This document shows positions 1 through 64,000 of a DNA stretch of 64,000 bases, one piece after another; position 1 is the stretch's first letter, and every line of letters starts with the position of its first letter. Source of the stretch: an uncultured Thermoanaerobaculia bacterium. GTDB taxonomy: Bacteria; Acidobacteriota; Thermoanaerobaculia; Multivoradales; J023. The stretch lies in NCBI GenBank assembly GCA_964565225.1, contig CAZMEL010000002.1, forward strand, positions 12,648 through 76,647, read 5' to 3'. The notes beneath the pieces were generated by a model that saw only the letters and a list, made by a program, of their open reading frames with translations, was not told the origin of the DNA and made no database searches. Position numbers and translations under genes: made by a program.

Positions 1-623
1 TGGCGGCGGCGGTAGCGGTGAACGAGCTTCTCGAGCTCCGTGCCGAGCGGGCCGTGCTTCTGCGCTGTGCCATGGCCGGCGAAAAGGCCGCCTGCGGCAC
101 GGCCCACCCGGACAATGCGGCACCGTCTCTCCATGGTGGCCTGGTCTTGATCCGCCATCCCGACCCGGCCGACGTGATCCCTCTTCCGGTACCCGAAGGC
201 TTGAGCTGCGCCCTGGTGAGGCCTCACGTGGAGGTCGAGACCCGGGCCGCACGCCAGCTGCTCGGCGACCAGATTCCCCTACGCGCCGCGGTGGCCCAGT
301 GGGGAAACCTCGGCGCGCTGGTCGCGGGCCTCTTCCGGGGCGACCTGGAGCTGATCGCCCGCGCCCTCGAAGACCACATCGCCGAGCCGGTGCGGGCACC
401 GCTGGTTCCAGGATTCGCGGCGGTCCAGGAAGCGGCCCGGAAGAGTGGCGCCCTGGGCTGCAGTCTCTCGGGCTCGGGACCAACGATCTTCGCCCTCTGC
501 GAGAGCCCCGAGACCGCCGAGGGCACCTCCCGGGCCATGGCCGAAGCCCTGTGCGACGCGGGAATCGAATGTGATCGGCGGGTCTCGCCGGTGGGGGCCG
601 AGGGAGCCGCGGTTCGGACCTAA
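1..623 (+). CDS. thrB: homoserine kinase, 5'-truncated at window edge
   Basis: ORF 18..623 continues off the window start. GHMP-kinase C-terminal signature GCSLSGSGPTIFAL and homoserine-kinase-like tail. Confidence 0.75.
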   Translation, partial: AAAVAVNELLELRAERAVLLRCAMAGEKAACGTAHPDNAAPSLHGGLVLIRHPDPADVIPLPVPEGLSCALVRPHVEVETRAARQLLGDQIPLRAAVAQWGNLGALVAGLFRGDLELIARALEDHIAEPVRAPLVPGFAAVQEAARKSGALGCSLSGSGPTIFALCESPETAEGTSRAMAEALCDAGIECDRRVSPVGAEGAAVRT

Positions 624-715
624 TGTAGTGCGTCCCTAGTTGATAGCGGTATGATCGAAGAATCGCCCGGATTCGAGCCCCACACTCCGGGTATCGTGCA
701 CCGCATGGAGACCTG

Positions 716-1552
716 ATGAGAATCTACAAAGTCTTGCCGGACCTCTCGAAGGAACGGCATATGAAGATCTGGCACAAAGCGTTGCGCTCCCAGTGGTCGG
801 CCGCCGACCTCAAATGGGACACGCCCCACCGGATCACCAGCCGGAAGCTCAAGGACCAGCTGGCGCGGATTCTGACCCCGATCCTGATGGGTGAGCAGGC
901 GGCGCTCTATTCGGTCTCGGGCCTGATTCCGGTGCTCGGCCAGCGCTCGGAGGTGGAGAGCCAGTTCTACCTCACCACCTGGGCGGTGGACGAAGCCCGC
1001 CATACCGAGCTCTTCGCCAGGTTCTACCAGCGGCTCGACCGCGAGCCCATGTCGATCCGGCGCTTTCCCGCCGGCTACCTCTTCCAGAGCAAGATCGTCT
1101 CCCAGGAGCCGGCCGAGTGGCTGGCCGGGGTGCTGGTGAGCGAAGTGCTTGCCAAGCTGGTGATGGAAGAGTTCCGCCGACTCGACATCGATCCACTGCT
1201 CAGCGAGATCTCCGACGGCATCCTGCTCGACGAGGCTCGCCACCTCGGCTTCAACCACATCTACCTGGAAGACCGGTTCAGCGGAATGTTCCAGACCGGC
1301 TCGGAAGAGGGCAGCAACTACTCCTCCACCCTGCACGAACGCCTGCAGGATGTGCTCGCTGGCGTCTCGCCGATCTTCCAGGCGCTCGAGACCGAGCTGC
1401 GGGAGATCGGAATCGACACCGAGGAGATCACCGCCAAGCTCGGCGAAGAAGCCGCCTGGCGGCTGGAAAAATCGATTCAAGCCGGACGCCGCGTCGCGGC
1501 GGGAAAGAGCGCGGCGAGCAACCCTCAGGAAGCCGAGCTGATCGGCAGCTGA
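716..1552 (+). CDS. ferritin-like diiron-carboxylate protein (acyl-ACP desaturase/AurF-like oxygenase family), 278 aa
   Basis: Two DEARH (ExxH-type) motifs about 90 aa apart (DEARHTELF, DEARHLGF), typical of soluble diiron oxygenases/desaturases. Lies immediately upstream of FAAL-ACP. Confidence 0.55.
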   Translation: MRIYKVLPDLSKERHMKIWHKALRSQWSAADLKWDTPHRITSRKLKDQLARILTPILMGEQAALYSVSGLIPVLGQRSEVESQFYLTTWAVDEARHTELFARFYQRLDREPMSIRRFPAGYLFQSKIVSQEPAEWLAGVLVSEVLAKLVMEEFRRLDIDPLLSEISDGILLDEARHLGFNHIYLEDRFSGMFQTGSEEGSNYSSTLHERLQDVLAGVSPIFQALETELREIGIDTEEITAKLGEEAAWRLEKSIQAGRRVAAGKSAASNPQEAELIGS

Positions 1553-1596
1553 CGACCCCTTCGACTCGGGTCTCTTCGACGCCGAGCGGCGAAATC

Positions 1597-3297
1597 GTGC
1601 ATCCCATCTTCTCCGATCCACCTGCCCACCTGCCGGCGGCTCTGCGCTCGGCGGCAGCCAGCTTTCCCGAACGGACGGTCTCGATCTTCGACGGCCGGGG
1701 CCGCTCGCACGAGCGGCGAACCTTCCCCGAGCTCCTCGCCGCCGTCGAGCGCACCGCAGGGCGTTGGGCCGCTCTCGGGGTCCGACCCGGAGATCGGGTG
1801 GTCCTGACCCTGCCGACCTCTTGGAGCTGGCTCGAGGCCTGGTTCGGCGCCATGCTCTGCGGCGCTCTGCCCGTGGCCATGGCGCGTGGCCCGGCCATGG
1901 GAGCGGCGCTGGCACACCTGCAGAAGGTCGAGAACCTGGTGCAGCGGCTCGACGCACGGTTCCTCCTCGCCAGCGCCAGCTACCGGGAAGAAGCCGCAAG
2001 GGCGGGCGCCGAGCATTCGGCCCGGATCTGCCTCTCGGCCGAAGCGCTGGCGGGCACGACCCCGGCCCGGGTGGTCGCTCCGGAACCGGAGCCCGACGAC
2101 ATCGCCTTCCTGCAGCTCACCAGTGGCTCGACGGGGTTTCCGCGGGCGGTGATGATTCCGCACCGCGCCGCGATCCACAACGCGATGGCGAGCGACGTCG
2201 CCATCGGCGCGCCGCATGGAGCCCCGACCCACGCCTGGGCGGACTCCATGGTCTCCTGGCTGCCGCTGCACCACGACATGGGCCTGGTGGGGTGCCTGCT
2301 GCTCTCTCTGATGGCGGGGCACGATCTCTACCTGTTCCAGCCCAGCACCTTCCTCGCCCGGCCGCGGCTGTGGCTCGAGCACCTGGGCCGCCACGGCACA
2401 TCCTTCGCACCGGCGCCGAACTTCGGCTACCAGCTGTGCCTCGAGCGGCTGAAGCCCGGCGACCTCGAAGGTCTCGACCTCTCCTCCTGGCACGACGCCA
2501 TGACCGGCGCCGAAATGATCCGGCCCGAAACCGTGAGAGGCTTCTGCGAAACCTTCGCGCCGGTGGGATTTCGCCCCGAGGCGTTTCGACCCTGCTACGG
2601 ACTGGCGGAAGGAACCCTGGCGGTGACCTTCGATCTCCGCGGCCAGGGGATGCGAACCCGGCCTCTGCCCGGCGACGCCGACCCGCTCGCCGCCGCCGCC
2701 CTGGGTGGCAACGAGGTGGTGTCGGTAGGGGTTCCGATCGCCGACACGGAGGTGCGGATCACCGGGCCCGACGGCTCACGACGGCGCGACGGCGAGATCG
2801 GCGAGGTGAGAGTCCAGGGCCCGAGTATCTTCGCCGGCTACTACAACGATCCGGAAGCCTCCGCCCAATGCCTCCAGAACGGATGGCTGCTCACCGGCGA
2901 CCTCGGGTTCCAGCACGAGGGAGAGCTCTACCTCACCGGCCGGGTCAAGGATCTGATCATCGTGCGCGGCCACAACCTCATGCCGCACGAGATCGAGTGG
3001 CTGGCCGAAGAGGTGACCGGCGGCGGCGGCGCCCTGCGGTCCGGAGCTTTTGCCGTTTCCCACGGCGCGGGCGGTGAGGAAGCCGTGCTGGTGGTCGAGG
3101 CGGAGACCCGTGATCGCAACCGGCTCGAACCCCTGGCCGAGGAGATCCGCAGCCGGATCGGCCGCACCCTCGGCCTCCCGCTCGCCGACCTCGTCTTCGT
3201 GCGACGCGGCAAGATTCCCAAAACCACCAGCGGTAAGGTGCAACGACGCCAGTTGCGCGACCTCTACCTGCGGGGAGAGATCGAGCAGCTGGGCTGA
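1597..3297 (+). CDS. fatty acyl-AMP ligase (FAAL) / long-chain acyl-CoA synthetase family
   Basis: In-frame GTG at 1597 within ORF 1117..3297. Adenylation motifs LTSGSTGFPRAV, WLPLHHDMGL, YGLAEGTLAV, TGDLGF, GR.KD and a C-terminal TTSGKVQRRQLR. FAAL-like insertion region present. Confidence 0.8.
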   Translation: MHPIFSDPPAHLPAALRSAAASFPERTVSIFDGRGRSHERRTFPELLAAVERTAGRWAALGVRPGDRVVLTLPTSWSWLEAWFGAMLCGALPVAMARGPAMGAALAHLQKVENLVQRLDARFLLASASYREEAARAGAEHSARICLSAEALAGTTPARVVAPEPEPDDIAFLQLTSGSTGFPRAVMIPHRAAIHNAMASDVAIGAPHGAPTHAWADSMVSWLPLHHDMGLVGCLLLSLMAGHDLYLFQPSTFLARPRLWLEHLGRHGTSFAPAPNFGYQLCLERLKPGDLEGLDLSSWHDAMTGAEMIRPETVRGFCETFAPVGFRPEAFRPCYGLAEGTLAVTFDLRGQGMRTRPLPGDADPLAAAALGGNEVVSVGVPIADTEVRITGPDGSRRRDGEIGEVRVQGPSIFAGYYNDPEASAQCLQNGWLLTGDLGFQHEGELYLTGRVKDLIIVRGHNLMPHEIEWLAEEVTGGGGALRSGAFAVSHGAGGEEAVLVVEAETRDRNRLEPLAEEIRSRIGRTLGLPLADLVFVRRGKIPKTTSGKVQRRQLRDLYLRGEIEQLG

Positions 3298-3328
3298 AGG
3301 CCCGGCACCGCGATTCGGAGACACGACC

Positions 3329-3571
3329 ATGTCATTCCAAACCAAAGCCCTGAAGATTCTCGCCGAGATCAGCGGCAAAGACGCCGACGCCATCACTCCC
3401 GACATGGAGCTGGTGGCTCACTTGAACATCGACTCTCCACAGGCCCTGCAGCTCCTCGTGGCCCTCGAGGAGGCCTTCGACATCGAGATTTCCGACGAAG
3501 ATGCCGCCAAGATGGACACCGTGCAAGACGTTCTCGGCTACCTCCAGAACGCCAATCTCGGCACCGCCTGA
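3329..3571 (+). CDS. acyl carrier protein (80 aa)
   Basis: ATG at 3329 in the frame of ORF 3050..3571. LNIDSPQALQLL phosphopantetheine-attachment Ser context. Small acidic 4-helix protein. Confidence 0.75.
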   Translation: MSFQTKALKILAEISGKDADAITPDMELVAHLNIDSPQALQLLVALEEAFDIEISDEDAAKMDTVQDVLGYLQNANLGTA

Positions 3572-3600
3572 TCCCTCGCCGCTCACCCGGCCGTTCTCGC

Positions 3601-4314
3601 GTGCGCCTGATCAAACATCCCCGAGTCGCCCCGGTGCTGCTCTCGGTCGGCTCGTGGATTCTTCGCGCCATTCTCTGGCTCTCGATCCGCACCCTTCGCC
3701 TCGAGGTGGTGGCCGGACGGGAGCATCTCCAGAGCTTCTACGACAACCCCCGGCCGGTGGTGATGAGCTTCTGGCACAACCGGGTGTTTCTGGCGGCTCG
3801 CTTCGTGCTCCGAGATCTGTTTCGCGAAAACATCGAGGTCTCGGTGCTCGCCAGCCAGTCGCGCGATGGCGAGCTGGTGGCCAAGACCGCGCGGTTCTGG
3901 CGCCTCCACACCATCCGCGGCTCCGCCACCCGTGGCGGCCGCCAGGCCCTGCGGTCTCTCTACCGGGCGATTGTCGAGCGAGGCTCCTCGCCGGTGATGA
4001 TTCCCGACGGGCCCCATGGCCCGATCTACGAATTCAAGGTGGGGGTCGCCGTGCTCGCCCAGATGACCCAGGCTCCGATCCTGCCCCTGGGGCTCGCCGC
4101 CCGGAGCTTCTGGCGAATCGGATCGTGGGACCGCCTCATCGTGCCCCGCCCCTTTACCCGAATCGCTCTCGCGGTGGGCCCGATGCAGACCATTCCGCGG
4201 GGGCTCTCGACCGAAGAGCTGGAGAGCCGGCGGCAAGAGCAACAAAACCTCCTCGACGAGCTGACTCTGCAGGCCGAGGCGGCCCTCGGGGTCGACGACA
4301 GCTCCCGGAGCTGA
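3601..4314 (+). CDS. lysophospholipid acyltransferase-like protein (DUF374/LPLAT family)
   Basis: GTG start. N-terminal TM helix then an LPLAT-like core (SFWHNRVF.., DG..G.R) resembling lipid A / lysophospholipid acyltransferase-like DUF374 proteins. Confidence 0.6.
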   Translation: MRLIKHPRVAPVLLSVGSWILRAILWLSIRTLRLEVVAGREHLQSFYDNPRPVVMSFWHNRVFLAARFVLRDLFRENIEVSVLASQSRDGELVAKTARFWRLHTIRGSATRGGRQALRSLYRAIVERGSSPVMIPDGPHGPIYEFKVGVAVLAQMTQAPILPLGLAARSFWRIGSWDRLIVPRPFTRIALAVGPMQTIPRGLSTEELESRRQEQQNLLDELTLQAEAALGVDDSSRS

Positions 4315-4320
4315 CCCGCC

Positions 4321-7300
4321 ATGGCTCGGGATCCCTCCGCTCCCGACCGATTTCTGGAGCGCTGCCTGCTGCTCGACCTGGAGACCACTCGCGCTCCCGA
4401 GGGTTCCGGCCCGCCTCGGATTCTCGCGCTCGGCGCCGCCCTCGGACCCGGTGGCCCGGAAGTGACCCGCCAGGGCCGGTTCGATCTCGCAGCGGCCCTG
4501 GAGGAGCTCGACGAGCTGGCAGCCGGCGCCGATTTCCTGCTCGGCCACAACCTCCTCGATCACGATCTGCGAGTCCTCGAGAAGGTCGCACCCGACCTCG
4601 CGCTCCATCACCTGCCGGTGGTCGACACTCTTTTCCTGTCTCCCCTCGCCTTTCCGGAAAATCCCTACCACCACCTGGTGAAGGACTACAAGCTCGTCCG
4701 CCAGGAGCTCAACAACCCGCTGGCCGACGCGCGACTGGCGGCCCGGGTCTTCCGAGATCAATGGGTGCGGCTCGCGCAACGGGCCGAGCGAGAGCCCGGA
4801 GAGCTCGCCTTCTACGCCACCTGCTTCGCTTCCGTCCCCGAGGGCCGGGGGATCGCCGAGGCTCTGAGCACCATCGGCGGGGAGGCTCCGCTCTCGGTAC
4901 CGGAAGCCGCCGAGCTCCTGCTCCACCGGCTCGCCCATCGGGTTTGCCGCCGTGCCCTGCGCCAGCTGGCTCTCGACGGGTTTCGTCCCACGCCGCCCTG
5001 GGCCTACGCCGTGGCCTGGCTGCAGGTGGCGGGCGGAAGCTCGGTGCTCCCGCCGTGGGTGCGTTACCGCCATGGCCAGGTGATCGAGATCCTGGCCGAG
5101 CTTCGCGAGCATCCGTGCCACGAAGCCGGCTGTGCTTTCTGCCGCACCAGCCACGATCCCGAAGCCCAGCTCCAGCGGTTTTTCGGATTCCCGGCCTTCC
5201 GACCTCGGCCGGCCACGCCGGACGGCAAGAGCCTGCAGCGCGAGATCGTGACCGCCGGCCTCGAAGGGCGCCCGCATCTGGCGATTCTCGCCACCGGTGC
5301 CGGAAAGTCGATCTGCTTCCAGCTGCCGGCCCTCGTGCGCCACCAGCGCCGCGGGCTCCTGACCCTGGTGATCTCGCCCTTACAAGCCCTGATGAAGGAC
5401 CAGATCGACCACCTGAACGCCGCCACCGGTGCTTCCTCGGCGGCAGCCCTCTACGGCCTGCTCTCGCCGCCGGAGCGAGGGCGGGTGCTCGAAAAGGTCC
5501 GGCTCGGCGACGTGGCAATTCTCTACATCGCCCCCGAGCAGCTGCGGAACCGTTCGTTTCTTCGCGCGGTGAGGTCGAGAGAGATCGCCGCCTGGGTGTT
5601 CGACGAAGCCCACTGTCTCTCCAAGTGGGGCCACGACTTTCGCCCGGACTACCTCTACGCCGCGCGCTTCCTCCGCGAGCTGGCGACGAGCCAGGGCGTC
5701 TCTCCGCCACCGGTGATGGCGTTCACCGCCACGGCCAAGGCTTCGGTGCGCCAGGAGATCCTCACCCACTTCGCCGAGGAGCTCGGGCAGGAGCTCCAGG
5801 TGTTCGAAGGGCCGGTGGAACGGGAGGAGCTCGGCTTTCGGGTCGAGGAGATCCGCGCGGCAGAGAAGATCGCCCGGATCCGTGATCTGCTGCAAGCGAC
5901 CCTCGGCGAGCTCCCCGACGCCTCGGCGGTGGTCTATTTCAGCAGTCGGCGCGGTGCGGCCAGAGGGGCCGAGCTCCTGCAGCAGCAGGGCATCGCATCC
6001 GGAGTCTTCCACGGTGGTCTTCCCGCTCCCGAAAAACGTGAGGTTCTCGACGACTTCGTTTCCGGACGCCTGCCGGTGGTCTGCGCCACCAACGCATTCG
6101 GGATGGGCATCGACAAATCCGACGTTCGGCTGGTGGTGCACGCCGATATCCCGGGATCCCTGGAGAGTTATCTCCAGGAAGCCGGACGGGCGGGCCGCGA
6201 CCGGCAGCCGGCGGAGTGTGTGCTGCTCTTCGACCCCGAGGATCTGGAGCACCAGTTCAAGCTCCAGGCCGGCTCTCACCTCAGCCGAAGGGATATCGCG
6301 CAGATTCTGCGCGCCGTGCGCAATGCCCGCGACAAGGCTCGGCGAGCGCGGACCCGCCGGGAGCAGACCGGCCGGTCCGCTCCCGATCCGAGTCTGGTGT
6401 GCCTGACCACCGCCGAGCTGCTGCGAGACCATGGGGCGGAGACCGAGTTCTCCCGAGACGACTGGCAGGCCGACACCAAGGTAAAGACCGCGATCGCCTG
6501 GCTCGAGCGCGCCGGTTTTCTCGAACGAGAGCTCAACCGGACCCACGTCTTCCAGGGCAAGCTCTCGGTCGACAGTCTGGCCGCCGGACGCCGGGAGATC
6601 GACCGCCTGGCGCCGACGCTCGGTCTGCGAAATGCCGATCGAAGACGCTGGACGGCGATCCTGGCCGCGTTGATCCACACCGATCCCGATCGCGGGCTGA
6701 CCGCCGACGAGATCGCCGAGCTCCCCGACGTGCGCTGGGAGCCGACCCCGGGGGATCGCGACCACCCGAGCCAGCGGGTGTTGCGAATCCTGAACACCAT
6801 GGCGGAGGTCGGCCTGCTGAAGAGTGGCCTCCAGCTCACCGCGACCCTGCATCTCGGAGGCGCGAAATCTTCGCGACGCGCCTTCGCGAGCCTGTGTGCT
6901 CTCGACAAGGCCTTGCTCGACCTGCTGGCCGAAACCGAGCCCGACGCCGAGGCGGGGGACTGGCTGGAGCTTTCGCTCCGGCTGGTGAACCAGCGGTTGA
7001 TCGACCGCGGTTTCTCCCAGAGCAACCCCACGCTTCTGCGCAAGCTCCTGCAGGGCCTGGCGGAGAGCGGTGGCACCGGTCGAGGTCTCCTGGAATGGTC
7101 CTACCGCTCGCGCTTTCGTTATCGCCTCCGACTGCGCAGCCCCTGGGGCGATCTGCACGATGCCGCGGAGCGCCGCAGGGCCCTGGGCCAGCTGGCGCTC
7201 GACCGTCTGCTCGCCGCGGTGCCTTCCGGCACCCGAGGCCGGGTGCTCGTGGAGCTCGGCCTCGAGGATCTCACCGACACCATACGCCGAGATCTGGTGT

Positions 7301-9591
7301 TGCGGACCCAGATCGACGATTTCGTGGCCGCTGCCGAGCAGGGCCTAATGTTCCTGCACGAGCTCGGGGTGATTCAGCTGCAGAGTGGCCTCGCCGTGTT
7401 CCGCCAGGCCATGACCCTGCGCCTGCGTGGCGAGGCCAAGGGCCGCCGCTATGGATCGCGCGACTACGAGGCCCTCGACCAGCACTTCTCCGAGCGCACC
7501 TTCCAGATCCACGTGATGGCGAGATATGCCCGCCTGGGGATCGAGGCGATCCAGGGAGCCCTGGCGTTCGTGCAGGACTACTTCCAGCTCGCCCGCGATT
7601 CTCTGGAGCAGCGGTACTTCTCCGGCGAAGAGGCCACCTTGGCGCGGGCGACCGACGAGGCTTCGTTCCTACGGATCGTAGAATCCCTCGGCGACCCGGC
7701 ACAGATGGCCCTGGTCACCGCTCCCCCGGAGCGCAACCTGCTGGTCATGGCCGGCCCGGGCTCGGGCAAGACCCGGGTGGTGGTGCACCGCTGTGCCTAT
7801 CTGTTGCGAGTGGCCCGAATCCCGGCCCGCCGCATCGCGGTGCTGTGTTTCAATCGCAACGCCGCTCTCGAGCTGCGCCGCCGCCTGAAGGCACTCGTGG
7901 GCGACGACTGTCGGGGAGTGACGGTCTCGACCTACCACGGCCTCGCCATGCGCCTCACCGGAACCTCCTTCGCAACCCTCGCCGAGGCCTCGACCCGGTC
8001 TCTCGAGCCGCCGAATTTCCAACGCCTGATCGAAGACGCCGTGGATCTGCTCCGGGAAGACACGAGCCGAGCCGGGCTCACGGCCGATGAGATTCGCGAG
8101 GAAATCGCCTCGAGCTACAGCCACCTGCTGGTCGACGAATACCAGGACATCAACGAAGCCCAGTATCGGCTGGTCTCTGCCCTCTCCGGCCGCACCGAGA
8201 GCGACCGCGACCGCCGGCTCTCTCTGCTCGCGGTCGGAGACGACGACCAGAACATCTACAGCTTCACCGGTGCCGACGTGGGTTTCATCCGCCGGTTCCA
8301 GGACGACTACGAGGCCGAGGTTGCCTACCTGGTGGAGAACTACCGCTCGACGGGCCACATCATCGCGGCGGCCAACTCGTTGATCGCTCGAGATCCCCAC
8401 CGGATGAAGGCCGAGCATCCCGGCGAGATCTGCTCTCTCAAACGCCAGGATCCACCCGGTGGTCCATGGACCACCCGAGACCCGGAGACCGAGGGTCGGG
8501 TGGTGATCCGCGAGGTTCCCGACCGGGAGACCCAGGCCGCGGCGGTGGCCGAAGAGTTGTTCCACATGAAACATCTCCACCCGGAGCTGGAATGGCACCA
8601 GGTCGGAGTGCTCGCCCGACAGCACGACGTGCTCCAGCCGGTTCGCGCCGTGCTGGAGCATCGAGGCATTCCGGTGGCCTGGTCTCATTCCTCGGGCTCC
8701 TTGCCGCCTCTCCATCGCATTCGAGAGATCACGAGGGTGCTCGATACCCTGGCCGCGAGTCGCCGAGAGCTCGTCTCTCCGGCTCACCTTCTCGCTGCCT
8801 CGGCAGCTGCACCCGAGAATCCCTGGTTTTTCTTGCTGGACGAGCTGATCCGGGAGTGGGTCGTGCAGTCGGGAGAAGGCCCGGCGCCCGCGGGATCGAT
8901 CCTGGAATTCCTCTACGAAGCCCTCGCGGAGAGAGGGCGAGCCGCCAGCACCGGGACGGGAGTGCATCTGCTGACCGTACACTCGGCCAAAGGCCTGGAG
9001 TTTCCCGGTGTCCTGCTGCTCGACGGAGGCTGGAGACATGGACCGAATCGCAGCGGCAGGGACGGCATGGAAGAGGAGCGGCGCCTCTACTACGTGGGGA
9101 TGACCCGAGCCAAGGAGCGGCTCGTTCTCTTCGAGTCGGGCGTCCGCCCGAATCCCCACTCGGCCTCCCTGGGTGGGCCGGCGATCCACCGATCCCGTGC
9201 CCGACCGTCGCCGATCCCCTCCTCCATCGCCGGCCGCCGCTTCGTACTGCTCGGCCTGCGCGACCTCTATCTGAGCTTCGCCGGTCGCCGGCCGGAGGGG
9301 GATCCGATCCATCGGCGGCTCGCGAGCCTCGAAACCCATCGCTCCGTTCAGCTGGCCTCTCGAAACGGCCAGGTGGTGGTGCTCGACGGGACGGGCCAGG
9401 TCGTCGCGGCTCTTTCGTCTGCGTCCGCCGAGAGCTGGAGCCAGCGGCTGGAGCAGATCGAATCCGCCCGGGTGGTCGCCATGGTGCGGTGGCGGGCCGA
9501 GGACTCCGACGCCGCCTATCGGCGCCAGCTGCGCTGCGACCGTTGGGAGGTCCCGGTGCTCGAGCTCACCCTCCGGCCATCGAAGCGGTGA
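4321..9591 (+). CDS. giant multidomain protein: DnaQ-like 3'-5' exonuclease + RecQ-family SF2 helicase + UvrD/PcrA-family SF1 helicase (1756 aa)
   Basis: N-terminus has LLLDLETT...GHNLLDHDLRVL (DEDD exonuclease motifs I/II). The RecQ core has TGAGKSICFQLPAL, the hallmark FDEAHCLSKWGHDFRPDY and QEAGRAGRD. The UvrD core has all motifs: AGPGSGKT, VDEYQDIN, YSFTGAD, ENYRST, HSAKGLEFPGV, YVGMTRAKERL. A linker of about 490 aa and a C-terminal extension of about 180 aa are of unknown fold. Confidence 0.85.
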   Translation: MARDPSAPDRFLERCLLLDLETTRAPEGSGPPRILALGAALGPGGPEVTRQGRFDLAAALEELDELAAGADFLLGHNLLDHDLRVLEKVAPDLALHHLPVVDTLFLSPLAFPENPYHHLVKDYKLVRQELNNPLADARLAARVFRDQWVRLAQRAEREPGELAFYATCFASVPEGRGIAEALSTIGGEAPLSVPEAAELLLHRLAHRVCRRALRQLALDGFRPTPPWAYAVAWLQVAGGSSVLPPWVRYRHGQVIEILAELREHPCHEAGCAFCRTSHDPEAQLQRFFGFPAFRPRPATPDGKSLQREIVTAGLEGRPHLAILATGAGKSICFQLPALVRHQRRGLLTLVISPLQALMKDQIDHLNAATGASSAAALYGLLSPPERGRVLEKVRLGDVAILYIAPEQLRNRSFLRAVRSREIAAWVFDEAHCLSKWGHDFRPDYLYAARFLRELATSQGVSPPPVMAFTATAKASVRQEILTHFAEELGQELQVFEGPVEREELGFRVEEIRAAEKIARIRDLLQATLGELPDASAVVYFSSRRGAARGAELLQQQGIASGVFHGGLPAPEKREVLDDFVSGRLPVVCATNAFGMGIDKSDVRLVVHADIPGSLESYLQEAGRAGRDRQPAECVLLFDPEDLEHQFKLQAGSHLSRRDIAQILRAVRNARDKARRARTRREQTGRSAPDPSLVCLTTAELLRDHGAETEFSRDDWQADTKVKTAIAWLERAGFLERELNRTHVFQGKLSVDSLAAGRREIDRLAPTLGLRNADRRRWTAILAALIHTDPDRGLTADEIAELPDVRWEPTPGDRDHPSQRVLRILNTMAEVGLLKSGLQLTATLHLGGAKSSRRAFASLCALDKALLDLLAETEPDAEAGDWLELSLRLVNQRLIDRGFSQSNPTLLRKLLQGLAESGGTGRGLLEWSYRSRFRYRLRLRSPWGDLHDAAERRRALGQLALDRLLAAVPSGTRGRVLVELGLEDLTDTIRRDLVLRTQIDDFVAAAEQGLMFLHELGVIQLQSGLAVFRQAMTLRLRGEAKGRRYGSRDYEALDQHFSERTFQIHVMARYARLGIEAIQGALAFVQDYFQLARDSLEQRYFSGEEATLARATDEASFLRIVESLGDPAQMALVTAPPERNLLVMAGPGSGKTRVVVHRCAYLLRVARIPARRIAVLCFNRNAALELRRRLKALVGDDCRGVTVSTYHGLAMRLTGTSFATLAEASTRSLEPPNFQRLIEDAVDLLREDTSRAGLTADEIREEIASSYSHLLVDEYQDINEAQYRLVSALSGRTESDRDRRLSLLAVGDDDQNIYSFTGADVGFIRRFQDDYEAEVAYLVENYRSTGHIIAAANSLIARDPHRMKAEHPGEICSLKRQDPPGGPWTTRDPETEGRVVIREVPDRETQAAAVAEELFHMKHLHPELEWHQVGVLARQHDVLQPVRAVLEHRGIPVAWSHSSGSLPPLHRIREITRVLDTLAASRRELVSPAHLLAASAAAPENPWFFLLDELIREWVVQSGEGPAPAGSILEFLYEALAERGRAASTGTGVHLLTVHSAKGLEFPGVLLLDGGWRHGPNRSGRDGMEEERRLYYVGMTRAKERLVLFESGVRPNPHSASLGGPAIHRSRARPSPIPSSIAGRRFVLLGLRDLYLSFAGRRPEGDPIHRRLASLETHRSVQLASRNGQVVVLDGTGQVVAALSSASAESWSQRLEQIESARVVAMVRWRAEDSDAAYRRQLRCDRWEVPVLELTLRPSKR

Positions 9592-9643
9592 CCGGTTCGG
9601 GCCCCGAGGTACGTTCCCCGTAGACGCTCACGAAGGGAAGCCC

Positions 9644-10933
9644 ATGCTCGATTTGCGGATCCATCGCTCTACCCTCCTTCTTCTTCTCCTCGGCACCTGC
9701 CTGTGCCTCGCGCTCCCGGCCAGCGGACGAGCAGCGAGCTCGAACGAAGACCTGGCCCAGACCCTCGACGAGTACCTGCGGTCCCGGGTCTCCCATGGCT
9801 TCAGCGGTGCGGTGCTGGTGGCCCACGAGGGTGAGATCGTGCTGCGCCGCGGCTACGGGACGGCGGATCCGGAGAGTGGAGCCCCCATCACCGCGGAGAC
9901 GGTCTTCGACATCGGCTCGATCACCAAACCATTCACCGCCGCGGCGATTCTCGCGCTCGAGATGGACGGCAAGCTCTCGACCGTCGACGATCTCTACCGC
10001 TGGCACCTTGCCCTCGAGTCCGACGCCATTCTCTCGCGAGAGGCGAAGAGCAAGCTCTTTGCTCCCCACGTTCCCTGGGCGGGGCGCAGAGATGTCTTCT
10101 ACGGCTTCGGCTGGGAGGTCGCCAAGACCCCGAGGGGCACTCGGGTTCTCCGCCACAGCGGCGGGAGCGTCGAAGGGGTCAACGGCGTGGTGCAGAGGTT
10201 TGTCGACGAAGACCTGGTGGTGATCGGCCGGCCCGCCATCTTCTCGCTGCCCGCGGCCCTGGAGCGCAGAGCTCTCGGCCCCTTGCGTGTCCTCTTCGTG
10301 GGCAACAGCCAGACGTCGTGGAACGATGTACCGGCCCTCGTCGAGAGCCTGGCGGCCGCGTCGAGTGGCCTGGAGATCGACGCGACGGCATCGACTCGCG
10401 GGGGCGAGACTTTGATGGGCCACTCCGACCGCACCGACGACGACGCTCCACTCGCGATGATGGCCAAGGGCGGCTGGGACTTCGTGGTCCTCCAGGAGCA
10501 CGGCGGTCACCTCGCCGCGGGCGGCGGCTCGACCTTCACCGCCGCCTCCCGCCTCGTACGGGCCGCCAGAGAGGCGGGCGCCCGACCGATTCTCTACTCC
10601 ACCTGGGCGAGGAGGTCGAAGCCGGAGACCCAGGCTCGGATCACCGAGACCAACCGACAGCTCGGGGAGCGTCTGCAGGTGGCGGTCGCCCCCGCGGGCG
10701 AGGCGTTCCGGCGCCTGCGGGCCACAAATCCCGGCATCGAGCTCTATCGCGACGACGAGATCCACGGGAATTTCGCCGGTGGTTACCTGGCGGCCTGTGT
10801 GCTGTTTTCTACTCTCTTCGGCCAGAGCGCCGAAGGCCTTCCCACCGACTCTGCGAGCCGCGACGTCCTTGCGCCGGAGATCGTACAGATTCTGCGCTCC
10901 GAAGCCTGGGCCGCCGTTTCGACTTTTCGTTGA
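9644..10933 (+). CDS. secreted two-domain hydrolase: degenerate beta-lactamase/PBP-like N-domain fused to SGNH/GDSL-type esterase
   Basis: Signal peptide (LLLLLLGTCLCLALPASG). SxxK motif SITKPF and HSGGS (KTG-like), but the middle of the beta-lactamase fold is missing. C-terminal half has VLFVGNSQT (SGNH block I) and DDEIHGN (DxxH catalytic block). Confidence 0.6.
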   Translation: MLDLRIHRSTLLLLLLGTCLCLALPASGRAASSNEDLAQTLDEYLRSRVSHGFSGAVLVAHEGEIVLRRGYGTADPESGAPITAETVFDIGSITKPFTAAAILALEMDGKLSTVDDLYRWHLALESDAILSREAKSKLFAPHVPWAGRRDVFYGFGWEVAKTPRGTRVLRHSGGSVEGVNGVVQRFVDEDLVVIGRPAIFSLPAALERRALGPLRVLFVGNSQTSWNDVPALVESLAAASSGLEIDATASTRGGETLMGHSDRTDDDAPLAMMAKGGWDFVVLQEHGGHLAAGGGSTFTAASRLVRAAREAGARPILYSTWARRSKPETQARITETNRQLGERLQVAVAPAGEAFRRLRATNPGIELYRDDEIHGNFAGGYLAACVLFSTLFGQSAEGLPTDSASRDVLAPEIVQILRSEAWAAVSTFR

Positions 10934-11073
10934 GACGGGCCTTCGCTTTTTCGGGTGGGTCTGTTTATGATGGCCTTCGATGGATGGCCTATCACTCTGC
11001 GGTTTTCCGCGGCATCGGCGATCCGCATCGACCAGCCGCCCCTTCGAATCCTCGACGTTTCCACGGTGGACGA

Positions 11074-11958
11074 ATGACCCGCACACTTTCGACCGAGCTC
11101 CTCTCGGGAATCATCGACTACGCCGGACTCTTTCCCCCAGCGAAGCTGCCCATGGCGGCAGCTGTACGAGAGTACGCCCGCCAGCTCGAGAGCGAGTTTT
11201 CCTGGATATTGTCTCGTTTCATCGTTCCGGTCGGGCGCCTCGCCGAGCTCGCCTCGGAGGCCGAGACGTTCTGGCGCGACGGTGAGCCCTGGCGCCTGAG
11301 CGTTCTCGCGGGTGATCCGGAAATCGATCGCGCAACGATCGACCGCTTCAATCGTGAGAGCTCGGGGCGGGCGGTGATCGAGGCGGTCGAGCACCGCCCA
11401 CCGAGCCCCGAGGCCTTGGCCGACGCCAGCGCCGCCTTCAGCGGCCTGGAGGTCTACTTCGAGCTGCCCTACCGGGAAGAGCTCGCTCCCTGGCTGGCCG
11501 CGGTGGCCGAGGGTGGCGGCCGGGCGAAGATTCGTACCGGCGGAGTAACCGACGACGCCTTTCCGTCGTCCGCGGATCTGGCGCGTTTCCTCCTCGCCAC
11601 CCACCGGGCCGGGGTTCCTTTCAAGGCGACCGCCGGCCTGCACCACCCCCTGCGAGGCGAGTATCCTCTGACCTACGAAGAGGACAGTGAGCAGGGCACC
11701 ATGCACGGCTTTCTCAACCTGTTCCTCGCGTCGGCCTGGGTCGCTTCCGGCCAGCTCACGACCGAAGCAGATATCGTCGCCCTCCTGGACGAGCGCTCTC
11801 CCGACGCGATTCGTGCCTCCGAAGACGGCTGGACCTGGCGGACCCTGGAGCTGACACCCCGAGAGGCCGAGGCCTCCCGCCAGGAATTTGCCCATTCCTA
11901 CGGCTCCTGCTCTTTCGCCGAGCCGGTGGCCGACCTCCAGAGCCTCGGCTGGCTCTGA
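11074..11958 (+). CDS. hypothetical protein (294 aa), conserved-looking, no family recognised
   Basis: ATG at 11074 inside the long ORF 10318..11958. GC3-rich coding frame. Sits directly upstream of fumarylacetoacetase with a 45-nt gap. Confidence 0.45.
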   Translation: MTRTLSTELLSGIIDYAGLFPPAKLPMAAAVREYARQLESEFSWILSRFIVPVGRLAELASEAETFWRDGEPWRLSVLAGDPEIDRATIDRFNRESSGRAVIEAVEHRPPSPEALADASAAFSGLEVYFELPYREELAPWLAAVAEGGGRAKIRTGGVTDDAFPSSADLARFLLATHRAGVPFKATAGLHHPLRGEYPLTYEEDSEQGTMHGFLNLFLASAWVASGQLTTEADIVALLDERSPDAIRASEDGWTWRTLELTPREAEASRQEFAHSYGSCSFAEPVADLQSLGWL

Positions 11959-12003
11959 TCCCTTGAAAATCGACGCTTCCGAAAACTGACATACGAGATA
12001 TTC

Positions 12004-13305
12004 ATGACCTCGACCAACGCGACCCACGATCCTCAGCTCCGCAGCTTCGTCGAGTCCGCCAACCAACCGGGCAACGACTTCCCGATCCAGAACCTGCCCT
12101 TCGGGGTCTTTCGCCAGGGAGACGACGACCGGGTCGGTGTCGCCATCGGCGACCAGATCGTCGACGTGTACCGGCTCAAGGAGCTCGGCCTGCTCACCGC
12201 TGAGGCCGAAGAAGCCGCCAGGGCCTGCGCCGGCCCCACCCTGAATCCCCTCATGGGTATGGGGCCCGAGGCGTGGAGCGCTCTGCGGGCGGCTCTCTCT
12301 TCTCTTCTCCGCGCAGACAGCCCGGAGCGTGAAACGGTGAGCCGGGCCCTGGTGCCCATGGACTCGGTGGAGCTCCAGGTGCCCGCCGACATCGGCGACT
12401 ACACCGACTTCTACTGCTCGATCCATCACGCGACCAATGTCGGCAGCATGTTCCGGCCCGACAACCCGCTGATGCCCAACTACAAACACCTGCCGGTGGG
12501 GTACCACGGCCGCAGCTCTTCGATCGTCGCCAGCGGCGCTTCCGTGGTGCGTCCACACGGCCAGACCCTGGCCGACGGTGCCGATGCTCCGACCTTCGGC
12601 CCGTCGCGCCTGCTCGACTACGAGCTGGAGGTCGGGTTCTACGTCGGCCCCGGCAACGCCATGGGCCGGTCGATCCCGCTCGAGGACGCCGAGTCCCAGC
12701 TCTTCGGCTTCTGCCTGGTGAACGACTGGTCGGCGCGGGACATCCAGAAGTGGGAGTACCAGCCCCTCGGACCCTTCCTGGCCAAGAGCTTCGCCACCAC
12801 GGTGTCTCCCTGGGTGATCACCAACGAGGCCCTGGCTCCGTTCCGGGTGCCGGCCTTCGAGCGGGCGGCGGACGATCCGAGCCCACTGCCCCACCTCGAT
12901 TCCGAGGGCAATCGCCAGCACGGCGGGATCGATATCGATCTCGAGGTCTACCTGAGCACCGAGACCATGCGCAGCCAGGGGGTCGCACCGCACCGCCTGA
13001 GCCGGGGAAACTTTCGCCACATGTACTGGACCGCGGCCCAGATGCTCACCCACCACGCCGCGGCGGGCTGCAACCTGCGGCCCGGCGACCTGATGGCCAG
13101 CGGCACGGTGTCCGGCCCGGAGAAGGACTCCCGCGGCTGCCTGCTCGAGCTGACCTGGCGAGGGAGCGAGCCCATCACCCTCCCCACCGACGAGGTGCGA
13201 CGATTCCTGCAGGACGGCGACGAGGTGATCCTGCGCGGCTCCTGCCAGCGCGAGGGTGCGGCTCGGATCGGTTTCGGCGAGTGCCGAGGGATCGTCGGAG
13301 GCTGA
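12004..13305 (+). CDS. fahA: fumarylacetoacetase (fumarylacetoacetate hydrolase)
   Basis: 433 aa. N-terminal FAH domain (NLPFGVF), catalytic core DYELEVGFYVGPGN, FGFCLVNDWSARDIQKWEYQPLGPF. Confidence 0.85.
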   Translation: MTSTNATHDPQLRSFVESANQPGNDFPIQNLPFGVFRQGDDDRVGVAIGDQIVDVYRLKELGLLTAEAEEAARACAGPTLNPLMGMGPEAWSALRAALSSLLRADSPERETVSRALVPMDSVELQVPADIGDYTDFYCSIHHATNVGSMFRPDNPLMPNYKHLPVGYHGRSSSIVASGASVVRPHGQTLADGADAPTFGPSRLLDYELEVGFYVGPGNAMGRSIPLEDAESQLFGFCLVNDWSARDIQKWEYQPLGPFLAKSFATTVSPWVITNEALAPFRVPAFERAADDPSPLPHLDSEGNRQHGGIDIDLEVYLSTETMRSQGVAPHRLSRGNFRHMYWTAAQMLTHHAAAGCNLRPGDLMASGTVSGPEKDSRGCLLELTWRGSEPITLPTDEVRRFLQDGDEVILRGSCQREGAARIGFGECRGIVGG

Positions 13306-13311
13306 GCGATC

Positions 13312-15288
<1,977 letters not shown>

Positions 15289-15452
15289 CCTATTCTCGCC
15301 GAAGCCACTCGACCGCCTCGCAGGCGCGGGCTCTCCCGAATCCAGAGTCCTTGATGATCGTGATATACTACGAACGGTTGTGTGTCGCCTGGGCGGAAGG
15401 TGGTCACAGAAACCCCTTGAGAAGTACCTGCAGCCTTCGTCGAGCTTTCCTC

Positions 15453-16835
15453 ATGGCGCTTTTTTTCCCATCGATTTCCGATCCTTCGCTTCGCGGCTGG
15501 CTCCGCGTCTGGCTGTTGAGGGCCCTCTGCCTGGCTCCGGCGATGCAAGGCTTGGCCCAGGAGCCGTCTGCGGCCGAACGGCTGGCGAATGTTCGTCAGG
15601 TGAAAATGCCGCGGGTCGATCCCACGGAGATCCGGCGAGCGGACGAAGCGCGGGTGAGCCGAGGTTCGGTGCCCCACTTTGCCGTGGCTCTGCCGGTGAA
15701 GATCTCGCCCTGGTCCCACGGCGGTTGGTTCCCCACGGACCCCGTAACGATCCGCTGGCGCCTGCGCCTGTCATCGGAGGGCGCCCGCTCACTGAGCCTC
15801 GCGTTCGGCCTCTACCGGATGCCGGAAGGGGGCCGGCTCACCGTCTCTTCCGCGGATGGAACGTCGGTCATCGGCCCGTTCACGGAAGAGGACAACGAAA
15901 CACACCGGCAGCTCTGGACACCCCCTCTCCTGAGTGACGACCTCCTGCTCGAGCTCGTCCTTCCCTTCGACCGTATCGACGACCTGGAGCTCGAGCTCAC
16001 CAAGGTGCATCACGGCTATGCAGGGTTCGGTGAGCCCGAGCCCAAGGCCGGCCACTGCCACCTCGATGTCGCCTGCTCGGAAGCCACTCCGTGGGACGAC
16101 CAGGTGCGATCCGTGGGCCTGATCTCGATCGAAGGGGTCCGTTTCTGCACCGGATTCCTGGTCAACAACACCGCCCTCGACGGCCGGCCGTTCTTTCTGA
16201 CCGCCAATCACTGCGGGATCCGGCCGACCAACGCCGCCTCGGTGGTGGTGATCTGGAATCACCAAGACCCAGGCTGCCGCAACGGCTCGGAAGAGCCTTC
16301 TTCGGTACGGCCAGGGTTGCAGTTCCAGACCGGCGCGATCTTCCGGGCCGCCTTTCCGCCTACCGATACTGTGCTTCTCGAGCTCGACGATCGCCCGGAT
16401 CCGGCGTTCGACGTCTTCTTCGCCGGCTGGGATCGCTCGGAAGAGGCGCCCCAACAGTCGGTGGTGATCCACCATCCCAACACCGACACCAAACGCATCA
16501 GCTTCGACTTCGACCCCGGTCTGCCGACCGCCCACCTCGGCCAGCGGTACCTGCCGGGTGGTACGCATCTGCGGGTCTCGGCCTGGAATCTCGGCTCTAC
16601 GGAGGGGGGATCCTCCGGCGCTCCTCTCTTCAATCGCGACCGGCGGGTCGTCGGCCAGCTGCACGGTGGTTATGCCGCCTGCGGCAACCGCGAGGCCGAC
16701 TGGTTCGGGCGGCTGGCCAACGCCTGGCACGGGTGGGGACGTTCGACCTCCAGCCTGCGCTCCTGGTTGGATCCGATCGGCAGCGAAACCCTCACTCTCG
16801 ACGGCCTCGACGCCGCCTCCATCGAGCCTCGCTAG
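15453..16835 (+). CDS. secreted trypsin-fold serine endopeptidase (S1 family, lysyl/glutamyl-endopeptidase-like) with N-terminal pro-region
   Basis: ATG at 15453 in the frame of ORF 14289..16835. Signal peptide. Catalytic His motif LTANHC, Asp in TVLLELDD, Ser motif GGSSGAPLF. Confidence 0.7.
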   Translation: MALFFPSISDPSLRGWLRVWLLRALCLAPAMQGLAQEPSAAERLANVRQVKMPRVDPTEIRRADEARVSRGSVPHFAVALPVKISPWSHGGWFPTDPVTIRWRLRLSSEGARSLSLAFGLYRMPEGGRLTVSSADGTSVIGPFTEEDNETHRQLWTPPLLSDDLLLELVLPFDRIDDLELELTKVHHGYAGFGEPEPKAGHCHLDVACSEATPWDDQVRSVGLISIEGVRFCTGFLVNNTALDGRPFFLTANHCGIRPTNAASVVVIWNHQDPGCRNGSEEPSSVRPGLQFQTGAIFRAAFPPTDTVLLELDDRPDPAFDVFFAGWDRSEEAPQQSVVIHHPNTDTKRISFDFDPGLPTAHLGQRYLPGGTHLRVSAWNLGSTEGGSSGAPLFNRDRRVVGQLHGGYAACGNREADWFGRLANAWHGWGRSTSSLRSWLDPIGSETLTLDGLDAASIEPR

Positions 16836-16889
16836 GGACTTGTCTCTTTCCTGGCCCCGGGGGCTGAGATCGGCTAGGATCGCGATATC

Positions 16890-17453
16890 TTGCTGCGATT
16901 CATCGTCCTCGCACTCCCTCTGCTGATCCTGCTGCTGGCGCTCTTCGGTTTCACCGTGGAGATTCTGGATCTCGAGCCGCGGAATGGCTCGGTGGTCAAG
17001 CTGGCGGTTCTCGAGCCGCCCCTGGTGCCGGAGCCCCTGGTGCTCGGAGCCTGGCTGGTGGAAGCCTGCGGCCTGGTGGCGCTCTTCCTGATGACCCAGG
17101 GTCGCTGTGGGCGATGGTGGCTCGATGGCCTGGTGGCTGGCTGGCTGGCCTGGATCTTCCGCGGCCCGCTGCTCGTGATCACCATCGTGGTCGCGGTTCG
17201 CCAGCCCCAGGAGCCCTGGTGGACCCTCGCGTTCGGCTGGTGGGTGCTCTACTCCGCCTGTGGCCTGACGCTCGCCTGGCTGGCCCGGCGCACCGAGCTC
17301 GATGCCGAGCTGGAAGCCGAGAGGGCCGAAGAGGCCGAATGGACCGAGGTCGTGGAGGAGGAAGAGAAGCCGGAAGAGCCGGAAGCCGAATCGATTTCGG
17401 AAACGGAAGAAGACACGACACCCGAACCGAAGCCAACTCCCGGAGAAACCTGA
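16890..17453 (+). CDS. hypothetical integral membrane protein with acidic C-terminal tail
   Basis: TTG start. 4 predicted TM helices, Trp-rich segments, C-terminal EEAEWTEVVEEEEKPEEPEAESISETEEDTTPEP. Fills the gap between protease and PKS. Confidence 0.4.
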   Translation: MLRFIVLALPLLILLLALFGFTVEILDLEPRNGSVVKLAVLEPPLVPEPLVLGAWLVEACGLVALFLMTQGRCGRWWLDGLVAGWLAWIFRGPLLVITIVVAVRQPQEPWWTLAFGWWVLYSACGLTLAWLARRTELDAELEAERAEEAEWTEVVEEEEKPEEPEAESISETEEDTTPEPKPTPGET

Positions 17454-17455
17454 TC

Positions 17456-18502
17456 TTGCGCATTGCAGCCGTCGGCAAGGCCTTGCCGCCCCACTACTAC
17501 GGCCAGGAAGAATTGCTCGCGGCATTCAAGGATCAATGGAACCAGCAACACTACAACCCCGAGCGACTCGATCGGCTGCACAAGAATGTGCTGGTCGGTG
17601 GCCGCCATTTGGCTCTGCCGATCGAGGCCTATGACGAGCTCGAGACCTGGGGCCAGGCCAACGACCAGTGGATCCGGGTTGCCCAGGAGGTAGGGGCCGA
17701 GGCGATTCGCGACGCCGTGGAGCGCTCCGGGCTCGGCTGGGATCAGATCGGCGCGCTGTTGACGGTCACCGTCACCGGAGTGGCGACTCCTTCCCTCGAC
17801 GCACGCCTGATGAACCGCCTGGAGCTTCCGCGAGACCTTCGCCGGGTGCCGATCTTCGGCCTCGGCTGTGTCGCCGGAGCGGCCGGCATCGCCCGGGCGG
17901 CCGACCTCGTGGCCGGGACCCCGGAGAAGGCCGCGATTCTGCTCTCGGTCGAGCTCTGTTCCCTGACTCTCCAGAGGCGCGACCTCTCGATTCCGAATCT
18001 CATCGCCACCGGTCTCTTCGGCGACGGTGCCGCGGCGGCGGTGGTGACAGGAGCCGAGATCGATGCCGGCGGCCCCGAGGTGGTCGCGACCCGCTCGGTC
18101 TTTTATCCCGAGACCGAAGAGGTGATGGGCTGGCGGATCTCCGAAGAGGGTTTTCGCATCGTGCTCTCGGCCGATGTGCCGAACATGGTGAGCGACCATC
18201 TCCGCCAGGACGTGGACTCGTTTCTTGCCGAACATGGGCTGACCCGCGACGAGATCGCCGCCTGGATCTGCCACCCTGGAGGCCCGAAGGTGCTCGCGGC
18301 GATGGAAGAGTCCCTGGAGCTCCCCGCCGACGCCCTGGAGCCCACCTGGCGCAGCCTGCGAGAGGTGGGCAACCTCTCTTCGAGCTCCGTGCTGCTGGTG
18401 CTCCGTGAGATCCTCGACACCCCGCCCGGACCCGGTGAACATGGGCTGCTGCTGGCCATGGGGCCGGGGTTCTGCTCCGAGCTGGTGCTCCTGAGGTGGT
18501 GA
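17456..18502 (+). CDS. type III polyketide synthase (chalcone/stilbene synthase family; alkylresorcinol/alkylpyrone synthase-like)
   Basis: About 348 aa from a TTG near 17456. Active-site Cys in GLGCVAGAAG, His in ICHPGGPKVL, Asn in GNLSSSSVL, and CHS-like N-terminus RIAAVGKALP. Confidence 0.85.
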   Translation: MRIAAVGKALPPHYYGQEELLAAFKDQWNQQHYNPERLDRLHKNVLVGGRHLALPIEAYDELETWGQANDQWIRVAQEVGAEAIRDAVERSGLGWDQIGALLTVTVTGVATPSLDARLMNRLELPRDLRRVPIFGLGCVAGAAGIARAADLVAGTPEKAAILLSVELCSLTLQRRDLSIPNLIATGLFGDGAAAAVVTGAEIDAGGPEVVATRSVFYPETEEVMGWRISEEGFRIVLSADVPNMVSDHLRQDVDSFLAEHGLTRDEIAAWICHPGGPKVLAAMEESLELPADALEPTWRSLREVGNLSSSSVLLVLREILDTPPGPGEHGLLLAMGPGFCSELVLLRW

Positions 18503-18503
18503 A

Positions 18504-19094
18504 TTGAGCGACCTCGTTTCCGATAGCCGGTTCTGGTTTCTCGGCTTGATCGGCCTCGTGGTGCTGGAGCGCCTCGGCGAGCTGGTGATCACCCGCCGCA
18601 ACGCTCGTAGCCTCGAAGCGCGGGGCGGGTTCGAGGTGGGTGGAGAGCATTTCGGCGTCATGGCCTGTTTGCACACGGCATTCCTCGTGGCAGGTCCGCT
18701 GGAGGTATGGCTCCTCGATCGCTCCATGCTCCCCGTGATCTCCTGGCTCGCCCTCGGCCTCGTGGCCCTCACCATGGCGCTGCGCTACTGGGCGATCTTC
18801 AGCCTCGGCGATCGCTGGACGGCCAGGGTCTACGTGGTGCCCGGGGAGCCTCCCGTCTCGGGCGGGCCCTACCGCTACCTCCGCCACCCCAACTATCTCG
18901 CCGTCATCGTGGAGATCGCCGCCCTACCCCTGGTGCACGGGGCCTGGATCACCGCCTTCGTCTTCTCTCTCGCCAACGCCGCGATGCTCCGCACCCGGAT
19001 TCGTGTGGAAGAAAAAGCGCTCGCGGAACACTCGAATTACGGGAGTACCATGGGCTCGAAAGCACGTTTCGTCCCGGGAACCCACGGAGACTGA
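18504..19094 (+). CDS. isoprenylcysteine carboxyl methyltransferase (ICMT)-family membrane methyltransferase (SrsB/ArsD? -like O-methyltransferase)
   Basis: TTG start 2 nt after the PKS stop. Multi-TM. Conserved C-terminal RHPNY..E motif (YRYLRHPNYLAVIVE). Confidence 0.7.
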   Translation: MSDLVSDSRFWFLGLIGLVVLERLGELVITRRNARSLEARGGFEVGGEHFGVMACLHTAFLVAGPLEVWLLDRSMLPVISWLALGLVALTMALRYWAIFSLGDRWTARVYVVPGEPPVSGGPYRYLRHPNYLAVIVEIAALPLVHGAWITAFVFSLANAAMLRTRIRVEEKALAEHSNYGSTMGSKARFVPGTHGD

Positions 19095-19097
19095 GCC

Positions 19098-19349
19098 TTG
19101 AGCAGACAGGCGGCCACGGACATCGAGTCGGCCATTGCCGAGCTCGCTCGGAACAAGCTGAGCCTCGAACGAGACCTTCACCCGAGCCTGCGGCTGGCGG
19201 AGGATCTCGGCCTCGACTCCATCCAGCTCCTGACCCTCGCCACCGAGGTGGAAGACCACTTCCGAGTTCGCCTCGACGAGGCCGACGAGATCTCCATCGA
19301 GACGGTGGGCGACTTGATCGCCGTGGTGGAGCAGAAGCTTGGTTCCTGA
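19098..19349 (+). CDS. acyl carrier protein (83 aa)
   Basis: LGLDSIQLLTL phosphopantetheinylation site. Acidic helical protein. Translationally coupled to the flanking genes. Confidence 0.75.
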   Translation: MSRQAATDIESAIAELARNKLSLERDLHPSLRLAEDLGLDSIQLLTLATEVEDHFRVRLDEADEISIETVGDLIAVVEQKLGS

Positions 19350-21117
19350 AACCCTGATCGATCTCCTGCGGCAGGCCCACAGGTACCACGACACGGGCCT
19401 GCGATTTCTCGACCGCCGAGAAGACGAGACCTTCCATTCCTGGGCCGAGCTCGCGGAGACGGCTTCGGAAGTCGCCGGAAGCCTGATCGCCGTCGGCATT
19501 CGTCCGGGCCAGAGAGTGGCGTTGATCTACCCCACCGAGGTGGCCTTCTTCCATGCTTTCTTCGGAATCTTGCTCGTCGGCGCCGTTCCGGTTCCTCTCT
19601 ATCCGCCGGCCAGGCTCGGCCGCCTGGAGGAATACCACCGTCGTACCGCCGCCATGGTGCAGGCTTCGGGCGCCGAGCTGATCCTCACCTCTGCCACCGT
19701 ACGCCGACTGCTCGGTCGCACCATCGAGCTCGCCGATCCGCCGCTGGGTTGCCTCACTCTCTCGGAGCTGCCGCGATCGGCCCCGGCGGAAGCCCAGCCC
19801 ACGAAGGATGATCTCGCCCTGGTGCAGTTCTCGTCGGGTACCACGGTGGACCCCAAGCCGGTGGCGCTCTCCCACCGCGCGATCCTGGCCCAGGTCGACA
19901 TGCTCAACGGCAACTGGCCCAAGACCGGACCCGTGCAGCACTCCGGGGTCAGCTGGCTGCCTCTCTACCACGACATGGGTCTGATCGGCTGTATCTTCCC
20001 CGCTCTCGAGCGACCGGGAACCCTGACCCTGATCGGCCCGGAGGTCTTCGTGACCCGGCCGGCGATCTGGCTGCGGGCCATCTCCCGTTTCCGCGCCACC
20101 ATCTCCGTGGCACCCAACTTCGCCTACGGCCTCTGTGTCGAGAAGATCGAAGATCGAGAGATCGAAGGGATCGATCTCGGCTCCTGGCTGGTCGCTCTGA
20201 ACGGCGCCGAGCCCGTGGCTCCCGCCGTGCTGCGGCAGTTCCTCCAGCGATTCGAGCCCTACGGGTTTCGCCCCGAAGCCCTGACCCCTGTCTACGGTCT
20301 CTCCGAGGCAACTCTGGCCGTCACTTTCTCCGACCTCGACCAGCTCTTCCGTTCCGAAACCTTCGATCGGACCCAGCTGGCGTCCGAGGATCGGGCGGTT
20401 GCCACGAGCGACGGCCTCGAGCTGGCCTCGGTCGGCCGACCCCTGCCAGGCGTCACTCTGCGAATCGTCGACGAGCAGGGTGTCGAGCTGGAGAACGACC
20501 GCGTGGGCCGGGTCCTGGTGCGCAGCCCGGCCCTGATGGACGGATACCTCGGCCGCACCGAAGCCACCCGTGCGACCTTTCGCGAGGGTTGGCTCGATAC
20601 CGGAGACCTCGGCTTCCTGCACGAAGGGGAGCTGTACCTCACCTCCCGGGCCAAGGATGTGGTCATTCTGCGGGGCCGGAACCACTCACCCGCCGAGATC
20701 GAGCAGGCCATCGATCGAGTGCCCGGAGCGCGCATCGGCTGTTCCGTTGCGGTGAGCCGACAGCCCGAGAACGGACCCACCGAGCAACTGCTGCTATTCG
20801 TGGAGCACCGCCGAGAGGCTCCGGAAGAGCAGGTCCGGAAGCTACCCGAAGAGTGCAGAGCCGCGGTGGTGGCTGCCACCGGCCTGCGTGCCGACGAGGT
20901 GGTGGTGCTTTCGCCCGGCACCCTACCCAGAACCTCCTCGGGCAAGCTCCGGAGACGCGAGGCGCTCACTCTCCATCTCCGCGGAAAGCTCCAGCCTCCC
21001 CGTGCCGTGACCCCTCTGCTGCTCGCCGGTGCCATGGCGAAGTCGTCCCTGACTCTCTGGCGCCACAAGGTGCGGAAGAAGCGGCGGCCGGCTCGGCGGC
21101 GAGACTCGGACCGTTGA
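19339..21117 (+). CDS. fatty acyl-AMP ligase (FAAL) family adenylating enzyme
   Basis: TTG start overlapping the ACP stop. Motifs FSSGTT, WLPLYHDMGLIG, YGLSEATLAV, TGDLGF, LRGRN and C-terminal TSSGKLRRRE. Paralogous to the FAAL at 1597. Confidence 0.8.
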   Translation: MVPETLIDLLRQAHRYHDTGLRFLDRREDETFHSWAELAETASEVAGSLIAVGIRPGQRVALIYPTEVAFFHAFFGILLVGAVPVPLYPPARLGRLEEYHRRTAAMVQASGAELILTSATVRRLLGRTIELADPPLGCLTLSELPRSAPAEAQPTKDDLALVQFSSGTTVDPKPVALSHRAILAQVDMLNGNWPKTGPVQHSGVSWLPLYHDMGLIGCIFPALERPGTLTLIGPEVFVTRPAIWLRAISRFRATISVAPNFAYGLCVEKIEDREIEGIDLGSWLVALNGAEPVAPAVLRQFLQRFEPYGFRPEALTPVYGLSEATLAVTFSDLDQLFRSETFDRTQLASEDRAVATSDGLELASVGRPLPGVTLRIVDEQGVELENDRVGRVLVRSPALMDGYLGRTEATRATFREGWLDTGDLGFLHEGELYLTSRAKDVVILRGRNHSPAEIEQAIDRVPGARIGCSVAVSRQPENGPTEQLLLFVEHRREAPEEQVRKLPEECRAAVVAATGLRADEVVVLSPGTLPRTSSGKLRRREALTLHLRGKLQPPRAVTPLLLAGAMAKSSLTLWRHKVRKKRRPARRRDSDR

Positions 21118-22286
21118 GCTCCGCCACCGACTCGGACGTCCTGATCATCGGTGGCGGCCCCGCGGGCCTGGCCACGGCGATCGCTGCTCGAGGGCACGGC
21201 CTCGAGGTACGGGTCCTGGATCGGCGACGCCCACCGATCGACAAAGCCTGCGGGGAAGGCCTGATGCCCGACGGCGTGGCCGCCCTCCGCGGCCTGGGGG
21301 TCGACCTCTCGAAGGTCGGATTTCCGTTTCGCGGCATTCGCTACCTCGACGGCGATCTCGTGGCGGAAGGCTCGTTTCCCGGCGGAAACGGCCTCGGTAT
21401 TCGCCGCCTCGAGCTCCACCGGGCCCTCCTTCGGCGGGCCGAGCAGATCGGAGTCGATTTATGCTGGGAAACGGCGGTCGAGGATCTCGGCTGCCGCCCC
21501 GATGGTAGATGGGACGAGGCTCGAACGACCCGTGGTGTCTATGGCTGCCGTTGGCTGGTGGGTGCCGACGGGCTCCGTTCCCGAGTTCGGCGATGGGTGG
21601 GGCTCGAAGGGCGAGGAGAGCCCGTGGAGCACGGACGCTTCGGCGTTCGTCGACACTTCCGGGTTCGCCCCTGGAGCCCGAAGGTGGAGGTGTATTGGGC
21701 GGAGGAATGTGAAGCCTATGTCACTCCGGTCGCCGAGGACGAGGTGGGAGTGGCGATCTTGTGGAGCGGCCGCAAGGCTCGATTCGACGCCCTCCTCTCC
21801 GCCTTCCCGAGGCTCCGAGACCGCCTCGCAGAAGCACCCGCCGTTTCTCGAGATCGCGGTTCCGGGCCCTTGCGGCAACGCGCCCTGGCGCCGACCCGTC
21901 GCAACGTTGCTCTGGTGGGAGATGCCAGTGGCTATGTAGACGCCATCACCGGGGAAGGCCTGTCTCTGGCGTTTCACCAGGCCTCGGCGCTGGCCGATGC
22001 CCTGGCCCGGGCGGATCTGCGCCCCTATCGCCGCCAATGCCGCCGGATCGCCAGGCTTCCCGATGCCACCACCGAGCTCCTGCTCCGGCTCGAGCGTTTT
22101 CCGAGCCTGCGGCGCCGGCTGATCTCGATCCTGGCCCGGGATCCGGACACCTTTTCTCGGCTGCTGGCGGTCCACTCCCGGCAGGAGCCTTTTCTCGGCA
22201 CCGTGATTCCGCTCCTGCCCCGGCTCTTGCGCGGGCTCAGGCCCGGACGTGAGCCCATACCCGATCCGGCTCGTCGGGAGGGGTGA
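21114..22286 (+). CDS. FAD-dependent monooxygenase/oxidoreductase (geranylgeranyl-reductase-like; SrsC-like flavin hydroxylase)
   Basis: TTG start overlapping the FAAL stop (ATGA-type overlap). Rossmann motif DVLIIGGGPAGLATA, GADG..S.VR motif, and a later GD nucleotide-binding segment LVGDASGYVDAITGEG. Confidence 0.75.
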   Translation: MSSATDSDVLIIGGGPAGLATAIAARGHGLEVRVLDRRRPPIDKACGEGLMPDGVAALRGLGVDLSKVGFPFRGIRYLDGDLVAEGSFPGGNGLGIRRLELHRALLRRAEQIGVDLCWETAVEDLGCRPDGRWDEARTTRGVYGCRWLVGADGLRSRVRRWVGLEGRGEPVEHGRFGVRRHFRVRPWSPKVEVYWAEECEAYVTPVAEDEVGVAILWSGRKARFDALLSAFPRLRDRLAEAPAVSRDRGSGPLRQRALAPTRRNVALVGDASGYVDAITGEGLSLAFHQASALADALARADLRPYRRQCRRIARLPDATTELLLRLERFPSLRRRLISILARDPDTFSRLLAVHSRQEPFLGTVIPLLPRLLRGLRPGREPIPDPARREG

Positions 22287-23700
22287 GGAGGCTGACTCCC
22301 ACGAGCAGGGAGACGTTGGCGATCAGGCCGTAGATGCCTTCGTGCATTCCCGGAATCGGAGACAGCTCCGGTCGCACCAGGAACAGGACGTTGACCAGGA
22401 TCCCACCGATCAGACCCGCCAGAGCTCCCGCACCGGTCGCTCGGGGCCAGTAGAAGGCGGCGAACATCAGGGGGAAGATCTGGGCCACTCCGCCGTAGGC
22501 CCCCAGCAACAGCGCGACCAGGCTGATCTCCGAGAACACGGCGAAATAGAAAGCCGTGAGCGAAAGCACCAGGACCAGGGTCCGGATCCAGCTTCGCTGT
22601 TGATGGTCTTCGATCCCGGGAAAGAGCTGGCAGAGACCGTCGCGCACCCCGATCGAGGCGGCGGAGTGCAGAATGGAGTCTCCGGTCGACATGGAGGCGG
22701 CCAGGGTTCCCGCACAAACCAACCCCACCAGAATCGGCGACATCTCGACCTGGGTCAGCAGGAACGGCACGATGGTGTCGGGTTTGACACCGGGATACGC
22801 CAGGATTCCGCAAAAGCCCATCAGCAGGACCGGCACCAGGAAGACCTGGAAGGTCGGGTAGAACACCACGGTCCTGCGCAGGTCTCGGTCGCTGCGAGCG
22901 GCATAACTCTTCATGAAGAGATGTGGCCACATGGTGAAGCCGAATCCGGAGACCACCACGGCGGAGCTGAAGGCGGCCCAGCTCCAGGGCTCTCCGGAGC
23001 CGCTCAGGCCCGGAGCCCGGAGCATCTCGCCGTGGGCGGCCTCGATCTGCTCGAACATCGGACCAACGCCGCCGTAGAGCTGCCAGGGTAGGTAAAGACC
23101 CAGGAACCAGGCGACCACCATCATGAACAGCCCCTGGAAGAGGTTGGTCCAGCCGACACCCAACACCCCGCTCCAGAGCACGTAGATCGTCACGATGCCG
23201 TAGGTGATGCCCGCACCCGCGGCAAAGGACACCCGCCCCTCGGTGATGGTCGAGAGGATCAAGCCCGCCCCTTTCATCTGCAGAGTGAGATAGGGAATGA
23301 ACGCGGCCACGCTGAGAAGCGAAAGGAGGACCGAGAGGCTCCGGCTGTCGAAGCGGTGGGTCAGGAGCTCCGCCTGGGTGACGAAGCCGAGCTTCTGCCC
23401 CAGCCTCCGGGCCCGCGGCCCGAAGAAGTACAGCGGAACCATTCCCACCACGCCATAGGCGATGATGTAGAAGGCCGCGGCACCTCGGGAGTAGGCCCAT
23501 CCGGGGCCTCCAAGGAACGCGAACGAAGAGAAAACCGAGGCTCCCAACACGAAGTAGAGCACCAGGAATCCCATCGATCGGTCGGCGGCCACATACCCCG
23601 CGATGCTCTTGGACACTCGCAGGCCTGGCACCAGGCCCATCGCCAGGGTCGCCAAGAGATAACCACCACAGATCAGGAGAATGATCGTCTGCTGGTCCAT
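22237..23700 (-). CDS. sodium:solute symporter family (SSS) transporter
   Basis: 487 aa, about 13 TM, SSF-type glycine-rich helices. Preceded by a DUF3311 mini-protein, as is typical for this subfamily. Confidence 0.8.
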   Translation of the reverse strand: MDQQTIILLICGGYLLATLAMGLVPGLRVSKSIAGYVAADRSMGFLVLYFVLGASVFSSFAFLGGPGWAYSRGAAAFYIIAYGVVGMVPLYFFGPRARRLGQKLGFVTQAELLTHRFDSRSLSVLLSLLSVAAFIPYLTLQMKGAGLILSTITEGRVSFAAGAGITYGIVTIYVLWSGVLGVGWTNLFQGLFMMVVAWFLGLYLPWQLYGGVGPMFEQIEAAHGEMLRAPGLSGSGEPWSWAAFSSAVVVSGFGFTMWPHLFMKSYAARSDRDLRRTVVFYPTFQVFLVPVLLMGFCGILAYPGVKPDTIVPFLLTQVEMSPILVGLVCAGTLAASMSTGDSILHSAASIGVRDGLCQLFPGIEDHQQRSWIRTLVLVLSLTAFYFAVFSEISLVALLLGAYGGVAQIFPLMFAAFYWPRATGAGALAGLIGGILVNVLFLVRPELSPIPGMHEGIYGLIANVSLLVGVSLLTPPDEPDRVWAHVRA

Positions 23701-23701
23701 C

Positions 23702-23983
23702 TCAGCCCTTCTCTTCTTCGGTGAGAAAGAACCAGAGCAGCAGGAGGAACATCAGCCCGAGGGCGAAGACGATCCAGACCAGGGATTGTGGAAGGCCGAG
23801 AATCAAGGGCTGGGGCGCGGCGAACTTCGGGTAGATGGGCCAGATCACCAACATGCTGATCGCGAGATACAGGACGACGAACATCCATCGCCTACGGCGG
23901 TAGCGAGGGGAAGAGCTCCGCGCAAAAAAGACCAGGCCACGGGGCAACGGCTCGGTCGACTTCTCTTCGAGGCTTCGGTTCAT
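23702..23983 (-). CDS. DUF3311-like small membrane protein associated with SSS transporters
   Basis: 93 aa, two TM helices. Stop abuts the symporter start with a 1-nt gap. Confidence 0.5.
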   Translation of the reverse strand: MNRSLEEKSTEPLPRGLVFFARSSSPRYRRRRWMFVVLYLAISMLVIWPIYPKFAAPQPLILGLPQSLVWIVFALGLMFLLLLWFFLTEEEKG

Positions 23984-24065
23984 GGCTCACCACCTGTTCG
24001 AACGGATCTTTGTCTGCAGATCATAGCCCTCTCGTGCCCGCAGGGGATGTTTTCGTCTAAGATCC

Positions 24066-24809
24066 GTGGCGATGGGACTTCAAGAGATCACGGCAGAGCT
24101 CGCCGCCGCCCTTTCTCTCCTGCGCTTCTCGGCGCCGGTCGCCTACGTCTACAACCCTCTCGAATATGCGGCGGAGCCCCATTGGCGGTTCCTCGATCGC
24201 TTCGGAGGCTTGCGGCCGGAAGTGCTGTGGGTGGGAATGAATCCCGGCCCCTGGGGAATGGCCCAGACCGGCATTCCCTTCGGTGCGATCACCCCGGTGA
24301 AGGAGTGGTTGGGTTGCGCCGCGGGTGAGGTGGGAAAACCCGTGCGGGAGCACCCCAAGAGACCGGTCACCGGGTTCGACTGCCACCGTGACGAGGTCAG
24401 CGGGGTTCGGGTCTGGAAGTGGGCCGAAGAGACGTTTGGAACCCCGGAAGCGTTCTTCTCGCGGTTCTTCATCACCAACTACTGCCCCCTGCTCTTCCTC
24501 GAGGAGGGCGGGAGAAATCTCACCCCGGACAAGCTGAAGGCGGCGGAGCGGGAGGCACTCTTCGATCCCTGTGACCGAGCTCTGCACCAGATCGTGGCGA
24601 CTCTCGGGGTCCGCCGAGTGTTGGGCATCGGCGCCTGGGCGGAGAAACGTGCACGCCAGGCCCTCGCCGGGCTCGACCTCGAAATCGGTCGGATCCTCCA
24701 CCCGAGCCCGGCCAGTCCGCTCGCCAACCGCGGCTGGGGCACGGAGGTGAGTCGGCAGCTGCGCGCCCAGGGTATCGAGATTCCGGCGTCCCCCACTGCC
24801 GCGGGTTGA
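24066..24809 (+). CDS. SMUG1-family (UDG family 3) uracil-DNA glycosylase
   Basis: GMNPGPWGMAQTGIPFG matches the SMUG1 motif 1. C-terminal HPSPASPLAN matches the SMUG HPSPxN motif. Confidence 0.75.
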   Translation: MAMGLQEITAELAAALSLLRFSAPVAYVYNPLEYAAEPHWRFLDRFGGLRPEVLWVGMNPGPWGMAQTGIPFGAITPVKEWLGCAAGEVGKPVREHPKRPVTGFDCHRDEVSGVRVWKWAEETFGTPEAFFSRFFITNYCPLLFLEEGGRNLTPDKLKAAEREALFDPCDRALHQIVATLGVRRVLGIGAWAEKRARQALAGLDLEIGRILHPSPASPLANRGWGTEVSRQLRAQGIEIPASPTAAG

Positions 24810-24885
24810 GGCTTCGCCCATCTTCCCGAGCCCACAACAACCCGAGAGGTCGCCGGAACGAAAGCCTCGAGGCCTCCAGCAGGCG

Positions 24886-27129
24886 GTGGAAACCATGGCG
24901 ACCGCCGTGCTCGAACGGCCAGCTCGAAGGGGGGGATGGATCGCTGTTTTTTTCGGGCTCGCCGCCCTCTGCATACCCGGCCTGCTACGACTGGAGACCA
25001 ACAACTCTCCCGAGGCCTTCTTCGTCCGCGGCTCCGAGGCCGTCGATCGGTACCAGGAGTTCCAGCAGACCTTCGGCTCCGACCAGGCGTTGCGAGTCCT
25101 CGTCGAGGGTTCGGACCTCTGGACTCGAGAAGGGCTCCGACGCCTGGCCGACTTCGAAGAGAAGCTCGTCGAGGTTCCCGGCATCGCCCGGGTGGTGGGT
25201 CTTCGCCTCGCGCATGCGCAGGAGAGCTGGCCACCCGAAGACCCCGGGGCCTATCGGGAGAGCACCCTCGATAGCCTTCTCCATCGCTCTCTCGGGTTGA
25301 TCGACCGTAGTGGCTCCCAGGCGACGATTCTGGTCTTGCTGGAGAGCCGGAGTCCCCGGGCCACGGCTGAGACCCTCGGCGAGCTGGAGGCTCTCCTCCC
25401 CTCCCTCGGCCCGAGAATCGAAGCCCGGCTGGTAGGAATGCCGGTGCTCAACCGGGCTCTCGACCGATCCTCGAAAGAAATCGAGACCCGATTCTTTCCG
25501 CTCCTGCTGCTCTTCACCGCCGGGCTCCTGGCTCTGAGCCTACGAGACCTTCGCGGCCTTCTCGTTCTGCTCGCCTTTGTCGGACTCTGTGAGCTGGTGA
25601 CCCTGGCGACAATGGGAGCTCTGCGAGTAGAACTCAACCTGGTGCTGGCGGTCTTGCCTCCTCTTCTCTACGTGATCACCCTCGCCACGGGCCTGCACCT
25701 GTTGCTCTACTTCCGGCGCCGACGAGCGACCGGTGAGAAGCCCGTGCGAGCCTGCCTCGAGACCTACCGGAACAAGGGCTGGTCGGTGCTCTGGACCGGA
25801 ATCTCGACCCTGGTGGGTTTCCTCTCCCTGGGCGTGAGCCCGGTCGAGCCGGTCCGCGTGCTCGGCTTGTGGACCGCGTTCGGCCTGCTGGTGATGCTGG
25901 TGATCGCCTTCACGGCTCTACCGTTGCTGCTGGTGCATTGGGCCGGGCCGGCGCCACCGAGATCCCGTCGAGATCCGGGTGCCGAGAGCTCCGAGCTCGG
26001 CTACCGCTGGGGTCGCTGGGCCTGCCGCCATCGCAGTGGGGTGCTTCTTGGCGCCGTGTTCCTCGCGGGCCTGGCGCTCGCGGGCCTTCCGCGGCTCCAG
26101 GTCGAGAGCAATGCTCTGCGCTACCTGCCCGAGGACCACCGGGTACGGCAGGACATCGAGGCCCTGCAGGCGGCTGGCATCGGCGCCGCTTCGATCGAGG
26201 TCGTTCTCGAGAGCTCGGAGGGAGAGATGGCCCCAGGGGACCCCGGCCGCCTCGCCGATCTGGGGAAACGGCTCACCGCGGCGGATCCGCGGATCCTGGG
26301 GGTCTTCAGCCTGGGGACCATCGTCCGCGGCCTGGCGCCGGGCCTCGAGCTGGTTCCTTTTCTCGCCCCCGCGGCGCGCGACGCCATGGTGGTGCAGTCT
26401 CTGCGCCAGAGCTCGGAGGGCCGCGAGCTGTACTCGGCTCTGGTCTCTCCGGACGGAATCTCCACCCGCGTTTCGGTCTTCGTGCCGATCGTCGGGCAAG
26501 AGGAGCTCGCCGAGCTGCAGAGAGTCGTCCTCGAGGAGGCCAGTCGCTCTTTTCCCGACCGGCAGATTGCGATCACGGGGCAGTTGCCGCTCCTGCTGGA
26601 AGCGCAGGGGTACCTGATTCGCACGCTGGGTCTCTCCCTCGGGCTGACCCTTCTCGCGGTCACCTTGATCCTGCGTGGGCTCCTGCCCGGTTTCCGGCTG
26701 ACGGCGCTCTCCTTGCTTCCGAACCTCTGGCCGGTGTTCGGGGTGTTGGGGGTCATGGGCTGGGTGGGCATTCCCCTCGACATCGCCACGGTGATGGTGG
26801 CTTCCATCGCCCTGGGCCTGGCGGTCGACGACACCCTGCACACTCTCGGGCACTTCCGGCGCCTGGGAGCCCGCCGCGGAGCCAAGGAGGGAATGGCCCG
26901 CACGCTGGAGATCACGGCGCCGGCCTATGTGTTGACCGGAGTCGTCCTGGTGGCGGGATTCGGGGTTTGCGGCTTCTCGGATTTTGCTCCGACCGCTCGC
27001 TTCGGCCTGCTCACCGCCCTCGCGGTGGGTCTCGCCGTGGTAGGAGATCTGCTCCTGTTACCGGCGCTCCTCAGCTTCACTCCTCGCTCGACCCTGGCGC
27101 GTTGGCGCCTGGCCCAGCGAGCGCGTTGA
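24886..27129 (+). CDS. MMPL/RND-superfamily lipid exporter (HpnN-like)
   Basis: 747 aa. Two blocks of about 6 TM helices each, separated by periplasmic domains. MMPL/SSD-like topology. Confidence 0.7.
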   Translation: METMATAVLERPARRGGWIAVFFGLAALCIPGLLRLETNNSPEAFFVRGSEAVDRYQEFQQTFGSDQALRVLVEGSDLWTREGLRRLADFEEKLVEVPGIARVVGLRLAHAQESWPPEDPGAYRESTLDSLLHRSLGLIDRSGSQATILVLLESRSPRATAETLGELEALLPSLGPRIEARLVGMPVLNRALDRSSKEIETRFFPLLLLFTAGLLALSLRDLRGLLVLLAFVGLCELVTLATMGALRVELNLVLAVLPPLLYVITLATGLHLLLYFRRRRATGEKPVRACLETYRNKGWSVLWTGISTLVGFLSLGVSPVEPVRVLGLWTAFGLLVMLVIAFTALPLLLVHWAGPAPPRSRRDPGAESSELGYRWGRWACRHRSGVLLGAVFLAGLALAGLPRLQVESNALRYLPEDHRVRQDIEALQAAGIGAASIEVVLESSEGEMAPGDPGRLADLGKRLTAADPRILGVFSLGTIVRGLAPGLELVPFLAPAARDAMVVQSLRQSSEGRELYSALVSPDGISTRVSVFVPIVGQEELAELQRVVLEEASRSFPDRQIAITGQLPLLLEAQGYLIRTLGLSLGLTLLAVTLILRGLLPGFRLTALSLLPNLWPVFGVLGVMGWVGIPLDIATVMVASIALGLAVDDTLHTLGHFRRLGARRGAKEGMARTLEITAPAYVLTGVVLVAGFGVCGFSDFAPTARFGLLTALAVGLAVVGDLLLLPALLSFTPRSTLARWRLAQRAR

Positions 27130-28444
27130 GATCGGCGGTCCACTGCCGCAGCCGGGAGACGAGCTCCGGAAGATCCTTCCCGAGGGGTTTGCTCAAGACG
27201 GGATGCTGCAAACGCTCCGCGAGGGCCGGGGGCAGCTCGATCTGCCGGCCGATCGCCGGCTCCACCACTTCCTGGAACTTCGCCGGATGAGCGGTGGCCA
27301 GCACGACTCCCCGGGTCGGCCCGGATCGGGTTGGGAGAGCTTCCCGCAGAGCCAGGTAACCCACCGCGGTGTGGGGATCCATCACGTAGCCGGTCTCCGC
27401 CTCGATCTCGCGAATCGCGGCGCGGGTCGCCTCGTCGTCGAAGGCGAACCCTTGGACGTCTCGACGCAGAGCCTCGATCTTCCCTTCATAGAGATGCAGA
27501 ATCCGCGCGAAGTTGCTCGGGTTGCCCACATCCATGGCGTTGGAAACGGTGCGCACCGAGTCTCGGGGCTGGAAGATCCCGCTCGCGAGGTAGCTGGGCA
27601 CCACATCGTTGCGATTGGTCGCCGCCAGGAATCGAGCTTCGAGGCCCAGGCGCCGGGCGATCAACCCGGCGGTCAGGTTGCCGAAGTTGCCGCTCGGAAT
27701 CGAAAAGAGGAGATCACTCGTTTCTCCCGGGTCTTGCCTCTTCAGCTGGGCCGCAGCATGGAAGTAGTAGAGAACCTGTGGCAGCAGGCGGCCGATGTTG
27801 ATGGAGTTCGCCGAGGTGAGGCCGAGAGCCGCGACCAGCTCCTGGTCGCGGAAGGCCTCTTTCACCAGCCGCTGGCAGTCGTCGAAGGTACCTTCGACGG
27901 CATATGCCTGTACGTTGCCGCCGAGGGTGGTGAACTGCCGCTCCTGCACCGGGCTGACCTTGCCTCGGGGATAGAGGATCGCGACCCGCGTTCCCCGGAC
28001 TCCGAAGAACGCTCTGGCCACCGCGCCGCCGGTGTCGCCGGAGGTCGCCACCAGGACGGTCGCCGGCCGCTCGGGATCCGAGGTTCGGGCCAGCAGGCGC
28101 GCGAGGAAACGAGCTCCGACGTCCTTGAAGGCCAGGGTCGGGCCATGGAATAGCTCGAGAATCCAGATTCCGGGACAAAGCCCGACCAGCGGGATCGGAA
28201 AATCCAGCGCCTCGCCGACCAGGTCTCGGCACTGCTCGCGAGTCAGATCGTCTCCGAGCAGATGGTGGACGACCCGTTCGGAGATCTCCAACAGGTCGTT
28301 CTCGGGCAATTGTTCGAAGAATTCCGCAGGAAGGGGCTCGAGTGCCTGGGGGACGTAGAGCCCCCCATCGGGTGCGAGGCCACGCCGCAGGGCTTCGTTC
28401 AGGGGAGTCGGCTCGACCCTTCCGCCGGTGCTGAGCAGGAGCAT
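27077..28444 (-). CDS. thrC: threonine synthase
   Basis: 455 aa. PLP lysine motif TLAFKDVGARF, long-form threonine-synthase N-terminal domain (LYVP), SGNFGN glycine loop. Confidence 0.9.
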   Translation of the reverse strand: MLLLSTGGRVEPTPLNEALRRGLAPDGGLYVPQALEPLPAEFFEQLPENDLLEISERVVHHLLGDDLTREQCRDLVGEALDFPIPLVGLCPGIWILELFHGPTLAFKDVGARFLARLLARTSDPERPATVLVATSGDTGGAVARAFFGVRGTRVAILYPRGKVSPVQERQFTTLGGNVQAYAVEGTFDDCQRLVKEAFRDQELVAALGLTSANSINIGRLLPQVLYYFHAAAQLKRQDPGETSDLLFSIPSGNFGNLTAGLIARRLGLEARFLAATNRNDVVPSYLASGIFQPRDSVRTVSNAMDVGNPSNFARILHLYEGKIEALRRDVQGFAFDDEATRAAIREIEAETGYVMDPHTAVGYLALREALPTRSGPTRGVVLATAHPAKFQEVVEPAIGRQIELPPALAERLQHPVLSKPLGKDLPELVSRLRQWTADLNALAGPGANAPGSSEE

Positions 28445-28474
28445 GGGATGACTTCCTCGATTCCGAGGCCCGGC

Positions 28475-28759
28475 TCAATTCACCGGGCCCGCCGTGGGCT
28501 CGGGCGAGTCCGGAATCGAGCCGAACTTCTGCTCGTAGATCTCGAGGTTCGTAGCCAGGGCCTGGATCAGGCGTTTCAGATGGCCCGGGCTGGTGATCAC
28601 CCGAGCCGTAACCGCGCCCTGGGGCGGCAACATGTTGATGAAATCCAGCACGAATTCTTCTCGGGTGTGGCTGACCCGAACGAGGTTGGCATATCGGCCC
28701 CGAAGCTCTTCGTCCGTGATCTTGACGTTCATACCCTTGGCCGCTTCTCGATCCGACAT
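28475..28759 (-). CDS. small conserved hypothetical protein (DUF3467-like)
   Basis: 94 aa. Good coding GC3. Sits between thrC and the ABC transporter on the same strand. Confidence 0.4.
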   Translation of the reverse strand: MSDREAAKGMNVKITDEELRGRYANLVRVSHTREEFVLDFINMLPPQGAVTARVITSPGHLKRLIQALATNLEIYEQKFGSIPDSPEPTAGPVN

Positions 28760-28784
28760 GTCGTTCTCCTATCCGAAGGCCGCC

Positions 28785-30093
28785 TCAGGTCGATTCATCG
28801 TCCCAATGCAAATCGCCGTGGAAGCGCCACTGGTTTTCGGGAAAGTACAGACCTTCGCCCCGCGCGGACGAGGTGACGGAGAAAGATACCAGTTTCCGGC
28901 GATAGTCGTAGGGAGCACCGTCTCGGGTGTGGATCGCCACGTCGACCAGATACTCCCCTGGCGCGAGACGCAGCTCCGGGCAGTCGACCTCCACCTTCAC
29001 CTTCCCCACTTCGAGCCGTTTCGGCGCCAGGCCCAGCAGGTCGGTGTTCGTTCCCCAGCAGACGATGCCCCGCGGAGTCGAGATGGCGATCCCGAACACG
29101 AAATCCTCCAGTCGCTCATGGACAGCGATCTCGATCTCGAAGACCACGGAGTCTCCCGAGTGGAAGTGGTAGTCCTCCTTCTTCCCAACCAGGATTCGCA
29201 CCCGTTCGATCTCGGCCTCTCGGGAGCCCCAACGCAGCACCTCCGCCGACTCGGCCTCGTCGGGCTCCGGCGCGCCGGCCTCCTGGGCTTCGCCTTCCTC
29301 CGCCTCGCGCTGCTCTTTGGCCGATCGGTGGGCTTCCCCCTCGGCCTCGGCGACCGACTGGCGATAGGTATCGGCCACCAGGCGGGGATGCCCCGACATC
29401 CGCAGCTTGCCCTTCTCCAGCCAGATCGCCCGATCGCAGATCTCCTCGATCAGAGTGAGGGAGTGGCTCACCAGCAGCAGGGTCTTTCCTCCCGCAAGAA
29501 ACTCTTCGATCCGGCGCAGGCAACGGTGAGAAAAGGCCTCGTCGCCCACGGCCAGCACCTCGTCGACCAGGAGGACATCGGGATCGGTATGGATCGCTAC
29601 CGAGAATCCCAGGCGCACATACATGCCCGACGAGTAGTTCTTGACCGGCTCTTCGATGAAGTCGGCCAGGCCCGAGAACTCGACGATGTCGTCATATCGG
29701 CGCTCGATCTCGCGCCGGGCGAGGCCGAGGATCGCCCCGTTGATGAAGATGTTCTCCCGACCCGAGATCTCGGGATGAAACCCCGCTCCCAGCTCGATCA
29801 GGGCCGCGACTCGCCCTTCGACATCGATCTGGCCGGAGGTCGGCTTGAGGATTCCGGCCACCATTTTGAGTAGAGTCGACTTGCCCGATCCGTTGCTGCC
29901 GATCAACCCGACCGCCTCACCCGCCTCGACGTCGAAGGAGATCGAGTCGAGGGCGGTGATCGCATCTTCCGGCCGGATACCTTGCACCAGGCTCCGTTCC
30001 AGCAGAGCGCTCTTCAGAGTCCGCAGGTGACGGCCCGAGGAGCTGCGGCGATAGAGCTTGTGGAGCTCACGGACACGAATCGCGGGATTCATA
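28785..30093 (-). CDS. ABC transporter ATP-binding protein (polysaccharide/O-antigen/teichoic-acid exporter type, Wzt/TagH-like) with C-terminal extra domain
   Basis: ATG at 30093 (MNPAIRV..). Walker A GSNGSGKST, signature YSSGM, Walker B LLVDE, H-loop SHS. C-terminal domain of about 170 aa. ATGA overlap with the upstream permease. Confidence 0.8.
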
Positions 30094-30892
30094 CCGCCTC
30101 GACCAGGGTCTCGGACAGGCGATCGAAGATCCAGGCTCCCACCAACCAGACCACCAGTCCCACGGCGAGCATGATCAGCCAGGAAGAAAGCTCCGGAATC
30201 CGCCCTTCGAAGAGCAACGCCTGGTAGGCCTCGGTGAAGGGGGTCATCGGATTGAGCGCCACCAGGCGATAGACCCAGGGATATCCCTTCAGAGTATTCA
30301 GGGTGTAGAGGATCGGAGTCATGAAAAAGAGCAGGGTCAGGAGATTCGACAGAATGTCCTTGACGTCCTTGAAGTGCACGTTGAGCGCGGCGAAGCTCAG
30401 GGTCAGCCCCCCCACCAGCGGAATCTGCAGCAGCACCACCAACGGCGCCATCAGCCCGTTCCAGCCACCTACCTCCAGTCCCTTCTGACGAAAGTAGAGC
30501 GAGCCGACCACGACCACCGGCAGGGCGAATGCGAAGTGCACCAGATTGGCAAATACCGAGACCATCGGCAGGATCTCCGCCGGGAAGGACGCCTTGCGGA
30601 TCAGGCCCGAGTTGGCCAGCAGGGTATTGGTCCCCTCCATCCAGGAGGTCGAGACCCACAGCCAGGGAAAGACACCGGTGGCGAGGAAGAGAGCGTAGGG
30701 AGTGACGTTCGGATCTCTCGGCTGGAAGATGGTACCGAAGACGAACGCGTAGACCACCAGCAGGAGAATCGGGTTCACCAACGACCAGACATACCCCAAC
30801 GCGGAGCCTCGGTACCGGGCCTTGAGCTCCCGAGCGGTCAGGGTGAGCAGCAAGCTGCGATAGCGAAATAGGCGAAGGGCGACGCGGAGCAT
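30089..30892 (-). CDS. ABC-2 type transporter permease (Wzm/TagG-like)
   Basis: N-terminal LFRYRSLLLTLTARELKARYRGS.LGY.WS..NP signature of ABC-2 permeases, 6 TM. Start MLRVAL chosen, though the ORF extends to 30982. Confidence 0.75.
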   Translation of the reverse strand: MLRVALRLFRYRSLLLTLTARELKARYRGSALGYVWSLVNPILLLVVYAFVFGTIFQPRDPNVTPYALFLATGVFPWLWVSTSWMEGTNTLLANSGLIRKASFPAEILPMVSVFANLVHFAFALPVVVVGSLYFRQKGLEVGGWNGLMAPLVVLLQIPLVGGLTLSFAALNVHFKDVKDILSNLLTLLFFMTPILYTLNTLKGYPWVYRLVALNPMTPFTEAYQALLFEGRIPELSSWLIMLAVGLVVWLVGAWIFDRLSETLVEAV

Positions 30893-31012
30893 GGATTCCA
30901 CTCCGCGAACGGGCGCGGATCTTGGGGAAAGAGAATTTGGGAGAACAGCGAGGGGCGAAGGTGACCTCCACCCCTCGAGCATAAATTCTAAGTCGTGTAG
31001 CGACCGGCGGCG

Positions 31013-32230
31013 CTAGCCGTCGCTCATCTGCTTGGCCTGTTGATTGATGGCGTCGAGCTTCTTCTTCAGCTCTTCGCGACGTTTGCGGATCTCGTCCTGC
31101 TGCTTGCGAACCCGCTCGTTGTAGTCCTGCAGCACCAGATCACGGCTGATGATGTAGATCCGCGGGTACTTCAGAACATCACCCTTCTCGTTGAAGCTGA
31201 TGCTGCCGGTCACCCCCGGGAAGTCCTTCACGTCGCGCAGCCCCTTGGGCACCTCGCTCGGCAGCGGCGCCCGGCCCCGAAGCGCCTCGGCAACCACCTT
31301 CATGGTGTCGTACCCGTGGGCAGCATAGATGTCTGGAGCTTCACCGAACTTCGCCTGGTAGCTCTCGGCGAAGGTCTTGATGTGGGCGTGGTCGCTATCG
31401 AGCTCGAACACGGATTGGGTGAGAATCACTCCCGCGGCGTCCTCACCCACCGGCACGATGAAATTCGGCGACGCGAAGGCGCTGGTGGTCAGGATCTTTC
31501 CCTTGTAATCTTCTTTCCGCAGCGCCTGCACCATGGCGCCGACCTCCTGGCCATAGGCGGTCAGATACACGGCCTTTGGCTCGAGGGTCAGCACCCGCTC
31601 CATGAGACCCGAGAACTCGCTGGTGTTGGTGGGAAACTCGATCACTTCCATGACCGAGCCGCCGAGGTTCTCGTAGGCGGTTCGGAAAGCGTTCTGGATA
31701 CCCTTCGCGTATTCCCGCTCCTCCGCCACCACGACGACCTCCTCGATCTTGAGGTCCTGGGATACGAATTGAGCCATCCGGCTGGCGGCTGCGAAGTCGG
31801 ACGGAAAGATTCGGTAGAAGCTTCTCGAGAGACCCGAGAGATCGGGGCTCGAAGCGCTCGGCGAGATCAATACCCGGTCGTACTCGTCTGCCACCGAGAC
31901 CATGACCTTGGCCTCCGCCGAAGTGACTCCACCCATCAACAACAGGGCCCCTTCACTATAGAGCTCGCTGGTATGGGTTTTCGCTTTTTCCGGATCGCTC
32001 TCGCTGTCCACGATTTTCAGCTCCAGGGCCGGCGTATAGCCTTCTTCTGCCTGGATTTCCTCGAAGGCGAGCTCGATACCGTTCTTGACCGCGATTCCGT
32101 AGGTGCTGTCCTCGCCAGAAATCGGCACGACAGCTCCAATCATGGTCACCTTCTCGCTGCACCCGGACATCAGGAACGCCGAGCAGCCTATGGCAAGAGC
32201 CGCGAGCCCTCTCGCTTGTCTCCACTTCAT
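31013..32230 (-). CDS. periplasmic substrate-binding lipoprotein (type I PBP, Liv/branched-chain amino-acid-binding family)
   Basis: Lipobox LMSGC. ANF-receptor/LivJ-like fold elements. Coiled-coil C-terminal tail. Confidence 0.7.
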   Translation of the reverse strand: MKWRQARGLAALAIGCSAFLMSGCSEKVTMIGAVVPISGEDSTYGIAVKNGIELAFEEIQAEEGYTPALELKIVDSESDPEKAKTHTSELYSEGALLLMGGVTSAEAKVMVSVADEYDRVLISPSASSPDLSGLSRSFYRIFPSDFAAASRMAQFVSQDLKIEEVVVVAEEREYAKGIQNAFRTAYENLGGSVMEVIEFPTNTSEFSGLMERVLTLEPKAVYLTAYGQEVGAMVQALRKEDYKGKILTTSAFASPNFIVPVGEDAAGVILTQSVFELDSDHAHIKTFAESYQAKFGEAPDIYAAHGYDTMKVVAEALRGRAPLPSEVPKGLRDVKDFPGVTGSISFNEKGDVLKYPRIYIISRDLVLQDYNERVRKQQDEIRKRREELKKKLDAINQQAKQMSDG

Positions 32231-32410
32231 CGATATCGACCTCCGTTCATCGGTGGGTAGATCTTCTTTCTAACCGAGCCCCCTGGCCGTGTCAAGCGAG
32301 CTCCGGGGAGGTCGTCTCGGGGCGGGGTGGCTCCAACGAGGTACGGCCTTGCACGATCACCGCATTCCTCCCTGTTCCGGCAAGGACCCTTCAAGGTTAG
32401 AATAAGTTCC

Positions 32411-32719
32411 GTGAAAGGCGAAGGACAAATCACCGTCACCTGCCCTGACTGCGGCTCCGATCTGACCATCGACGTCGCCACGGGGACCGTTCTCTTCCAC
32501 AAGGCCTCCCCGGACAAGGGCGAGCCCAAGAAGGACTTCGACGACCTGCTCGCCGGACTCGACGATTCCAGGAATCGAGCCGAGGAGATCTTTCAACGAG
32601 AGGTTACGGCGTTCAAGGATCGTGATCGGCTCCTGGAAGAGAAGTTCCAGGAAGCGATGAAGAAGGCGGAAGAGTCTCCGGACGACGAGCCGCCCGTCCG
32701 CCCCTGGGACCTCGACTGA
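32411..32719 (+). CDS. hypothetical zinc-ribbon-like small protein
   Basis: CPDCGSD motif. Charged C-terminal helix. Start uncertain (GTG at 32411 or earlier at 32327). Confidence 0.3.
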   Translation: MKGEGQITVTCPDCGSDLTIDVATGTVLFHKASPDKGEPKKDFDDLLAGLDDSRNRAEEIFQREVTAFKDRDRLLEEKFQEAMKKAEESPDDEPPVRPWDLD

Positions 32720-32986
32720 ACGGATCTCTCCTGCCCCTGGAAAACCGTGGAAATCCGCGGTTCTCCTTGCGCTCGAAGGACCCAAACGCTACGATCCGTT
32801 TCAGGATCTAGAACTTTGCATCGGCTGTTTCCGTGGATCTCGGCTCTCCGGCCCGTCGAGGGTTGTCAGGCCGATCCAGGAGGGTGATCTTTGCATCGCC
32901 GGTGCCTTGGACCTCGAAACATTGGCGAAGCTCGACCCGTCTACGGCGCGAGCTCACCGGGACCATCAGACGCGAGCGGAGGAGAA

Positions 32987-33331
32987 ATGGCAGAAGACAA
33001 GACGAGGAAGGTCACCGCTATCCGCCAGGCATTTACCAAGGCACAACTCTATGCCGCAATCAGCGAAGACACGGGCCTTTCCAAGAAAGATATCGCTGCG
33101 GTCTTCGATTCCCTTTCGTACTTCATGCATCGACACCTGAAGAAACGTGCCGTCGGGACCTTCACGTTGCCGGGCCTCGCAAAATTTGCCGTGGCGACCC
33201 GCAAGGCCACGAAAGAGAGGAAAGGTATCAATTATCTGACCGGCGAAGAGATGGTCTTCAAGGCCAAGCCTGCACGCCGGGTGGTGAAGATCCGCGCCCT
33301 CAAAGGGGTGAAGGAGATGGCCGAGACCTGA
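32987..33331 (+). CDS. HU/IHF-family nucleoid-associated DNA-binding protein
   Basis: 115 aa from ATG 32987. HU fold signatures (..KAQLYAAISEDTGLSKKD.., beta-arm RKATKERKGINYLTGEEMVFKAKP). Confidence 0.8.
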   Translation: MAEDKTRKVTAIRQAFTKAQLYAAISEDTGLSKKDIAAVFDSLSYFMHRHLKKRAVGTFTLPGLAKFAVATRKATKERKGINYLTGEEMVFKAKPARRVVKIRALKGVKEMAET

Positions 33332-33542
33332 GAATCCGAGCCGTCCGAAACGGACCCGGTCGAAGATCGGCGCCGTTCGGAGCGCCCCATGGGCCGGCAG
33401 AGGTCTCCGAGCATCGAGCCTCTGCGCGGCCTGTTCCCGCATCCCCACGGACTTTATTCCCTCGTCCACACCACCGGCAGAACATTGGTGGTAGATTCTT
33501 CCTGCGCTCGATCGGGTCGATCGGGTCTCGGAATGGTTTGGA

Positions 33543-34694
33543 ATGGATCCTGTGCAACGAATGATGGAAGCTGGGATTCGGCATCGCGGCGCCAGGTTTC
33601 TCATGGTGTCGGCCTCGGTGGTCATCGTCGTCGCCGGCCTGCGAGAAATCAAACCCATCGCCCTGCCGCTGATCGTGGCGATCTTCCTCTCGGTTCTCAG
33701 CTCACCGCTGTTGAGCTGGCTGGTCGAGCATCGCATTCCGAAACCCATCGCGGTCTTCGTGACCGTCTTCTCGAATCTCGCGGTCTTGATCGTGATGCTG
33801 CTGTTGATCGGTGGCTCGGTGCGAGCTTTTTCGGACTCCCTGCCCCTCTACCAACAAAGGCTGGAAGCCAAGGCCACCGAGACCCTGACATGGCTGCAGG
33901 GGCTCGGTGTCAACACTCGAGAGCTGAACTGGCTGCAGGAGCGAGCACCCATCGAATCCTCCGGGGATCTTCCCTCCGATGAAGCTGCAGGAGTGTTGGA
34001 AGAGCCGGAGGACATCAGTCTGATCGACATCAGCTCCGTCTTCGACCTGGTGGGCAGCACCCTGCGCAGTATCGCTTCCCTGATGACCAGGCTCCTCTTG
34101 ATCTTCCTGATGATGGTCTTCATCCTCTTCGAAGGCTCGGGATTTCCCAGGCGGCTCGAGCTCGCGCTGGGATGGACGTCCGACGACCTGGCGAGGATGG
34201 CCAAGGCACGCCGCGAGGTGCAGCACTACCTGATCATCAAGACTCTGATCAGCCTGGCGACCGGCTTTCTCGTCTACCTGTGGGTGTTGTGGATGGGGGT
34301 CGATTTCCCCTTGCTCTGGGGCCTGATCGCTTTTCTCCTGAACTACATCCCAAGCCTCGGCTCGATCATCGCGGCGATCCCCGCGATGATGCTCACCCTG
34401 ATCGAGATGGGGCCCGGTCGTGCTCTGATCGTGGGCTTCGGGTATCTGCTCGTCAATCTCGTGCTCGGTAATTTCGTCGAGCCCCACCTGATGGGGCGGC
34501 AATTCGGAATCTCCACCCTGGTGGTCTTCCTCTCCCTGATCTTCTGGGGCTGGATCTGGGGGCCGGTCGGCATGTTGCTCTCGGTACCCTTGACCATGAT
34601 GCTCAAGATCATGTTGGAGCACACCGAAGACCTGCGCTGGGTGGCGCAGCTGATCAGCAATCCGAAGAACCGACTAGCGCCCGAGTCTCCTTGA
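33543..34694 (+). CDS. AI-2E family transporter (PerM/TqsA-like permease)
   Basis: 383 aa, 8 TM. Conserved C-terminal LNYIPSLGSIIA...G.LLSVPLT region. Confidence 0.8.
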   Translation: MDPVQRMMEAGIRHRGARFLMVSASVVIVVAGLREIKPIALPLIVAIFLSVLSSPLLSWLVEHRIPKPIAVFVTVFSNLAVLIVMLLLIGGSVRAFSDSLPLYQQRLEAKATETLTWLQGLGVNTRELNWLQERAPIESSGDLPSDEAAGVLEEPEDISLIDISSVFDLVGSTLRSIASLMTRLLLIFLMMVFILFEGSGFPRRLELALGWTSDDLARMAKARREVQHYLIIKTLISLATGFLVYLWVLWMGVDFPLLWGLIAFLLNYIPSLGSIIAAIPAMMLTLIEMGPGRALIVGFGYLLVNLVLGNFVEPHLMGRQFGISTLVVFLSLIFWGWIWGPVGMLLSVPLTMMLKIMLEHTEDLRWVAQLISNPKNRLAPESP

Positions 34695-36580
34695 CCATCG
34701 AATCGATGAGCAACGAGGCACGGCTCCGAGCTCTGGTCGAGCACTCGCTGGACATCCTGTGCATCCTCTCGGCCGACGGCAGCTTCGCCTATGCCAACCC
34801 GGCGACCCGAACGGTCCTTGGGTGGCGAGAAGAAGACCTCATCGGTACCCGGATCACCGAGCTCGTGCACCCCGAGGATTTTCGCTCCCTGCAAGACGCC
34901 CTGGCGAAGAGCACTTCGGTGTGTGGGCTGCGCTTTCGACATGTCGAAGGCCGTTGGGTTTTCCTCGAAACCGCGGTGAGCCGCCACCTGGAGGATCCCG
35001 AGATCCAGGGATTCGTGGTCAATGCGCGAGATCGCAGCGAACGGCAGAGAGCCCGGGAAGCCCTGCGGAGCTCGGAAGAGAAATACCGCCGCCTCTTCGA
35101 AGATTCTCGCGACACGATCTACATCGGCACTCTGCAGGGTGAGCTGCTCGATATCAACGCCGCTGGCGTTCGGCTCTTCGAATACGAATCCAAGGAAGAG
35201 ATGCTCCGGCTCGACATCGGCCGAGATCTCTACTGGAATCCGCCGGACCGCAAGAGCCTCGAAGACCTCTTCACCGAGCAAGGTTTCATCGAAGACGCCG
35301 AGCTCGAGCTGAAGACCCGGACCGGCAAACGGCTCCGAGTTCGAGAGACCGCCTCACCCGTCTTCGACGAAGCCGGAAACATCATCGGCTTTCGTGGCAT
35401 CGTCCGCGACGTCACCGATCAGAGGAAGGTCGAAGAGCAGCTCCGGCAGTCGCAGAAAATGGAGGCGGTCGGCCGGCTGGCCGGTGGAGTCGCTCACGAC
35501 TTCAACAACCTGCTGACCGCGATCAACGGCTACAGCGAGCTCGTGCTCGCGCGGCTCGACGGTACGGATCCGATGGTCGAATCCGTGTCGGAGATCCGCA
35601 AGGCCGGGAAGAAGGCGGCCGACCTGACCCGCCGGCTCCTCACTCTGAGCCGCCACCAAGTCGTGGCGCCACGCAGGCTCGTGATCAACCAGGTCGTGCT
35701 CGAGATGGAGAAGCTCCTGCGACGGGTGCTGAGCGAAGACATCGTGCTCGAGACCCGGCTGGAGCCCGACCTCGATCCCGTCTACGGTGACCAGGCACAG
35801 ATCGAGCAGGTTCTCTTGAATCTCTCCGTGAACGCCCGCGATGCCATGCCGAGAGGTGGCCACTTGCTCCTGGAGACGAGCAATGTCCGGCTGCCCCGAG
35901 ATGCCTTGGTCCCCCAGACACCGGAGGGCCCGGCTCCGGGAGCCTATGTCCGGCTGATGGTCGAAGATACGGGAACGGGAATGGACCGGGAGATCCGAGA
36001 GAAGCTCTTCGAGCCCTTCTTCACCACCAAGGAACCGGGGCACAACAGCGGTCTCGGCCTGGCGATGGTCTACAGTATCGTGAAACAGGCCCGAGGCCAT
36101 ATCGAGGTCGAGAGCCGAGAAGGCTCGGGCACTCGTTTTCAGATCTACTTCCCTCGCCTCGAGCTCGAAACGACCCGGACGCCCGGATCCCCCTCTCCTT
36201 CCTTGTTGGGAAACGAGACCATCCTGCTGGTCGAAGACGAAGAGGCCGTCCGGGCTCTGGTCCGCCATGTGCTCGAGCTCAAGGGATATCGGGTGCTCCA
36301 GGCTGCCAGCGCTCTGCAGGCCCTTGCGATCTGTGATTCCCTGGAAGTCCGTCCCGATCTCCTGCTGACCGACGTGGTGATGCCCGAGAGAAGTGGAACG
36401 GCACTGGCCGAAGAGCTGGAAGAGCGCTACCAGGATCTGAAGATCCTCTTCATCTCCGGGTACACCGATAGCCACTCCGGAGTGCGGCTGATCACCGAAC
36501 GCAAGGCCGCCTTCCTGCCCAAACCGTTCACTCCCGACGAGCTTGCGGCGAAAGTCCGCGCAGTGCTGGACCAGACCTGA
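34691..36580 (+). CDS. hybrid sensor histidine kinase/response regulator with PAS domains
   Basis: Two PAS segments, H-box [15 protein letters not shown], HATPase N/G boxes ([22 protein letters not shown]) and a C-terminal receiver ([11 protein letters not shown]...D..MP). Confidence 0.8.
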
Positions 36581-36624
36581 AGATCCCTGCGGCGATCGCG
36601 AGACCGAGAGTCGACGATCGAGGG

Positions 36625-36680
36625 TTGACAACTGGTACCTCTCTGGTACTATTTCAATACAGGACCGGGATGGTACTTTT
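36625..36680 (+). promoter_or_regulatory. candidate sigma70-type promoter with overlapping triple TGGTAC repeat (putative Rrf2/suf operator)
   Basis: TTGACA at 36625 with a TACTAT-like -10 element 17 nt downstream. Three TGGTAC(C/T) copies at about 36634, 36645 and 36671, about 130 nt upstream of the Rrf2 gene. Confidence 0.3.
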
Positions 36681-36802
36681 TCAAGTGCTCGCCTTCGGAA
36701 TCCAAGACCCGGTTCTCATCGATTCTTTCGCAGAGCGCTTCTTCGACTTTCCCGGCTTTTCGGGGCGGGCGAAGCCTTGCTCTTTCATCGAACGAGGTTT
36801 TC

Positions 36803-37303
36803 ATGCTGCGAATGACCAAACAGGCCGACTACGGCATCGTTCTCCTGACCCACATGGCCAGCCAGGCAACCCGACGTTTTGCGGCCCCCGAGCTGGCGGC
36901 AGCGACCCGGCTTCCGCTGCCTACCGTGAGCAAGATCCTCAAGCTCCTGGGTCGCGAAGGTATTCTCGATTCCCATCGCGGAGTCAAGGGTGGTTATTCC
37001 CTCGCCCAGGATCCGCGGGAAGTCTCCGTGGCCGACATGATCTCGGCCCTCGATGGCCCGATCGCCTTCACGGAGTGTATTCCCGACACCCCCGGGGTCT
37101 GCAGCCAGGAGAACACCTGCCGCCTGAGAGGGCATTGGCAGATCATCAACCATGCGGTTCGACAGGCTCTCGAGCAGATCTCCCTCGCCGAGCTCTGCAA
37201 CCCGATCAGCCCTCATTTCTTCGAACGAAAATCGACCGAGGAGAGCCTGCCTTCACTTGAATCGTCTACGGGCGATGCAAAGTACCCGCTAGCTGCCTCG
37301 TAA
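36803..37303 (+). CDS. Rrf2-family transcriptional regulator (IscR/SufR-like, Fe-S cluster ligands present)
   Basis: Winged-helix N-terminus (DYGIVLL..). Cys cluster C-x7-C-x5-C (CIPDTPGVCSQENTC). Heads the suf operon. Confidence 0.8.
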   Translation: MLRMTKQADYGIVLLTHMASQATRRFAAPELAAATRLPLPTVSKILKLLGREGILDSHRGVKGGYSLAQDPREVSVADMISALDGPIAFTECIPDTPGVCSQENTCRLRGHWQIINHAVRQALEQISLAELCNPISPHFFERKSTEESLPSLESSTGDAKYPLAAS

Positions 37304-37348
37304 GGTCTTGAAAACTCTGGTGCCGTTTCTATTTTCAAGGAGCCATCC

Positions 37349-38797
37349 ATGACATCTACCGCCGAAACGATCGAACGGCTGTCGCAACAGGAATACAAGT
37401 TCGGGTTCGTCACCGATATCGAGCAGGAGACTCTACCGAAAGGACTGAACGAAGACATCGTTCGGATGATCTCCGCCAAGAAAGAAGAGCCCGAGTGGAT
37501 GCTGGAATGGCGTTTGAAGGCCTTCCGCCACTGGCAGACCCTTCAGGAGCCGGATTGGGCGAACATCAGCTACCCGCCCATCGATTTCCAGGACGCGCAC
37601 TACTATGCCGCTCCGAAGTCGAAGGATGACGGCCCCAAGAGCCTCGACGAGGTCGATCCGGAGATCCTCGCTACCTACGAGAAGCTCGGAATCCCCTTGC
37701 ACGAGCAAGAAATGCTTGCCGGAGTGGCCGTCGATGCGGTCTTCGACAGTGTCTCGGTAGCGACCACGTTCAAAGACAAGCTGGCGGATATGGGGATCAT
37801 CTTCAGCTCCTTTTCCGAGGCGGTCAAGGACCACCCCGAGCTGATCAAGAAGTATCTCGGCTCGGTGGTCCCCCACACCGACAACTTCTACGCTGCGCTC
37901 AACGCCGCGGTGTTCAGCGACGGGTCGTTCGTCTACGTGCCCAAAGGCGTGCGCTGCCCGATGGAGCTGTCGACGTATTTCCGGATCAACGCCATGAACA
38001 CCGGCCAGTTCGAACGCACGCTGATCGTGGCCGAAGACGACAGCTACGTCAGCTACCTGGAAGGCTGCACCGCGCCGATGCGAGACGAGAACCAGCTGCA
38101 CGCCGCGGTGGTCGAACTCGTGGCCATGGAAGGAGCCCAGATCAAGTACTCCACGGTGCAGAACTGGTACCCGGGAGACAAGGAAGGCAAGGGTGGTATC
38201 TACAACTTCGTGACCAAGCGTGGTCTCTGCGCCGGCCGAGGCTCGAAGATCTCCTGGACCCAGGTGGAGACCGGCTCCGCCATTACCTGGAAGTACCCCA
38301 GCTGTATCCTGAAGGGCGACGATTCGGTGGGCGAGTTCTACTCCGTGGCGCTGACCAACAACTTCCAGCAGGCGGACACCGGCACCAAGATGATCCACGT
38401 CGGCAAGAACACCAAGAGCACGATCATCTCGAAGGGTGTCTCGGCCGGCCGAGGACAGAACACCTACCGCGGTGAGGTCAAGATCCTCAAGGGGGCCGAC
38501 GGCTCTCGCAACTTCTCCCAGTGTGACTCGATGCTGATCGGAGACCGGTGTGGTGCCCACACCTTTCCCTATATCGATGTCCAGAATCCGACCGCGAAGA
38601 TGGAGCACGAGGCGACGACCTCCAAGATCGGCGAAGACCAGATCTTCTACTGCAACCAGAGAGGAATCGACACCGAAGAAGCGGTTTCGATGATCGTCAA
38701 CGGTTTCTGCAAGACCGTGCTCCAGGAGCTGCCGATGGAGTTCGCGGTCGAGGCACAAAAGCTTCTGGAAATCAGCCTGGAAGGCAGCGTCGGTTGA
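37349..38797 (+). CDS. sufB: Fe-S cluster assembly protein SufB
   Basis: 482 aa. Highly conserved SufB sequence throughout (e.g. [23 protein letters not shown]). Confidence 0.95.
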
Positions 38798-38895
38798 TCG
38801 GGAATCCCCAGTGAACTCAACGGCCCATCCGCCGGAATCGATGGCGGGTGGCCTCTTGCGAATCCATCGAAAAGCTCTCGGAGAAGATACGGATC

Positions 38896-39669
38896 ATGTT
38901 GAAGATCAATGACTTACATGCAGGAATCGAAGGTACGGAAATCCTCAGGGGAATCGACCTGGAAGTGGGCCGCGGAGAGGTCCACGCCATCATGGGGCCC
39001 AACGGCTCGGGGAAGAGCACCCTCGCCCAGGTCTTGAGCGGCCGTGAGGAGTACGAGGTCAGCTCGGGCTCGGTGTCGTTCGAAGGCCAGGATCTGCTAG
39101 AGCTCGACCCGGAAGAACGAGCCCGGGAGGGCCTGTTCCTCGCCTTCCAGTATCCGGTCGAGATCCCCGGCGTCAGCAATACCTACTTCTTGAAGGCCGC
39201 ACTGAACGCCATTCGCAAGCACCGCGGTGAGGACGAGATCGACGCCGTCGATTTCCTGAAGCTGGTCCGCGAGAAGATGAAGATGGTGAAGATGGACGAA
39301 GCTCTGCTGCACCGCCCGGTGAACGATGGGTTCTCGGGAGGTGAGAAGAAGCGCAACGAGATCTTCCACATGTCGGTGCTGGAGCCGAAGATGGCTGTGC
39401 TCGACGAGACGGACTCCGGTCTCGACATCGACGCGCTACGGATCGTTTCCGAGGGTGTGAACGCCATGCGATCGGACGGGCGGTCCTTCCTGGTGATCAC
39501 CCACTACCAGCGGCTGCTCAACTACATCAAACCCGACGTGGTCCACGTGCTCATCGATGGACGGATCGTTCGCTCCGGCGGCTGGGAGCTCGCTCTCGAG
39601 CTGGAAGAGAAGGGGTACTCCTGGCTCGAGCAGGAAGTCGCCGGCACTCCCGAAGCGGTCACCGCCTGA
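38896..39669 (+). CDS. sufC: Fe-S cluster assembly ATPase SufC
   Basis: ATG at 38896 (MLKINDLH). Walker A GPNGSGKST, signature FSGGEKKR, Walker B VLDETDSGLD. Confidence 0.9.
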   Translation: MLKINDLHAGIEGTEILRGIDLEVGRGEVHAIMGPNGSGKSTLAQVLSGREEYEVSSGSVSFEGQDLLELDPEERAREGLFLAFQYPVEIPGVSNTYFLKAALNAIRKHRGEDEIDAVDFLKLVREKMKMVKMDEALLHRPVNDGFSGGEKKRNEIFHMSVLEPKMAVLDETDSGLDIDALRIVSEGVNAMRSDGRSFLVITHYQRLLNYIKPDVVHVLIDGRIVRSGGWELALELEEKGYSWLEQEVAGTPEAVTA

Positions 39670-39683
39670 GGACGAAGACGAAC

Positions 39684-41006
39684 ATGCAGGCCATAGCAGA
39701 ACGTTCTCCCTTTGTCGCCGACTACGATTCCTTCACCCAGCGCCTGGGCTCTCAGCCGAGCGAGGTCGTCGAGCTCCGGCGTCAGGGACTCGAGCGCTTC
39801 GAAGAAGTGGGCTTCCCCACCCCTCGGCAGGAGGAATGGCGGAAGACGAATGTCCGCCCGATCGCGCGTTCCACCTTCCGCCGTGGCACACTCTCGGCGG
39901 CTCCCGGTGACCTGGATCCCTTTCGGCTGCCCGATTGTTGCGAGCTGATCTTCGTCAACGGCCTCTTCCGGCCCGAGCTCTCCCGGATCGAAGACCTCCC
40001 CGAGGGAGTCTTCGCAGGAAGTCTGGCCAAGGCTCTCGAGACGGTTCCCGACCGGGTCACGGAGCATCTCGGAAAACATGCCGACGGTGATCATCCGTTC
40101 GTGGCCCTGAACTCGGCCCACATCGAAGACGGCCTCTTCGTGCACGTGCCGAAGAACGTGGTGGTCGAAAAGACCATTCATGCCATCTTTCTCGGCACAT
40201 CGGAGGAGGGTGAGGCCACGGTTTCGTATCCTCGCAACCTCATCGTCACCGAGCAGAGCAGCCAGGTGACCGTGGTCGAGACTTTCGGAGGACTCCCCGG
40301 GGAGCGGTACTTCAACTGTCCGGTAACCGAGATCGTCGGCGGGGCCAACTCCGTGGTCGATCACTACCGACTCGGCCACGAGAGCCTCGACGCATTTCAC
40401 GTGGCGACCCAGAAGATCTACCTCGAGCGCGACACCAACTTCTTCACCCATTCCATCAACCACGGTGGCGCCCTGGTCCGCAACGACATCCAGGCCATGC
40501 TCGACGCCGAGGGCATCCACTGCACGCTGAACGGTCTGTACCTCGCCCGAGGAACCCAGCACGTCGATCACCACATGCGGGTCGATCATGCCAAGCCCAA
40601 CTGTCACAGCTACGAGCTGTTCAAAGGGATCCTGGAAGACCGTTCTCGGGCGGTGTTCAACGGCCGGATCTTCGTGCACCAGGACGCACAGAAAACCGAC
40701 GCGAAACAGTCGAACCGAAACCTTCTGCTCTCGCCCGACGCCCTGGTGCAGAGCAATCCGCAGCTGGAGATCTTCGCCGACGATGTCCGCTGTACCCATG
40801 GCTCGACCACCGGCCACCTCGACGACGAGGCCGTCTTCTACCTCCGCTCCCGGGGAATCAGTGAAGATGCGGCCAAGAGCCTCCTCACCTATGCCTTCGC
40901 CGGTGAGGTGGTCGACGAGATCCGTCTCGAGGCCGTGCGCAAGGATCTCGAGGAGTTCCTCTTCACCCGTCTCCCCAAAGGAGACATCGTGAGGCAGGCG
41001 GTATGA
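39684..41006 (+). CDS. sufD: Fe-S cluster assembly protein SufD
   Basis: 440 aa. SufD beta-helix family. C-terminal region resembles SufB. Confidence 0.9.
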   Translation: MQAIAERSPFVADYDSFTQRLGSQPSEVVELRRQGLERFEEVGFPTPRQEEWRKTNVRPIARSTFRRGTLSAAPGDLDPFRLPDCCELIFVNGLFRPELSRIEDLPEGVFAGSLAKALETVPDRVTEHLGKHADGDHPFVALNSAHIEDGLFVHVPKNVVVEKTIHAIFLGTSEEGEATVSYPRNLIVTEQSSQVTVVETFGGLPGERYFNCPVTEIVGGANSVVDHYRLGHESLDAFHVATQKIYLERDTNFFTHSINHGGALVRNDIQAMLDAEGIHCTLNGLYLARGTQHVDHHMRVDHAKPNCHSYELFKGILEDRSRAVFNGRIFVHQDAQKTDAKQSNRNLLLSPDALVQSNPQLEIFADDVRCTHGSTTGHLDDEAVFYLRSRGISEDAAKSLLTYAFAGEVVDEIRLEAVRKDLEEFLFTRLPKGDIVRQAV

Positions 41007-42298
41007 GCACGACCGAGCTCGGAGCGATCTCCGAGGCCCGAGAAGAGCCCGGAGTGGCTCCTTTCGCCGATGAGGATCGGTTCGACGTCGAACGGATCCG
41101 AGAGGATTTCCCCGGGCTCGGTCAGATCATTCACGGCAAACCCCTGGTCTACCTGGACAATGCCGCTTCGGCCCAGAAGCCGCAGGCCGTGATCGATGCG
41201 GTTGCCCATGCCTACACGTACGACTACTCGAACGTCCACCGAGGTGTGCACACGCTCTCGCAGCGAGCTACGGAAGCCTACGAGCAGGCCCGCGAAGAGG
41301 CCCGTCGGTTTCTCGGCGCGGAAAAACGCGAGGAGGTCGTGTTTCTTCGCGGTACCACCGAGGGAATCAATCTCGTCGCCCAGAGCTTCGTGAGGCCTCG
41401 CCTACAGCCGGGCGACGAGATCGTTCTCTCGACCATGGAGCACCACTCGAACATCGTGCCCTGGCAGATGCTCTGCCAGGAGACCGGTGCGGTCTTGAAG
41501 ATTGCTCCGATCGACGACCGCGGCGATCTCGACCTCGAAGCCTACGAGGCCCTGCTCGGCGAGCGCACCCGCATCGTTTCGATGGTCCACTACTCGAATT
41601 CTCTCGGCACCATCAATCCGGTGCGGCAGATCGTCGAGCGGGCTCGAGCGCGTGGAATCCCGACCCTGCTCGACGGTGCCCAGGCAGCACCGCACGGTCG
41701 GATCGACGTCCAGGATCTTGGTTGCGACTTCTACACCCTTTCCGGTCACAAGCTCTTCGGTCCGACCGGAATCGGAGTGTTGTGGGGCCGGGAGAGCCAC
41801 CTGCGATCGATGGTGCCCTACCAGGGTGGCGGCGACATGATCCTGTCGGTCACCTTCGAGCACACCGAATACAACGAGCCTCCCCACCGATTCGAGGCCG
41901 GCACGCCGAATATCGTCGGAGCGATCGGCCTCGCCGCCGCCATGCGCTACGTTTCGGCCCTCGATCCCGAGCAGGTGCGAGCGCACGAGCAGAGCCTCCT
42001 TCGTTATGCGACCCGTCGCTTGCAGGAGATCCCGGGGCTCCGGATCATCGGCACGGCTCGGGAGAAGACCTCTGTCGTTTCCTTCTTGCTCGATGGTGTC
42101 CATGCCCACGACGTCGGCACCATCCTCGATCAAGAAGGAGTCGCTGTCCGGGTCGGTCATCACTGCACCCAACCGCTGATGGAACGCTTCGGAGTGGCTT
42201 CTACAGCTCGGGCTTCCTTCGCCTTCTACAACACCCACCAAGAGGTCGACCGCCTGGTCGAAGGGCTTGGCCAGGTCGTGGAGATTTTTTCAGAATGA
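41003..42298 (+). CDS. sufS: cysteine desulfurase SufS
   Basis: PLP Lys motif (SGHKLFGPTGIGVLWG). Active-site Cys loop (RVGHHCTQPL). Confidence 0.9.
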   Translation: MSTTELGAISEAREEPGVAPFADEDRFDVERIREDFPGLGQIIHGKPLVYLDNAASAQKPQAVIDAVAHAYTYDYSNVHRGVHTLSQRATEAYEQAREEARRFLGAEKREEVVFLRGTTEGINLVAQSFVRPRLQPGDEIVLSTMEHHSNIVPWQMLCQETGAVLKIAPIDDRGDLDLEAYEALLGERTRIVSMVHYSNSLGTINPVRQIVERARARGIPTLLDGAQAAPHGRIDVQDLGCDFYTLSGHKLFGPTGIGVLWGRESHLRSMVPYQGGGDMILSVTFEHTEYNEPPHRFEAGTPNIVGAIGLAAAMRYVSALDPEQVRAHEQSLLRYATRRLQEIPGLRIIGTAREKTSVVSFLLDGVHAHDVGTILDQEGVAVRVGHHCTQPLMERFGVASTARASFAFYNTHQEVDRLVEGLGQVVEIFSE

Positions 42299-42750
42299 GC
42301 GATCTACGCGAGATCTACCAGGAGATCATTCTCGACCACTACCGCCGGCCGCGAAACTTCTCCGCTCCCGACGAGATCAGCCACGAAGCCAGTGGCCACA
42401 ATCCTCTCTGCGGCGACCGGATCAAGGTCTTTCTACGAGTCGAGGATGGAGTGGTGCAGGAGGTCGGTTTCGAAGGCGCTGGCTGTGCGATCTCCACCGC
42501 CTCGGCGTCCCTGATGACCGAGGCCATCAAGGGAAAGCCGCTGGATGAGGTCCAGGAGATCTTCGAAAAGTTTCACGGCCTGATGACCGACCAGAAGGAA
42601 GATCCATCGGTCGACGGTCTCGGCAAGCTCGAGGCCCTTTCCGGCGTACGCCAGCTCCCCGTTCGAATCAAATGTGCCACCCTCGCCTGGCATACCCTGC
42701 AAGCCGCTCTTCGCCAGAGCGAGACCTCGGCCGCGATCAGCACCGAGTAG
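42295..42750 (+). CDS. sufU: SUF sulfur-acceptor/scaffold protein SufU (NifU-like)
   Basis: ATG at 42295 overlapping the sufS stop. Conserved Cys ligands (NPLCGD, GAGCAIS, KCATLAW). Confidence 0.85.
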   Translation: MSDLREIYQEIILDHYRRPRNFSAPDEISHEASGHNPLCGDRIKVFLRVEDGVVQEVGFEGAGCAISTASASLMTEAIKGKPLDEVQEIFEKFHGLMTDQKEDPSVDGLGKLEALSGVRQLPVRIKCATLAWHTLQAALRQSETSAAISTE

Positions 42751-42787
42751 AGCTCACTAACCCTTCAGATTTTCGGAAGAACATTCC

Positions 42788-43123
42788 ATGGAAGAACAAG
42801 CGACTTCGACCCCGGAGGCCAAGAGCCTGGACGAGCTGATCGTCGATCAGATCAAGACCATTTTCGACCCCGAAATTCCGGTCAACATCTACGAGCTGGG
42901 CCTGATCTACGACGTCCAGGTGCTCGACGCCGGACGGGTCGACATCAAGATGACCCTGACCTCACCCGCCTGCCCGGCAGCCGGTATCCTCCCCGGCGAG
43001 GTCGAAACCAAGGTCGCCAGTGTGGAAGGCGTGGAAGAGGTCGATGTCGAGGTCGTGTGGGATCCGGTCTGGAACCCCAGCATGATGTCGGAAGCGGCCC
43101 AGCTCGAGCTCGGAATGTTCTGA
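42788..43123 (+). CDS. sufT: Fe-S assembly factor SufT (DUF59/MIP18 family)
   Basis: 111 aa. DUF59 motif IYDPEIPVNIYELGLIY, conserved Cys in TLTSPACP. Confidence 0.75.
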   Translation: MEEQATSTPEAKSLDELIVDQIKTIFDPEIPVNIYELGLIYDVQVLDAGRVDIKMTLTSPACPAAGILPGEVETKVASVEGVEEVDVEVVWDPVWNPSMMSEAAQLELGMF

Positions 43124-43127
43124 TCGA

Positions 43128-43493
43128 TCAGAGATTCTCGAGATCGGGAAGCTCTTCCTCGTCTCCGAAGTCGGCTTCTTTGTCGAGACTGCTGGCGATC
43201 CAGTCGAGGAACGTGGGCTCACCCCTGGAGATGTTGAAGGCCAGGATCTCCGGCACGTCGTAGCTGTGAAGCTCCTGGATCGCCAGGCTGACGGCGTCGT
43301 ACTCCTCCTCCATCGTCTTGATGATCAGGAGAAACTCGCTGTCCCGGCAGATGCCGCCCTTCCAGCGATAGCAGGATTTGACCCCCGGCAGCATGTTCAC
43401 ACATGCGGCGTGGCGCCGTAGAACCAGCTCCCGGGCGATCAGATTTCCCTGCTCTTCGTCGCCGACCGTCGTCACCATGAGGATTGCAGCCAT
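43128..43493 (-). CDS. cutA: divalent-cation tolerance protein CutA
   Basis: 121 aa. CutA1 fold signature (..SCYRWKG.I...E..L..KT...). Confidence 0.8.
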   Translation of the reverse strand: MAAILMVTTVGDEEQGNLIARELVLRRHAACVNMLPGVKSCYRWKGGICRDSEFLLIIKTMEEEYDAVSLAIQELHSYDVPEILAFNISRGEPTFLDWIASSLDKEADFGDEEELPDLENL

Positions 43494-43525
43494 GGGCCGA
43501 ACCTATTGCAACTCCGCCTGCCGAG

Positions 43526-44173
43526 TCAACGCCAGCTTCGAGCTTCCGGATCGAACCTCAAGACGTTGATCTTGCCGGAACGACTCGCGATCCGAACGGC
43601 CGCGAGGTGGTGTCGACCATCGGTCAGATAGACCGTTCCCGGTGTCGCCATCCCGTTGCTGGAGAACGAAGCCAGATCCGACCGGTTGAAACGAATGGGA
43701 TCTTCGAGCCGATCCAGCAGCCGGCCGTCTCCAGGGTCGGTCGGTGGCTCTCCCGGGGGAAATCCGAAGCGTACTCTTCCCTCCAGGCGATGGGCCGGCC
43801 GCACCGGAGTATCGATTCCTTCCTCGATATCGCGAGAGCGAACCCCATCCCCGTCGTTGTCGCGATAGATCCTCTGGTAGACCGTTCCGTCTGGCTCCAT
43901 CCAGAACTTGACACCCACCCGAGCCTGGTTCCGCACGGCATATGAACGAGCGAGGTGTAGCTCTCCGGCCATCTCTCCGGCTGCCATCTCCAGCCGAAGT
44001 CCGGACCACCAATGGCTCAGGGACGGAATCGTCAGGGTCCAGAGAAAACCGGTGATCAGGAGAAAGATCGAAACTTCGATCATCGACATTCCCGAGGCCG
44101 ACCGATCGGCGAATCTGAAGGTAGGAGCTCGGACAAAAGATGGTCCGGGAGAGAGAGTTGTGACTTCTGGCAT
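43526..44173 (-). CDS. prepilin-type N-terminal cleavage/methylation domain protein (type II secretion/type IV pilus minor pseudopilin, GspH-like)
   Basis: Leader followed by G|MSMIEVSIFLLITGF (Glu at +5, hydrophobic helix). Start at MPEVTT, though the ORF extends to 44233. Confidence 0.55.
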   Translation of the reverse strand: MPEVTTLSPGPSFVRAPTFRFADRSASGMSMIEVSIFLLITGFLWTLTIPSLSHWWSGLRLEMAAGEMAGELHLARSYAVRNQARVGVKFWMEPDGTVYQRIYRDNDGDGVRSRDIEEGIDTPVRPAHRLEGRVRFGFPPGEPPTDPGDGRLLDRLEDPIRFNRSDLASFSSNGMATPGTVYLTDGRHHLAAVRIASRSGKINVLRFDPEARSWR

Positions 44174-44505
44174 TGGAACCTCCGTTTTTTTGTTCGGAGA
44201 TCCGTATTTCAAGACGCCTGCCAGGAGGCACAATTTATATAAACACTGAAAATAAGTAGCTTATCGGCTTCTTCCTGCTTCGTTGCCACCTCGGTGAGTC
44301 AAGACTCTCTGCGGTCTCGTTCCTCGTTTTCGGCGTACGGGACCTGCCGAGTCTCGAGAATTCCGCGAAGGCTCGGGAAAACAGCGCCCGGAATCGATCT
44401 CCATTCTCGTCGCCTCGTAGCGACAAACCATTTGGACGGCGGGAAAGATCCTCTACCCTCCTTCCCGCCGTTCTTCCGAGGGAAACCTGCTAGGATCCGC
44501 CGACC

Positions 44506-45207
44506 ATGGAGCAGTCAAAGTCTTGGGTCCGAGAGTATTTCGAAGCCTTGCTGATCGCCGGGATCTTTCTGGGTTTCTCGAATACGTTCCTGATCAAGAC
44601 CTTCTACATTCCCAGCGGCTCGATGAAAGAGACCCTGAAGGTCGGCGATCACCTCTTCGTCAACCGGTATCTCTTCGGACAGACCGATTCCGAGATCCTT
44701 CGGAAGCTGACGCCGGTTCGCGAGGTACGCCGGGGAGATATCGTGATCTTCCGGTCTCCGGAGAGCCCGGCGACCGACCTGGTGAAACGATGTGTCGGGC
44801 TGCCGGGAGACGAGATCTTGATCGTCAACAAGAAGCTCCACATCAACGGCCAGGCCGTGGACGACTCCGCCTATGCCATCCACAGCGAATCGGTGATTTT
44901 CCCAAACCGCCGATATCTGACCCGCCAGCAGCGCAATCGCGACAACTTCGGGCCCTACACGGTTCCGGCCGACGAGTACTTCTTCCTGGGAGACAATCGA
45001 GACGAGTCGTATGACTCTCGATTCTGGGAGTCCGTACCCCGGCACTACCTCAAGGGTAGAGCGCTGATGATCTACTGGTCCTATGGCGGCGAGACTCCCG
45101 ACGGTAGCTGGGAAGGCTGGGGCACCAAGCTCCATCAGATCCGGAACACCCTCGGGGGATTCTTCACCAAGACCCGATGGGAACGATCGTTTCGCCTGAT
45201 TCGATAG
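44506..45207 (+). CDS. lepB: signal peptidase I
   Basis: Catalytic Ser box IPSGSMKETL, Lys box VKRCVGLPGD, box E GDNRDESYDSRFWE. Confidence 0.85.
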   Translation: MEQSKSWVREYFEALLIAGIFLGFSNTFLIKTFYIPSGSMKETLKVGDHLFVNRYLFGQTDSEILRKLTPVREVRRGDIVIFRSPESPATDLVKRCVGLPGDEILIVNKKLHINGQAVDDSAYAIHSESVIFPNRRYLTRQQRNRDNFGPYTVPADEYFFLGDNRDESYDSRFWESVPRHYLKGRALMIYWSYGGETPDGSWEGWGTKLHQIRNTLGGFFTKTRWERSFRLIR

Positions 45208-45866
45208 AGAGCCGGGAACGAAGAGCTCGGAAGGAGAAGAGCTCCCCTCGCTGCCATCTGTTCCGAGAGCTCCTTCTCGGCACCGTTCTCGCCACCCTTC
45301 TGGCCATTTTCTGCCGGACCTTCCTGATCCAGGGATTCAAGGTTCCGTCGCGATCCATGGAACCCGGCTTGCAGCCCGGGGATCATGTCTTGATCAACAA
45401 GCTGATCTACGGGCATGGCCCGCACAGACTACCGTTCCTTCCCTACCGAGACGTTCGCCGAGGCGATGTAGTGGTCTTCAAGTCTCCTACCGGAAACAAT
45501 CTCGTGAAACGTTGTATCGGGTTGCCCGGGGATCGGCTGGAAATCGACCGAAAGCGATCTCGGGTCAGAAGGCAGGAGCCAGGCGGGCCGATCTCCGAGC
45601 CGGAACCCTCCGGAACACCTCCAATTCATCTGCAGGTCACCGAGAATCATTACTATTTTCTCGGTGATTCTTCAGAATTATCTGTAGATTCTAGAGATTT
45701 TGGATTGGTTTCGAAGAAAGCATTGATCGGGCGCGGCTTCCTGATCTATTGGTCCATCGAATCCGAGGTACCCGAGATCTGGGATACAATGCCATCCTCC
45801 AGACGATCTCTTGGCGACTGGTTTTCCGATTGGCGGTGGCGTCGGATTGGGAAACCGATCCACTGA
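45177..45866 (+). CDS. signal peptidase I paralog
   Basis: VPSRSMEPGL (Ser box), VKRCIGLPGD (Lys box), divergent box E GDSSELSVDSRDFG. Start uncertain: the ORF overlaps upstream lepB by 31 nt. Confidence 0.65.
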   Translation: MGTIVSPDSIESRERRARKEKSSPRCHLFRELLLGTVLATLLAIFCRTFLIQGFKVPSRSMEPGLQPGDHVLINKLIYGHGPHRLPFLPYRDVRRGDVVVFKSPTGNNLVKRCIGLPGDRLEIDRKRSRVRRQEPGGPISEPEPSGTPPIHLQVTENHYYFLGDSSELSVDSRDFGLVSKKALIGRGFLIYWSIESEVPEIWDTMPSSRRSLGDWFSDWRWRRIGKPIH

Positions 45867-45900
45867 TTCCAACAGAACCTCTCGAGAAAGGAACAGGATT

Positions 45901-46266
45901 ATGCGGAGATTCGGACAGAGTGGCGAGGGTAAAGCCGGCTGTCTCTTCTGGGTCTTTCTCTTCTTGATCGGTGGATTGATCGGGTATCAGGTCATTCCGG
46001 TCAAGATTGCTTCCATGCAGCTCGAAGACCACATGAAAGAGCTGGCCATGACCCAACCTCGTAGCCCACAGCATTTGTTCGAGCAGAGAATCGCCCAGCG
46101 GGCTCGCGAGCTCGATCTGGAGATCCCCAAGGAGCAGATCCGGGTGAAGAAATACCCGGAACGGGTCATCATGGACGTCGAGTTCGCGGTTCCGATCGAT
46201 GTGCTGGGTTACACCTTCGACTGGAACGTGAAGATCCACCTCGACCGCGACATCTTCCTGCTCTGA
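45901..46266 (+). CDS. hypothetical membrane-anchored protein
   Basis: ATG 45901 (MRRFGQSGEGKAGCLFWVFLFLIGGLIGY...). Single N-terminal TM plus a soluble domain of about 90 aa. Confidence 0.4.
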   Translation: MRRFGQSGEGKAGCLFWVFLFLIGGLIGYQVIPVKIASMQLEDHMKELAMTQPRSPQHLFEQRIAQRARELDLEIPKEQIRVKKYPERVIMDVEFAVPIDVLGYTFDWNVKIHLDRDIFLL

Positions 46267-46319
46267 CCCGACTCTTCCAGAGCCCGGGCCCCCCGGGCTC
46301 TGACGAATTCTCTGCGAAC

Positions 46320-48050
46320 GTGCTCGGCTCCCCCAGGACCCGGTTGATCCGATCCCTCGCGCTGGGATTCTTCCCCGGTGCGCTGGCAGGGGCCCTTCTC
46401 ACCGGGCTGCTCTTTTTCCTCAACCCCCACATTCCCTTTCAGTCTGCGTCCATTCTTCGAGGAATTCTCTACTACGGCTTCCTGCTCGGTTCCCTGAGCT
46501 TCCTGATCTATCTCGGATTGAAGATCCGTCAGCCTCTGCCTCCAGGAACCTGGCTCCCTTCGTCGGTCACCCTCGTACTCGCCAGCTTCAGTCTGGCAGC
46601 CTGGGTTCACGCCCTCTACTTCGTGTTCTTCCTGCCTTGGGGAATTCACAGACGCCTGCTCAAAGCAGCGATCTGGCTCACTCTGGCCGCGTTGGTCTGC
46701 TTCTACACGACCTTGATCCATCGCTTGCGCCAACGACCGTTCGGACAGCGAAGCCTGCTCCTCATCCTGGCGATGGCAGCGATTTCCATCTATGTCGTGC
46801 TGGAACGCAGAGTAGCTTTCCGGCCGACAGTACGCCCGGCACCACGGGCCACGACTTTCGAAGGAACAGCCCGACCCTTTCTCGGTGTCGTGGGATTGGA
46901 TTCAGCGACCTTCGACGCGATCCTGCCCCTGGAAGAGCAAGGAAGACTCCCTTTCTTCAGCCAGATCCTGCAGGAAGGAGCCCACACCCGGTTGCGTTCC
47001 CTCCGGCCGGTTCGTAAAGCCGCGCTCTGGACGACTCTCTCCACCGGGCGTCTTCCGAATCGACATGGTGTGTTCGGTCCTCAGCTCTACCGTGCCAAAC
47101 CTCTAGCCGAGGAAGAGTTCTTCAAGCTCTTGCCCCTCGCTGTGGGGTTCGAGCGTTGGGGAGTTCTTTCCGATCCACAGCTTACAGATTCGAATATCTC
47201 GAGAAATCTCTCTTTGTGGGATATTTTCTCTCGAATCGGTATTCCGACAGGCCTCGTCGGCTGGCCATTGACCTCTCCACCTCCAGCCGGTGTCCATACG
47301 GTGCTTCCCGATCGATTCTTTGCGACAGAAGGGATTTCCGGCCTGGTTGTACCCGAGGATCTCGGAGAGAGAGCTCGGCTCTTTCGGACCCGGATCGAAG
47401 AGATCGATCCCGTTTTCTCGGATCGATTCGGACCGCGACCTCCGCGAGCGGTTCTCGAATCACTCGCTCAAGACTTGTGGCGCCGAGATCTAAGCTCGGT
47501 TCTTCTGGACCAGGATCCGCAGATCAACGCCTTTTTTCTGATGCTCCCGGGATTGGGGCAAGTCTCTTCGCAGTACTTTGGTGGCTTTTCCGCGGTACAG
47601 TTCGAAGGCATACAGGCTCCGGGGGCCGAAGAAGCTTCTCAGCAGCTCAGCGCCTATTACACCCAGATCGATGAAATCCTCGCAGAGATCTGGGCCGCCA
47701 TGCCCGAGCCTCGGCTACTGGTTCTGGTTTCCGTCCATGGAGTCGAGGGACCAAGAGGCTGGAGAGAGCTGAGGCGTAGGCTCCTTCGACAAACGGCCGT
47801 CGAAGGGTACATCGATGGTGCACCCGACGGAGTCTTGCTCTTTCTCGGTGATGGGATTCGTGCGGGTGCCATGCCCAAACCCGCGCATCTCGTGGACCTG
47901 GTTCCTACACTTCTCTACGGGATGGGTCTACCGATCGCGCGAGACCTCGATGGAAACGTGTTGACAGACGCATTCGAGCCCGCTTTTCTGGCTCGCCAGG
48001 CGTTGACCCTGGTCCCTTCGTACGAGACTCTGTCGGACCCGGACTCATAG
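46320..48050 (+). CDS. membrane-anchored alkaline-phosphatase-superfamily enzyme (type I phosphodiesterase/nucleotide pyrophosphatase-like)
   Basis: N-terminal 5-TM domain then an AP-superfamily core (GLDSATFD metal-binding Asp region, LSTGRLPNRHGVF). Confidence 0.55.
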   Translation: MLGSPRTRLIRSLALGFFPGALAGALLTGLLFFLNPHIPFQSASILRGILYYGFLLGSLSFLIYLGLKIRQPLPPGTWLPSSVTLVLASFSLAAWVHALYFVFFLPWGIHRRLLKAAIWLTLAALVCFYTTLIHRLRQRPFGQRSLLLILAMAAISIYVVLERRVAFRPTVRPAPRATTFEGTARPFLGVVGLDSATFDAILPLEEQGRLPFFSQILQEGAHTRLRSLRPVRKAALWTTLSTGRLPNRHGVFGPQLYRAKPLAEEEFFKLLPLAVGFERWGVLSDPQLTDSNISRNLSLWDIFSRIGIPTGLVGWPLTSPPPAGVHTVLPDRFFATEGISGLVVPEDLGERARLFRTRIEEIDPVFSDRFGPRPPRAVLESLAQDLWRRDLSSVLLDQDPQINAFFLMLPGLGQVSSQYFGGFSAVQFEGIQAPGAEEASQQLSAYYTQIDEILAEIWAAMPEPRLLVLVSVHGVEGPRGWRELRRRLLRQTAVEGYIDGAPDGVLLFLGDGIRAGAMPKPAHLVDLVPTLLYGMGLPIARDLDGNVLTDAFEPAFLARQALTLVPSYETLSDPDS

Positions 48051-48080
48051 ACCAGGCCTTTCTCGAGGATGGCGGCAACG

Positions 48081-48485
48081 TCAACGCTTGCCCATCGGCA
48101 TTGCGGTAACCTTCTGGGGCCCTTGGGTTGCCGGCTTCTTGTCTTCACCCTTCATGACACAGCTACCTTCGAAGAAGGCGCCTTCTTCGATTTTCAGGCA
48201 AGGTGTGAAGAGATCGGCCTCTACCCGACCCGAAGAGAAGATTTCGATTTGTTCGGAAGCGTGAATCGATCCTCGCACCGTTCCAGAGACCGAAACCCTT
48301 CGCACCCGCACTTCCCCATCGATCTCTCCTCCCTCACCGATCTCGAGAATCCCTCCTGCAGACACACTCCCCGTCAGCTTTCCTCTCATGCTGAATCGGT
48401 TCTCGAAGCGAAGCTCGCCATGGATATGACTTCCTGCGTCGAGCACTCCGTTGAGATCACTCTGCGTATTCGATCCTTTGAACAT
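48081..48485 (-). CDS. bactofilin (polymer-forming cytoskeletal protein)
   Basis: 134 aa. Repetitive beta-helical DUF583 pattern (G.L.G.V.A..I.I...G.V.G.I). Confidence 0.8.
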   Translation of the reverse strand: MFKGSNTQSDLNGVLDAGSHIHGELRFENRFSMRGKLTGSVSAGGILEIGEGGEIDGEVRVRRVSVSGTVRGSIHASEQIEIFSSGRVEADLFTPCLKIEEGAFFEGSCVMKGEDKKPATQGPQKVTAMPMGKR

Positions 48486-49375
48486 CAGTCGTTCCCCTGC
48501 ATCAGTCGGTCGTAGAGGCGGATCAATTCTTCTTCCGAGTGAAAGAAGATCTGTAAGGTTCCCCCCTTCTTTCGCCGCTTGATATCTACCTTGGTCTGTA
48601 GGGATTTGGTCAAAGTTTCGAGAGCGGCTCGAGTATTCACATCCAGCTCATTCTTCTTCGTTTCCCGAGTGGGAGCTGGCTCGGTCTTGGGCTTCGATAC
48701 GAGAGCCTCCAGATCTCGAGCCGTCAGACCTTCGTTGACGGCTCGTTCTGCCAGCTCGACCTGCTGTTCCTGATCGGGAATTGCCAGCAACGGGCGACCT
48801 TGCCCGGCCGTCAACCTGCCTTCTCGCAAGAGATCCTGTACTTCTCGAGGGAGCCGAAGGAGACGGAGAGCGTTGGTAATCGTAGTTCTTCCCTTGCCCA
48901 CCCGAGATGCGATCTCTTCCTGGGAGATGTCGAAGCTATCTGCCAGGGTTCGATAGGCCTCCGCTTCTTCGATCGGGTTGAGATCAGCCCTCTGGATATT
49001 CTCCACAAGTGCCATTTCCAACAACTGCTGGTCGTTGGCAATTTCCCGAACTACTACGGGAACCTCTTCGAGGCCTGCTCTCTGGGAGGCTCGCCAACGG
49101 CGTTCGCCGGCAATGATGGTGAATTTTCCATCGTCCTTCGGGGTGACGACGATCGGCTGGACAACCCCTTGGGCCCGAATGGACTCGGCCAGATCGTCGA
49201 GTCCCGATTCATCGAAGAAGCTTCGCGGTTGAAAACGATTCGGTTCGAGGTCTGTCACCTTGAGCGAGGTAATACCCACACTCTCACGAACGTCTTCACT
49301 CTTCTGGGGTGGCGAAGGCTCAGATCCCAACAAGGCATCCAACCCACGCCCCAAACCTCGACGTTTTGCGCTCAT
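48485..49375 (-). CDS. parB: chromosome partitioning protein ParB
   Basis: GLGRGLDALL N-terminal box. ParB box II GERRWRAS. HTH. Confidence 0.9.
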   Translation of the reverse strand: MSAKRRGLGRGLDALLGSEPSPPQKSEDVRESVGITSLKVTDLEPNRFQPRSFFDESGLDDLAESIRAQGVVQPIVVTPKDDGKFTIIAGERRWRASQRAGLEEVPVVVREIANDQQLLEMALVENIQRADLNPIEEAEAYRTLADSFDISQEEIASRVGKGRTTITNALRLLRLPREVQDLLREGRLTAGQGRPLLAIPDQEQQVELAERAVNEGLTARDLEALVSKPKTEPAPTRETKKNELDVNTRAALETLTKSLQTKVDIKRRKKGGTLQIFFHSEEELIRLYDRLMQGND

Positions 49376-50130
49376 GAAATCCTCTGCAAGAGCTCGCGAG
49401 CCATCGACAGGTAGGCTTCTGCTCCACGACTCTTGATGTCGTACTGGAAGATCGGCACACGATGGCTGGGAGCTTCCGCTAGCCGAATATTCCGAGGAAT
49501 CATCGTTTGAAAGACCTTGTCTCCAAAGAATCGGCGAGCTTCCTGGGCCACATCTCGGGACAAATTCGTTCTTTCATCATACATCGTGAGCACAATTCCA
49601 CCGATATCGAGACTGGGATTGAGGTGGTTCTGCACTCTTCGGACGGTCGCTACCAGCTCGCTGATCCCTTCCAGAGCAAAGTACTCACACTGCAAAGGCA
49701 CCAGAATCCGATCGGCTGCAACCAGGGAATTGACCGTCAAGTGCCCGAGCGATGGAGGGCAATCGAGGAATATGAAGTCGAAGTCTCCATCGAGCTGCCG
49801 GAGCGCCTTGCGAAGGCGATGTTCCCATCCTTCGGCACCGACGAATTCTACCTCGACACCTACAAGCTCACGATTCGCCGGGATCACGGAGAGACCGGCG
49901 AATTCCGTCTTCTGTACCACCTCGGAAGGGGAGCTTTCACCGCTGAGCACATGGTAGAGGTGGGACGAATTCGCATCGACCCCAATGCCTCGAGTTGCAT
50001 TTCCCTGGGGATCACAATCCACGATCAAGACCCGCTTCTCGAGAACCCCCAGGGCAGCGCCGAGATTGATCGCAGTTGTGGTCTTTCCAACACCACCTTT
50101 TTGATTCGCCAGTGCTACAAAAATTGCCAT
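49372..50130 (-). CDS. parA: chromosome partitioning ATPase ParA (Soj)
   Basis: Internal ATG giving MAIFVALANQKGGVGKTTTAINLG (deviant Walker A). Overlaps the parB start by 4 nt. Confidence 0.9.
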   Translation of the reverse strand: MAIFVALANQKGGVGKTTTAINLGAALGVLEKRVLIVDCDPQGNATRGIGVDANSSHLYHVLSGESSPSEVVQKTEFAGLSVIPANRELVGVEVEFVGAEGWEHRLRKALRQLDGDFDFIFLDCPPSLGHLTVNSLVAADRILVPLQCEYFALEGISELVATVRRVQNHLNPSLDIGGIVLTMYDERTNLSRDVAQEARRFFGDKVFQTMIPRNIRLAEAPSHRVPIFQYDIKSRGAEAYLSMARELLQRIS

Positions 50131-50155
50131 CAGTCCTTCACCTTCGAGCACTTCC

Positions 50156-50881
50156 CTACCGGGAGGTGCAGATTTCCAGGATCCGGCGTCGGTCTGACCC
50201 CGGAAGCGGGAATTCGCGGCCAACACTCAGTTCTCTTGGCAGATCAGGATCTTCTTCCCCACTCCAGAGCAAGAACCGGACGGAGGGGGAAACCTCCAAG
50301 AAAAGACCGAACATTTCTCGTGTCCAAACCAGAGCTCGGCTCGTCACGACGTCAATTGTTTCGGGGAGACCTACCGGAATCGATGCATCAACTCTACCAT
50401 TGATCACATGGCACAACAATTTGTGTTCCCGAGATTTGTGCTCCTGCAATGAGATCCTTCGACAGCGCCGAATCGCAGAGCGGAGAAAGAGACGTTTCTT
50501 TTCCTTGGGCTCGATCAAGAACGCGGTGAGGTTGGAAGTTACTGCGGCCAGTACGAAACCAGGGAATCCGCCTCCGGAACCGACATCTACAAGAGTTCGG
50601 TCGGATGGTCGGAGGAATGAGATTCCTGCCAGGGATTCTCCATAGTGCCGATCCAAGATCTGATCCGCTGTCCCGGGGCCGATCAGAGACACCCGTGGAT
50701 TCCATTTCCTCATCTCCAGGAAATGTTCTCTCAAGAAACCAAACCCCGGATCGAAAGCTTCGATCCGGGGTCGATTCTCGAGGCAAGGTTCCCTGAGATG
50801 GTTCTCAGCGAAATGCCGATCCCAATTCTTCAGGCGTTCAAGAAAGAGATCCTCGTCAATAGGGGGAAGAATGCTGCCCAT
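50156..50881 (-). CDS. rsmG: 16S rRNA (guanine527-N7)-methyltransferase RsmG (GidB)
   Basis: SAM motif VDVGSGGGFPG. Conserved position upstream of parAB. Confidence 0.85.
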   Translation of the reverse strand: MGSILPPIDEDLFLERLKNWDRHFAENHLREPCLENRPRIEAFDPGFGFLREHFLEMRKWNPRVSLIGPGTADQILDRHYGESLAGISFLRPSDRTLVDVGSGGGFPGFVLAAVTSNLTAFLIEPKEKKRLFLRSAIRRCRRISLQEHKSREHKLLCHVINGRVDASIPVGLPETIDVVTSRALVWTREMFGLFLEVSPSVRFLLWSGEEDPDLPRELSVGREFPLPGSDRRRILEICTSR

Positions 50882-50952
50882 GTTTCACGTGAAACATCAA
50901 GGTTGTTCAACGTCCGACGAGATCGGCACAAGTCCTTCAAGTCCTGGCAAGA

Positions 50953-51852
50953 TCATGCCGGGAAGATCGATACGCTCTTCAAGAAGCCCTGCCCTTCACT
51001 CTCAGTGACAACGGAGGGATCTTCCGCCAGAGCGAGATGAACCACTCGTCGATCTGCCGGGTTCATGGGCTCGAGCGTGACCTTCTCCCCTTCCCTTCTC
51101 ACTTCTTCGGCAGCCTTCTCCGCAAGCTCCTGCAGCTCTTCGTCTCGAGAGTCTCGAAACCCGTCACAATCGACCCGGCAGGACAGGCCATATCCGAGGA
51201 TTCCTCTTGCCGCTCTGGGAAGTAGATGGTTCAGGGAACGCAGCAACTCTCCATCTCTATCGAGGAGAAACTCGCGGTCTTCTCCCGAGAGATCGATCTC
51301 GAAGACCTTTCCCTTCCTCTCAACGCAACTCTCCAGGTCCAGGCCCAGAACATCTAATGTCCGGTCGATCGCCTTTTCGAATGCCGCGATCTCAGGATCC
51401 GAATCGTACTCGTCATCGTCATAGTCCTCGTACTCGTACTCGTACTCGTCTTCGTCTCCTTCTTCAATGTCGTCATCGTACTCTTCCCTTTCGGAGACGA
51501 CCCGAACGACGACATCGTCTCGAGACGATCGCTGGTTTTCTTCTTCTGGCGCCGAGTCGACCGGTGACGGATCGGTCGATGGTTCTGCGGCAAAGGTCTC
51601 GATCTGTGCCGGATCGGAAGGTGTCGAATCGGAAGGTGTCGAATCGGTAGAAACGGGCACGTCGACCGATCGGTCCTCCTTGGCAGGAGACTCCGGGTCC
51701 ACCTCGATCACTACCTTCCTCCGGACATTGACAAAACCATGTTTCTTGTCTCGAGTCCGGTAGGCAACTCGATCAGGGTCGATTCCATGGTAACTAGCAG
51801 CCTGGAGCACTGCTTGCTCGATGGAGTTGCCGGAGAAGAATTTTCGCGCCAT
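50953..51852 (-). CDS. Jag/KhpB RNA-binding protein (Jag_N, KH and R3H domains) with expanded acidic linker
   Basis: N-terminal Jag_N, C-terminal R3H (..ADRRVVHLALAED..). Linker of about 120 aa extremely rich in D/E/Y (EYEYEYEDYDDDEYD). Conserved position next to yidC. Confidence 0.8.
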   Translation of the reverse strand: MARKFFSGNSIEQAVLQAASYHGIDPDRVAYRTRDKKHGFVNVRRKVVIEVDPESPAKEDRSVDVPVSTDSTPSDSTPSDPAQIETFAAEPSTDPSPVDSAPEEENQRSSRDDVVVRVVSEREEYDDDIEEGDEDEYEYEYEDYDDDEYDSDPEIAAFEKAIDRTLDVLGLDLESCVERKGKVFEIDLSGEDREFLLDRDGELLRSLNHLLPRAARGILGYGLSCRVDCDGFRDSRDEELQELAEKAAEEVRREGEKVTLEPMNPADRRVVHLALAEDPSVVTESEGQGFLKSVSIFPA

Positions 51853-51921
51853 TTCTTGAGTACCTCTGAAGGACAGCTTCCACTAGATGGTAACGTCGAG
51901 CTCCTGTTCCTCTCACCTACC

Positions 51922-53634
51922 CTAGGCCGGAGCCGGAGTTTTCTTCATCTTGGTGATCAGAACGTGTTGGAGCATGGTGAGGACATTGTTGGTTGCCCAG
52001 TAGAGCACCAAACCACTCGGGAACGTAAAAGCGAAGACTGTGAACATGATGGGCATGAGCTGCAGAATCTTCTTCTGCACCGGGTCCGCCACACTGGGCA
52101 TCATCTTCTGTGTCAGAACACTCGTCGCACCCATCACCAGTGGAAGTATCCATTTGGGATCGGACGCGGAGAGATCTTGAATCCACAGGATCCAAGGAGC
52201 ATTCCGGAGCTCCACTGCAGTCGATAGCAGCTTGTACAGTGCAAAGAAAACCGGCATCTGCAAGAGGACGGGCAGGCAGCCGCTCGCCGGGTTGACCCCC
52301 GCTTGTTTGTAGATGGTCATGACCTCGTCGTTCATCTGCCGTTGGGCATCGAGGTTCGGACGACCCTGCTTGTCCTTCATCTTGCTTCGGTACTTGTTCC
52401 GAATCGCCTGGATCTTCGGATTGAGCTCCTGCATCTTGGTCATCGACTCCTGGCTCTTGTAGGTCAGAGGGAGGAAGACCAAGCGGATGATGAAGGTGAT
52501 GATGATGATCGCCCAACCATAGTTGGAGACGACTTCCTGGTAGATCCACTCGAGCCCGAAGTAGAGCGGTTTGGCGAGGAATCCGAGAAAACCCCAGTGC
52601 ACCGTTTCTTCCAGACCGTGGGGCAGCTGGAGCAAGGTGCTGTAACGCTTGGCACCCGCGTAGGCTTCGAGCTCCATCCGTTCCCCGGAGCTGTTGAGAA
52701 GAATCAACTGGGACTCGACGAGCTCTTCGTCACCGGGATCGGACCCCATGGGCAAGAAGCGAGGCTCACCTTCGACGACCTCCATTCGCTGCACCACCGG
52801 GCGAATCACTACTTCTCCAACCCCTTGTCTAGGGACCGCCGCAAAGAGAAAGAAGTTGTCTTCGAGGGATACCCAGCTCAGACCCGCTCCGGAGACGAAC
52901 AGATCCTCTTCGAGATCGCCTGGAGCGGAGAGCTCGACCGAGCCAGCCTTTCGATATCCCACGTTTCGCAGAAGGTAACGGTTGTCTGCTTCTTTCGAAT
53001 CGAGATTTCTCAACCCCGGACCCAGCACCAGGCTCCAATGTCGCTGGTTCGCCACTTCGACCGAGACCTGCAGGAATCCTCTCGAATCCAGCGAGAAGGT
53101 CTTGGTTGCATCGCCAGAGGCACTCCGATGCCGAAATCGAACCTGATCTCCTTCGGCTCCGGAAGATGGCTCGCTGGTGAAGAGAGCCCTGTTCAGACGG
53201 TGCGACCTCGTTCCGTCCACGACCAAGGAGAAGGGATAGGGGTCGGTTCCACGATCCCGCACCATCTCGATCGGATCCCCTTCAGAGGTCAGCTCCTGCA
53301 GGAGCTGCAAGGAAACCAGCTGGGCTCCGCGATTGGAAAAAGTTGCCCGTACCCTCTCGTTGGAAAGCACCACCATCTTTTCCGCTGATGCCGCGATCTC
53401 CTCGAGAGGCTCGGCAGGAACCTGAGGCTCAGGACTCTCTCGAACCTCTTCTTCTCCAGATGAAGGATCCTCCGATCCAATCACCTCTCTCTCCGTTTCG
53501 GCGGCTTCTTCCAGGGGAGCTTCTCGAACCTGCGGCTCCGGCGGCTCCGGAAGAGTTGGAGGGAACATGAAGTTCCAGAGAACGACAATGAGAAAGGAGA
53601 GGAATGCAGCTAGGAGCAGTCGGCGGTTTTCCAC
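51922..53634 (-). CDS. yidC: membrane protein insertase YidC
   Basis: 570 aa. N-terminal TM, large periplasmic domain, conserved C-terminal 5-TM core (..PVLLQMPVFFALY..). Confidence 0.9.
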   Translation of the reverse strand: MENRRLLLAAFLSFLIVVLWNFMFPPTLPEPPEPQVREAPLEEAAETEREVIGSEDPSSGEEEVRESPEPQVPAEPLEEIAASAEKMVVLSNERVRATFSNRGAQLVSLQLLQELTSEGDPIEMVRDRGTDPYPFSLVVDGTRSHRLNRALFTSEPSSGAEGDQVRFRHRSASGDATKTFSLDSRGFLQVSVEVANQRHWSLVLGPGLRNLDSKEADNRYLLRNVGYRKAGSVELSAPGDLEEDLFVSGAGLSWVSLEDNFFLFAAVPRQGVGEVVIRPVVQRMEVVEGEPRFLPMGSDPGDEELVESQLILLNSSGERMELEAYAGAKRYSTLLQLPHGLEETVHWGFLGFLAKPLYFGLEWIYQEVVSNYGWAIIIITFIIRLVFLPLTYKSQESMTKMQELNPKIQAIRNKYRSKMKDKQGRPNLDAQRQMNDEVMTIYKQAGVNPASGCLPVLLQMPVFFALYKLLSTAVELRNAPWILWIQDLSASDPKWILPLVMGATSVLTQKMMPSVADPVQKKILQLMPIMFTVFAFTFPSGLVLYWATNNVLTMLQHVLITKMKKTPAPA

Positions 53635-53735
53635 TGAGATCTCTTCCTTAGAGTTTCATGGGCTTGTAAGACGGTCTCGTACAGCAGTCACTGGCACAAG
53701 CCCGACTCTACGCATGATCTGGAGCTGATTCGAAT

Positions 53736-53942
53736 TCAGGGGAGGTCGATCCCGCCCGGGAGGAATGGATTGCACCGGACGAGACGAACCAGTCCGAGGC
53801 CGACACCGCGAAAGACTCCGTACTTGAGCACGGCCAACCTCATGTATTCCGAGCAGGTTGGAGAGAATCGGCAGGAAGGTGGGATCAGCGGTGAGATGTA
53901 CCGCTTGTAGAAGACCAGGGCTCCCGCGACGAGACCTCTCAT
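53736..53942 (-). CDS. yidD: membrane protein insertion efficiency factor YidD
   Basis: YKRYISPLIPPSCRFSPTCSEY signature. Confidence 0.85.
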   Translation of the reverse strand: MRGLVAGALVFYKRYISPLIPPSCRFSPTCSEYMRLAVLKYGVFRGVGLGLVRLVRCNPFLPGGIDLP

Positions 53943-54307
53943 TCGCGGACTCTCGCCGTCGAAGGAAGACGGCCGAGAAGCCTTTCGATTTCGCCTTCCA
54001 GCTCCTGGAAGTTGGCTCGGCTCGATGAGGGCTTGAGGTGGACCACGACATCCAGCGAGGCCAGCTGGGCTCGCCGTTCCGAACGGCGAAAGATCTCGCG
54101 GACTCTTCGCTTGATCCGATGACGGACAACGGAGTTGCCGACCTTCCGGCTCGCGGTGATCCCCAGCCGGGAATCATCCAGGGCATTGGGATGAAAGTGG
54201 AGAGATGCGAGGGATCCGTGTTTCTTGCGTCCCTGTCGATAACAACGCAAGAAGTCGACCCGACGCCGGAGCCGCTGCTCACGTCTCAGGCTCTGATCGG
54301 ACAGCAA
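53939..54307 (-). CDS. rnpA: ribonuclease P protein component
   Basis: TTG start chosen just downstream of rpmH. R..RL....DF..V...G motif, RNR-like basic stretch (VRHRIKRRVRE). Confidence 0.75.
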   Translation of the reverse strand: MLSDQSLRREQRLRRRVDFLRCYRQGRKKHGSLASLHFHPNALDDSRLGITASRKVGNSVVRHRIKRRVREIFRRSERRAQLASLDVVVHLKPSSSRANFQELEGEIERLLGRLPSTARVRE

Positions 54308-54326
54308 GCAGCGTCCTTGCTCGGAA

Positions 54327-54461
54327 TCAGGCCGATAGACGCTTGCGGCCTTTGCGGCGGCGGCGGGCGATGATGGCCTGGCCCTGTCGAGTGCGCATGC
54401 GGGCACGGAATCCATGGGTCTTCTTTCGACGACGATTATTCGGCTGAAATGTCCGTTTCAC
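54327..54461 (-). CDS. rpmH: 50S ribosomal protein L34
   Basis: Reverse-strand translation [44 protein letters not shown] (GTG start). Not in the ORF track because it is under 60 aa. Confidence 0.9.
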
Positions 54462-54768
54462 GATGAAAGTCCTATCTCGAAGATGGTCCCTAAATGGCTA
54501 CTTGTCGATCTGCTCTGTCGAAGTGTTACGGCCTTTCCGCGTCATCCTCATCGGAAGGCTCTCGAGCTCTCGGATGGATCCGGAAGCACACCCTCACCGA
54601 TCGAGAATCTCTAAAACTGGACGCACCTCGACGGTTGGGCGAGGAACCGCTAACTCTAGACGGTCGACTCGCAGGTCGTCAAGAGGATCCTCCGGCAAGC
54701 CGACCATCGACTTCGGTATCTCCTCCAGGAAGCGAGCGCTTCGGCTCCCATCTACGACCTCGTTTGAT

Positions 54769-54861
<93 letters not shown>

Positions 54862-55030
54862 CGACTCTTGTTTCGGGAATCCTCGGAGGCTCGATGACGA
54901 AGGGTCGTTCAGTGTTCCGGTCTGCCACAGCAAACCGCGGTGAAAACCAACCCTTCGGTTCTCGAGAGAGCTTCGACGAGGACTCGGCGAACGCGAGGCA
55001 TCTGCCTACCAGCATTCGTCGAAAATTCCC

Positions 55031-55120
<90 letters not shown>

Positions 55121-55157
55121 AGATTCTTCCTTCTTCGGCGATCGTAGATCACCGACT

Positions 55158-55673
55158 TCAAAGAGCTCGCTTCCCTTTGGGCCTCTTTCGAAGCTCTGCA
55201 AAGAAGCTCTTCAGCAGACTTCCACAAGCTTCTTCGTAGACTCCGTGCCTAACGACCAGGCGGTGGTTGAGGCTCGGATCCCTGACCAGGTCACCGAGGG
55301 AGCCACAGTAACCCGCTTTCGGATCCTTCGCTCCATAGACGAGCGTCGAGACCCTGCTGTTCACCAGAGCTCCGGCACACATGGCGCAAGGCTCCAGCGT
55401 TACGTACATCGTACAGCCGATCAATCTCCAGCTGCCGATCTTCTCGGCGGCTCCCCGGATGGCCAGCATCTCGGCATGAGCCAATGGATCTCGATCGATC
55501 TCTCGTCGGTTGAATCCACGGGCAAGGAGCCCACTCTCTCCGACCACTACCGCGCCGACCGGAACTTCCCCGAGCGCGGCCGCCTCCCGGGCGGCTTCCA
55601 GAGCCACAGACATCCATCTGTGGTCGTCTTCCTGGACTCGAGATCCGAGGGACTGTATCGAACCTCCCGCCAT
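55158..55673 (-). CDS. tadA: tRNA-specific adenosine(34) deaminase TadA
   Basis: HAEMLAIR and PCAMCAGA zinc-binding motifs. Start may instead be the internal Met at about 55613. Confidence 0.85.
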   Translation of the reverse strand: MAGGSIQSLGSRVQEDDHRWMSVALEAAREAAALGEVPVGAVVVGESGLLARGFNRREIDRDPLAHAEMLAIRGAAEKIGSWRLIGCTMYVTLEPCAMCAGALVNSRVSTLVYGAKDPKAGYCGSLGDLVRDPSLNHRLVVRHGVYEEACGSLLKSFFAELRKRPKGKRAL

Positions 55674-55796
55674 GGAGGGCGTATGATAGCCGAAGGATGT
55701 CCGAGGGTAAACATTCGACTTCCGAATCGTCGACGAATCTCGGTGGGGGCTTCTTTACAACCCCAAGCGGAACCCGTACTATTGAAGATCGACAAC

Positions 55797-55917
55797 GGCC
55801 CACGAAGGGTTCGGGTCCTGTGCACCGGACGATACCGAACCTCGTCAGGCCCGGAAGGGAGCAGCGATAAGGTACTCGCGCCGGGTGCTGCAGATTCACC
55901 GGAGCCCTTCGTGGGCC
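55797..55917 (+). ncRNA. ffs: signal recognition particle RNA (4.5S, ffs)
   Basis: Contiguous domain IV consensus GUCAGGCCCGGAAGGGAGCAGC with partner GGUGCUG. Terminal helix GGCCCACGAAGGG...CCCUUCGUGGGCC closes the molecule. Lies upstream of dnaX, as in many bacteria. Confidence 0.65.
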
Positions 55918-56092
55918 GTTGCCGCAGTAGCGGTCCACCGGCCTTCCTCTGACCTCAATCCATGCCAATCCCACTGACACTCACCGGCCGATTCGGTGTG
56001 GATTCCAGGCAATTCTCCGAATCCACCCCTGGTCGATCGGCCCACTCCTCGGTTTCGAGAGCCTTTCCTATCATCTGCGCGAAGAAGCCTTC

Positions 56093-57757
56093 ATGAGCTA
56101 CCAAGTTCTCGCCCGGAAGTGGCGGCCGCAAGATTTCTCCAGCCTGGTCGGCCAGGAGCCGATCGTCACGGCGCTGCGCAATGGCTTGCGAGAGAACCGA
56201 ATCGCACAGGCCTACCTCTTCTCGGGAATCCGTGGTGTCGGGAAAACCACCGCCGCCCGAGTCCTCGCCAAGGCACTCAACTGTGAGCGGGGTCCCGACC
56301 CGGAGAAGCCGGCGCCCGATCCGTGCAACGAGTGTCCGCCTTGTCTCGACATCACCTCCGGCAAGGACATGGACTTCCTCGAGGTCGATGCCGCGACCTA
56401 TTCGAAGGTGGAGCAGGTTCGAGAGCTCACCGAGAGCCTGCGGTATGGAACCGCCCGCGATCGCTACAAGGTCGTGGTGCTCGACGAGGTTCACAGGCTC
56501 TCGCGGCAGGCCTTCGATGCCTTGTTGAAAATCGTCGAAGAGCCACCGCCGCATCTCGTCTTCATCTTCGCGACCACCGAGATCGATGCGGTTCCGGCCA
56601 CCATCTTGTCGCGCTGCCAAGAGTACCAGTTCCGCAGAGTCCCCTCTGCCGTTCTCGCCAAACATCTGGGGAGAATCAGCGAAGCGGAAGAAATCGAGGC
56701 CAGCGACACCGCGCTCCGACTCATCGCCAGAGCCGGGGAAGGAAGTGTTCGCGACTCGGTGGCTCTGCTGGACCAACTCGCCACCTTCGGCAACGGCTCG
56801 ATCACCGATCAAGACGCGAAGGATCTCCTCGGTGGTTTCGATACCGCCGTCTTCCTTCGCCTCCTCGAGGCGTTGATCGGCGGCCGAAGTCGGGAGATCT
56901 CACAGATCGTTCGGGAGATCGAAGCCAACGGCTGGGATCCTCACAATGTCTTCAGCCAGTTTCTGGGATTCACCCGAGATGCTCTTCATCTCGTTCTCGA
57001 CGGCAGCCCGGATCAGGTCGATCTACCCCTCGAAGAGGCTCGATCCCTCGAGAAGATCGTACAACCAGCCGGATACGAGAATCTGCTGCGAATCACCCAG
57101 CTCCTCTTGTCGAGCGAGCCTTCGGTTCGCCGAAGTGAGTTCGGGAGCCTGGCCCTCGAGCTGGCCTGGTTACGGGCCGCGGAGCTTCCGAAGGTTCTGA
57201 GCATCGAACAGGTTCTCTCCGGCGGCGCTCCACCGAGCTCGACGCCCGGGCCGAGCGGTGGCTCTCCGCCGCGGCGTTCCTCCGGCTCCGGAGCCAACAT
57301 CGCAACCTCACCACCGAAAGCTCCCCTCCAGGTCGAGACGCGGGCTCCGGAAGCAGCCGCCACCATCACCCCGGTTGCGGTCGCCGAGGCGGACCGGATT
57401 CCGAAGCTGCTCCGCGACATCGGCTCGAAACGCCCCTCTCTGCGACCGCTCCTCAAACGCAATCCCTTGAAGGCCGAAGACGGGCGGCTTCTGGTGTCCA
57501 GGTCCGACTCTCAGCTCAAGAGTGCCCTCGAGAGAGCGTCGAATCGCCAGATCTTCGATCAGATCGTGACCGAGATCTGGGGACGCGAAGATGCCTGGGA
57601 CTGGTACGATGGGCAGAAGCTTTCCTCATCTCGAGAACAACCCGCCGCCGCTACCGAGCCCTTCCAGGAAGTCCGAAACCACCCGACCGTGAAAGCCGTC
57701 CTCGAGGTCTTCGGCGGATCGATTCAAAGCGTGCAACCCAGCACCAAGGAGACCTGA
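56093..57757 (+). CDS. dnaX: DNA polymerase III subunits gamma/tau
   Basis: ARKWRPQ..LVGQE N-terminus. Walker A GIRGVGKTT, zinc module CNECPPC, DEVHRLS, SRC motif. Confidence 0.9.
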   Translation: MSYQVLARKWRPQDFSSLVGQEPIVTALRNGLRENRIAQAYLFSGIRGVGKTTAARVLAKALNCERGPDPEKPAPDPCNECPPCLDITSGKDMDFLEVDAATYSKVEQVRELTESLRYGTARDRYKVVVLDEVHRLSRQAFDALLKIVEEPPPHLVFIFATTEIDAVPATILSRCQEYQFRRVPSAVLAKHLGRISEAEEIEASDTALRLIARAGEGSVRDSVALLDQLATFGNGSITDQDAKDLLGGFDTAVFLRLLEALIGGRSREISQIVREIEANGWDPHNVFSQFLGFTRDALHLVLDGSPDQVDLPLEEARSLEKIVQPAGYENLLRITQLLLSSEPSVRRSEFGSLALELAWLRAAELPKVLSIEQVLSGGAPPSSTPGPSGGSPPRRSSGSGANIATSPPKAPLQVETRAPEAAATITPVAVAEADRIPKLLRDIGSKRPSLRPLLKRNPLKAEDGRLLVSRSDSQLKSALERASNRQIFDQIVTEIWGREDAWDWYDGQKLSSSREQPAAATEPFQEVRNHPTVKAVLEVFGGSIQSVQPSTKET

Positions 57758-57759
57758 TC

Positions 57760-58053
57760 GTGAACATGCAGAAGCTCCTCAAACAAGCCCAGGAGATGCA
57801 GGACAAAATGCAGCGAGAGCTGGGCGAGACCATCACCGAGGCCAGTGTCGGAGGTGGCATCGTGGCCGTGAAGATGGACGGACACAAACATCTGCTGGCG
57901 GTGAAGATCGATCCCGAAGCAATGGATCCGGAAGATCCGGAGATGCTCGAAGATCTGATCGTCGCCGCGGTCAACGAGGCCAGTCGCAAGATGGACGAAA
58001 CCCTGCGGCACAAGGTGGGCTCGTTAGCGACCAATCTCCCAAGCCTTTTCTAG
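57760..58053 (+). CDS. ybaB: nucleoid-associated protein YbaB/EbfC
   Basis: MNMQKLLKQAQEMQ...GGGIVAVKMDG signature. Conserved position between dnaX and recR. Confidence 0.85.
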   Translation: MNMQKLLKQAQEMQDKMQRELGETITEASVGGGIVAVKMDGHKHLLAVKIDPEAMDPEDPEMLEDLIVAAVNEASRKMDETLRHKVGSLATNLPSLF

Positions 58054-58142
58054 TGGACCGCTCCTCGCAGCCCAAAGGGTGGATCCATGGATCGGATCCT
58101 TTCGTACATGCCAAGAATTCGATCCATGTAGGCGTCTAGCCC

Positions 58143-58733
58143 ATGTCCGATCCTCTTTCTCGGCTCGTCGGTGAGCTCGCGCGGCTGCCCGGAGTGGGTC
58201 CGAAAACGGCCAATCGGCTGGCACACCACCTGCTTCGAGTTTCCCGGCCGGAAGCCGCAAACCTCTCGCAGGCGATCCTCGACGTCAAAGATCAGCTCTT
58301 CCACTGCAGCCGCTGCCACTCCATCACCGCCGTAGATCCCTGTTCGATCTGCTCCGATCCAGAGAGAGACCGGCAGCAGATCTGTGTCGTCGAAGAGCCT
58401 TTCAATATTCAACCCATCGAGCGAACCGGTGAGCACCGCGGTCTCTACCACGTATTGCTCGGGGTTCTCTCCCCACAACGGGGGATCGGTCCGCAAGACC
58501 TCACCATCGACTCTTTGTTGCGACGCCTCGAAGAAAACGAGGTACGCGAAGTCATTCTGGCAACCAATCCCAACGTCGAAGGAGAGGCGACGGCTCTGTA
58601 CCTCGCTCGCCTCCTCAAACCCCGGGGAATCCAGGTCAGCCGGCTGGCCTTCGGTATGCCGGTCGGGGCCGATATCGAATTCACCGACGAAGTGACCCTC
58701 GGACGGTCACTCGCCGGCCGTCAGCTTCTCTGA
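58143..58733 (+). CDS. recR: recombination protein RecR
   Basis: HhH LPGVGPKTA, C4 zinc finger CSRCHS...CSIC, Toprim domain. Confidence 0.9.
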   Translation: MSDPLSRLVGELARLPGVGPKTANRLAHHLLRVSRPEAANLSQAILDVKDQLFHCSRCHSITAVDPCSICSDPERDRQQICVVEEPFNIQPIERTGEHRGLYHVLLGVLSPQRGIGPQDLTIDSLLRRLEENEVREVILATNPNVEGEATALYLARLLKPRGIQVSRLAFGMPVGADIEFTDEVTLGRSLAGRQLL

Positions 58734-58754
58734 TCCCTCGACCTGGACCACCGA

Positions 58755-60071
58755 ATGGCCGAGACTACCCGGTCCAACCTCCGCCGCGGCGATCTCCTAC
58801 CGAAGATCCTGGTCGATCCCCCCGGGCCCCGATCCCTCGAGCTGAGCTCTCGGCTCGCCCGAGCCGAGCCTCCGGGCATCAATACTCTCTATCGAGACCA
58901 GCCCAACATCGTCTGGCACGAGGCCCTCGGCTCCAATGTCCTCGATGTCGACGGGAACCGCTTCCTCGATCTGACAGCCGGCTTCGGAGTCGCCGCGGTC
59001 GGGCATCGCCATCCCGAGGTCGTCGCAGCCGTTCGCTCCCAATCGGAGCGGCTGATCCACGGCCTCGGCGACGTCTGTGGCCACGAGATCCGGATCGATC
59101 TGGCCGAACGCCTGAATGCAATCGCTCCGATGCCCGAAGCACAGACCTACTTTGCAGTCTCCGGCGCCGATGCGGTCGAGATTGCACTCAAGACCACTCT
59201 TCTCTTCTCGGGAAGACCGAAGTTCCTGGCTTTCGATCCCTCGTATCACGGCCTGACCCTGGGAGCGCTCTCGGCCACCTCTCGTCCGGAATTTCGAGAG
59301 CCTTTCACAGAGCACCTGCACGAGCATTGCCTCCGCCTGCCCTTCGGCTGCCCGATAGCCGAGCTGGAACGAGTCTTCTCCGAGCACTCCGATCTCGGCG
59401 CGATTCTCTTCGAGCCCATCGTCGGTCGAGAAGGGGTCTTGATTCCTCCACGAAGATGGCTCTCGGAGCTCTTCAGAATGGCCCGGCGATCGGGTGTCCT
59501 CACGATTGCCGACGAGGTTTTCACCGGCGGCGGAAGAACCGGAGCCTTCTTTGCAACCGAGAGCGAAGAATTGATTCCGGACCTGATCGTCTGTGGCAAG
59601 GCGATCGCCGGGGGCCTCCCCATCGGAGCAGTCCTCGGGCGCAAGGAGATCTTTCGTGCCTGGAAGACCTCGGGCGAGGCTCGGCACACGGCTACTTTCG
59701 TGGCCCATCCCCTCGCCTGTGCCTCGGCCCTGGCGACCCTCGATGTCCTCCGCGACCAGAACCTGGTGGCCCGAGCGGCGAGCCTGGGTGCGGAGATCCA
59801 GAAGCGATGCTCTTCCTGGCCAGATCGTTACGAGGTGCTTCGCGAGACTCGAGGGCAAGGTCTGCTCTGGGGTTTCGAGATGTCGAGCGCCGAACATGCG
59901 AGCCAGGCGATGCTCCGAGCTCGTTCGAAGGGTATCCTGATCCTGGCAGGAGGTCCGAAGGGAACCGTGCTCCAGCTCGCTCCGCCCTTGACCATCCATC
60001 GACGTCAGCTCGATGTTTCTCTCGAGATCCTCGAAGAGATCTTCCTTCAGCTTTCCGGAGACCGGCGATGA
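58755..60071 (+). CDS. class III (omega) aminotransferase family protein
   Basis: PLP-fold-I AT-III features: DEVFTGGGRTG, PLP Lys in LIVCGKAIAGG. 438 aa. Confidence 0.75.
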   Translation: MAETTRSNLRRGDLLPKILVDPPGPRSLELSSRLARAEPPGINTLYRDQPNIVWHEALGSNVLDVDGNRFLDLTAGFGVAAVGHRHPEVVAAVRSQSERLIHGLGDVCGHEIRIDLAERLNAIAPMPEAQTYFAVSGADAVEIALKTTLLFSGRPKFLAFDPSYHGLTLGALSATSRPEFREPFTEHLHEHCLRLPFGCPIAELERVFSEHSDLGAILFEPIVGREGVLIPPRRWLSELFRMARRSGVLTIADEVFTGGGRTGAFFATESEELIPDLIVCGKAIAGGLPIGAVLGRKEIFRAWKTSGEARHTATFVAHPLACASALATLDVLRDQNLVARAASLGAEIQKRCSSWPDRYEVLRETRGQGLLWGFEMSSAEHASQAMLRARSKGILILAGGPKGTVLQLAPPLTIHRRQLDVSLEILEEIFLQLSGDRR

Positions 60072-60634
60072 ACAACTGCTTCAAGATCGCCTTCATCGGC
60101 AGCCACGGAGTGGGGAAGACCACTCTCTGCTACGGCCTGGCGGCGCGACTGAAAGCCCGGGATTTCTCCCTCGACGTCGTGGGCGAGATCGCCAGGCGCT
60201 GCCCGTTGCCCATCAACCGAAACACCACCCTGGCTGCTCAAACCTGGATTCTCCACGTGCAGATCGCCGAGGAGGTCATCTCCGGAGAACGAAACGACAT
60301 CGTCATCTGCGATCGCAGCGTGCTCGACAACTTCGTCTATCTGCTCCTTTCATCCGGTAGTCAGCCCACTCTCGATTCCCTCGTCTCCAGCTGGCTCGAC
60401 TCGTATTCGCTCCTGGTCTGGGTCCCGGTGCTCGACGATCCGAAAGCCGATGGCCTTCGTTCCACCGACCCTTCCTTCCAGCTCGCCGTACACGACCGCC
60501 TGGAGCTCGAAGTCGAAAAACGTGGTCTCGAGATCCTGGATCTCGAAGGAATTCCGCGCCAAGACTGGCTGGACTCGGTCGAGACCGAGGTTCATCGCAG
60601 GCTCCGCTCTCCGGCTCAGCTCGAGCTGTTATGA
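60068..60634 (+). CDS. P-loop NTPase (AAA_28-like ATPase/kinase), 188 aa
   Basis: ATG overlapping the aminotransferase stop. Walker A IAFIGSHGVGKTTL. Walker B-like IVICDRS. Confidence 0.5.
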   Translation: MNNCFKIAFIGSHGVGKTTLCYGLAARLKARDFSLDVVGEIARRCPLPINRNTTLAAQTWILHVQIAEEVISGERNDIVICDRSVLDNFVYLLLSSGSQPTLDSLVSSWLDSYSLLVWVPVLDDPKADGLRSTDPSFQLAVHDRLELEVEKRGLEILDLEGIPRQDWLDSVETEVHRRLRSPAQLELL

Positions 60635-60708
60635 TGACAAGGCAAATCGCTCGACTAGCCTGGAAAATCCACCAGGCTGCTGCTTTTCCAGGCTAGGACA
60701 TTCGACCT

Positions 60709-61698
60709 GTGGACACCTATCTTCGTCTTCGGCAATTCGACATCCTCTCCCATTTCTCGAATTCTCAGATCGAGCAGATCGGTGAATGTATCTCCGTGGC
60801 CCGACATCTCGAAGAGACCAAGATTCTGGAAGAGGGCGACTCGAGTCGAGACCTCTTTCTGGTCGATGCCGGCAAGATCGAAATCCAACGAGACACTCCC
60901 TACGGGAACTTTTCCCTGGCGAGCCTGGCGGTTGGAGATTTGTTCGGCGAGACGAGCTTCGTTGACGACCATGCCCGTTCGGGAGATGCCGTCGCCCGGG
61001 GCGATACCACCCTCTTCACCATCCACCAAGCAGCCGCCTCCAAGGTGATGGAAGAGGACAAACGCTTCGCATTGGCGCTCTACTGGACGATCTGGAAGAG
61101 TCTTTCCCAGAAGCTCCGCCTGACCAACGAGACTCTGGCCCATTTCTTCACCAAGGCGAAGATGCCTCCATCGCAGAAGGAGCTCCAGAGCTCTCCGGGA
61201 GAGGAATTCCATGTCGGAGTCGGCGCCAAACGCGATCTCTTTCGGGAGCAGAAGCTCTCTCCGATGGAGATCAACTTCCTCGCGACCTTGTCCAAGGAAC
61301 GGAAGCTCGCCCCGGGCACCTACGTTTTTCGCGAGGGGGATCAGGGCGATCACATGTATATCGTTCTCGACGGCAAGGTCATGATCAGCAAAGAGATCCT
61401 CGGCTCCGGAGAAGAAGCTCTCGCCTTCCTCGAACGTGGAGATTATTTCGGCGAGATGGCGTTGATCGACAACCAGCCGCGTTCGGCCGATGCCAAGACC
61501 CATGAAGAAGGTGCGGTCGTGCTGGCCATTCCACGAGAAGTGCTCGAAGGGATCCTCGACATCCAGAAAGTCTCTTCGCTCCGCCTCCTGACGATCCTCT
61601 GCAATCTGGTAGCGAAGCGGCTGCGAGAGATCGACGACAAGCTGGTGAGCTGGTACATCTTCAATGCCGGATCTGGAGAATCTCTGCAGATCCCCTGA
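60709..61698 (+). CDS. tandem cyclic-nucleotide-binding (cNMP) domain protein
   Basis: GTG start. Two CAP-like cNMP domains (GDLFGETSF.. and GDYFGEMALID..PRSA). Confidence 0.7.
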   Translation: MDTYLRLRQFDILSHFSNSQIEQIGECISVARHLEETKILEEGDSSRDLFLVDAGKIEIQRDTPYGNFSLASLAVGDLFGETSFVDDHARSGDAVARGDTTLFTIHQAAASKVMEEDKRFALALYWTIWKSLSQKLRLTNETLAHFFTKAKMPPSQKELQSSPGEEFHVGVGAKRDLFREQKLSPMEINFLATLSKERKLAPGTYVFREGDQGDHMYIVLDGKVMISKEILGSGEEALAFLERGDYFGEMALIDNQPRSADAKTHEEGAVVLAIPREVLEGILDIQKVSSLRLLTILCNLVAKRLREIDDKLVSWYIFNAGSGESLQIP

Positions 61699-61711
61699 TC
61701 CAGCCGCCTCC

Positions 61712-62833
<1,122 letters not shown>

Positions 62834-62960
62834 CTTCCTGACCTCAAGCCCTTCTCAATTCCCTCGGCTCTCGACTAGACTTGGGAACTCAGCCTTTCGG
62901 GAACGCGCGACTTCGTGCGGCGATTGATCCTGATTGCACATACAATGACCTCGCCGCAAG

Positions 62961-62992
62961 TTTTCCACAATCTGTGGAAAACCTGTGGATAC
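62961..62992 (+). promoter_or_regulatory. cluster of three DnaA-box-like 9-mers upstream of dnaA
   Basis: TTTTCCACA (62961), TGTGGAAAA (62973) and TGTGGATAC (62984). Each is within 1-2 mismatches of TTATCCACA/TGTGGATAA. They lie 20-50 nt upstream of the dnaA ATG. Confidence 0.45.
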
Positions 62993-63011
62993 CTGGTGTC
63001 TCGAATCATTC

Positions 63012-64000
63012 ATGAAGTCTTCCCGCTGGACATTTTTGAAGCGTCACCTGGAAGGCCAGCTCGATCCCGAAGAGTTCGAGACCTGGTTCGTTCCCTTGCG
63101 GGTTCAATCCGAGAATCCAAACCGTCTGGTTCTGGTAGCGCCTCATCAACAGTTCGTCAATACGCTGGAGCAGAGCTATCGCCCCGCGGTCGATCGAGCC
63201 GTGGCGGATCTCCAAGATCCGGTCGAGGTGCTCTTCACCTTCGATTCTACGGAAGAATCTACGGCTCCTCTGCCCGCGTCTTCCCAATTCGATCCCAGGT
63301 ATCGATTCGAGAACTTCGTCGTCGGTGGATCCAACCAATTCTGCCACGCGGCGGCCCGAGCGGTTGCCGAGAGCCCTTCCCATTCCTACAATCCGCTGTT
63401 CCTCTACGGTGGAGTGGGTCTGGGCAAGACCCACCTCATGCACGGAATTGGTCACCACATCATCGAACGCCATCCGAATCTGCGAGTGATGTACTTGCCG
63501 GCGGAGCAGTTCGTCAACGAGCTCATCAACTCGATCCGCTTCGATCGGATGCCGGCCTTTCGTGATCGCTACCGGACCATCGACGTCCTGCTGATCGACG
63601 ACATCCAGTTCATCTCCAACAAAGAGCGAACCCAGGAAGAGTTCTTCCACACCTTCAACACGCTCTACACCAGCCAGAAGCAGATCATCATTTCGTCGGA
63701 CTCCTCTCCACGACGAATCCCCGCCCTGGAAGAGCGTCTGCGCAGTCGATTCGAATGGGGTCTGATCGCCGATATCCAGCCTCCAGAGCTCGAGACCAAG
63801 ATCGCGATCCTACGGCGCAAGGCCGAGATCGAGGCCATCGACCTGCCGGACGACGTGGCGCTCTTCATCGCCCAACACGTCAAGACCAACATTCGAGAGC
63901 TCGAGGGCCTTCTGACCCGGGTGGTCGCTTTCGCCAAGCTGACCGGTCGACCCATTTCCCTCGATCTCACCAAGGACACCCTGCGCGACATCCTGCCGCA
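63012..64000 (+). CDS. dnaA: chromosomal replication initiator DnaA, 3'-truncated at window edge
   Basis: Not in the ORF track (no stop within window). Translation from ATG 63012 gives MKSSRWTFLKRHLEGQLDPEEFETWFVPLRV..., AAA+ Walker A GGVGLGKTHL, Walker B LLIDDIQF, sensor motifs. Confidence 0.9.
   Translation, partial: MKSSRWTFLKRHLEGQLDPEEFETWFVPLRVQSENPNRLVLVAPHQQFVNTLEQSYRPAVDRAVADLQDPVEVLFTFDSTEESTAPLPASSQFDPRYRFENFVVGGSNQFCHAAARAVAESPSHSYNPLFLYGGVGLGKTHLMHGIGHHIIERHPNLRVMYLPAEQFVNELINSIRFDRMPAFRDRYRTIDVLLIDDIQFISNKERTQEEFFHTFNTLYTSQKQIIISSDSSPRRIPALEERLRSRFEWGLIADIQPPELETKIAILRRKAEIEAIDLPDDVALFIAQHVKTNIRELEGLLTRVVAFAKLTGRPISLDLTKDTLRDILP

Follow-up and report, generated by a model that had tools for sequence, protein, structure and literature searches.

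We identified a four-gene cassette in the genome of an uncultured Acidobacteriota bacterium (Thermoanaerobaculia) that encodes a ferritin-like dimetal oxidase, a fatty acyl-AMP ligase (FAAL), a dedicated acyl carrier protein (ACP), and a DUF374 acyltransferase. The cassette occupies 3.6 kb (positions 716–4314) of the 64,000-nucleotide stretch of DNA that we analyzed, hereafter the window. We put the chances at roughly even that it constitutes a private line that delivers acyl chains to lipid A, or to an envelope glycolipid closely related to it, for late (secondary) acylation. The two-iron oxidase encoded alongside may modify the fatty acid.

An earlier note on this DNA, made from the sequence alone, had described four tightly spaced, co-directional genes for a diiron protein, a FAAL, an ACP, and a DUF374 protein. 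This layout is confirmed for all four open reading frames (Table 1). All four proteins have Pfam matches, and the genes were correctly identified. The intergenic gaps are 44, 31, and 29 nt, and no terminator-like sites lie between the four genes. On a 99%-identical contig, the DUF374 gene was independently called with a start 33 nt further downstream (position 3634), which gives a protein of 226 amino acids.

Table 1. Genes of the cassette, with positions in the window.
Gene product	Position	Strand	Start codon and length
Diiron (or Mn/Fe) oxidase, ferritin-like	716..1552	+	ATG start, 278 aa
FAAL (fatty acyl-AMP ligase)	1597..3297	+	GTG start, 566 aa
Dedicated ACP	3329..3571	+	ATG start, 80 aa
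DUF374/LpxJ-family acyltransferase	3601..4314	+	GTG start, 237 aa

The gene order of the cassette recurs far beyond chance. Our comparison covered 86 independent loci, drawn from both genomes and metagenomes, that contain the diiron gene and whose diiron proteins are 56–85% identical. Of the 67 loci with enough downstream sequence, 44 have a FAAL gene directly downstream of the diiron gene, and the FAAL orthologs in these 44 loci have 45–68% identity. The ACP gene is placed after the FAAL and before the acyltransferase gene in 26 of 35 loci, and DUF374 is present in 16 of 30. ACP-DUF374 pairs also occur without a FAAL (L044 and L045). The four genes are thus syntenic in related genomes, as the earlier note's proposal required. 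Roughly half of the diiron-FAAL loci lack a nearby acyltransferase gene, and the cassette occurs in no cultured organism.

Several observations suggest that the oxidase is an accessory rather than a core part. Orthologous FAAL-ACP-DUF374 triads occur without an adjacent diiron gene (L043, L046, and L047). In a 9.3-Mb genome, 1.5 Mb separate the diiron gene from the triad. A separate clade of diiron paralogs is never FAAL-linked, and members of this solitary clade sit beside an atypical aldehyde dehydrogenase in three loci. Because FAAL-free paralogs and diiron-free triads both exist, the oxidase may have a separate role. The same evidence favors an alternative in which the FAAL-ACP-acyltransferase triad is the functional unit and the diiron gene is a frequent neighbor that acts independently, for example, by oxidizing alkanes or aldehydes, a role proposed for R2lox and ADO. 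We regard this alternative as unlikely, however, since the FAAL genes directly downstream of the diiron gene are on the same strand in loci that are independent of each other and whose metagenome-assembled genomes (MAGs) are labeled as two phyla. In these loci the spacers are short and all else around the diiron-FAAL pair varies. Moreover, three MAGs hold both a FAAL-linked and a solitary diiron copy, and the solitary clade therefore represents a paralog and not a counter-example.

The diiron gene is linked more tightly to FAAL than to the ACP or the acyltransferase. A free fatty acid is therefore at least as likely a substrate of the oxidase as the ACP-bound chain that had been proposed.

The diiron protein matches the Pfam AurF family (Pfam accession PF11583, 41.3 bits against a cut-off of 29.6). 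Its two DEARH motifs (D92–H96 and D172–H176) are invariant in 28 homologs, as are the likely ligands E60, E93/H96, E143, and E173/H176. These invariant ligands predict a plain 2-His/4-carboxylate dimetal site. A ferritin-like fold is supported by Foldseek searches with the AF2 model (pLDDT 88), which gave matches with TM 0.6–0.75 and E 4e-6. R2lox is the best fold match (TM up to 0.75), followed by ADO (TM 0.45–0.62) and RNR R2. R2lox is likewise the best match among PDB sequences (E 5e-7), with ADO weaker (E 1e-3 to 0.03).

R2lox and ADO share a ferritin-like four-helix core and a 2-His/4-carboxylate dimetal site with the diiron protein, but are only ~16–22% identical to it. C16–C18 fatty ligands are bound at the metals in both of these nearest solved relatives. 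This similarity strengthens the earlier note's suggestion, made by analogy, of an acyl-type substrate. The function and substrate of R2lox itself are still called undetermined by its investigators (PMC9314684).

The diiron proteins form a tightly conserved, uncharacterized family with members in Acidobacteriota and Planctomycetota MAGs. The family corresponds to one full-length 50%-identity cluster, beyond which identity falls to ~33%. We compared the protein with several established families. NCBIfam R2lox models reach 48 bits against cut-offs of 194 or more; the best of these, NF006200 (cut-off 194), covers residues 9–110 only. Val72 of GkR2loxI, the valine of the R2lox Tyr-Val ether cross-link, corresponds to an invariant Ala63; the alignment at the position of the tyrosine, Tyr162, is not reliable. 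No ADO family is present among the Pfam matches. Although the PF11583 match passes its cut-off, the position of the third histidine ligand of AurF-type N-oxygenases (HxxDExxH; 3 His/4 carboxylate) is occupied by Ile169, and no AurF or CmlI chains appear among the PDB sequence and fold matches. The protein also matches neither Coq7 nor MiaE, the housekeeping identities against which the earlier note had weighed its proposal, nor any other housekeeping family in Pfam, NCBIfam, or PDB.

A trio of FAAL, ACP, and a ferritin-like diiron enzyme that is AurF-like according to Pfam is also found in cyanobacterial CylA/CylB/CylC-type modules. These modules differ in having a PKS downstream, which does not follow the cassette, and in their taxa. 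CylC-type dimetal halogenases are defined by QExxH and HxxDExxH motifs (3 His/3 Glu) (PMC12101540). The motifs of the diiron protein are D92-EARH and I169-LLDEARH, with Ile169 standing where the extra histidine would be expected. With both halogenase motifs absent, CylC-type halogenation, one of the reactions first suggested for this protein, is unlikely.

The FAAL has a Pfam AMP-binding match (E 6e-58). All of its best 18 PDB matches are to FAALs or domains of FAALs (7r7e, 3pbk, 3kxw, and FadD23/32/28; E 5e-79 to 1.7e-38), while CoA ligases begin only at E 2e-27, which puts the protein closer to the FAAL group than to acyl-CoA ligases. Among NCBIfam models, the FAAL model PRK09192 ranks first (E 1e-121), but the score of 407 bits is below the cut-off of 600. 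In the search for the FAAL-specific insertion that blocks CoA use, residues ~336–385 aligned to the FAAL domain 7r7e with short gaps only.

The ACP has a Pfam PP-binding match (E 8.5e-11) and falls slightly under the cut-offs of NCBIfam ACP models. Its phosphopantetheine serine lies in a D35-S36-P sequence. The FAAL is thus encoded 31 nt upstream of a predicted cognate carrier with a DS(36)P site. The proposed order of transfer from FAAL to ACP to acyltransferase holds, with the loading step predicted at the level of the protein families.

The DUF374 protein matches its Pfam family well above the gathering cut-off (Pfam accession PF04028, E 3e-21, 75.1 bits against 26.8). DUF374 is the LpxJ family, an alternative late (3′-secondary) acyltransferase of lipid A, and the members characterized so far all act on lipid A (PMC6148475). 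Residues W60, H61, D86, D132, W172, and D173 are essential in Rickettsia typhi LpxJ (PMC6148475). The corresponding W58-H59, D89, D136, and W176-D177 are invariant in 30 homologs of the DUF374 protein, with motif spacings of 30/47/40 compared to 25/46/40 in R. typhi LpxJ; this correspondence is set by motif and spacing and not by direct alignment to a characterized LpxJ sequence. An HX4D/E motif is absent, as H59 is followed by NRVFL with no acidic residue at +5. The N-terminus is a hydrophobic helix, and the AF2 model (pLDDT 90) has an LPLAT-type fold.

Foldseek matches of this model include PlsC (5kym, E 7e-7), PatA (5oce/5f2z, E 4e-6), and GPAT. PlsC, the best match, is a phospholipid enzyme, which counts against a lipid A reading.

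LpxJ proteins of Helicobacter, Campylobacter, Wolinella, and Rickettsia have in common with the DUF374 protein the Pfam family, the WH/D/D/WD motifs, the lack of HX4D/E, and a PatA/PlsC-like predicted fold. They differ in that characterized LpxJ proteins have not been reported with a dedicated ACP, FAAL, or oxidase, whereas the conserved ACP-DUF374 pair would be FAAL-fed here. The earlier note's assignment of an acyltransferase with a lipid acceptor stands in part: the protein is an acyltransferase, but it belongs to the LpxJ family and is not an orphan LPLAT.

Gene neighborhoods in related lineages also point to lipid A. In a Holophagae locus (L035), the slot after FAAL-ACP is occupied by an LpxL/M-family Lip_A_acyltrans gene (Pfam accession PF03279, E 4e-52) that replaces DUF374. 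A Lip_A_acyltrans family gene lies directly upstream of diiron-FAAL-ACP-DUF374 in L099, upstream with a sugar transferase, a GT2, and an ABC exporter in L098, and nearby in three further loci (L036, L084, and L094). In six loci (L026, L030, L035, and L081–L083), the diiron gene converges with a gene for an MsbA-like exporter (TIGR02203, E 9e-156). Because these LpxL/M-family acyltransferases and MsbA-like exporters recur in related loci, lipid A is the most likely lipid acceptor. The MsbA-like match, like that of FAAL, is under its NCBIfam trusted cut-off. No lipid A core genes (lpxA/C/D/B/K or waaA) are found beside the cassette in the window.

The absence of such genes beside the cassette is one of several points in favor of a membrane repair or fatty-acid salvage function. 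Escherichia coli Aas is an acyl-ACP synthetase fused to a 2-acyl-GPE acyltransferase and shares with the cassette the chemistry of converting a free fatty acid to acyl-ACP and then to a membrane lipid. By analogy, FAAL and ACP would activate exogenous or released fatty acids, and the DUF374 enzyme would re-acylate lysophospholipids; the oxidase would be unrelated or would condition the fatty acid. The structural match to PlsC, an LPA acyltransferase, and a faint NCBIfam match to the Aas model PRK08043 (E 0.087) agree with this possibility, which we nonetheless consider improbable. The PRK08043 match amounts to 11 bits against a cut-off of 886. Aas itself relies on the housekeeping ACP, has a canonical HX4D LPLAT domain, and is not homologous to the cassette proteins. 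Furthermore, the lipid A activity of all characterized DUF374 members, the replacement or flanking of DUF374 by LpxL/M-family enzymes, and the adjoining MsbA-like exporters in related loci argue against salvage.

Somewhat less probable still is a pathway to a secondary metabolite or to an acyloxyacyl lipid other than lipid A (an aminolipid or another glycolipid), with FAAL-ACP as a starter module and DUF374 as a scaffold O-acyltransferase: FAAL-ACP pairs classically begin natural-product pathways, PIM acyltransferases also belong to the Lip_A_acyltrans family, and a class-III aminotransferase and an SDR follow DUF374 in L099 while sugar transferases are present in L098, but no PKS, NRPS, or amino-acid N-acyltransferase is conserved beside the cassette in the loci examined, the type III PKS cluster of the window owns a separate FAAL and ACP, and the third known ornithine-lipid route uses unrelated enzymes.

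We therefore favor delivery of the acyl chain to lipid A or a related glycolipid. In the proposed pathway, FAAL would adenylate a free long-chain fatty acid and pass it to the phosphopantetheine arm of the adjacently encoded ACP, as expected for these protein families. The soluble dimetal oxidase, with its predicted R2lox/ADO-like fold, would carry out an O2-dependent hydroxylation or desaturation of the fatty chain; this is the least certain step, and its substrate may be the free acid, prior to adenylation, or acyl-ACP. The membrane-associated, LpxJ-type DUF374 enzyme would then shift the acyl group from the ACP to a lipid hydroxyl. By precedent, this acceptor would be the 3-OH of the 3′-linked primary chain of lipid A, and an acyloxyacyl unit would result. 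The transfer step is deduced from the protein family of the DUF374 enzyme, its conserved catalytic residues, and the genes found nearby in related lineages.

A comparable logic is found in the AcpXL/LpxXL system of Rhizobium and Legionella, in which a dedicated ACP and a late acyltransferase add a very-long hydroxylated chain to lipid A. In both cases, a private ACP would pass a special oxidized chain to a late acyltransferase of lipid A. The AcpXL-bound chain is made on the ACP by dedicated FAS enzymes, whereas the FAAL of the cassette would load a pre-formed free fatty acid. The acyltransferase partner of AcpXL is of the LpxL/LpxXL family, as in L035, L098, and L099; the LpxJ-family acyltransferase of the window is unrelated to LpxXL. 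The chain installed by the cassette would be oxidized, an outcome that resembles the action of LpxO. LpxO is an Fe/2-oxoglutarate dioxygenase that 2-hydroxylates the secondary chain of lipid A after transfer. The cassette would likewise yield an oxidized 3′-secondary chain, but before transfer and with enzymes that are not homologous to LpxO.

A stronger form of this proposal, which we advance tentatively and hold to be rather doubtful, is that the diiron protein is the first member of a new class of R2lox/ADO-like dimetal oxidases that oxidize a fatty acid, which is then loaded by FAAL onto the private ACP and installed on lipid A by LpxJ/LpxL-type enzymes. If so, the cassette would represent an LpxO-independent, pre-transfer way to oxidized lipid A, and would provide a first genomic handle on the role of fatty-ligand-binding R2lox-like proteins.

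We found no published description of a pathway with this exact gene set, in agreement with the earlier note. Lipid A acyl chains determine outer-membrane permeability, and the late acyltransferases described so far take these chains from the ACP pool of fatty-acid synthesis or, in rhizobia, from AcpXL. If LpxJ/LpxL-type enzymes received free fatty acids by way of FAAL and a private ACP, this would amount to a new supply line for the acyl chains of lipid A. The small size of the cassette (four genes, 3.6 kb) makes it accessible to direct tests in E. coli lipid A mutants. If the proposal is correct, it would give the R2lox-related family of ferritin-like oxidases a testable partner and substrate class, and the supply line would concern the abundant but uncultured Acidobacteriota and Planctomycetota.

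The cassette comprises four co-directional genes, separated by spacers of 44, 31 and 29 nt, and the ORFs and their Pfam families bear out the placement, strand and gaps claimed in the earlier note. A 286-kb contig with 99% identity has public gene calls that concur, except that the DUF374 start is placed 33 nt later. No terminator-like sites were found between the four genes, and the end of thrB lies upstream. The closest relatives are Thermoanaerobaculia MAGs (Acidobacteriota), and all carriers are uncultured.

Genes of the cassette and other window features discussed in the text
Feature	Position	Strand	Details
Diiron protein gene	716-1552	+	ATG, 278 aa, Pfam AurF PF11583, 41.3 bits, above cut-off
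FAAL gene	1597-3297	+	GTG, 566 aa, Pfam AMP-binding
ACP gene	3329-3571	+	ATG, 80 aa, Pfam PP-binding
DUF374 gene	3601-4314	+	GTG, 237 aa, Pfam DUF374
RecQ-type + UvrD-type helicase fusion	4321-9591	+	1756 aa
Beta-lactamase-like gene	9644-10933
Fumarylacetoacetase + acetoacetyl-CoA-synthetase-like ligase	12004-15288	+
Type III polyketide synthase	17114-18502	+	second lipid cluster
ICMT-family methyltransferase	18504-19094	+	second lipid cluster
ACP	19098-19349	+	second lipid cluster
Second FAAL	19339-21117	+	second lipid cluster; 36% identical to cassette FAAL
MMPL/RND-type lipid transporter	24886-27129	+
Wzt-type ABC ATPase	28785-30971	-	Wzt C-terminal domain

The giant helicase gene begins 6 nt past the DUF374 stop. 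The same gene lies 3′ of DUF374 in four loci retrieved from other genomes or metagenomes (L041, L043, L044 and L045). In two Holophagae loci (L026 and L035), FAAL comes after a UvrD-like gene. This arrangement could reflect conserved lineage synteny or co-transcription; we see no functional link. In L005, L006, L011 and L021, the fumarylacetoacetase/ligase pair follows the cassette after one intervening unannotated gene, and the helicase and beta-lactamase-like genes thus look inserted in the window lineage. G+C content is about 0.64-0.69 over window positions 1-28000 and about 0.54-0.63 over 30000-64000, a drop that could represent an island, mis-assembly or local gene content.

We compared 39 genome and 52 metagenome loci encoding the diiron protein, plus the contexts of DUF374 homologues, and kept 86 loci after removing near-identical ones. 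FAAL lies immediately 3′ of the diiron gene, on the same strand, in 44 of the 67 loci whose downstream sequence is 400 nt or longer. Among FAAL-linked loci, ACP is present in 26 of 35 with at least 2.3 kb downstream (an underestimate, as tblastn missed ACP-sized ORFs after FAAL in L084 and L094). With at least 3.2 kb downstream, DUF374 is present in 16 of 30 FAAL-linked loci, and DUF374 or an LpxL-family enzyme in 18 of 30. The earlier note had suggested checking the synteny of the four genes in related genomes, and these counts uphold it. Surroundings of the core are otherwise variable. Flotillin/NfeD, Ser/Thr kinases, YcaO/TfuA, adenylosuccinate lyase and fumarylacetoacetase with acetoacetyl-CoA synthetase were each dropped as parts of the system because they differ between loci.

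The cassette genes are also found in other combinations. In L043, L046 and L047, an orthologous FAAL-ACP-DUF374 triad (FAAL 62-65% identical) stands with no diiron gene beside it, and in L044 and L045 ACP-DUF374 is present but FAAL is not. The four genes are thus a linked network in which diiron-FAAL and ACP-acyltransferase are the two tight pairs. In several loci, diiron-FAAL is neither interrupted nor followed by ACP. On two short metagenome contigs (L085:549-1773 and L086:1508-2800), an ACP gene lies directly 3′ of the diiron gene with no FAAL between. In L044 (7803-9978) and L045, which lack FAAL and diiron genes, ACP-DUF374 is preceded by genes for a 496-aa FAD oxidoreductase of the GMC family and for a protein of 132 aa without any Pfam match; the two may be an alternative chain-tailoring pair.

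A neighbor-joining tree of diiron proteins places FAAL-linked sequences apart from a solitary clade, which is paralogous because three MAGs hold one FAAL-linked and one solitary copy. Genes of this clade (65-73% identical; L001, L008, L037 and others) never adjoin FAAL. In three loci the solitary gene lies beside an atypical aldehyde dehydrogenase of ~600 aa, accompanied in two of them (L001 and L008) by an AsmA/DUF748-like protein, which is a hint that a related role, too, concerns lipids or aldehydes. The existence of solitary paralogues, like that of triads without a diiron gene, would suit an oxidase that is merely an unrelated neighbor of the triad. We consider this unlikely, since adjacency to FAAL is retained in those 44 of 67 loci over wide divergence.

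The cassette acyltransferase belongs to DUF374, the LpxJ family. LpxJ replaces LpxM non-orthologously in Helicobacter, Campylobacter, Wolinella and Rickettsia, where it attaches the 3′ secondary chain to lipid A; mutating W60, H61, D86, D132, W172 or D173 kills the activity of R. typhi LpxJ (PMC6148475). Matched by motif and spacing, the counterparts in the window protein are W58, H59, D89, D136, W176 and D177, which are nearly identically spaced and invariant among 30 DUF374 homologues. The HX4D/E motif was not found in the window protein and is likewise missing from LpxJ. The acyltransferase fold of PlsC, PatA and GPAT is seen in a structural model (pLDDT 90), with PlsC the top fold match.

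Gene neighborhoods provide a second connection to lipid A. In L035, DUF374 is replaced after FAAL-ACP by an LpxL/LpxM-family member, which matches Lip_A_acyltrans (PF03279, E 4e-52) and the NCBIfam model for lipid A lauroyl acyltransferase (E 1e-41). The diiron gene lies 2.2 kb beyond it and converges on the gene of an MsbA-like exporter (TIGR02203, E 9e-156, under the trusted cut-off; several other family matches in our analysis also score under curated cut-offs). L026, L030 and L081-L083 likewise have this exporter adjoining the diiron gene. In L099, a Lip_A_acyltrans gene lies immediately 5′ of diiron-FAAL-ACP-DUF374, and in L098 the four genes are preceded on the same strand by a sugar transferase, a GT2, a Lip_A_acyltrans gene and an ABC exporter. 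The Lip_A_acyltrans family is also present nearby in L036, L084 and L094. One FAAL-ACP core is therefore tied to lipid A late acyltransferases from two unrelated families, as expected if it supplies late lipid A acylation. The lead of PlsC among DUF374 fold matches would instead fit an Aas-like re-acylation of lysophospholipids, but this seems improbable given that all characterized DUF374 enzymes work on lipid A and that the neighborhoods indicate the same acceptor. Elsewhere in the window are genes for a lipid transporter of MMPL/RND type and for a Wzt-type protein, the latter suggesting that the organism exports an O-antigen-like polysaccharide.

In the PDB, the top 18 matches to the ligase are without exception FAALs or FAAL domains, including the olefin synthase FAAL (7r7e), E. 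coli (3pbk) and Legionella (3kxw) proteins and FadD23/32/28. E-values for CoA ligases are poorer by more than 10 orders of magnitude. The attachment site of the ACP is DS36P. A faint ACP match to NF052616 (NCBIfam) prompted consideration of the OlsH/OlsI ornithine-lipid pathway, rejected because the enzymes of that route, one GH3-like and the other an alpha/beta hydrolase, are unrelated. A natural-product or aminolipid pathway is highly doubtful, as no PKS, NRPS or N-acyltransferase is conserved near the cassette and the OlsHI route is of another kind. A starter-module role was also rejected because the window's type III polyketide synthase has its own FAAL and ACP. These belong to a second, separate lipid cluster (17114-21117), whose gene set is similar to that of the alkylresorcinol or alkylpyrone clusters primed by FAAL/ACP in Myxococcus (ftp) and Streptomyces (srs).

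The diiron protein contains DEARH motifs at residues 92-96 and 172-176 that, with E60 and E143, form a classical 2-His/4-carboxylate set; all six predicted ligands are invariant across 28 homologues. The family is narrow, with 442 close homologues, every one from Acidobacteriota or Planctomycetota MAGs. A library clustered at 50% identity yields a single full-length cluster before identity falls to about 33%, and distant relatives (about 30% identical) are uncharacterized, unnamed hypothetical or ferritin-like proteins throughout. The closest proteins of solved structure, by sequence, are ligand-binding oxidases of the R2-like type (R2lox, E 5e-7), along with aldehyde-deformylating oxygenases (ADO). 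An AlphaFold model (pLDDT 88) best matches R2lox in Foldseek (TM up to 0.75), followed by ADO and RNR R2. Fatty ligands of C16-C18 occupy the metal site in both R2lox and ADO, and the function of R2lox is described as still open (PMC9314684).

Several specific assignments were rejected. Curated R2lox models score far under their cut-offs, and the R2lox cross-link valine corresponds to Ala63, which argues against R2lox proper. Although AurF is the sole Pfam match, the extra histidine of HxxDExxH is replaced by Ile169, excluding an AurF-type N-oxygenase; the same replacement, and a first motif of DExxH rather than QExxH, exclude a CylC-type halogenase. Coq7, MiaE, acyl-ACP desaturase and CmlI are absent from Pfam matches, and these four and AurF are absent from NCBIfam matches, PDB sequence searches and the 50 Foldseek matches listed. 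The housekeeping Coq7/MiaE match that the earlier note named as counting against its proposal was thus not seen in profile, PDB sequence or listed fold matches. The most reasonable class to predict is therefore a hydroxylase, a desaturase or an enzyme with ADO-like chemistry that would act on a long aliphatic chain. The hydroxylation or desaturation proposed earlier is retained, while CylC-type halogenation is unsupported, its motifs being absent. The less conserved C-terminal helices (residues 190-259) weakly match profiles of apolipoprotein A-I/E amphipathic helices (E 0.07-0.7), which may reflect a lipid- or membrane-contacting surface, or chance.

Building on the established gene identities, catalytic residues, folds and conserved linkage, we infer the acceptor, the acyl chain and the reaction and timing of the oxidase. 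FAAL would adenylate a free fatty acid and put it on the private ACP, from which the LpxJ-type enzyme would pass the chain to a lipid A hydroxyl. The diiron oxidase would hydroxylate or desaturate the chain, either before adenylation or on ACP. We lean slightly, with low confidence, toward the free acid, because the diiron gene is bound more tightly to FAAL than to ACP across loci, some loci lack ACP, and R2lox and ADO bind free fatty ligands.

Literature searches on DUF374, LpxJ and FAAL with lipid A, together with a 2025 FAAL review, turned up neither a FAAL/ACP-fed LpxJ or LpxL system nor the oxidase family of the cassette, in agreement with the earlier statement that no described pathway matches this gene set. 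The closest known concept is AcpXL/LpxXL, a private ACP with a late acyltransferase. With moderate confidence, we propose that the cassette is a FAAL-ACP-late acyltransferase supply line that would deliver an acyl chain, perhaps an oxidized one, to lipid A or a close envelope glycolipid.

Follow-up and report, generated by a model that had tools for sequence, protein, structure and literature searches.

A type III PKS operon with a FAAL-ACP starter module in an acidobacterium, predicted to make phenolic or quinone lipids

Introduction

The ftpABCDE genes of Myxococcus xanthus, studied by Hayashi et al. in 2011, reportedly encode a type III PKS, a methyltransferase, a stand-alone ACP, a fatty acyl-AMP ligase (FAAL) and a hydroxylase, in that order. 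We take FtpB to be an ICMT methyltransferase of the same type as the product of gene 18504-19094 described below. In the ars system of Azotobacter vinelandii and the cyl system of cyanobacteria, type I FAS or PKS proteins come into play after the starter is loaded and before the type III PKS acts, and to our knowledge neither has been described with an ICMT methyltransferase or an SrsC-type flavoprotein.

FtpA produces alkylresorcylic acid (PMC6836626) and accepts the acyl-ACP made by the FAAL FtpD (PMC5707447); in vitro loading has been shown for one M. xanthus FAAL-ACP pair (PMC8460268). The products of SrsA and FtpA are oxidised to alkylquinones in S. griseus and M. xanthus (PMC10896814), and a homologous operon of M. 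smegmatis yields polyketide quinones (PMC5916927). In the uncultured acidobacterium Mor1 (subgroup 22), genes for a PKS, a methyltransferase, an AMP-dependent synthetase and a monooxygenase have an organisation matching that of the M. xanthus alkylresorcylic-acid cluster, with identities of 58%, 54%, 54% and 47%, respectively; no product was detected (PMC5006271). Here we analyse a related locus in a 64,000-nucleotide stretch of DNA (the window) from an uncultured Thermoanaerobaculia bacterium.

Results

Domain searches confirmed the presence of five tightly packed + strand genes at 17456-22286, encoding a PKS, an ICMT-family methyltransferase, an ACP, a FAAL and an FAD flavoprotein, each where a preliminary description of this DNA had placed it (Table 1). 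Genes called independently on the scaffold of the source metagenome had the same boundaries, with products of 348, 196, 83, 592 and 390 amino acids. The reading frames are intact and all catalytic and cofactor motifs are present in the five biosynthetic genes. Successive genes are spaced by +1, +3, −11 and −4 nt and each of the four junctions carries a Shine-Dalgarno-like motif, which together indicate a single transcript. TTG starts overlapping the preceding stops had been proposed at three junctions; such overlaps are found at 19339, where the FAAL start lies 11 nt inside the ACP gene, and at 21114, where the flavoprotein start and the FAAL stop share the 4 nt TTGA, whereas the TTG at 18504 begins 1 nt past the PKS stop (18500-18502) and does not overlap it. 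The preliminary description also missed a sixth coupled gene, 16890-17453, which probably opens the operon. The operon is real, intact and chromosomal, with five biosynthetic genes and probably six genes in all. No PPTase gene was found in the neighbourhood.

Table 1. Features of the operon and the downstream transporter gene
Feature	Position	Strand	Evidence or remark
Four-helix membrane protein, unannotated family	16890..17453	+	Homologue conservation, AlphaFold2 model, coupling to PKS
Type III PKS, alkylresorcinol/alkylpyrone synthase clade (Pks10/11, SrsA, FtpA-like)	17456..18502	+	Pfam and PDB matches
ICMT-family integral-membrane SAM methyltransferase (SrsB, BpsB type)	18504..19094	+	Pfam ICMT, E 9e-29
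Stand-alone ACP, 83 aa	19098..19349	+	Pfam PP-binding, E 2e-8
Fatty acyl-AMP ligase (FAAL)	19339..21117	+	Pfam AMP-binding, E 1e-60
FAD-dependent flavoprotein, SrsC type	21114..22286	+	Pfam FAD_binding_3, E 7e-18
RND transporter, HAE3/HpnN-like, Pfam MMPL and Patched domains	24886..27129	+	Outside operon; candidate exporter

The PKS contains both chalcone synthase-type Pfam domains (Chal_sti_synt_N, E 5e-18; Chal_sti_synt_C, E 8e-23). Mutation of the active-site Cys, His or Asn had been named beforehand as a reason for doubt; the triad Cys138/His273/Asn306 is intact, and it is kept in 79 of 80 homologous loci. The enzyme shares 54.7% identity with the PKS from an srs-type operon of Streptomyces, and among solved structures its closest relative is Pks11 of M. 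tuberculosis (4jao; E 4e-105, 355 bits; 172/345 residues identical, 50%), with lower scores for CylI (207 bits) and Pks18 (100 bits). Since Pks11 was crystallised as an alkylpyrone synthase, lactone products are possible: with the same set of enzymes the PKS could lactonise, leading to O-methylated long-chain alkylpyrones, as with BpsA/BpsB and Pks11/Pks18, and not to resorcinol-derived quinones. In keeping with such an outcome, homologues of this PKS carry the JGI name 'alkylresorcinol/alkylpyrone synthase', pyrone-forming PKSs are also partnered by ICMT-type methyltransferases (e.g. BpsB and DquB), and sequence rules for separating resorcinol from pyrone formation failed experimentally (PMC9827899). 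We nevertheless consider alkylpyrones unlikely, because the conserved SrsC-type flavoprotein, which accompanies this PKS clade in 46 of the 80 loci, makes sense only with an aromatic ring to hydroxylate, and because SrsA, FtpA and M. smegmatis PKS10, characterised relatives that have these partners too, lead to resorcinols and quinones (PMC10896814, PMC5916927). The PKS has a lysine (Lys278) at His+5, where Lys/Arg is regarded as the 'ACP-type' residue (PMC9827899); among the homologous loci, Lys/Arg at this position occurs with or without a nearby FAAL and does not discriminate.

The ACP is also matched by NCBIfam ACP models; its predicted phosphopantetheine-attachment serine is Ser41, in LGLDSIQ, and the Myxococcaceae operon L041 has an ACP of 83 aa in the corresponding place. 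For the adjacent ligase, the best NCBIfam model was 'fatty acyl-AMP ligase' PRK09192 (416 bits), followed by PRK05850 and FadD32 models, every one of these FAAL matches falling below its curated cut-off. All 17 PDB matches at E ≤ 1e-40 were FAALs or FAAL-type loading/adenylation domains, including 7r7f, 3kxw, 3pbk, FadD23, FadD32 and FadD28, and over the FAAL insertion region (about residues 330-365) the alignment to these structures contains only single-residue gaps. By analogy, the FAAL would adenylate a fatty acid and load it onto the adjacent ACP.

The methyltransferase aligns to the Methanosarcina ICMT (4a2n) over the GxYxxxRHPxY and EE motifs and is 51% (84/166) identical to the ICMT-family gene product of the Streptomyces sp. 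NBC_00184 PKS-ICMT-monooxygenase operon. The flavoprotein shares 45% identity (145/321) with the protein named 'FAD-dependent monooxygenase' in an srs-type operon of Streptomyces and presumably hydroxylates a methylated alkylresorcinol to a hydroquinone or quinone. Across 47 PKS-linked homologues, GGGPAG, C46-G-E, ADG..S and GDA(S/A)G..D.ITGEG are invariant or nearly so, the CGE motif being invariant. Two of these, CGE and GDAxGxxDxxTGEG, resemble what we take to be geranylgeranyl-reductase signatures, which would suit an enzyme that is not a ring hydroxylase and that saturates double bonds of an unsaturated or prenylated side chain. The best NCBIfam match, TIGR02032 'geranylgeranyl reductase family' (E 1e-31), is a geranylgeranyl-reductase superfamily model, but its score of 110.6 bits is below the cut-off of 158.8, and the monooxygenase QhpG is among the weaker matches. 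The N-terminus resembles the menaquinone reductase MenJ. In pairwise PDB comparison, a true geranylgeranyl reductase (3oz2) scores 38 bits, which does not exceed the score of ring hydroxylases (3all, 43 bits). A UbiA prenyltransferase adjoins the Streptomyces homologue, whereas no prenyltransferase was found in the neighbourhood of the operon analysed here. As the srs flavoprotein, to which this one is related at the identity given above, is reported as a hydroxylase (PMC6669644, PMC8086630), we regard a reductase of this kind as very unlikely and retain the assignment as a presumed hydroxylase.

Of the 80 best related genome loci, about 25 share the order PKS-methyltransferase-ACP-FAAL-flavoprotein; they belong to Acidobacteriota and Myxococcota (the latter including L036, L041, L042, L066 and L077), and such recurrence is far beyond chance. 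Orthology to M. xanthus FtpA-E was judged by proxy from a Myxococcaceae MAG, and orthology to S. griseus SrsA-C from a plasmid operon of Streptomyces sp. Promoter and terminator scans yielded nothing usable and inserted genes split the cluster in some relatives (L001, L020), but it is extremely improbable that these genes are decayed or merely adjacent, with for instance the FAAL and ACP serving another lipid, given the intact reading frames with all catalytic motifs, junctions between the five biosynthetic genes with gaps of no more than 3 nt and overlaps of up to 11 nt, a gene order kept across two phyla and the biochemical precedent for a FAAL-ACP-PKS relay (PMC5707447).

The gene at 16890-17453 is translationally coupled to the PKS gene: its stop sits 2 nt before the PKS TTG, and a GGAGA Shine-Dalgarno-like motif lies inside its 3' end. 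Pfam and NCBIfam searches with its product gave no match. We found 225 homologues, all unnamed or labelled hypothetical; clustered at 50% identity, a set of 1.84 billion proteins contained only 61 representatives of the family. A core of about 135 amino acids is strongly conserved, invariant residues including W55, E58, G71, R72, W76-W77-L78-D79-G80, F90, R91, P93, W110 and W111. The C-terminal tail is acidic and of low complexity. AlphaFold2 modelled the protein with four helices (mean pLDDT 72.8), and a PDB fold search with the model retrieved nothing at E ≤ 0.001. Homologues adjoin the PKS gene in 20 of the 80 best related loci and occur nowhere else within them. We suspect that this protein, co-translated with the PKS, may work where the lipid is handed over to the membrane, whether as a dock, by sequestering the lipid or by flipping it.

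An MMPL-family exporter at 24886-27129 had been suggested as the cognate transporter. The MMPL domain is present (E 6e-18), but the protein fits HAE3 (TIGR00921, 138.7 bits, cut-off 351.9) better than the mycobacterial MmpL-family model (TIGR00833, 63.9 bits, cut-off 874.7), reaching neither cut-off. Between it and the operon lie an SSF symporter gene and a 93-aa ORF, both on the minus strand, and a UDG-like gene on the + strand. In 5 of the 80 loci, a homologue with the cluster's orientation is located within the cluster or immediately behind it (43% identical in L029, about 31% in the others). The link between transporter and operon is weak.

Discussion

Domain, structure-database and synteny tests bore out the earlier functional assignments of all five genes, as well as the proposal that the locus joins srs logic (PKS, membrane methyltransferase and flavin hydroxylase) to a FAAL-ACP starter module as in myxobacteria. 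It is quite probable that this operon produces phenolic or quinone lipids with long chains, following the M. xanthus ftp / Streptomyces srs route. Homology supports the predicted class, methylated alkylresorcinol/alkylquinone membrane lipids, and the likely product would be a methylated alkylresorcinol oxidised to an alkyl-methoxy-benzoquinone.

By homology, the FAAL would adenylate a free long-chain fatty acid and, with no CoA intermediate, load it onto the phosphopantetheine arm of the neighbouring ACP. The acyl-ACP starter would be taken by the PKS and extended with three malonyl-CoA units at its Cys/His/Asn triad, aldol condensation giving an alkylresorcylic acid or alkylresorcinol. The membrane-embedded methyltransferase would then O-methylate the PKS product (decarboxylation occurs in the SrsB precedent), and the flavoprotein would hydroxylate the ring to a hydroquinone, oxidising to an alkyl-methoxy-benzoquinone retained in the membrane. 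The chain length of the substrate, ring closure to a resorcinol and not a pyrone, the positions that are methylated and hydroxylated, and the part that the lipid plays in the cell are likewise inferred.

The combination of genes is not new: this operon type has been worked out in M. xanthus and Streptomyces, and an acidobacterial example, Mor1, has been published (PMC5006271). Mor1 belongs to the same phylum, its identities to M. xanthus are close to those between the present operon and Myxococcaceae, and its description does not mention the four-helix membrane protein (PMC5006271). M. xanthus ftpABCDE reportedly matches the operon here in all five functions and in their order, but the present operon, unlike ftp, is from Acidobacteriota (by closest relatives). 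The Myxococcaceae MAG operon (L041) has the same layout (identities: PKS 59%, methyltransferase 51%, FAAL 51%, flavoprotein 43%).

Compared with Streptomyces, the operon amounts to the srsABC trio with ACP and FAAL inserted between methyltransferase and flavoprotein, and the chemistry expected is that of S. griseus srsABC (alkylresorcinol to methyl ether to alkylquinone); the srs operon and its M. smegmatis homologue each consist of three genes, without a dedicated FAAL or ACP. The NBC_00184 operon, whose PKS-ICMT-monooxygenase organisation is that described for srsABC (PMC6669644), is 55% (PKS), 51% (methyltransferase) and 45% (flavoprotein) identical. In the hidABC-type operons of planctomycetes and picocyanobacteria, too, genes described as encoding a methyltransferase and an FAD oxidoreductase accompany one for a type III alkylresorcinol synthase, but in the reversed order methyltransferase, oxidoreductase, PKS and with no FAAL or ACP reported (PMC10896814). 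The analogies drawn earlier with Azotobacter ars and the cyanobacterial pathway are looser: in ars and cyl (CylA/B and CylI) the type III PKS also takes an ACP-bound fatty-acyl starter, as proposed here, and cyl likewise starts with a FAAL and ACP pair, but no type I FAS or PKS was found within 10 kb of the operon and CylI scored well below Pks11. The novelty here is the unannotated four-helix membrane protein gene coupled to the PKS gene, in the position before the PKS that is occupied by an MFS transporter gene in the Myxococcaceae operon.

Gene organization and expression signals

The ORF listing, together with Pfam and NCBIfam searches, confirmed the operon reported in the preliminary description, in which genes for a type III PKS, an ICMT-family methyltransferase, an ACP, a fatty acyl-AMP ligase (FAAL) and a flavoprotein follow one another on a single strand of the window. 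A further gene, coding for a predicted four-helix membrane protein, lies directly upstream. The same proteins, with identical gene boundaries, are encoded on a public 286-kb metagenome scaffold (SUHA22-1_SAMN20336539 scaffold_37). A scan of species-representative genomes for relatives of the PKS gave at least 575 loci, the best 80 of which were compared; almost all of these 80 are from MAGs of Acidobacteriota (Thermoanaerobaculia, Holophagales and Terriglobia), plus Myxococcota. Gene identities, motifs, coupling and synteny of the operon are direct observations.

Genes of the operon and the gene preceding it (coordinates in the window)
Product	Coordinates	Strand	Length	Evidence
Four-helix membrane protein	16890-17453	+	187 aa	no Pfam or NCBIfam match
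Type III PKS	17456-18502	+	348 aa	ORF listing, Pfam/NCBIfam
ICMT-family methyltransferase	18504-19094	+	196 aa	ORF listing, Pfam/NCBIfam
Acyl carrier protein	19098-19349	+	83 aa	ORF listing, Pfam/NCBIfam
Adenylate-forming ligase (FAAL)	19339-21117	+	592 aa	ORF listing, Pfam/NCBIfam
FAD-binding flavoprotein	21114-22286	+	390 aa	ORF listing, Pfam/NCBIfam

Direct reading of the sequence places the PKS TTG 2 nt past the stop of the upstream gene. Only 1 nt separates the PKS stop from the TTG of the methyltransferase gene, and 3 nt separate the methyltransferase stop from the ACP TTG; the FAAL TTG is found 11 nt within the ACP gene (an ACP/FAAL overlap of 11 nt) and that of the flavoprotein overlaps the FAAL stop (TTGA). 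TTG starts overlapping the preceding stops had been described at three positions; this holds at 19339 and 21114, but not at 18504, which is 1 nt beyond the stop. A GGAG/GAGG-like motif is present 7-11 nt 5' of each start. TTG is the start codon of all six successive genes (16890, 17456, 18504, 19098, 19339 and 21114), each with its Shine-Dalgarno-like motif; elsewhere, homologous PKS genes start with ATG (45), TTG (14) or GTG (14). So many weak starts in a row may be a sign of translational coupling, or of expression tuned to a low level.

No promoter was found in a sigma-70 scan, and the number of terminator-like matches (10, versus a shuffled expectation of 5.8 +/- 2.9) was not clearly in excess of chance. 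Since these scans yielded no usable signal, the boundaries of the operon were set from spacing and strand. The GC content around the operon is ~0.66-0.68. Long minus-strand ORFs across it (e.g. 17249-18775 and 18949-20685) were treated as high-GC artefacts, given the domain matches and conserved synteny in the opposite, plus-strand frames. The flavoprotein gene and a gene for an SSF symporter (22237-23700, minus strand) are convergent and share 50 nt (22237-22286) at their 3' ends.

PKS, ACP, FAAL and methyltransferase

The nearest solved structure to the PKS is that of Mycobacterium tuberculosis Pks11 (E = 4e-105, 355 bits, 50% identity over 345 residues); scores against other structures were 207 bits (CylI), 152 bits (S. 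coelicolor 1u0m) and 100 bits (Pks18). In the alignment, the catalytic residues of Pks11 are matched by Cys138, His273 and Asn306; in the entry for the Pks11 C138S mutant (4jat), Ser stands at exactly the Cys138 column. The Cys-His-Asn triad is kept in 79 of the best 80 homologous loci. The preliminary description had named mutation of these residues as grounds for abandoning its reading; the triad being intact on alignment to Pks11, this objection falls away. Lys278, at His+5, is of a residue type that has been tied to ACP-bound starters (PMC9827899). As a marker of ACP dependence it was dropped, because Lys or Arg is near-universal at this position in the PKS clade with or without a FAAL; it is therefore uninformative and was given no weight. 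Identification of the enzyme as DpgA was rejected (187.8 bits for the DpgA model versus a cut-off of 425).

The ACP matches the Pfam PP-binding model (E = 2e-8) and has its phosphopantetheine-attachment serine, Ser41, in the motif LGLDSIQ. At E <= 1e-40 the ligase matches 17 PDB entries, each of them a FAAL or a FAAL-type loading domain (among them 7r7f, Legionella 3kxw, E. coli 3pbk, FadD23, FadD32 and FadD28), and its FAAL-specific insertion region aligns with single-residue gaps only. The best NCBIfam models are likewise FAAL models, every one scoring under its curated cut-off. By these alignments, the ligase is probably a FAAL carrying the FAAL insertion and not an acyl-CoA synthetase. At its C-terminus (20995-21117), an extension of ~43-53 aa follows the final SSGK(L)RR motif. 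The consensus of this extension, LRLxLAGELxPPxxVTPLRLAGAMARSxLAYAR, is conserved across phyla among the FAAL homologues of these clusters, and it may form an amphipathic helix for membrane binding or partner docking. The FAAL of the window ends in an unusually basic stretch, KVRKKRRPARRR. The methyltransferase aligns to Methanosarcina ICMT (4a2n) across the cofactor-binding C-terminal half.

Proposed pathway

The preliminary description had viewed the locus as a phenolic-lipid operon combining srs logic with a FAAL-ACP starter module, a reading supported by domains, structure matches and synteny. The chemistry, all of it assigned by homology, would proceed as follows: (i) the FAAL would place a long-chain fatty acid on the ACP, (ii) the PKS would extend this acyl starter with malonyl-CoA and cyclise the chain to an alkylresorcylic acid or alkylresorcinol, (iii) the ICMT-type enzyme would methylate the PKS product within the membrane and (iv) the flavoprotein would hydroxylate the methylated product to a hydroquinone, oxidation of which would give a quinone. 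That the PKS cyclises its product to a pyrone instead of a resorcinol is a minority reading; FtpA of Myxococcus xanthus is described in PMC6836626 as generating alkylresorcylic acid.

A second minority reading concerns step (iv) and makes the flavoprotein a reductase, not a hydroxylase. The best curated-family match is indeed to the geranylgeranyl-reductase superfamily (TIGR02032), but at 110.6 bits it falls short of the cut-off of 158.8, and in pairwise comparison with solved structures the protein resembles class A hydroxylases, a halogenase and a geranylgeranyl reductase only weakly. The protein has GGGPAG, ADG and GD motifs, and Cys46-Gly-Glu, ADG..S and G..D.ITGEG show little or no variation among 47 PKS-linked flavoproteins. 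It shares the CGEG and GDAAGYVDALTGEG motifs with the flavoprotein of Streptomyces sp. NBC_00184; together with 45% identity to this homologue, these motifs put it in the family of srs-type operons, whatever superfamily model scores best. The last ~40 residues do not align with the Streptomyces homologue.

The quinone product could possibly serve these bacteria as an alternative respiratory electron carrier, like the polyketide quinones of mycobacterial biofilms. PMC5916927 attributes such quinones, used in anaerobic biofilm respiration, to a homologous three-gene operon of M. smegmatis. Lipids of this kind remodel membranes, make Streptomyces tolerant of antibiotics and serve mycobacteria as alternative electron carriers, roles through which they may help Acidobacteria to persist in soil and sediment.

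A four-helix membrane protein gene adjoining the PKS gene

The gene upstream of the PKS gene is the sole non-routine element of the locus and its one new lead. For its product, 225 homologues were found, every one unnamed or labelled hypothetical, and the family has just 61 representatives at 50% identity among 1.84 billion proteins. A highly conserved core of ~135 aa, rich in Trp and charged residues, is followed by a variable acidic tail. The AlphaFold2 model has four helices (pLDDT 72.8); a PDB fold search gave no match at E <= 0.001 (best E 1.1), so that the fold offers no clue to function.

An HMM of the core found matches in 20 of the best 80 loci, each adjoining the PKS gene, and none elsewhere in these loci. 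The gene lies upstream of the PKS gene on the same strand in 19 cases and is divergent in the other; in 18 of the 19, the two genes overlap by at most 4 nt or stand at most 96 nt apart, and in the remaining one they are 825 nt apart. Some of the loci (L018 and L037) have no methyltransferase, FAAL or flavoprotein gene nearby, and the linkage is therefore to the PKS itself. The family is translationally coupled to the PKS, and the loci where it adjoins the PKS gene (20/80) are from Thermoanaerobaculia/Holophagae-type Acidobacteriota.

Tentatively, and with more doubt than conviction, we suggest that this protein has a dedicated part, not recognised before, in the type III PKS phenolic-lipid pathways of these Acidobacteriota. 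If true, the locus would represent a six-gene variant of the ftp system of M. xanthus. Possible roles include anchoring the soluble PKS to the membrane and taking over or flipping the nascent lipid for use by the membrane-embedded methyltransferase. Pairing of its acidic tail with the basic C-terminal tail of the FAAL was ruled out: the ~43 aa FAAL extension is conserved with or without the four-helix protein, at a median net charge of +2.5 where it is present versus +5 where it is absent.

Transporter candidate and genomic neighbourhood

An MMPL-family exporter downstream had been put forward as the cognate transporter. The product of this gene (24886-27129, plus strand) does have Pfam MMPL and Patched domains, but it fits the MmpL-family model poorly (TIGR00833, 63.9 bits versus a cut-off of 874.7), the best NCBIfam model being HAE3 (TIGR00921, 138.7 versus 351.9). 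Operon linkage to the PKS did not hold up either, as three genes intervene: the convergent one for the SSF symporter and a 93-aa ORF, both on the opposite (minus) strand, and a UDG-like gene. Five of the best 80 loci have an RND gene inside the cluster or immediately behind it, in the same orientation (43% identity in L029, ~31% in L021, L022, L030 and L035), which makes a role of this protein in export of the operon lipid possible.

Upstream (12004-16835) are genes for a fumarylacetoacetase, an acetyl/acetoacetyl-CoA synthetase-like protein (13312-15288) and a trypsin-like peptidase (15453-16835). The peptidase, which alone of the three was searched for in related loci, keeps its place upstream of the cluster in L001, the closest genome relative, and in no other of these loci. 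GC content drops from ~0.67 to 0.55-0.62 beyond ~28-30 kb of the window. The region 28000-64000 codes for a Wzm/Wzt-type ABC exporter, SufB/D, cysteine desulfurase, a PAS histidine kinase, YidC and DnaX; two tRNA-Ser genes (54771-55120, minus strand) and an SRP RNA (55809-55908) are also present. These housekeeping genes place the cluster within the core chromosome, with no obvious island.

Related loci and comparison with known systems

Layouts were obtained by tblastn of all window proteins against the best 80 loci. FAAL/ACP-primed type III PKS clusters for phenolic lipids or quinones are widespread in Acidobacteriota, and the full cassette is found in about a third of the best 80 of at least 575 PKS loci: the order PKS, methyltransferase, ACP, FAAL, flavoprotein occurs in ~25 of the 80, including five from Myxococcota (L036, L041, L042, L066 and L077). 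Three loci (L011, L023 and L050) have a three-gene layout (PKS, methyltransferase, flavoprotein), and a two-gene layout (PKS, flavoprotein) is common in Terriglobia. In L001, the cluster is interrupted between the methyltransferase and ACP genes (11691-15964) by a gene for an SRPBCC/Polyketide_cyc lipid-binding protein (plus strand) and then a minus-strand block coding for an ECF sigma factor, a B12-binding-domain protein, DUF1295 and DUF1475 proteins and a fasciclin protein. Membrane partners attached to the same core differ by lineage. An MFS transporter gene (8234-9916) lies immediately upstream of the PKS gene in the Myxococcaceae locus L041; a Streptomyces srs-like operon (L085) has a divergent UbiA prenyltransferase gene (4007-4876) and, downstream, two more SAM methyltransferase genes and a DoxX protein gene.

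In the Azotobacter ars and cyanobacterial cyl systems, the acyl-ACP starter is provided by a type I FAS or PKS; here, the genes called up to 10 kb to the left and right of the operon contain no ketosynthase or type I PKS domain. The three families of the Streptomyces griseus srsABC genes, namely a stilbene-synthase-like PKS, an ICMT-family methyltransferase and a monooxygenase (PMC6669644), all have homologues in the window. In Streptomyces sp. NBC_00184 (linear-plasmid operon), the PKS and methyltransferase are 54.7% and 51% identical to those of the window, and the annotation of the three genes reads PKS, isoprenylcysteine carboxyl-methyltransferase-family protein and, for the flavoprotein, FAD-dependent monooxygenase. 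The srs genes are three, contiguous and without starter-loading genes of their own, whereas in the window ACP and FAAL genes stand between those for methyltransferase and flavoprotein. A paper on decarboxylative methylation by SrsB is cited in the reference list of PMC5916927.

Comparison with the M. xanthus ftpABCDE genes was made through L041 as a proxy; Pfam searches of L041 gave, in sequence, a PKS, an 83-aa ACP, a 589-aa AMP-binding protein and a FAD protein. A search seeded with a Myxococcaceae MAG PKS returned only unnamed metagenomic or MAG proteins. The naming and order of ftpA-E are reportedly those of Hayashi et al. 2011, and on that order the window operon is of the ftp type, that is, the three srs genes with a starter module of FAAL and ACP between B and C. 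A M. xanthus FAAL-ACP pair performs loading in vitro (PMC8460268), and acyl-ACP from the FAAL FtpD is accepted by FtpA according to PMC5707447; PMC10896814 states that the alkylresorcinols of SrsA and FtpA are oxidised to alkylquinones in S. griseus and M. xanthus. No experimental characterisation in Acidobacteria turned up in a literature search. The class, its logic and one acidobacterial example are already published, and the locus does not overturn current understanding; it adds an uncultured acidobacterial lineage to the range of a pathway whose biochemistry is understood. The M. xanthus alkylresorcylic-acid cluster has a gene organisation matching the order in the window, and the type III PKS cluster of the uncultured acidobacterium Mor1 is organised like that of M. 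xanthus (58%, 54%, 54% and 47% identity; PMC5006271).
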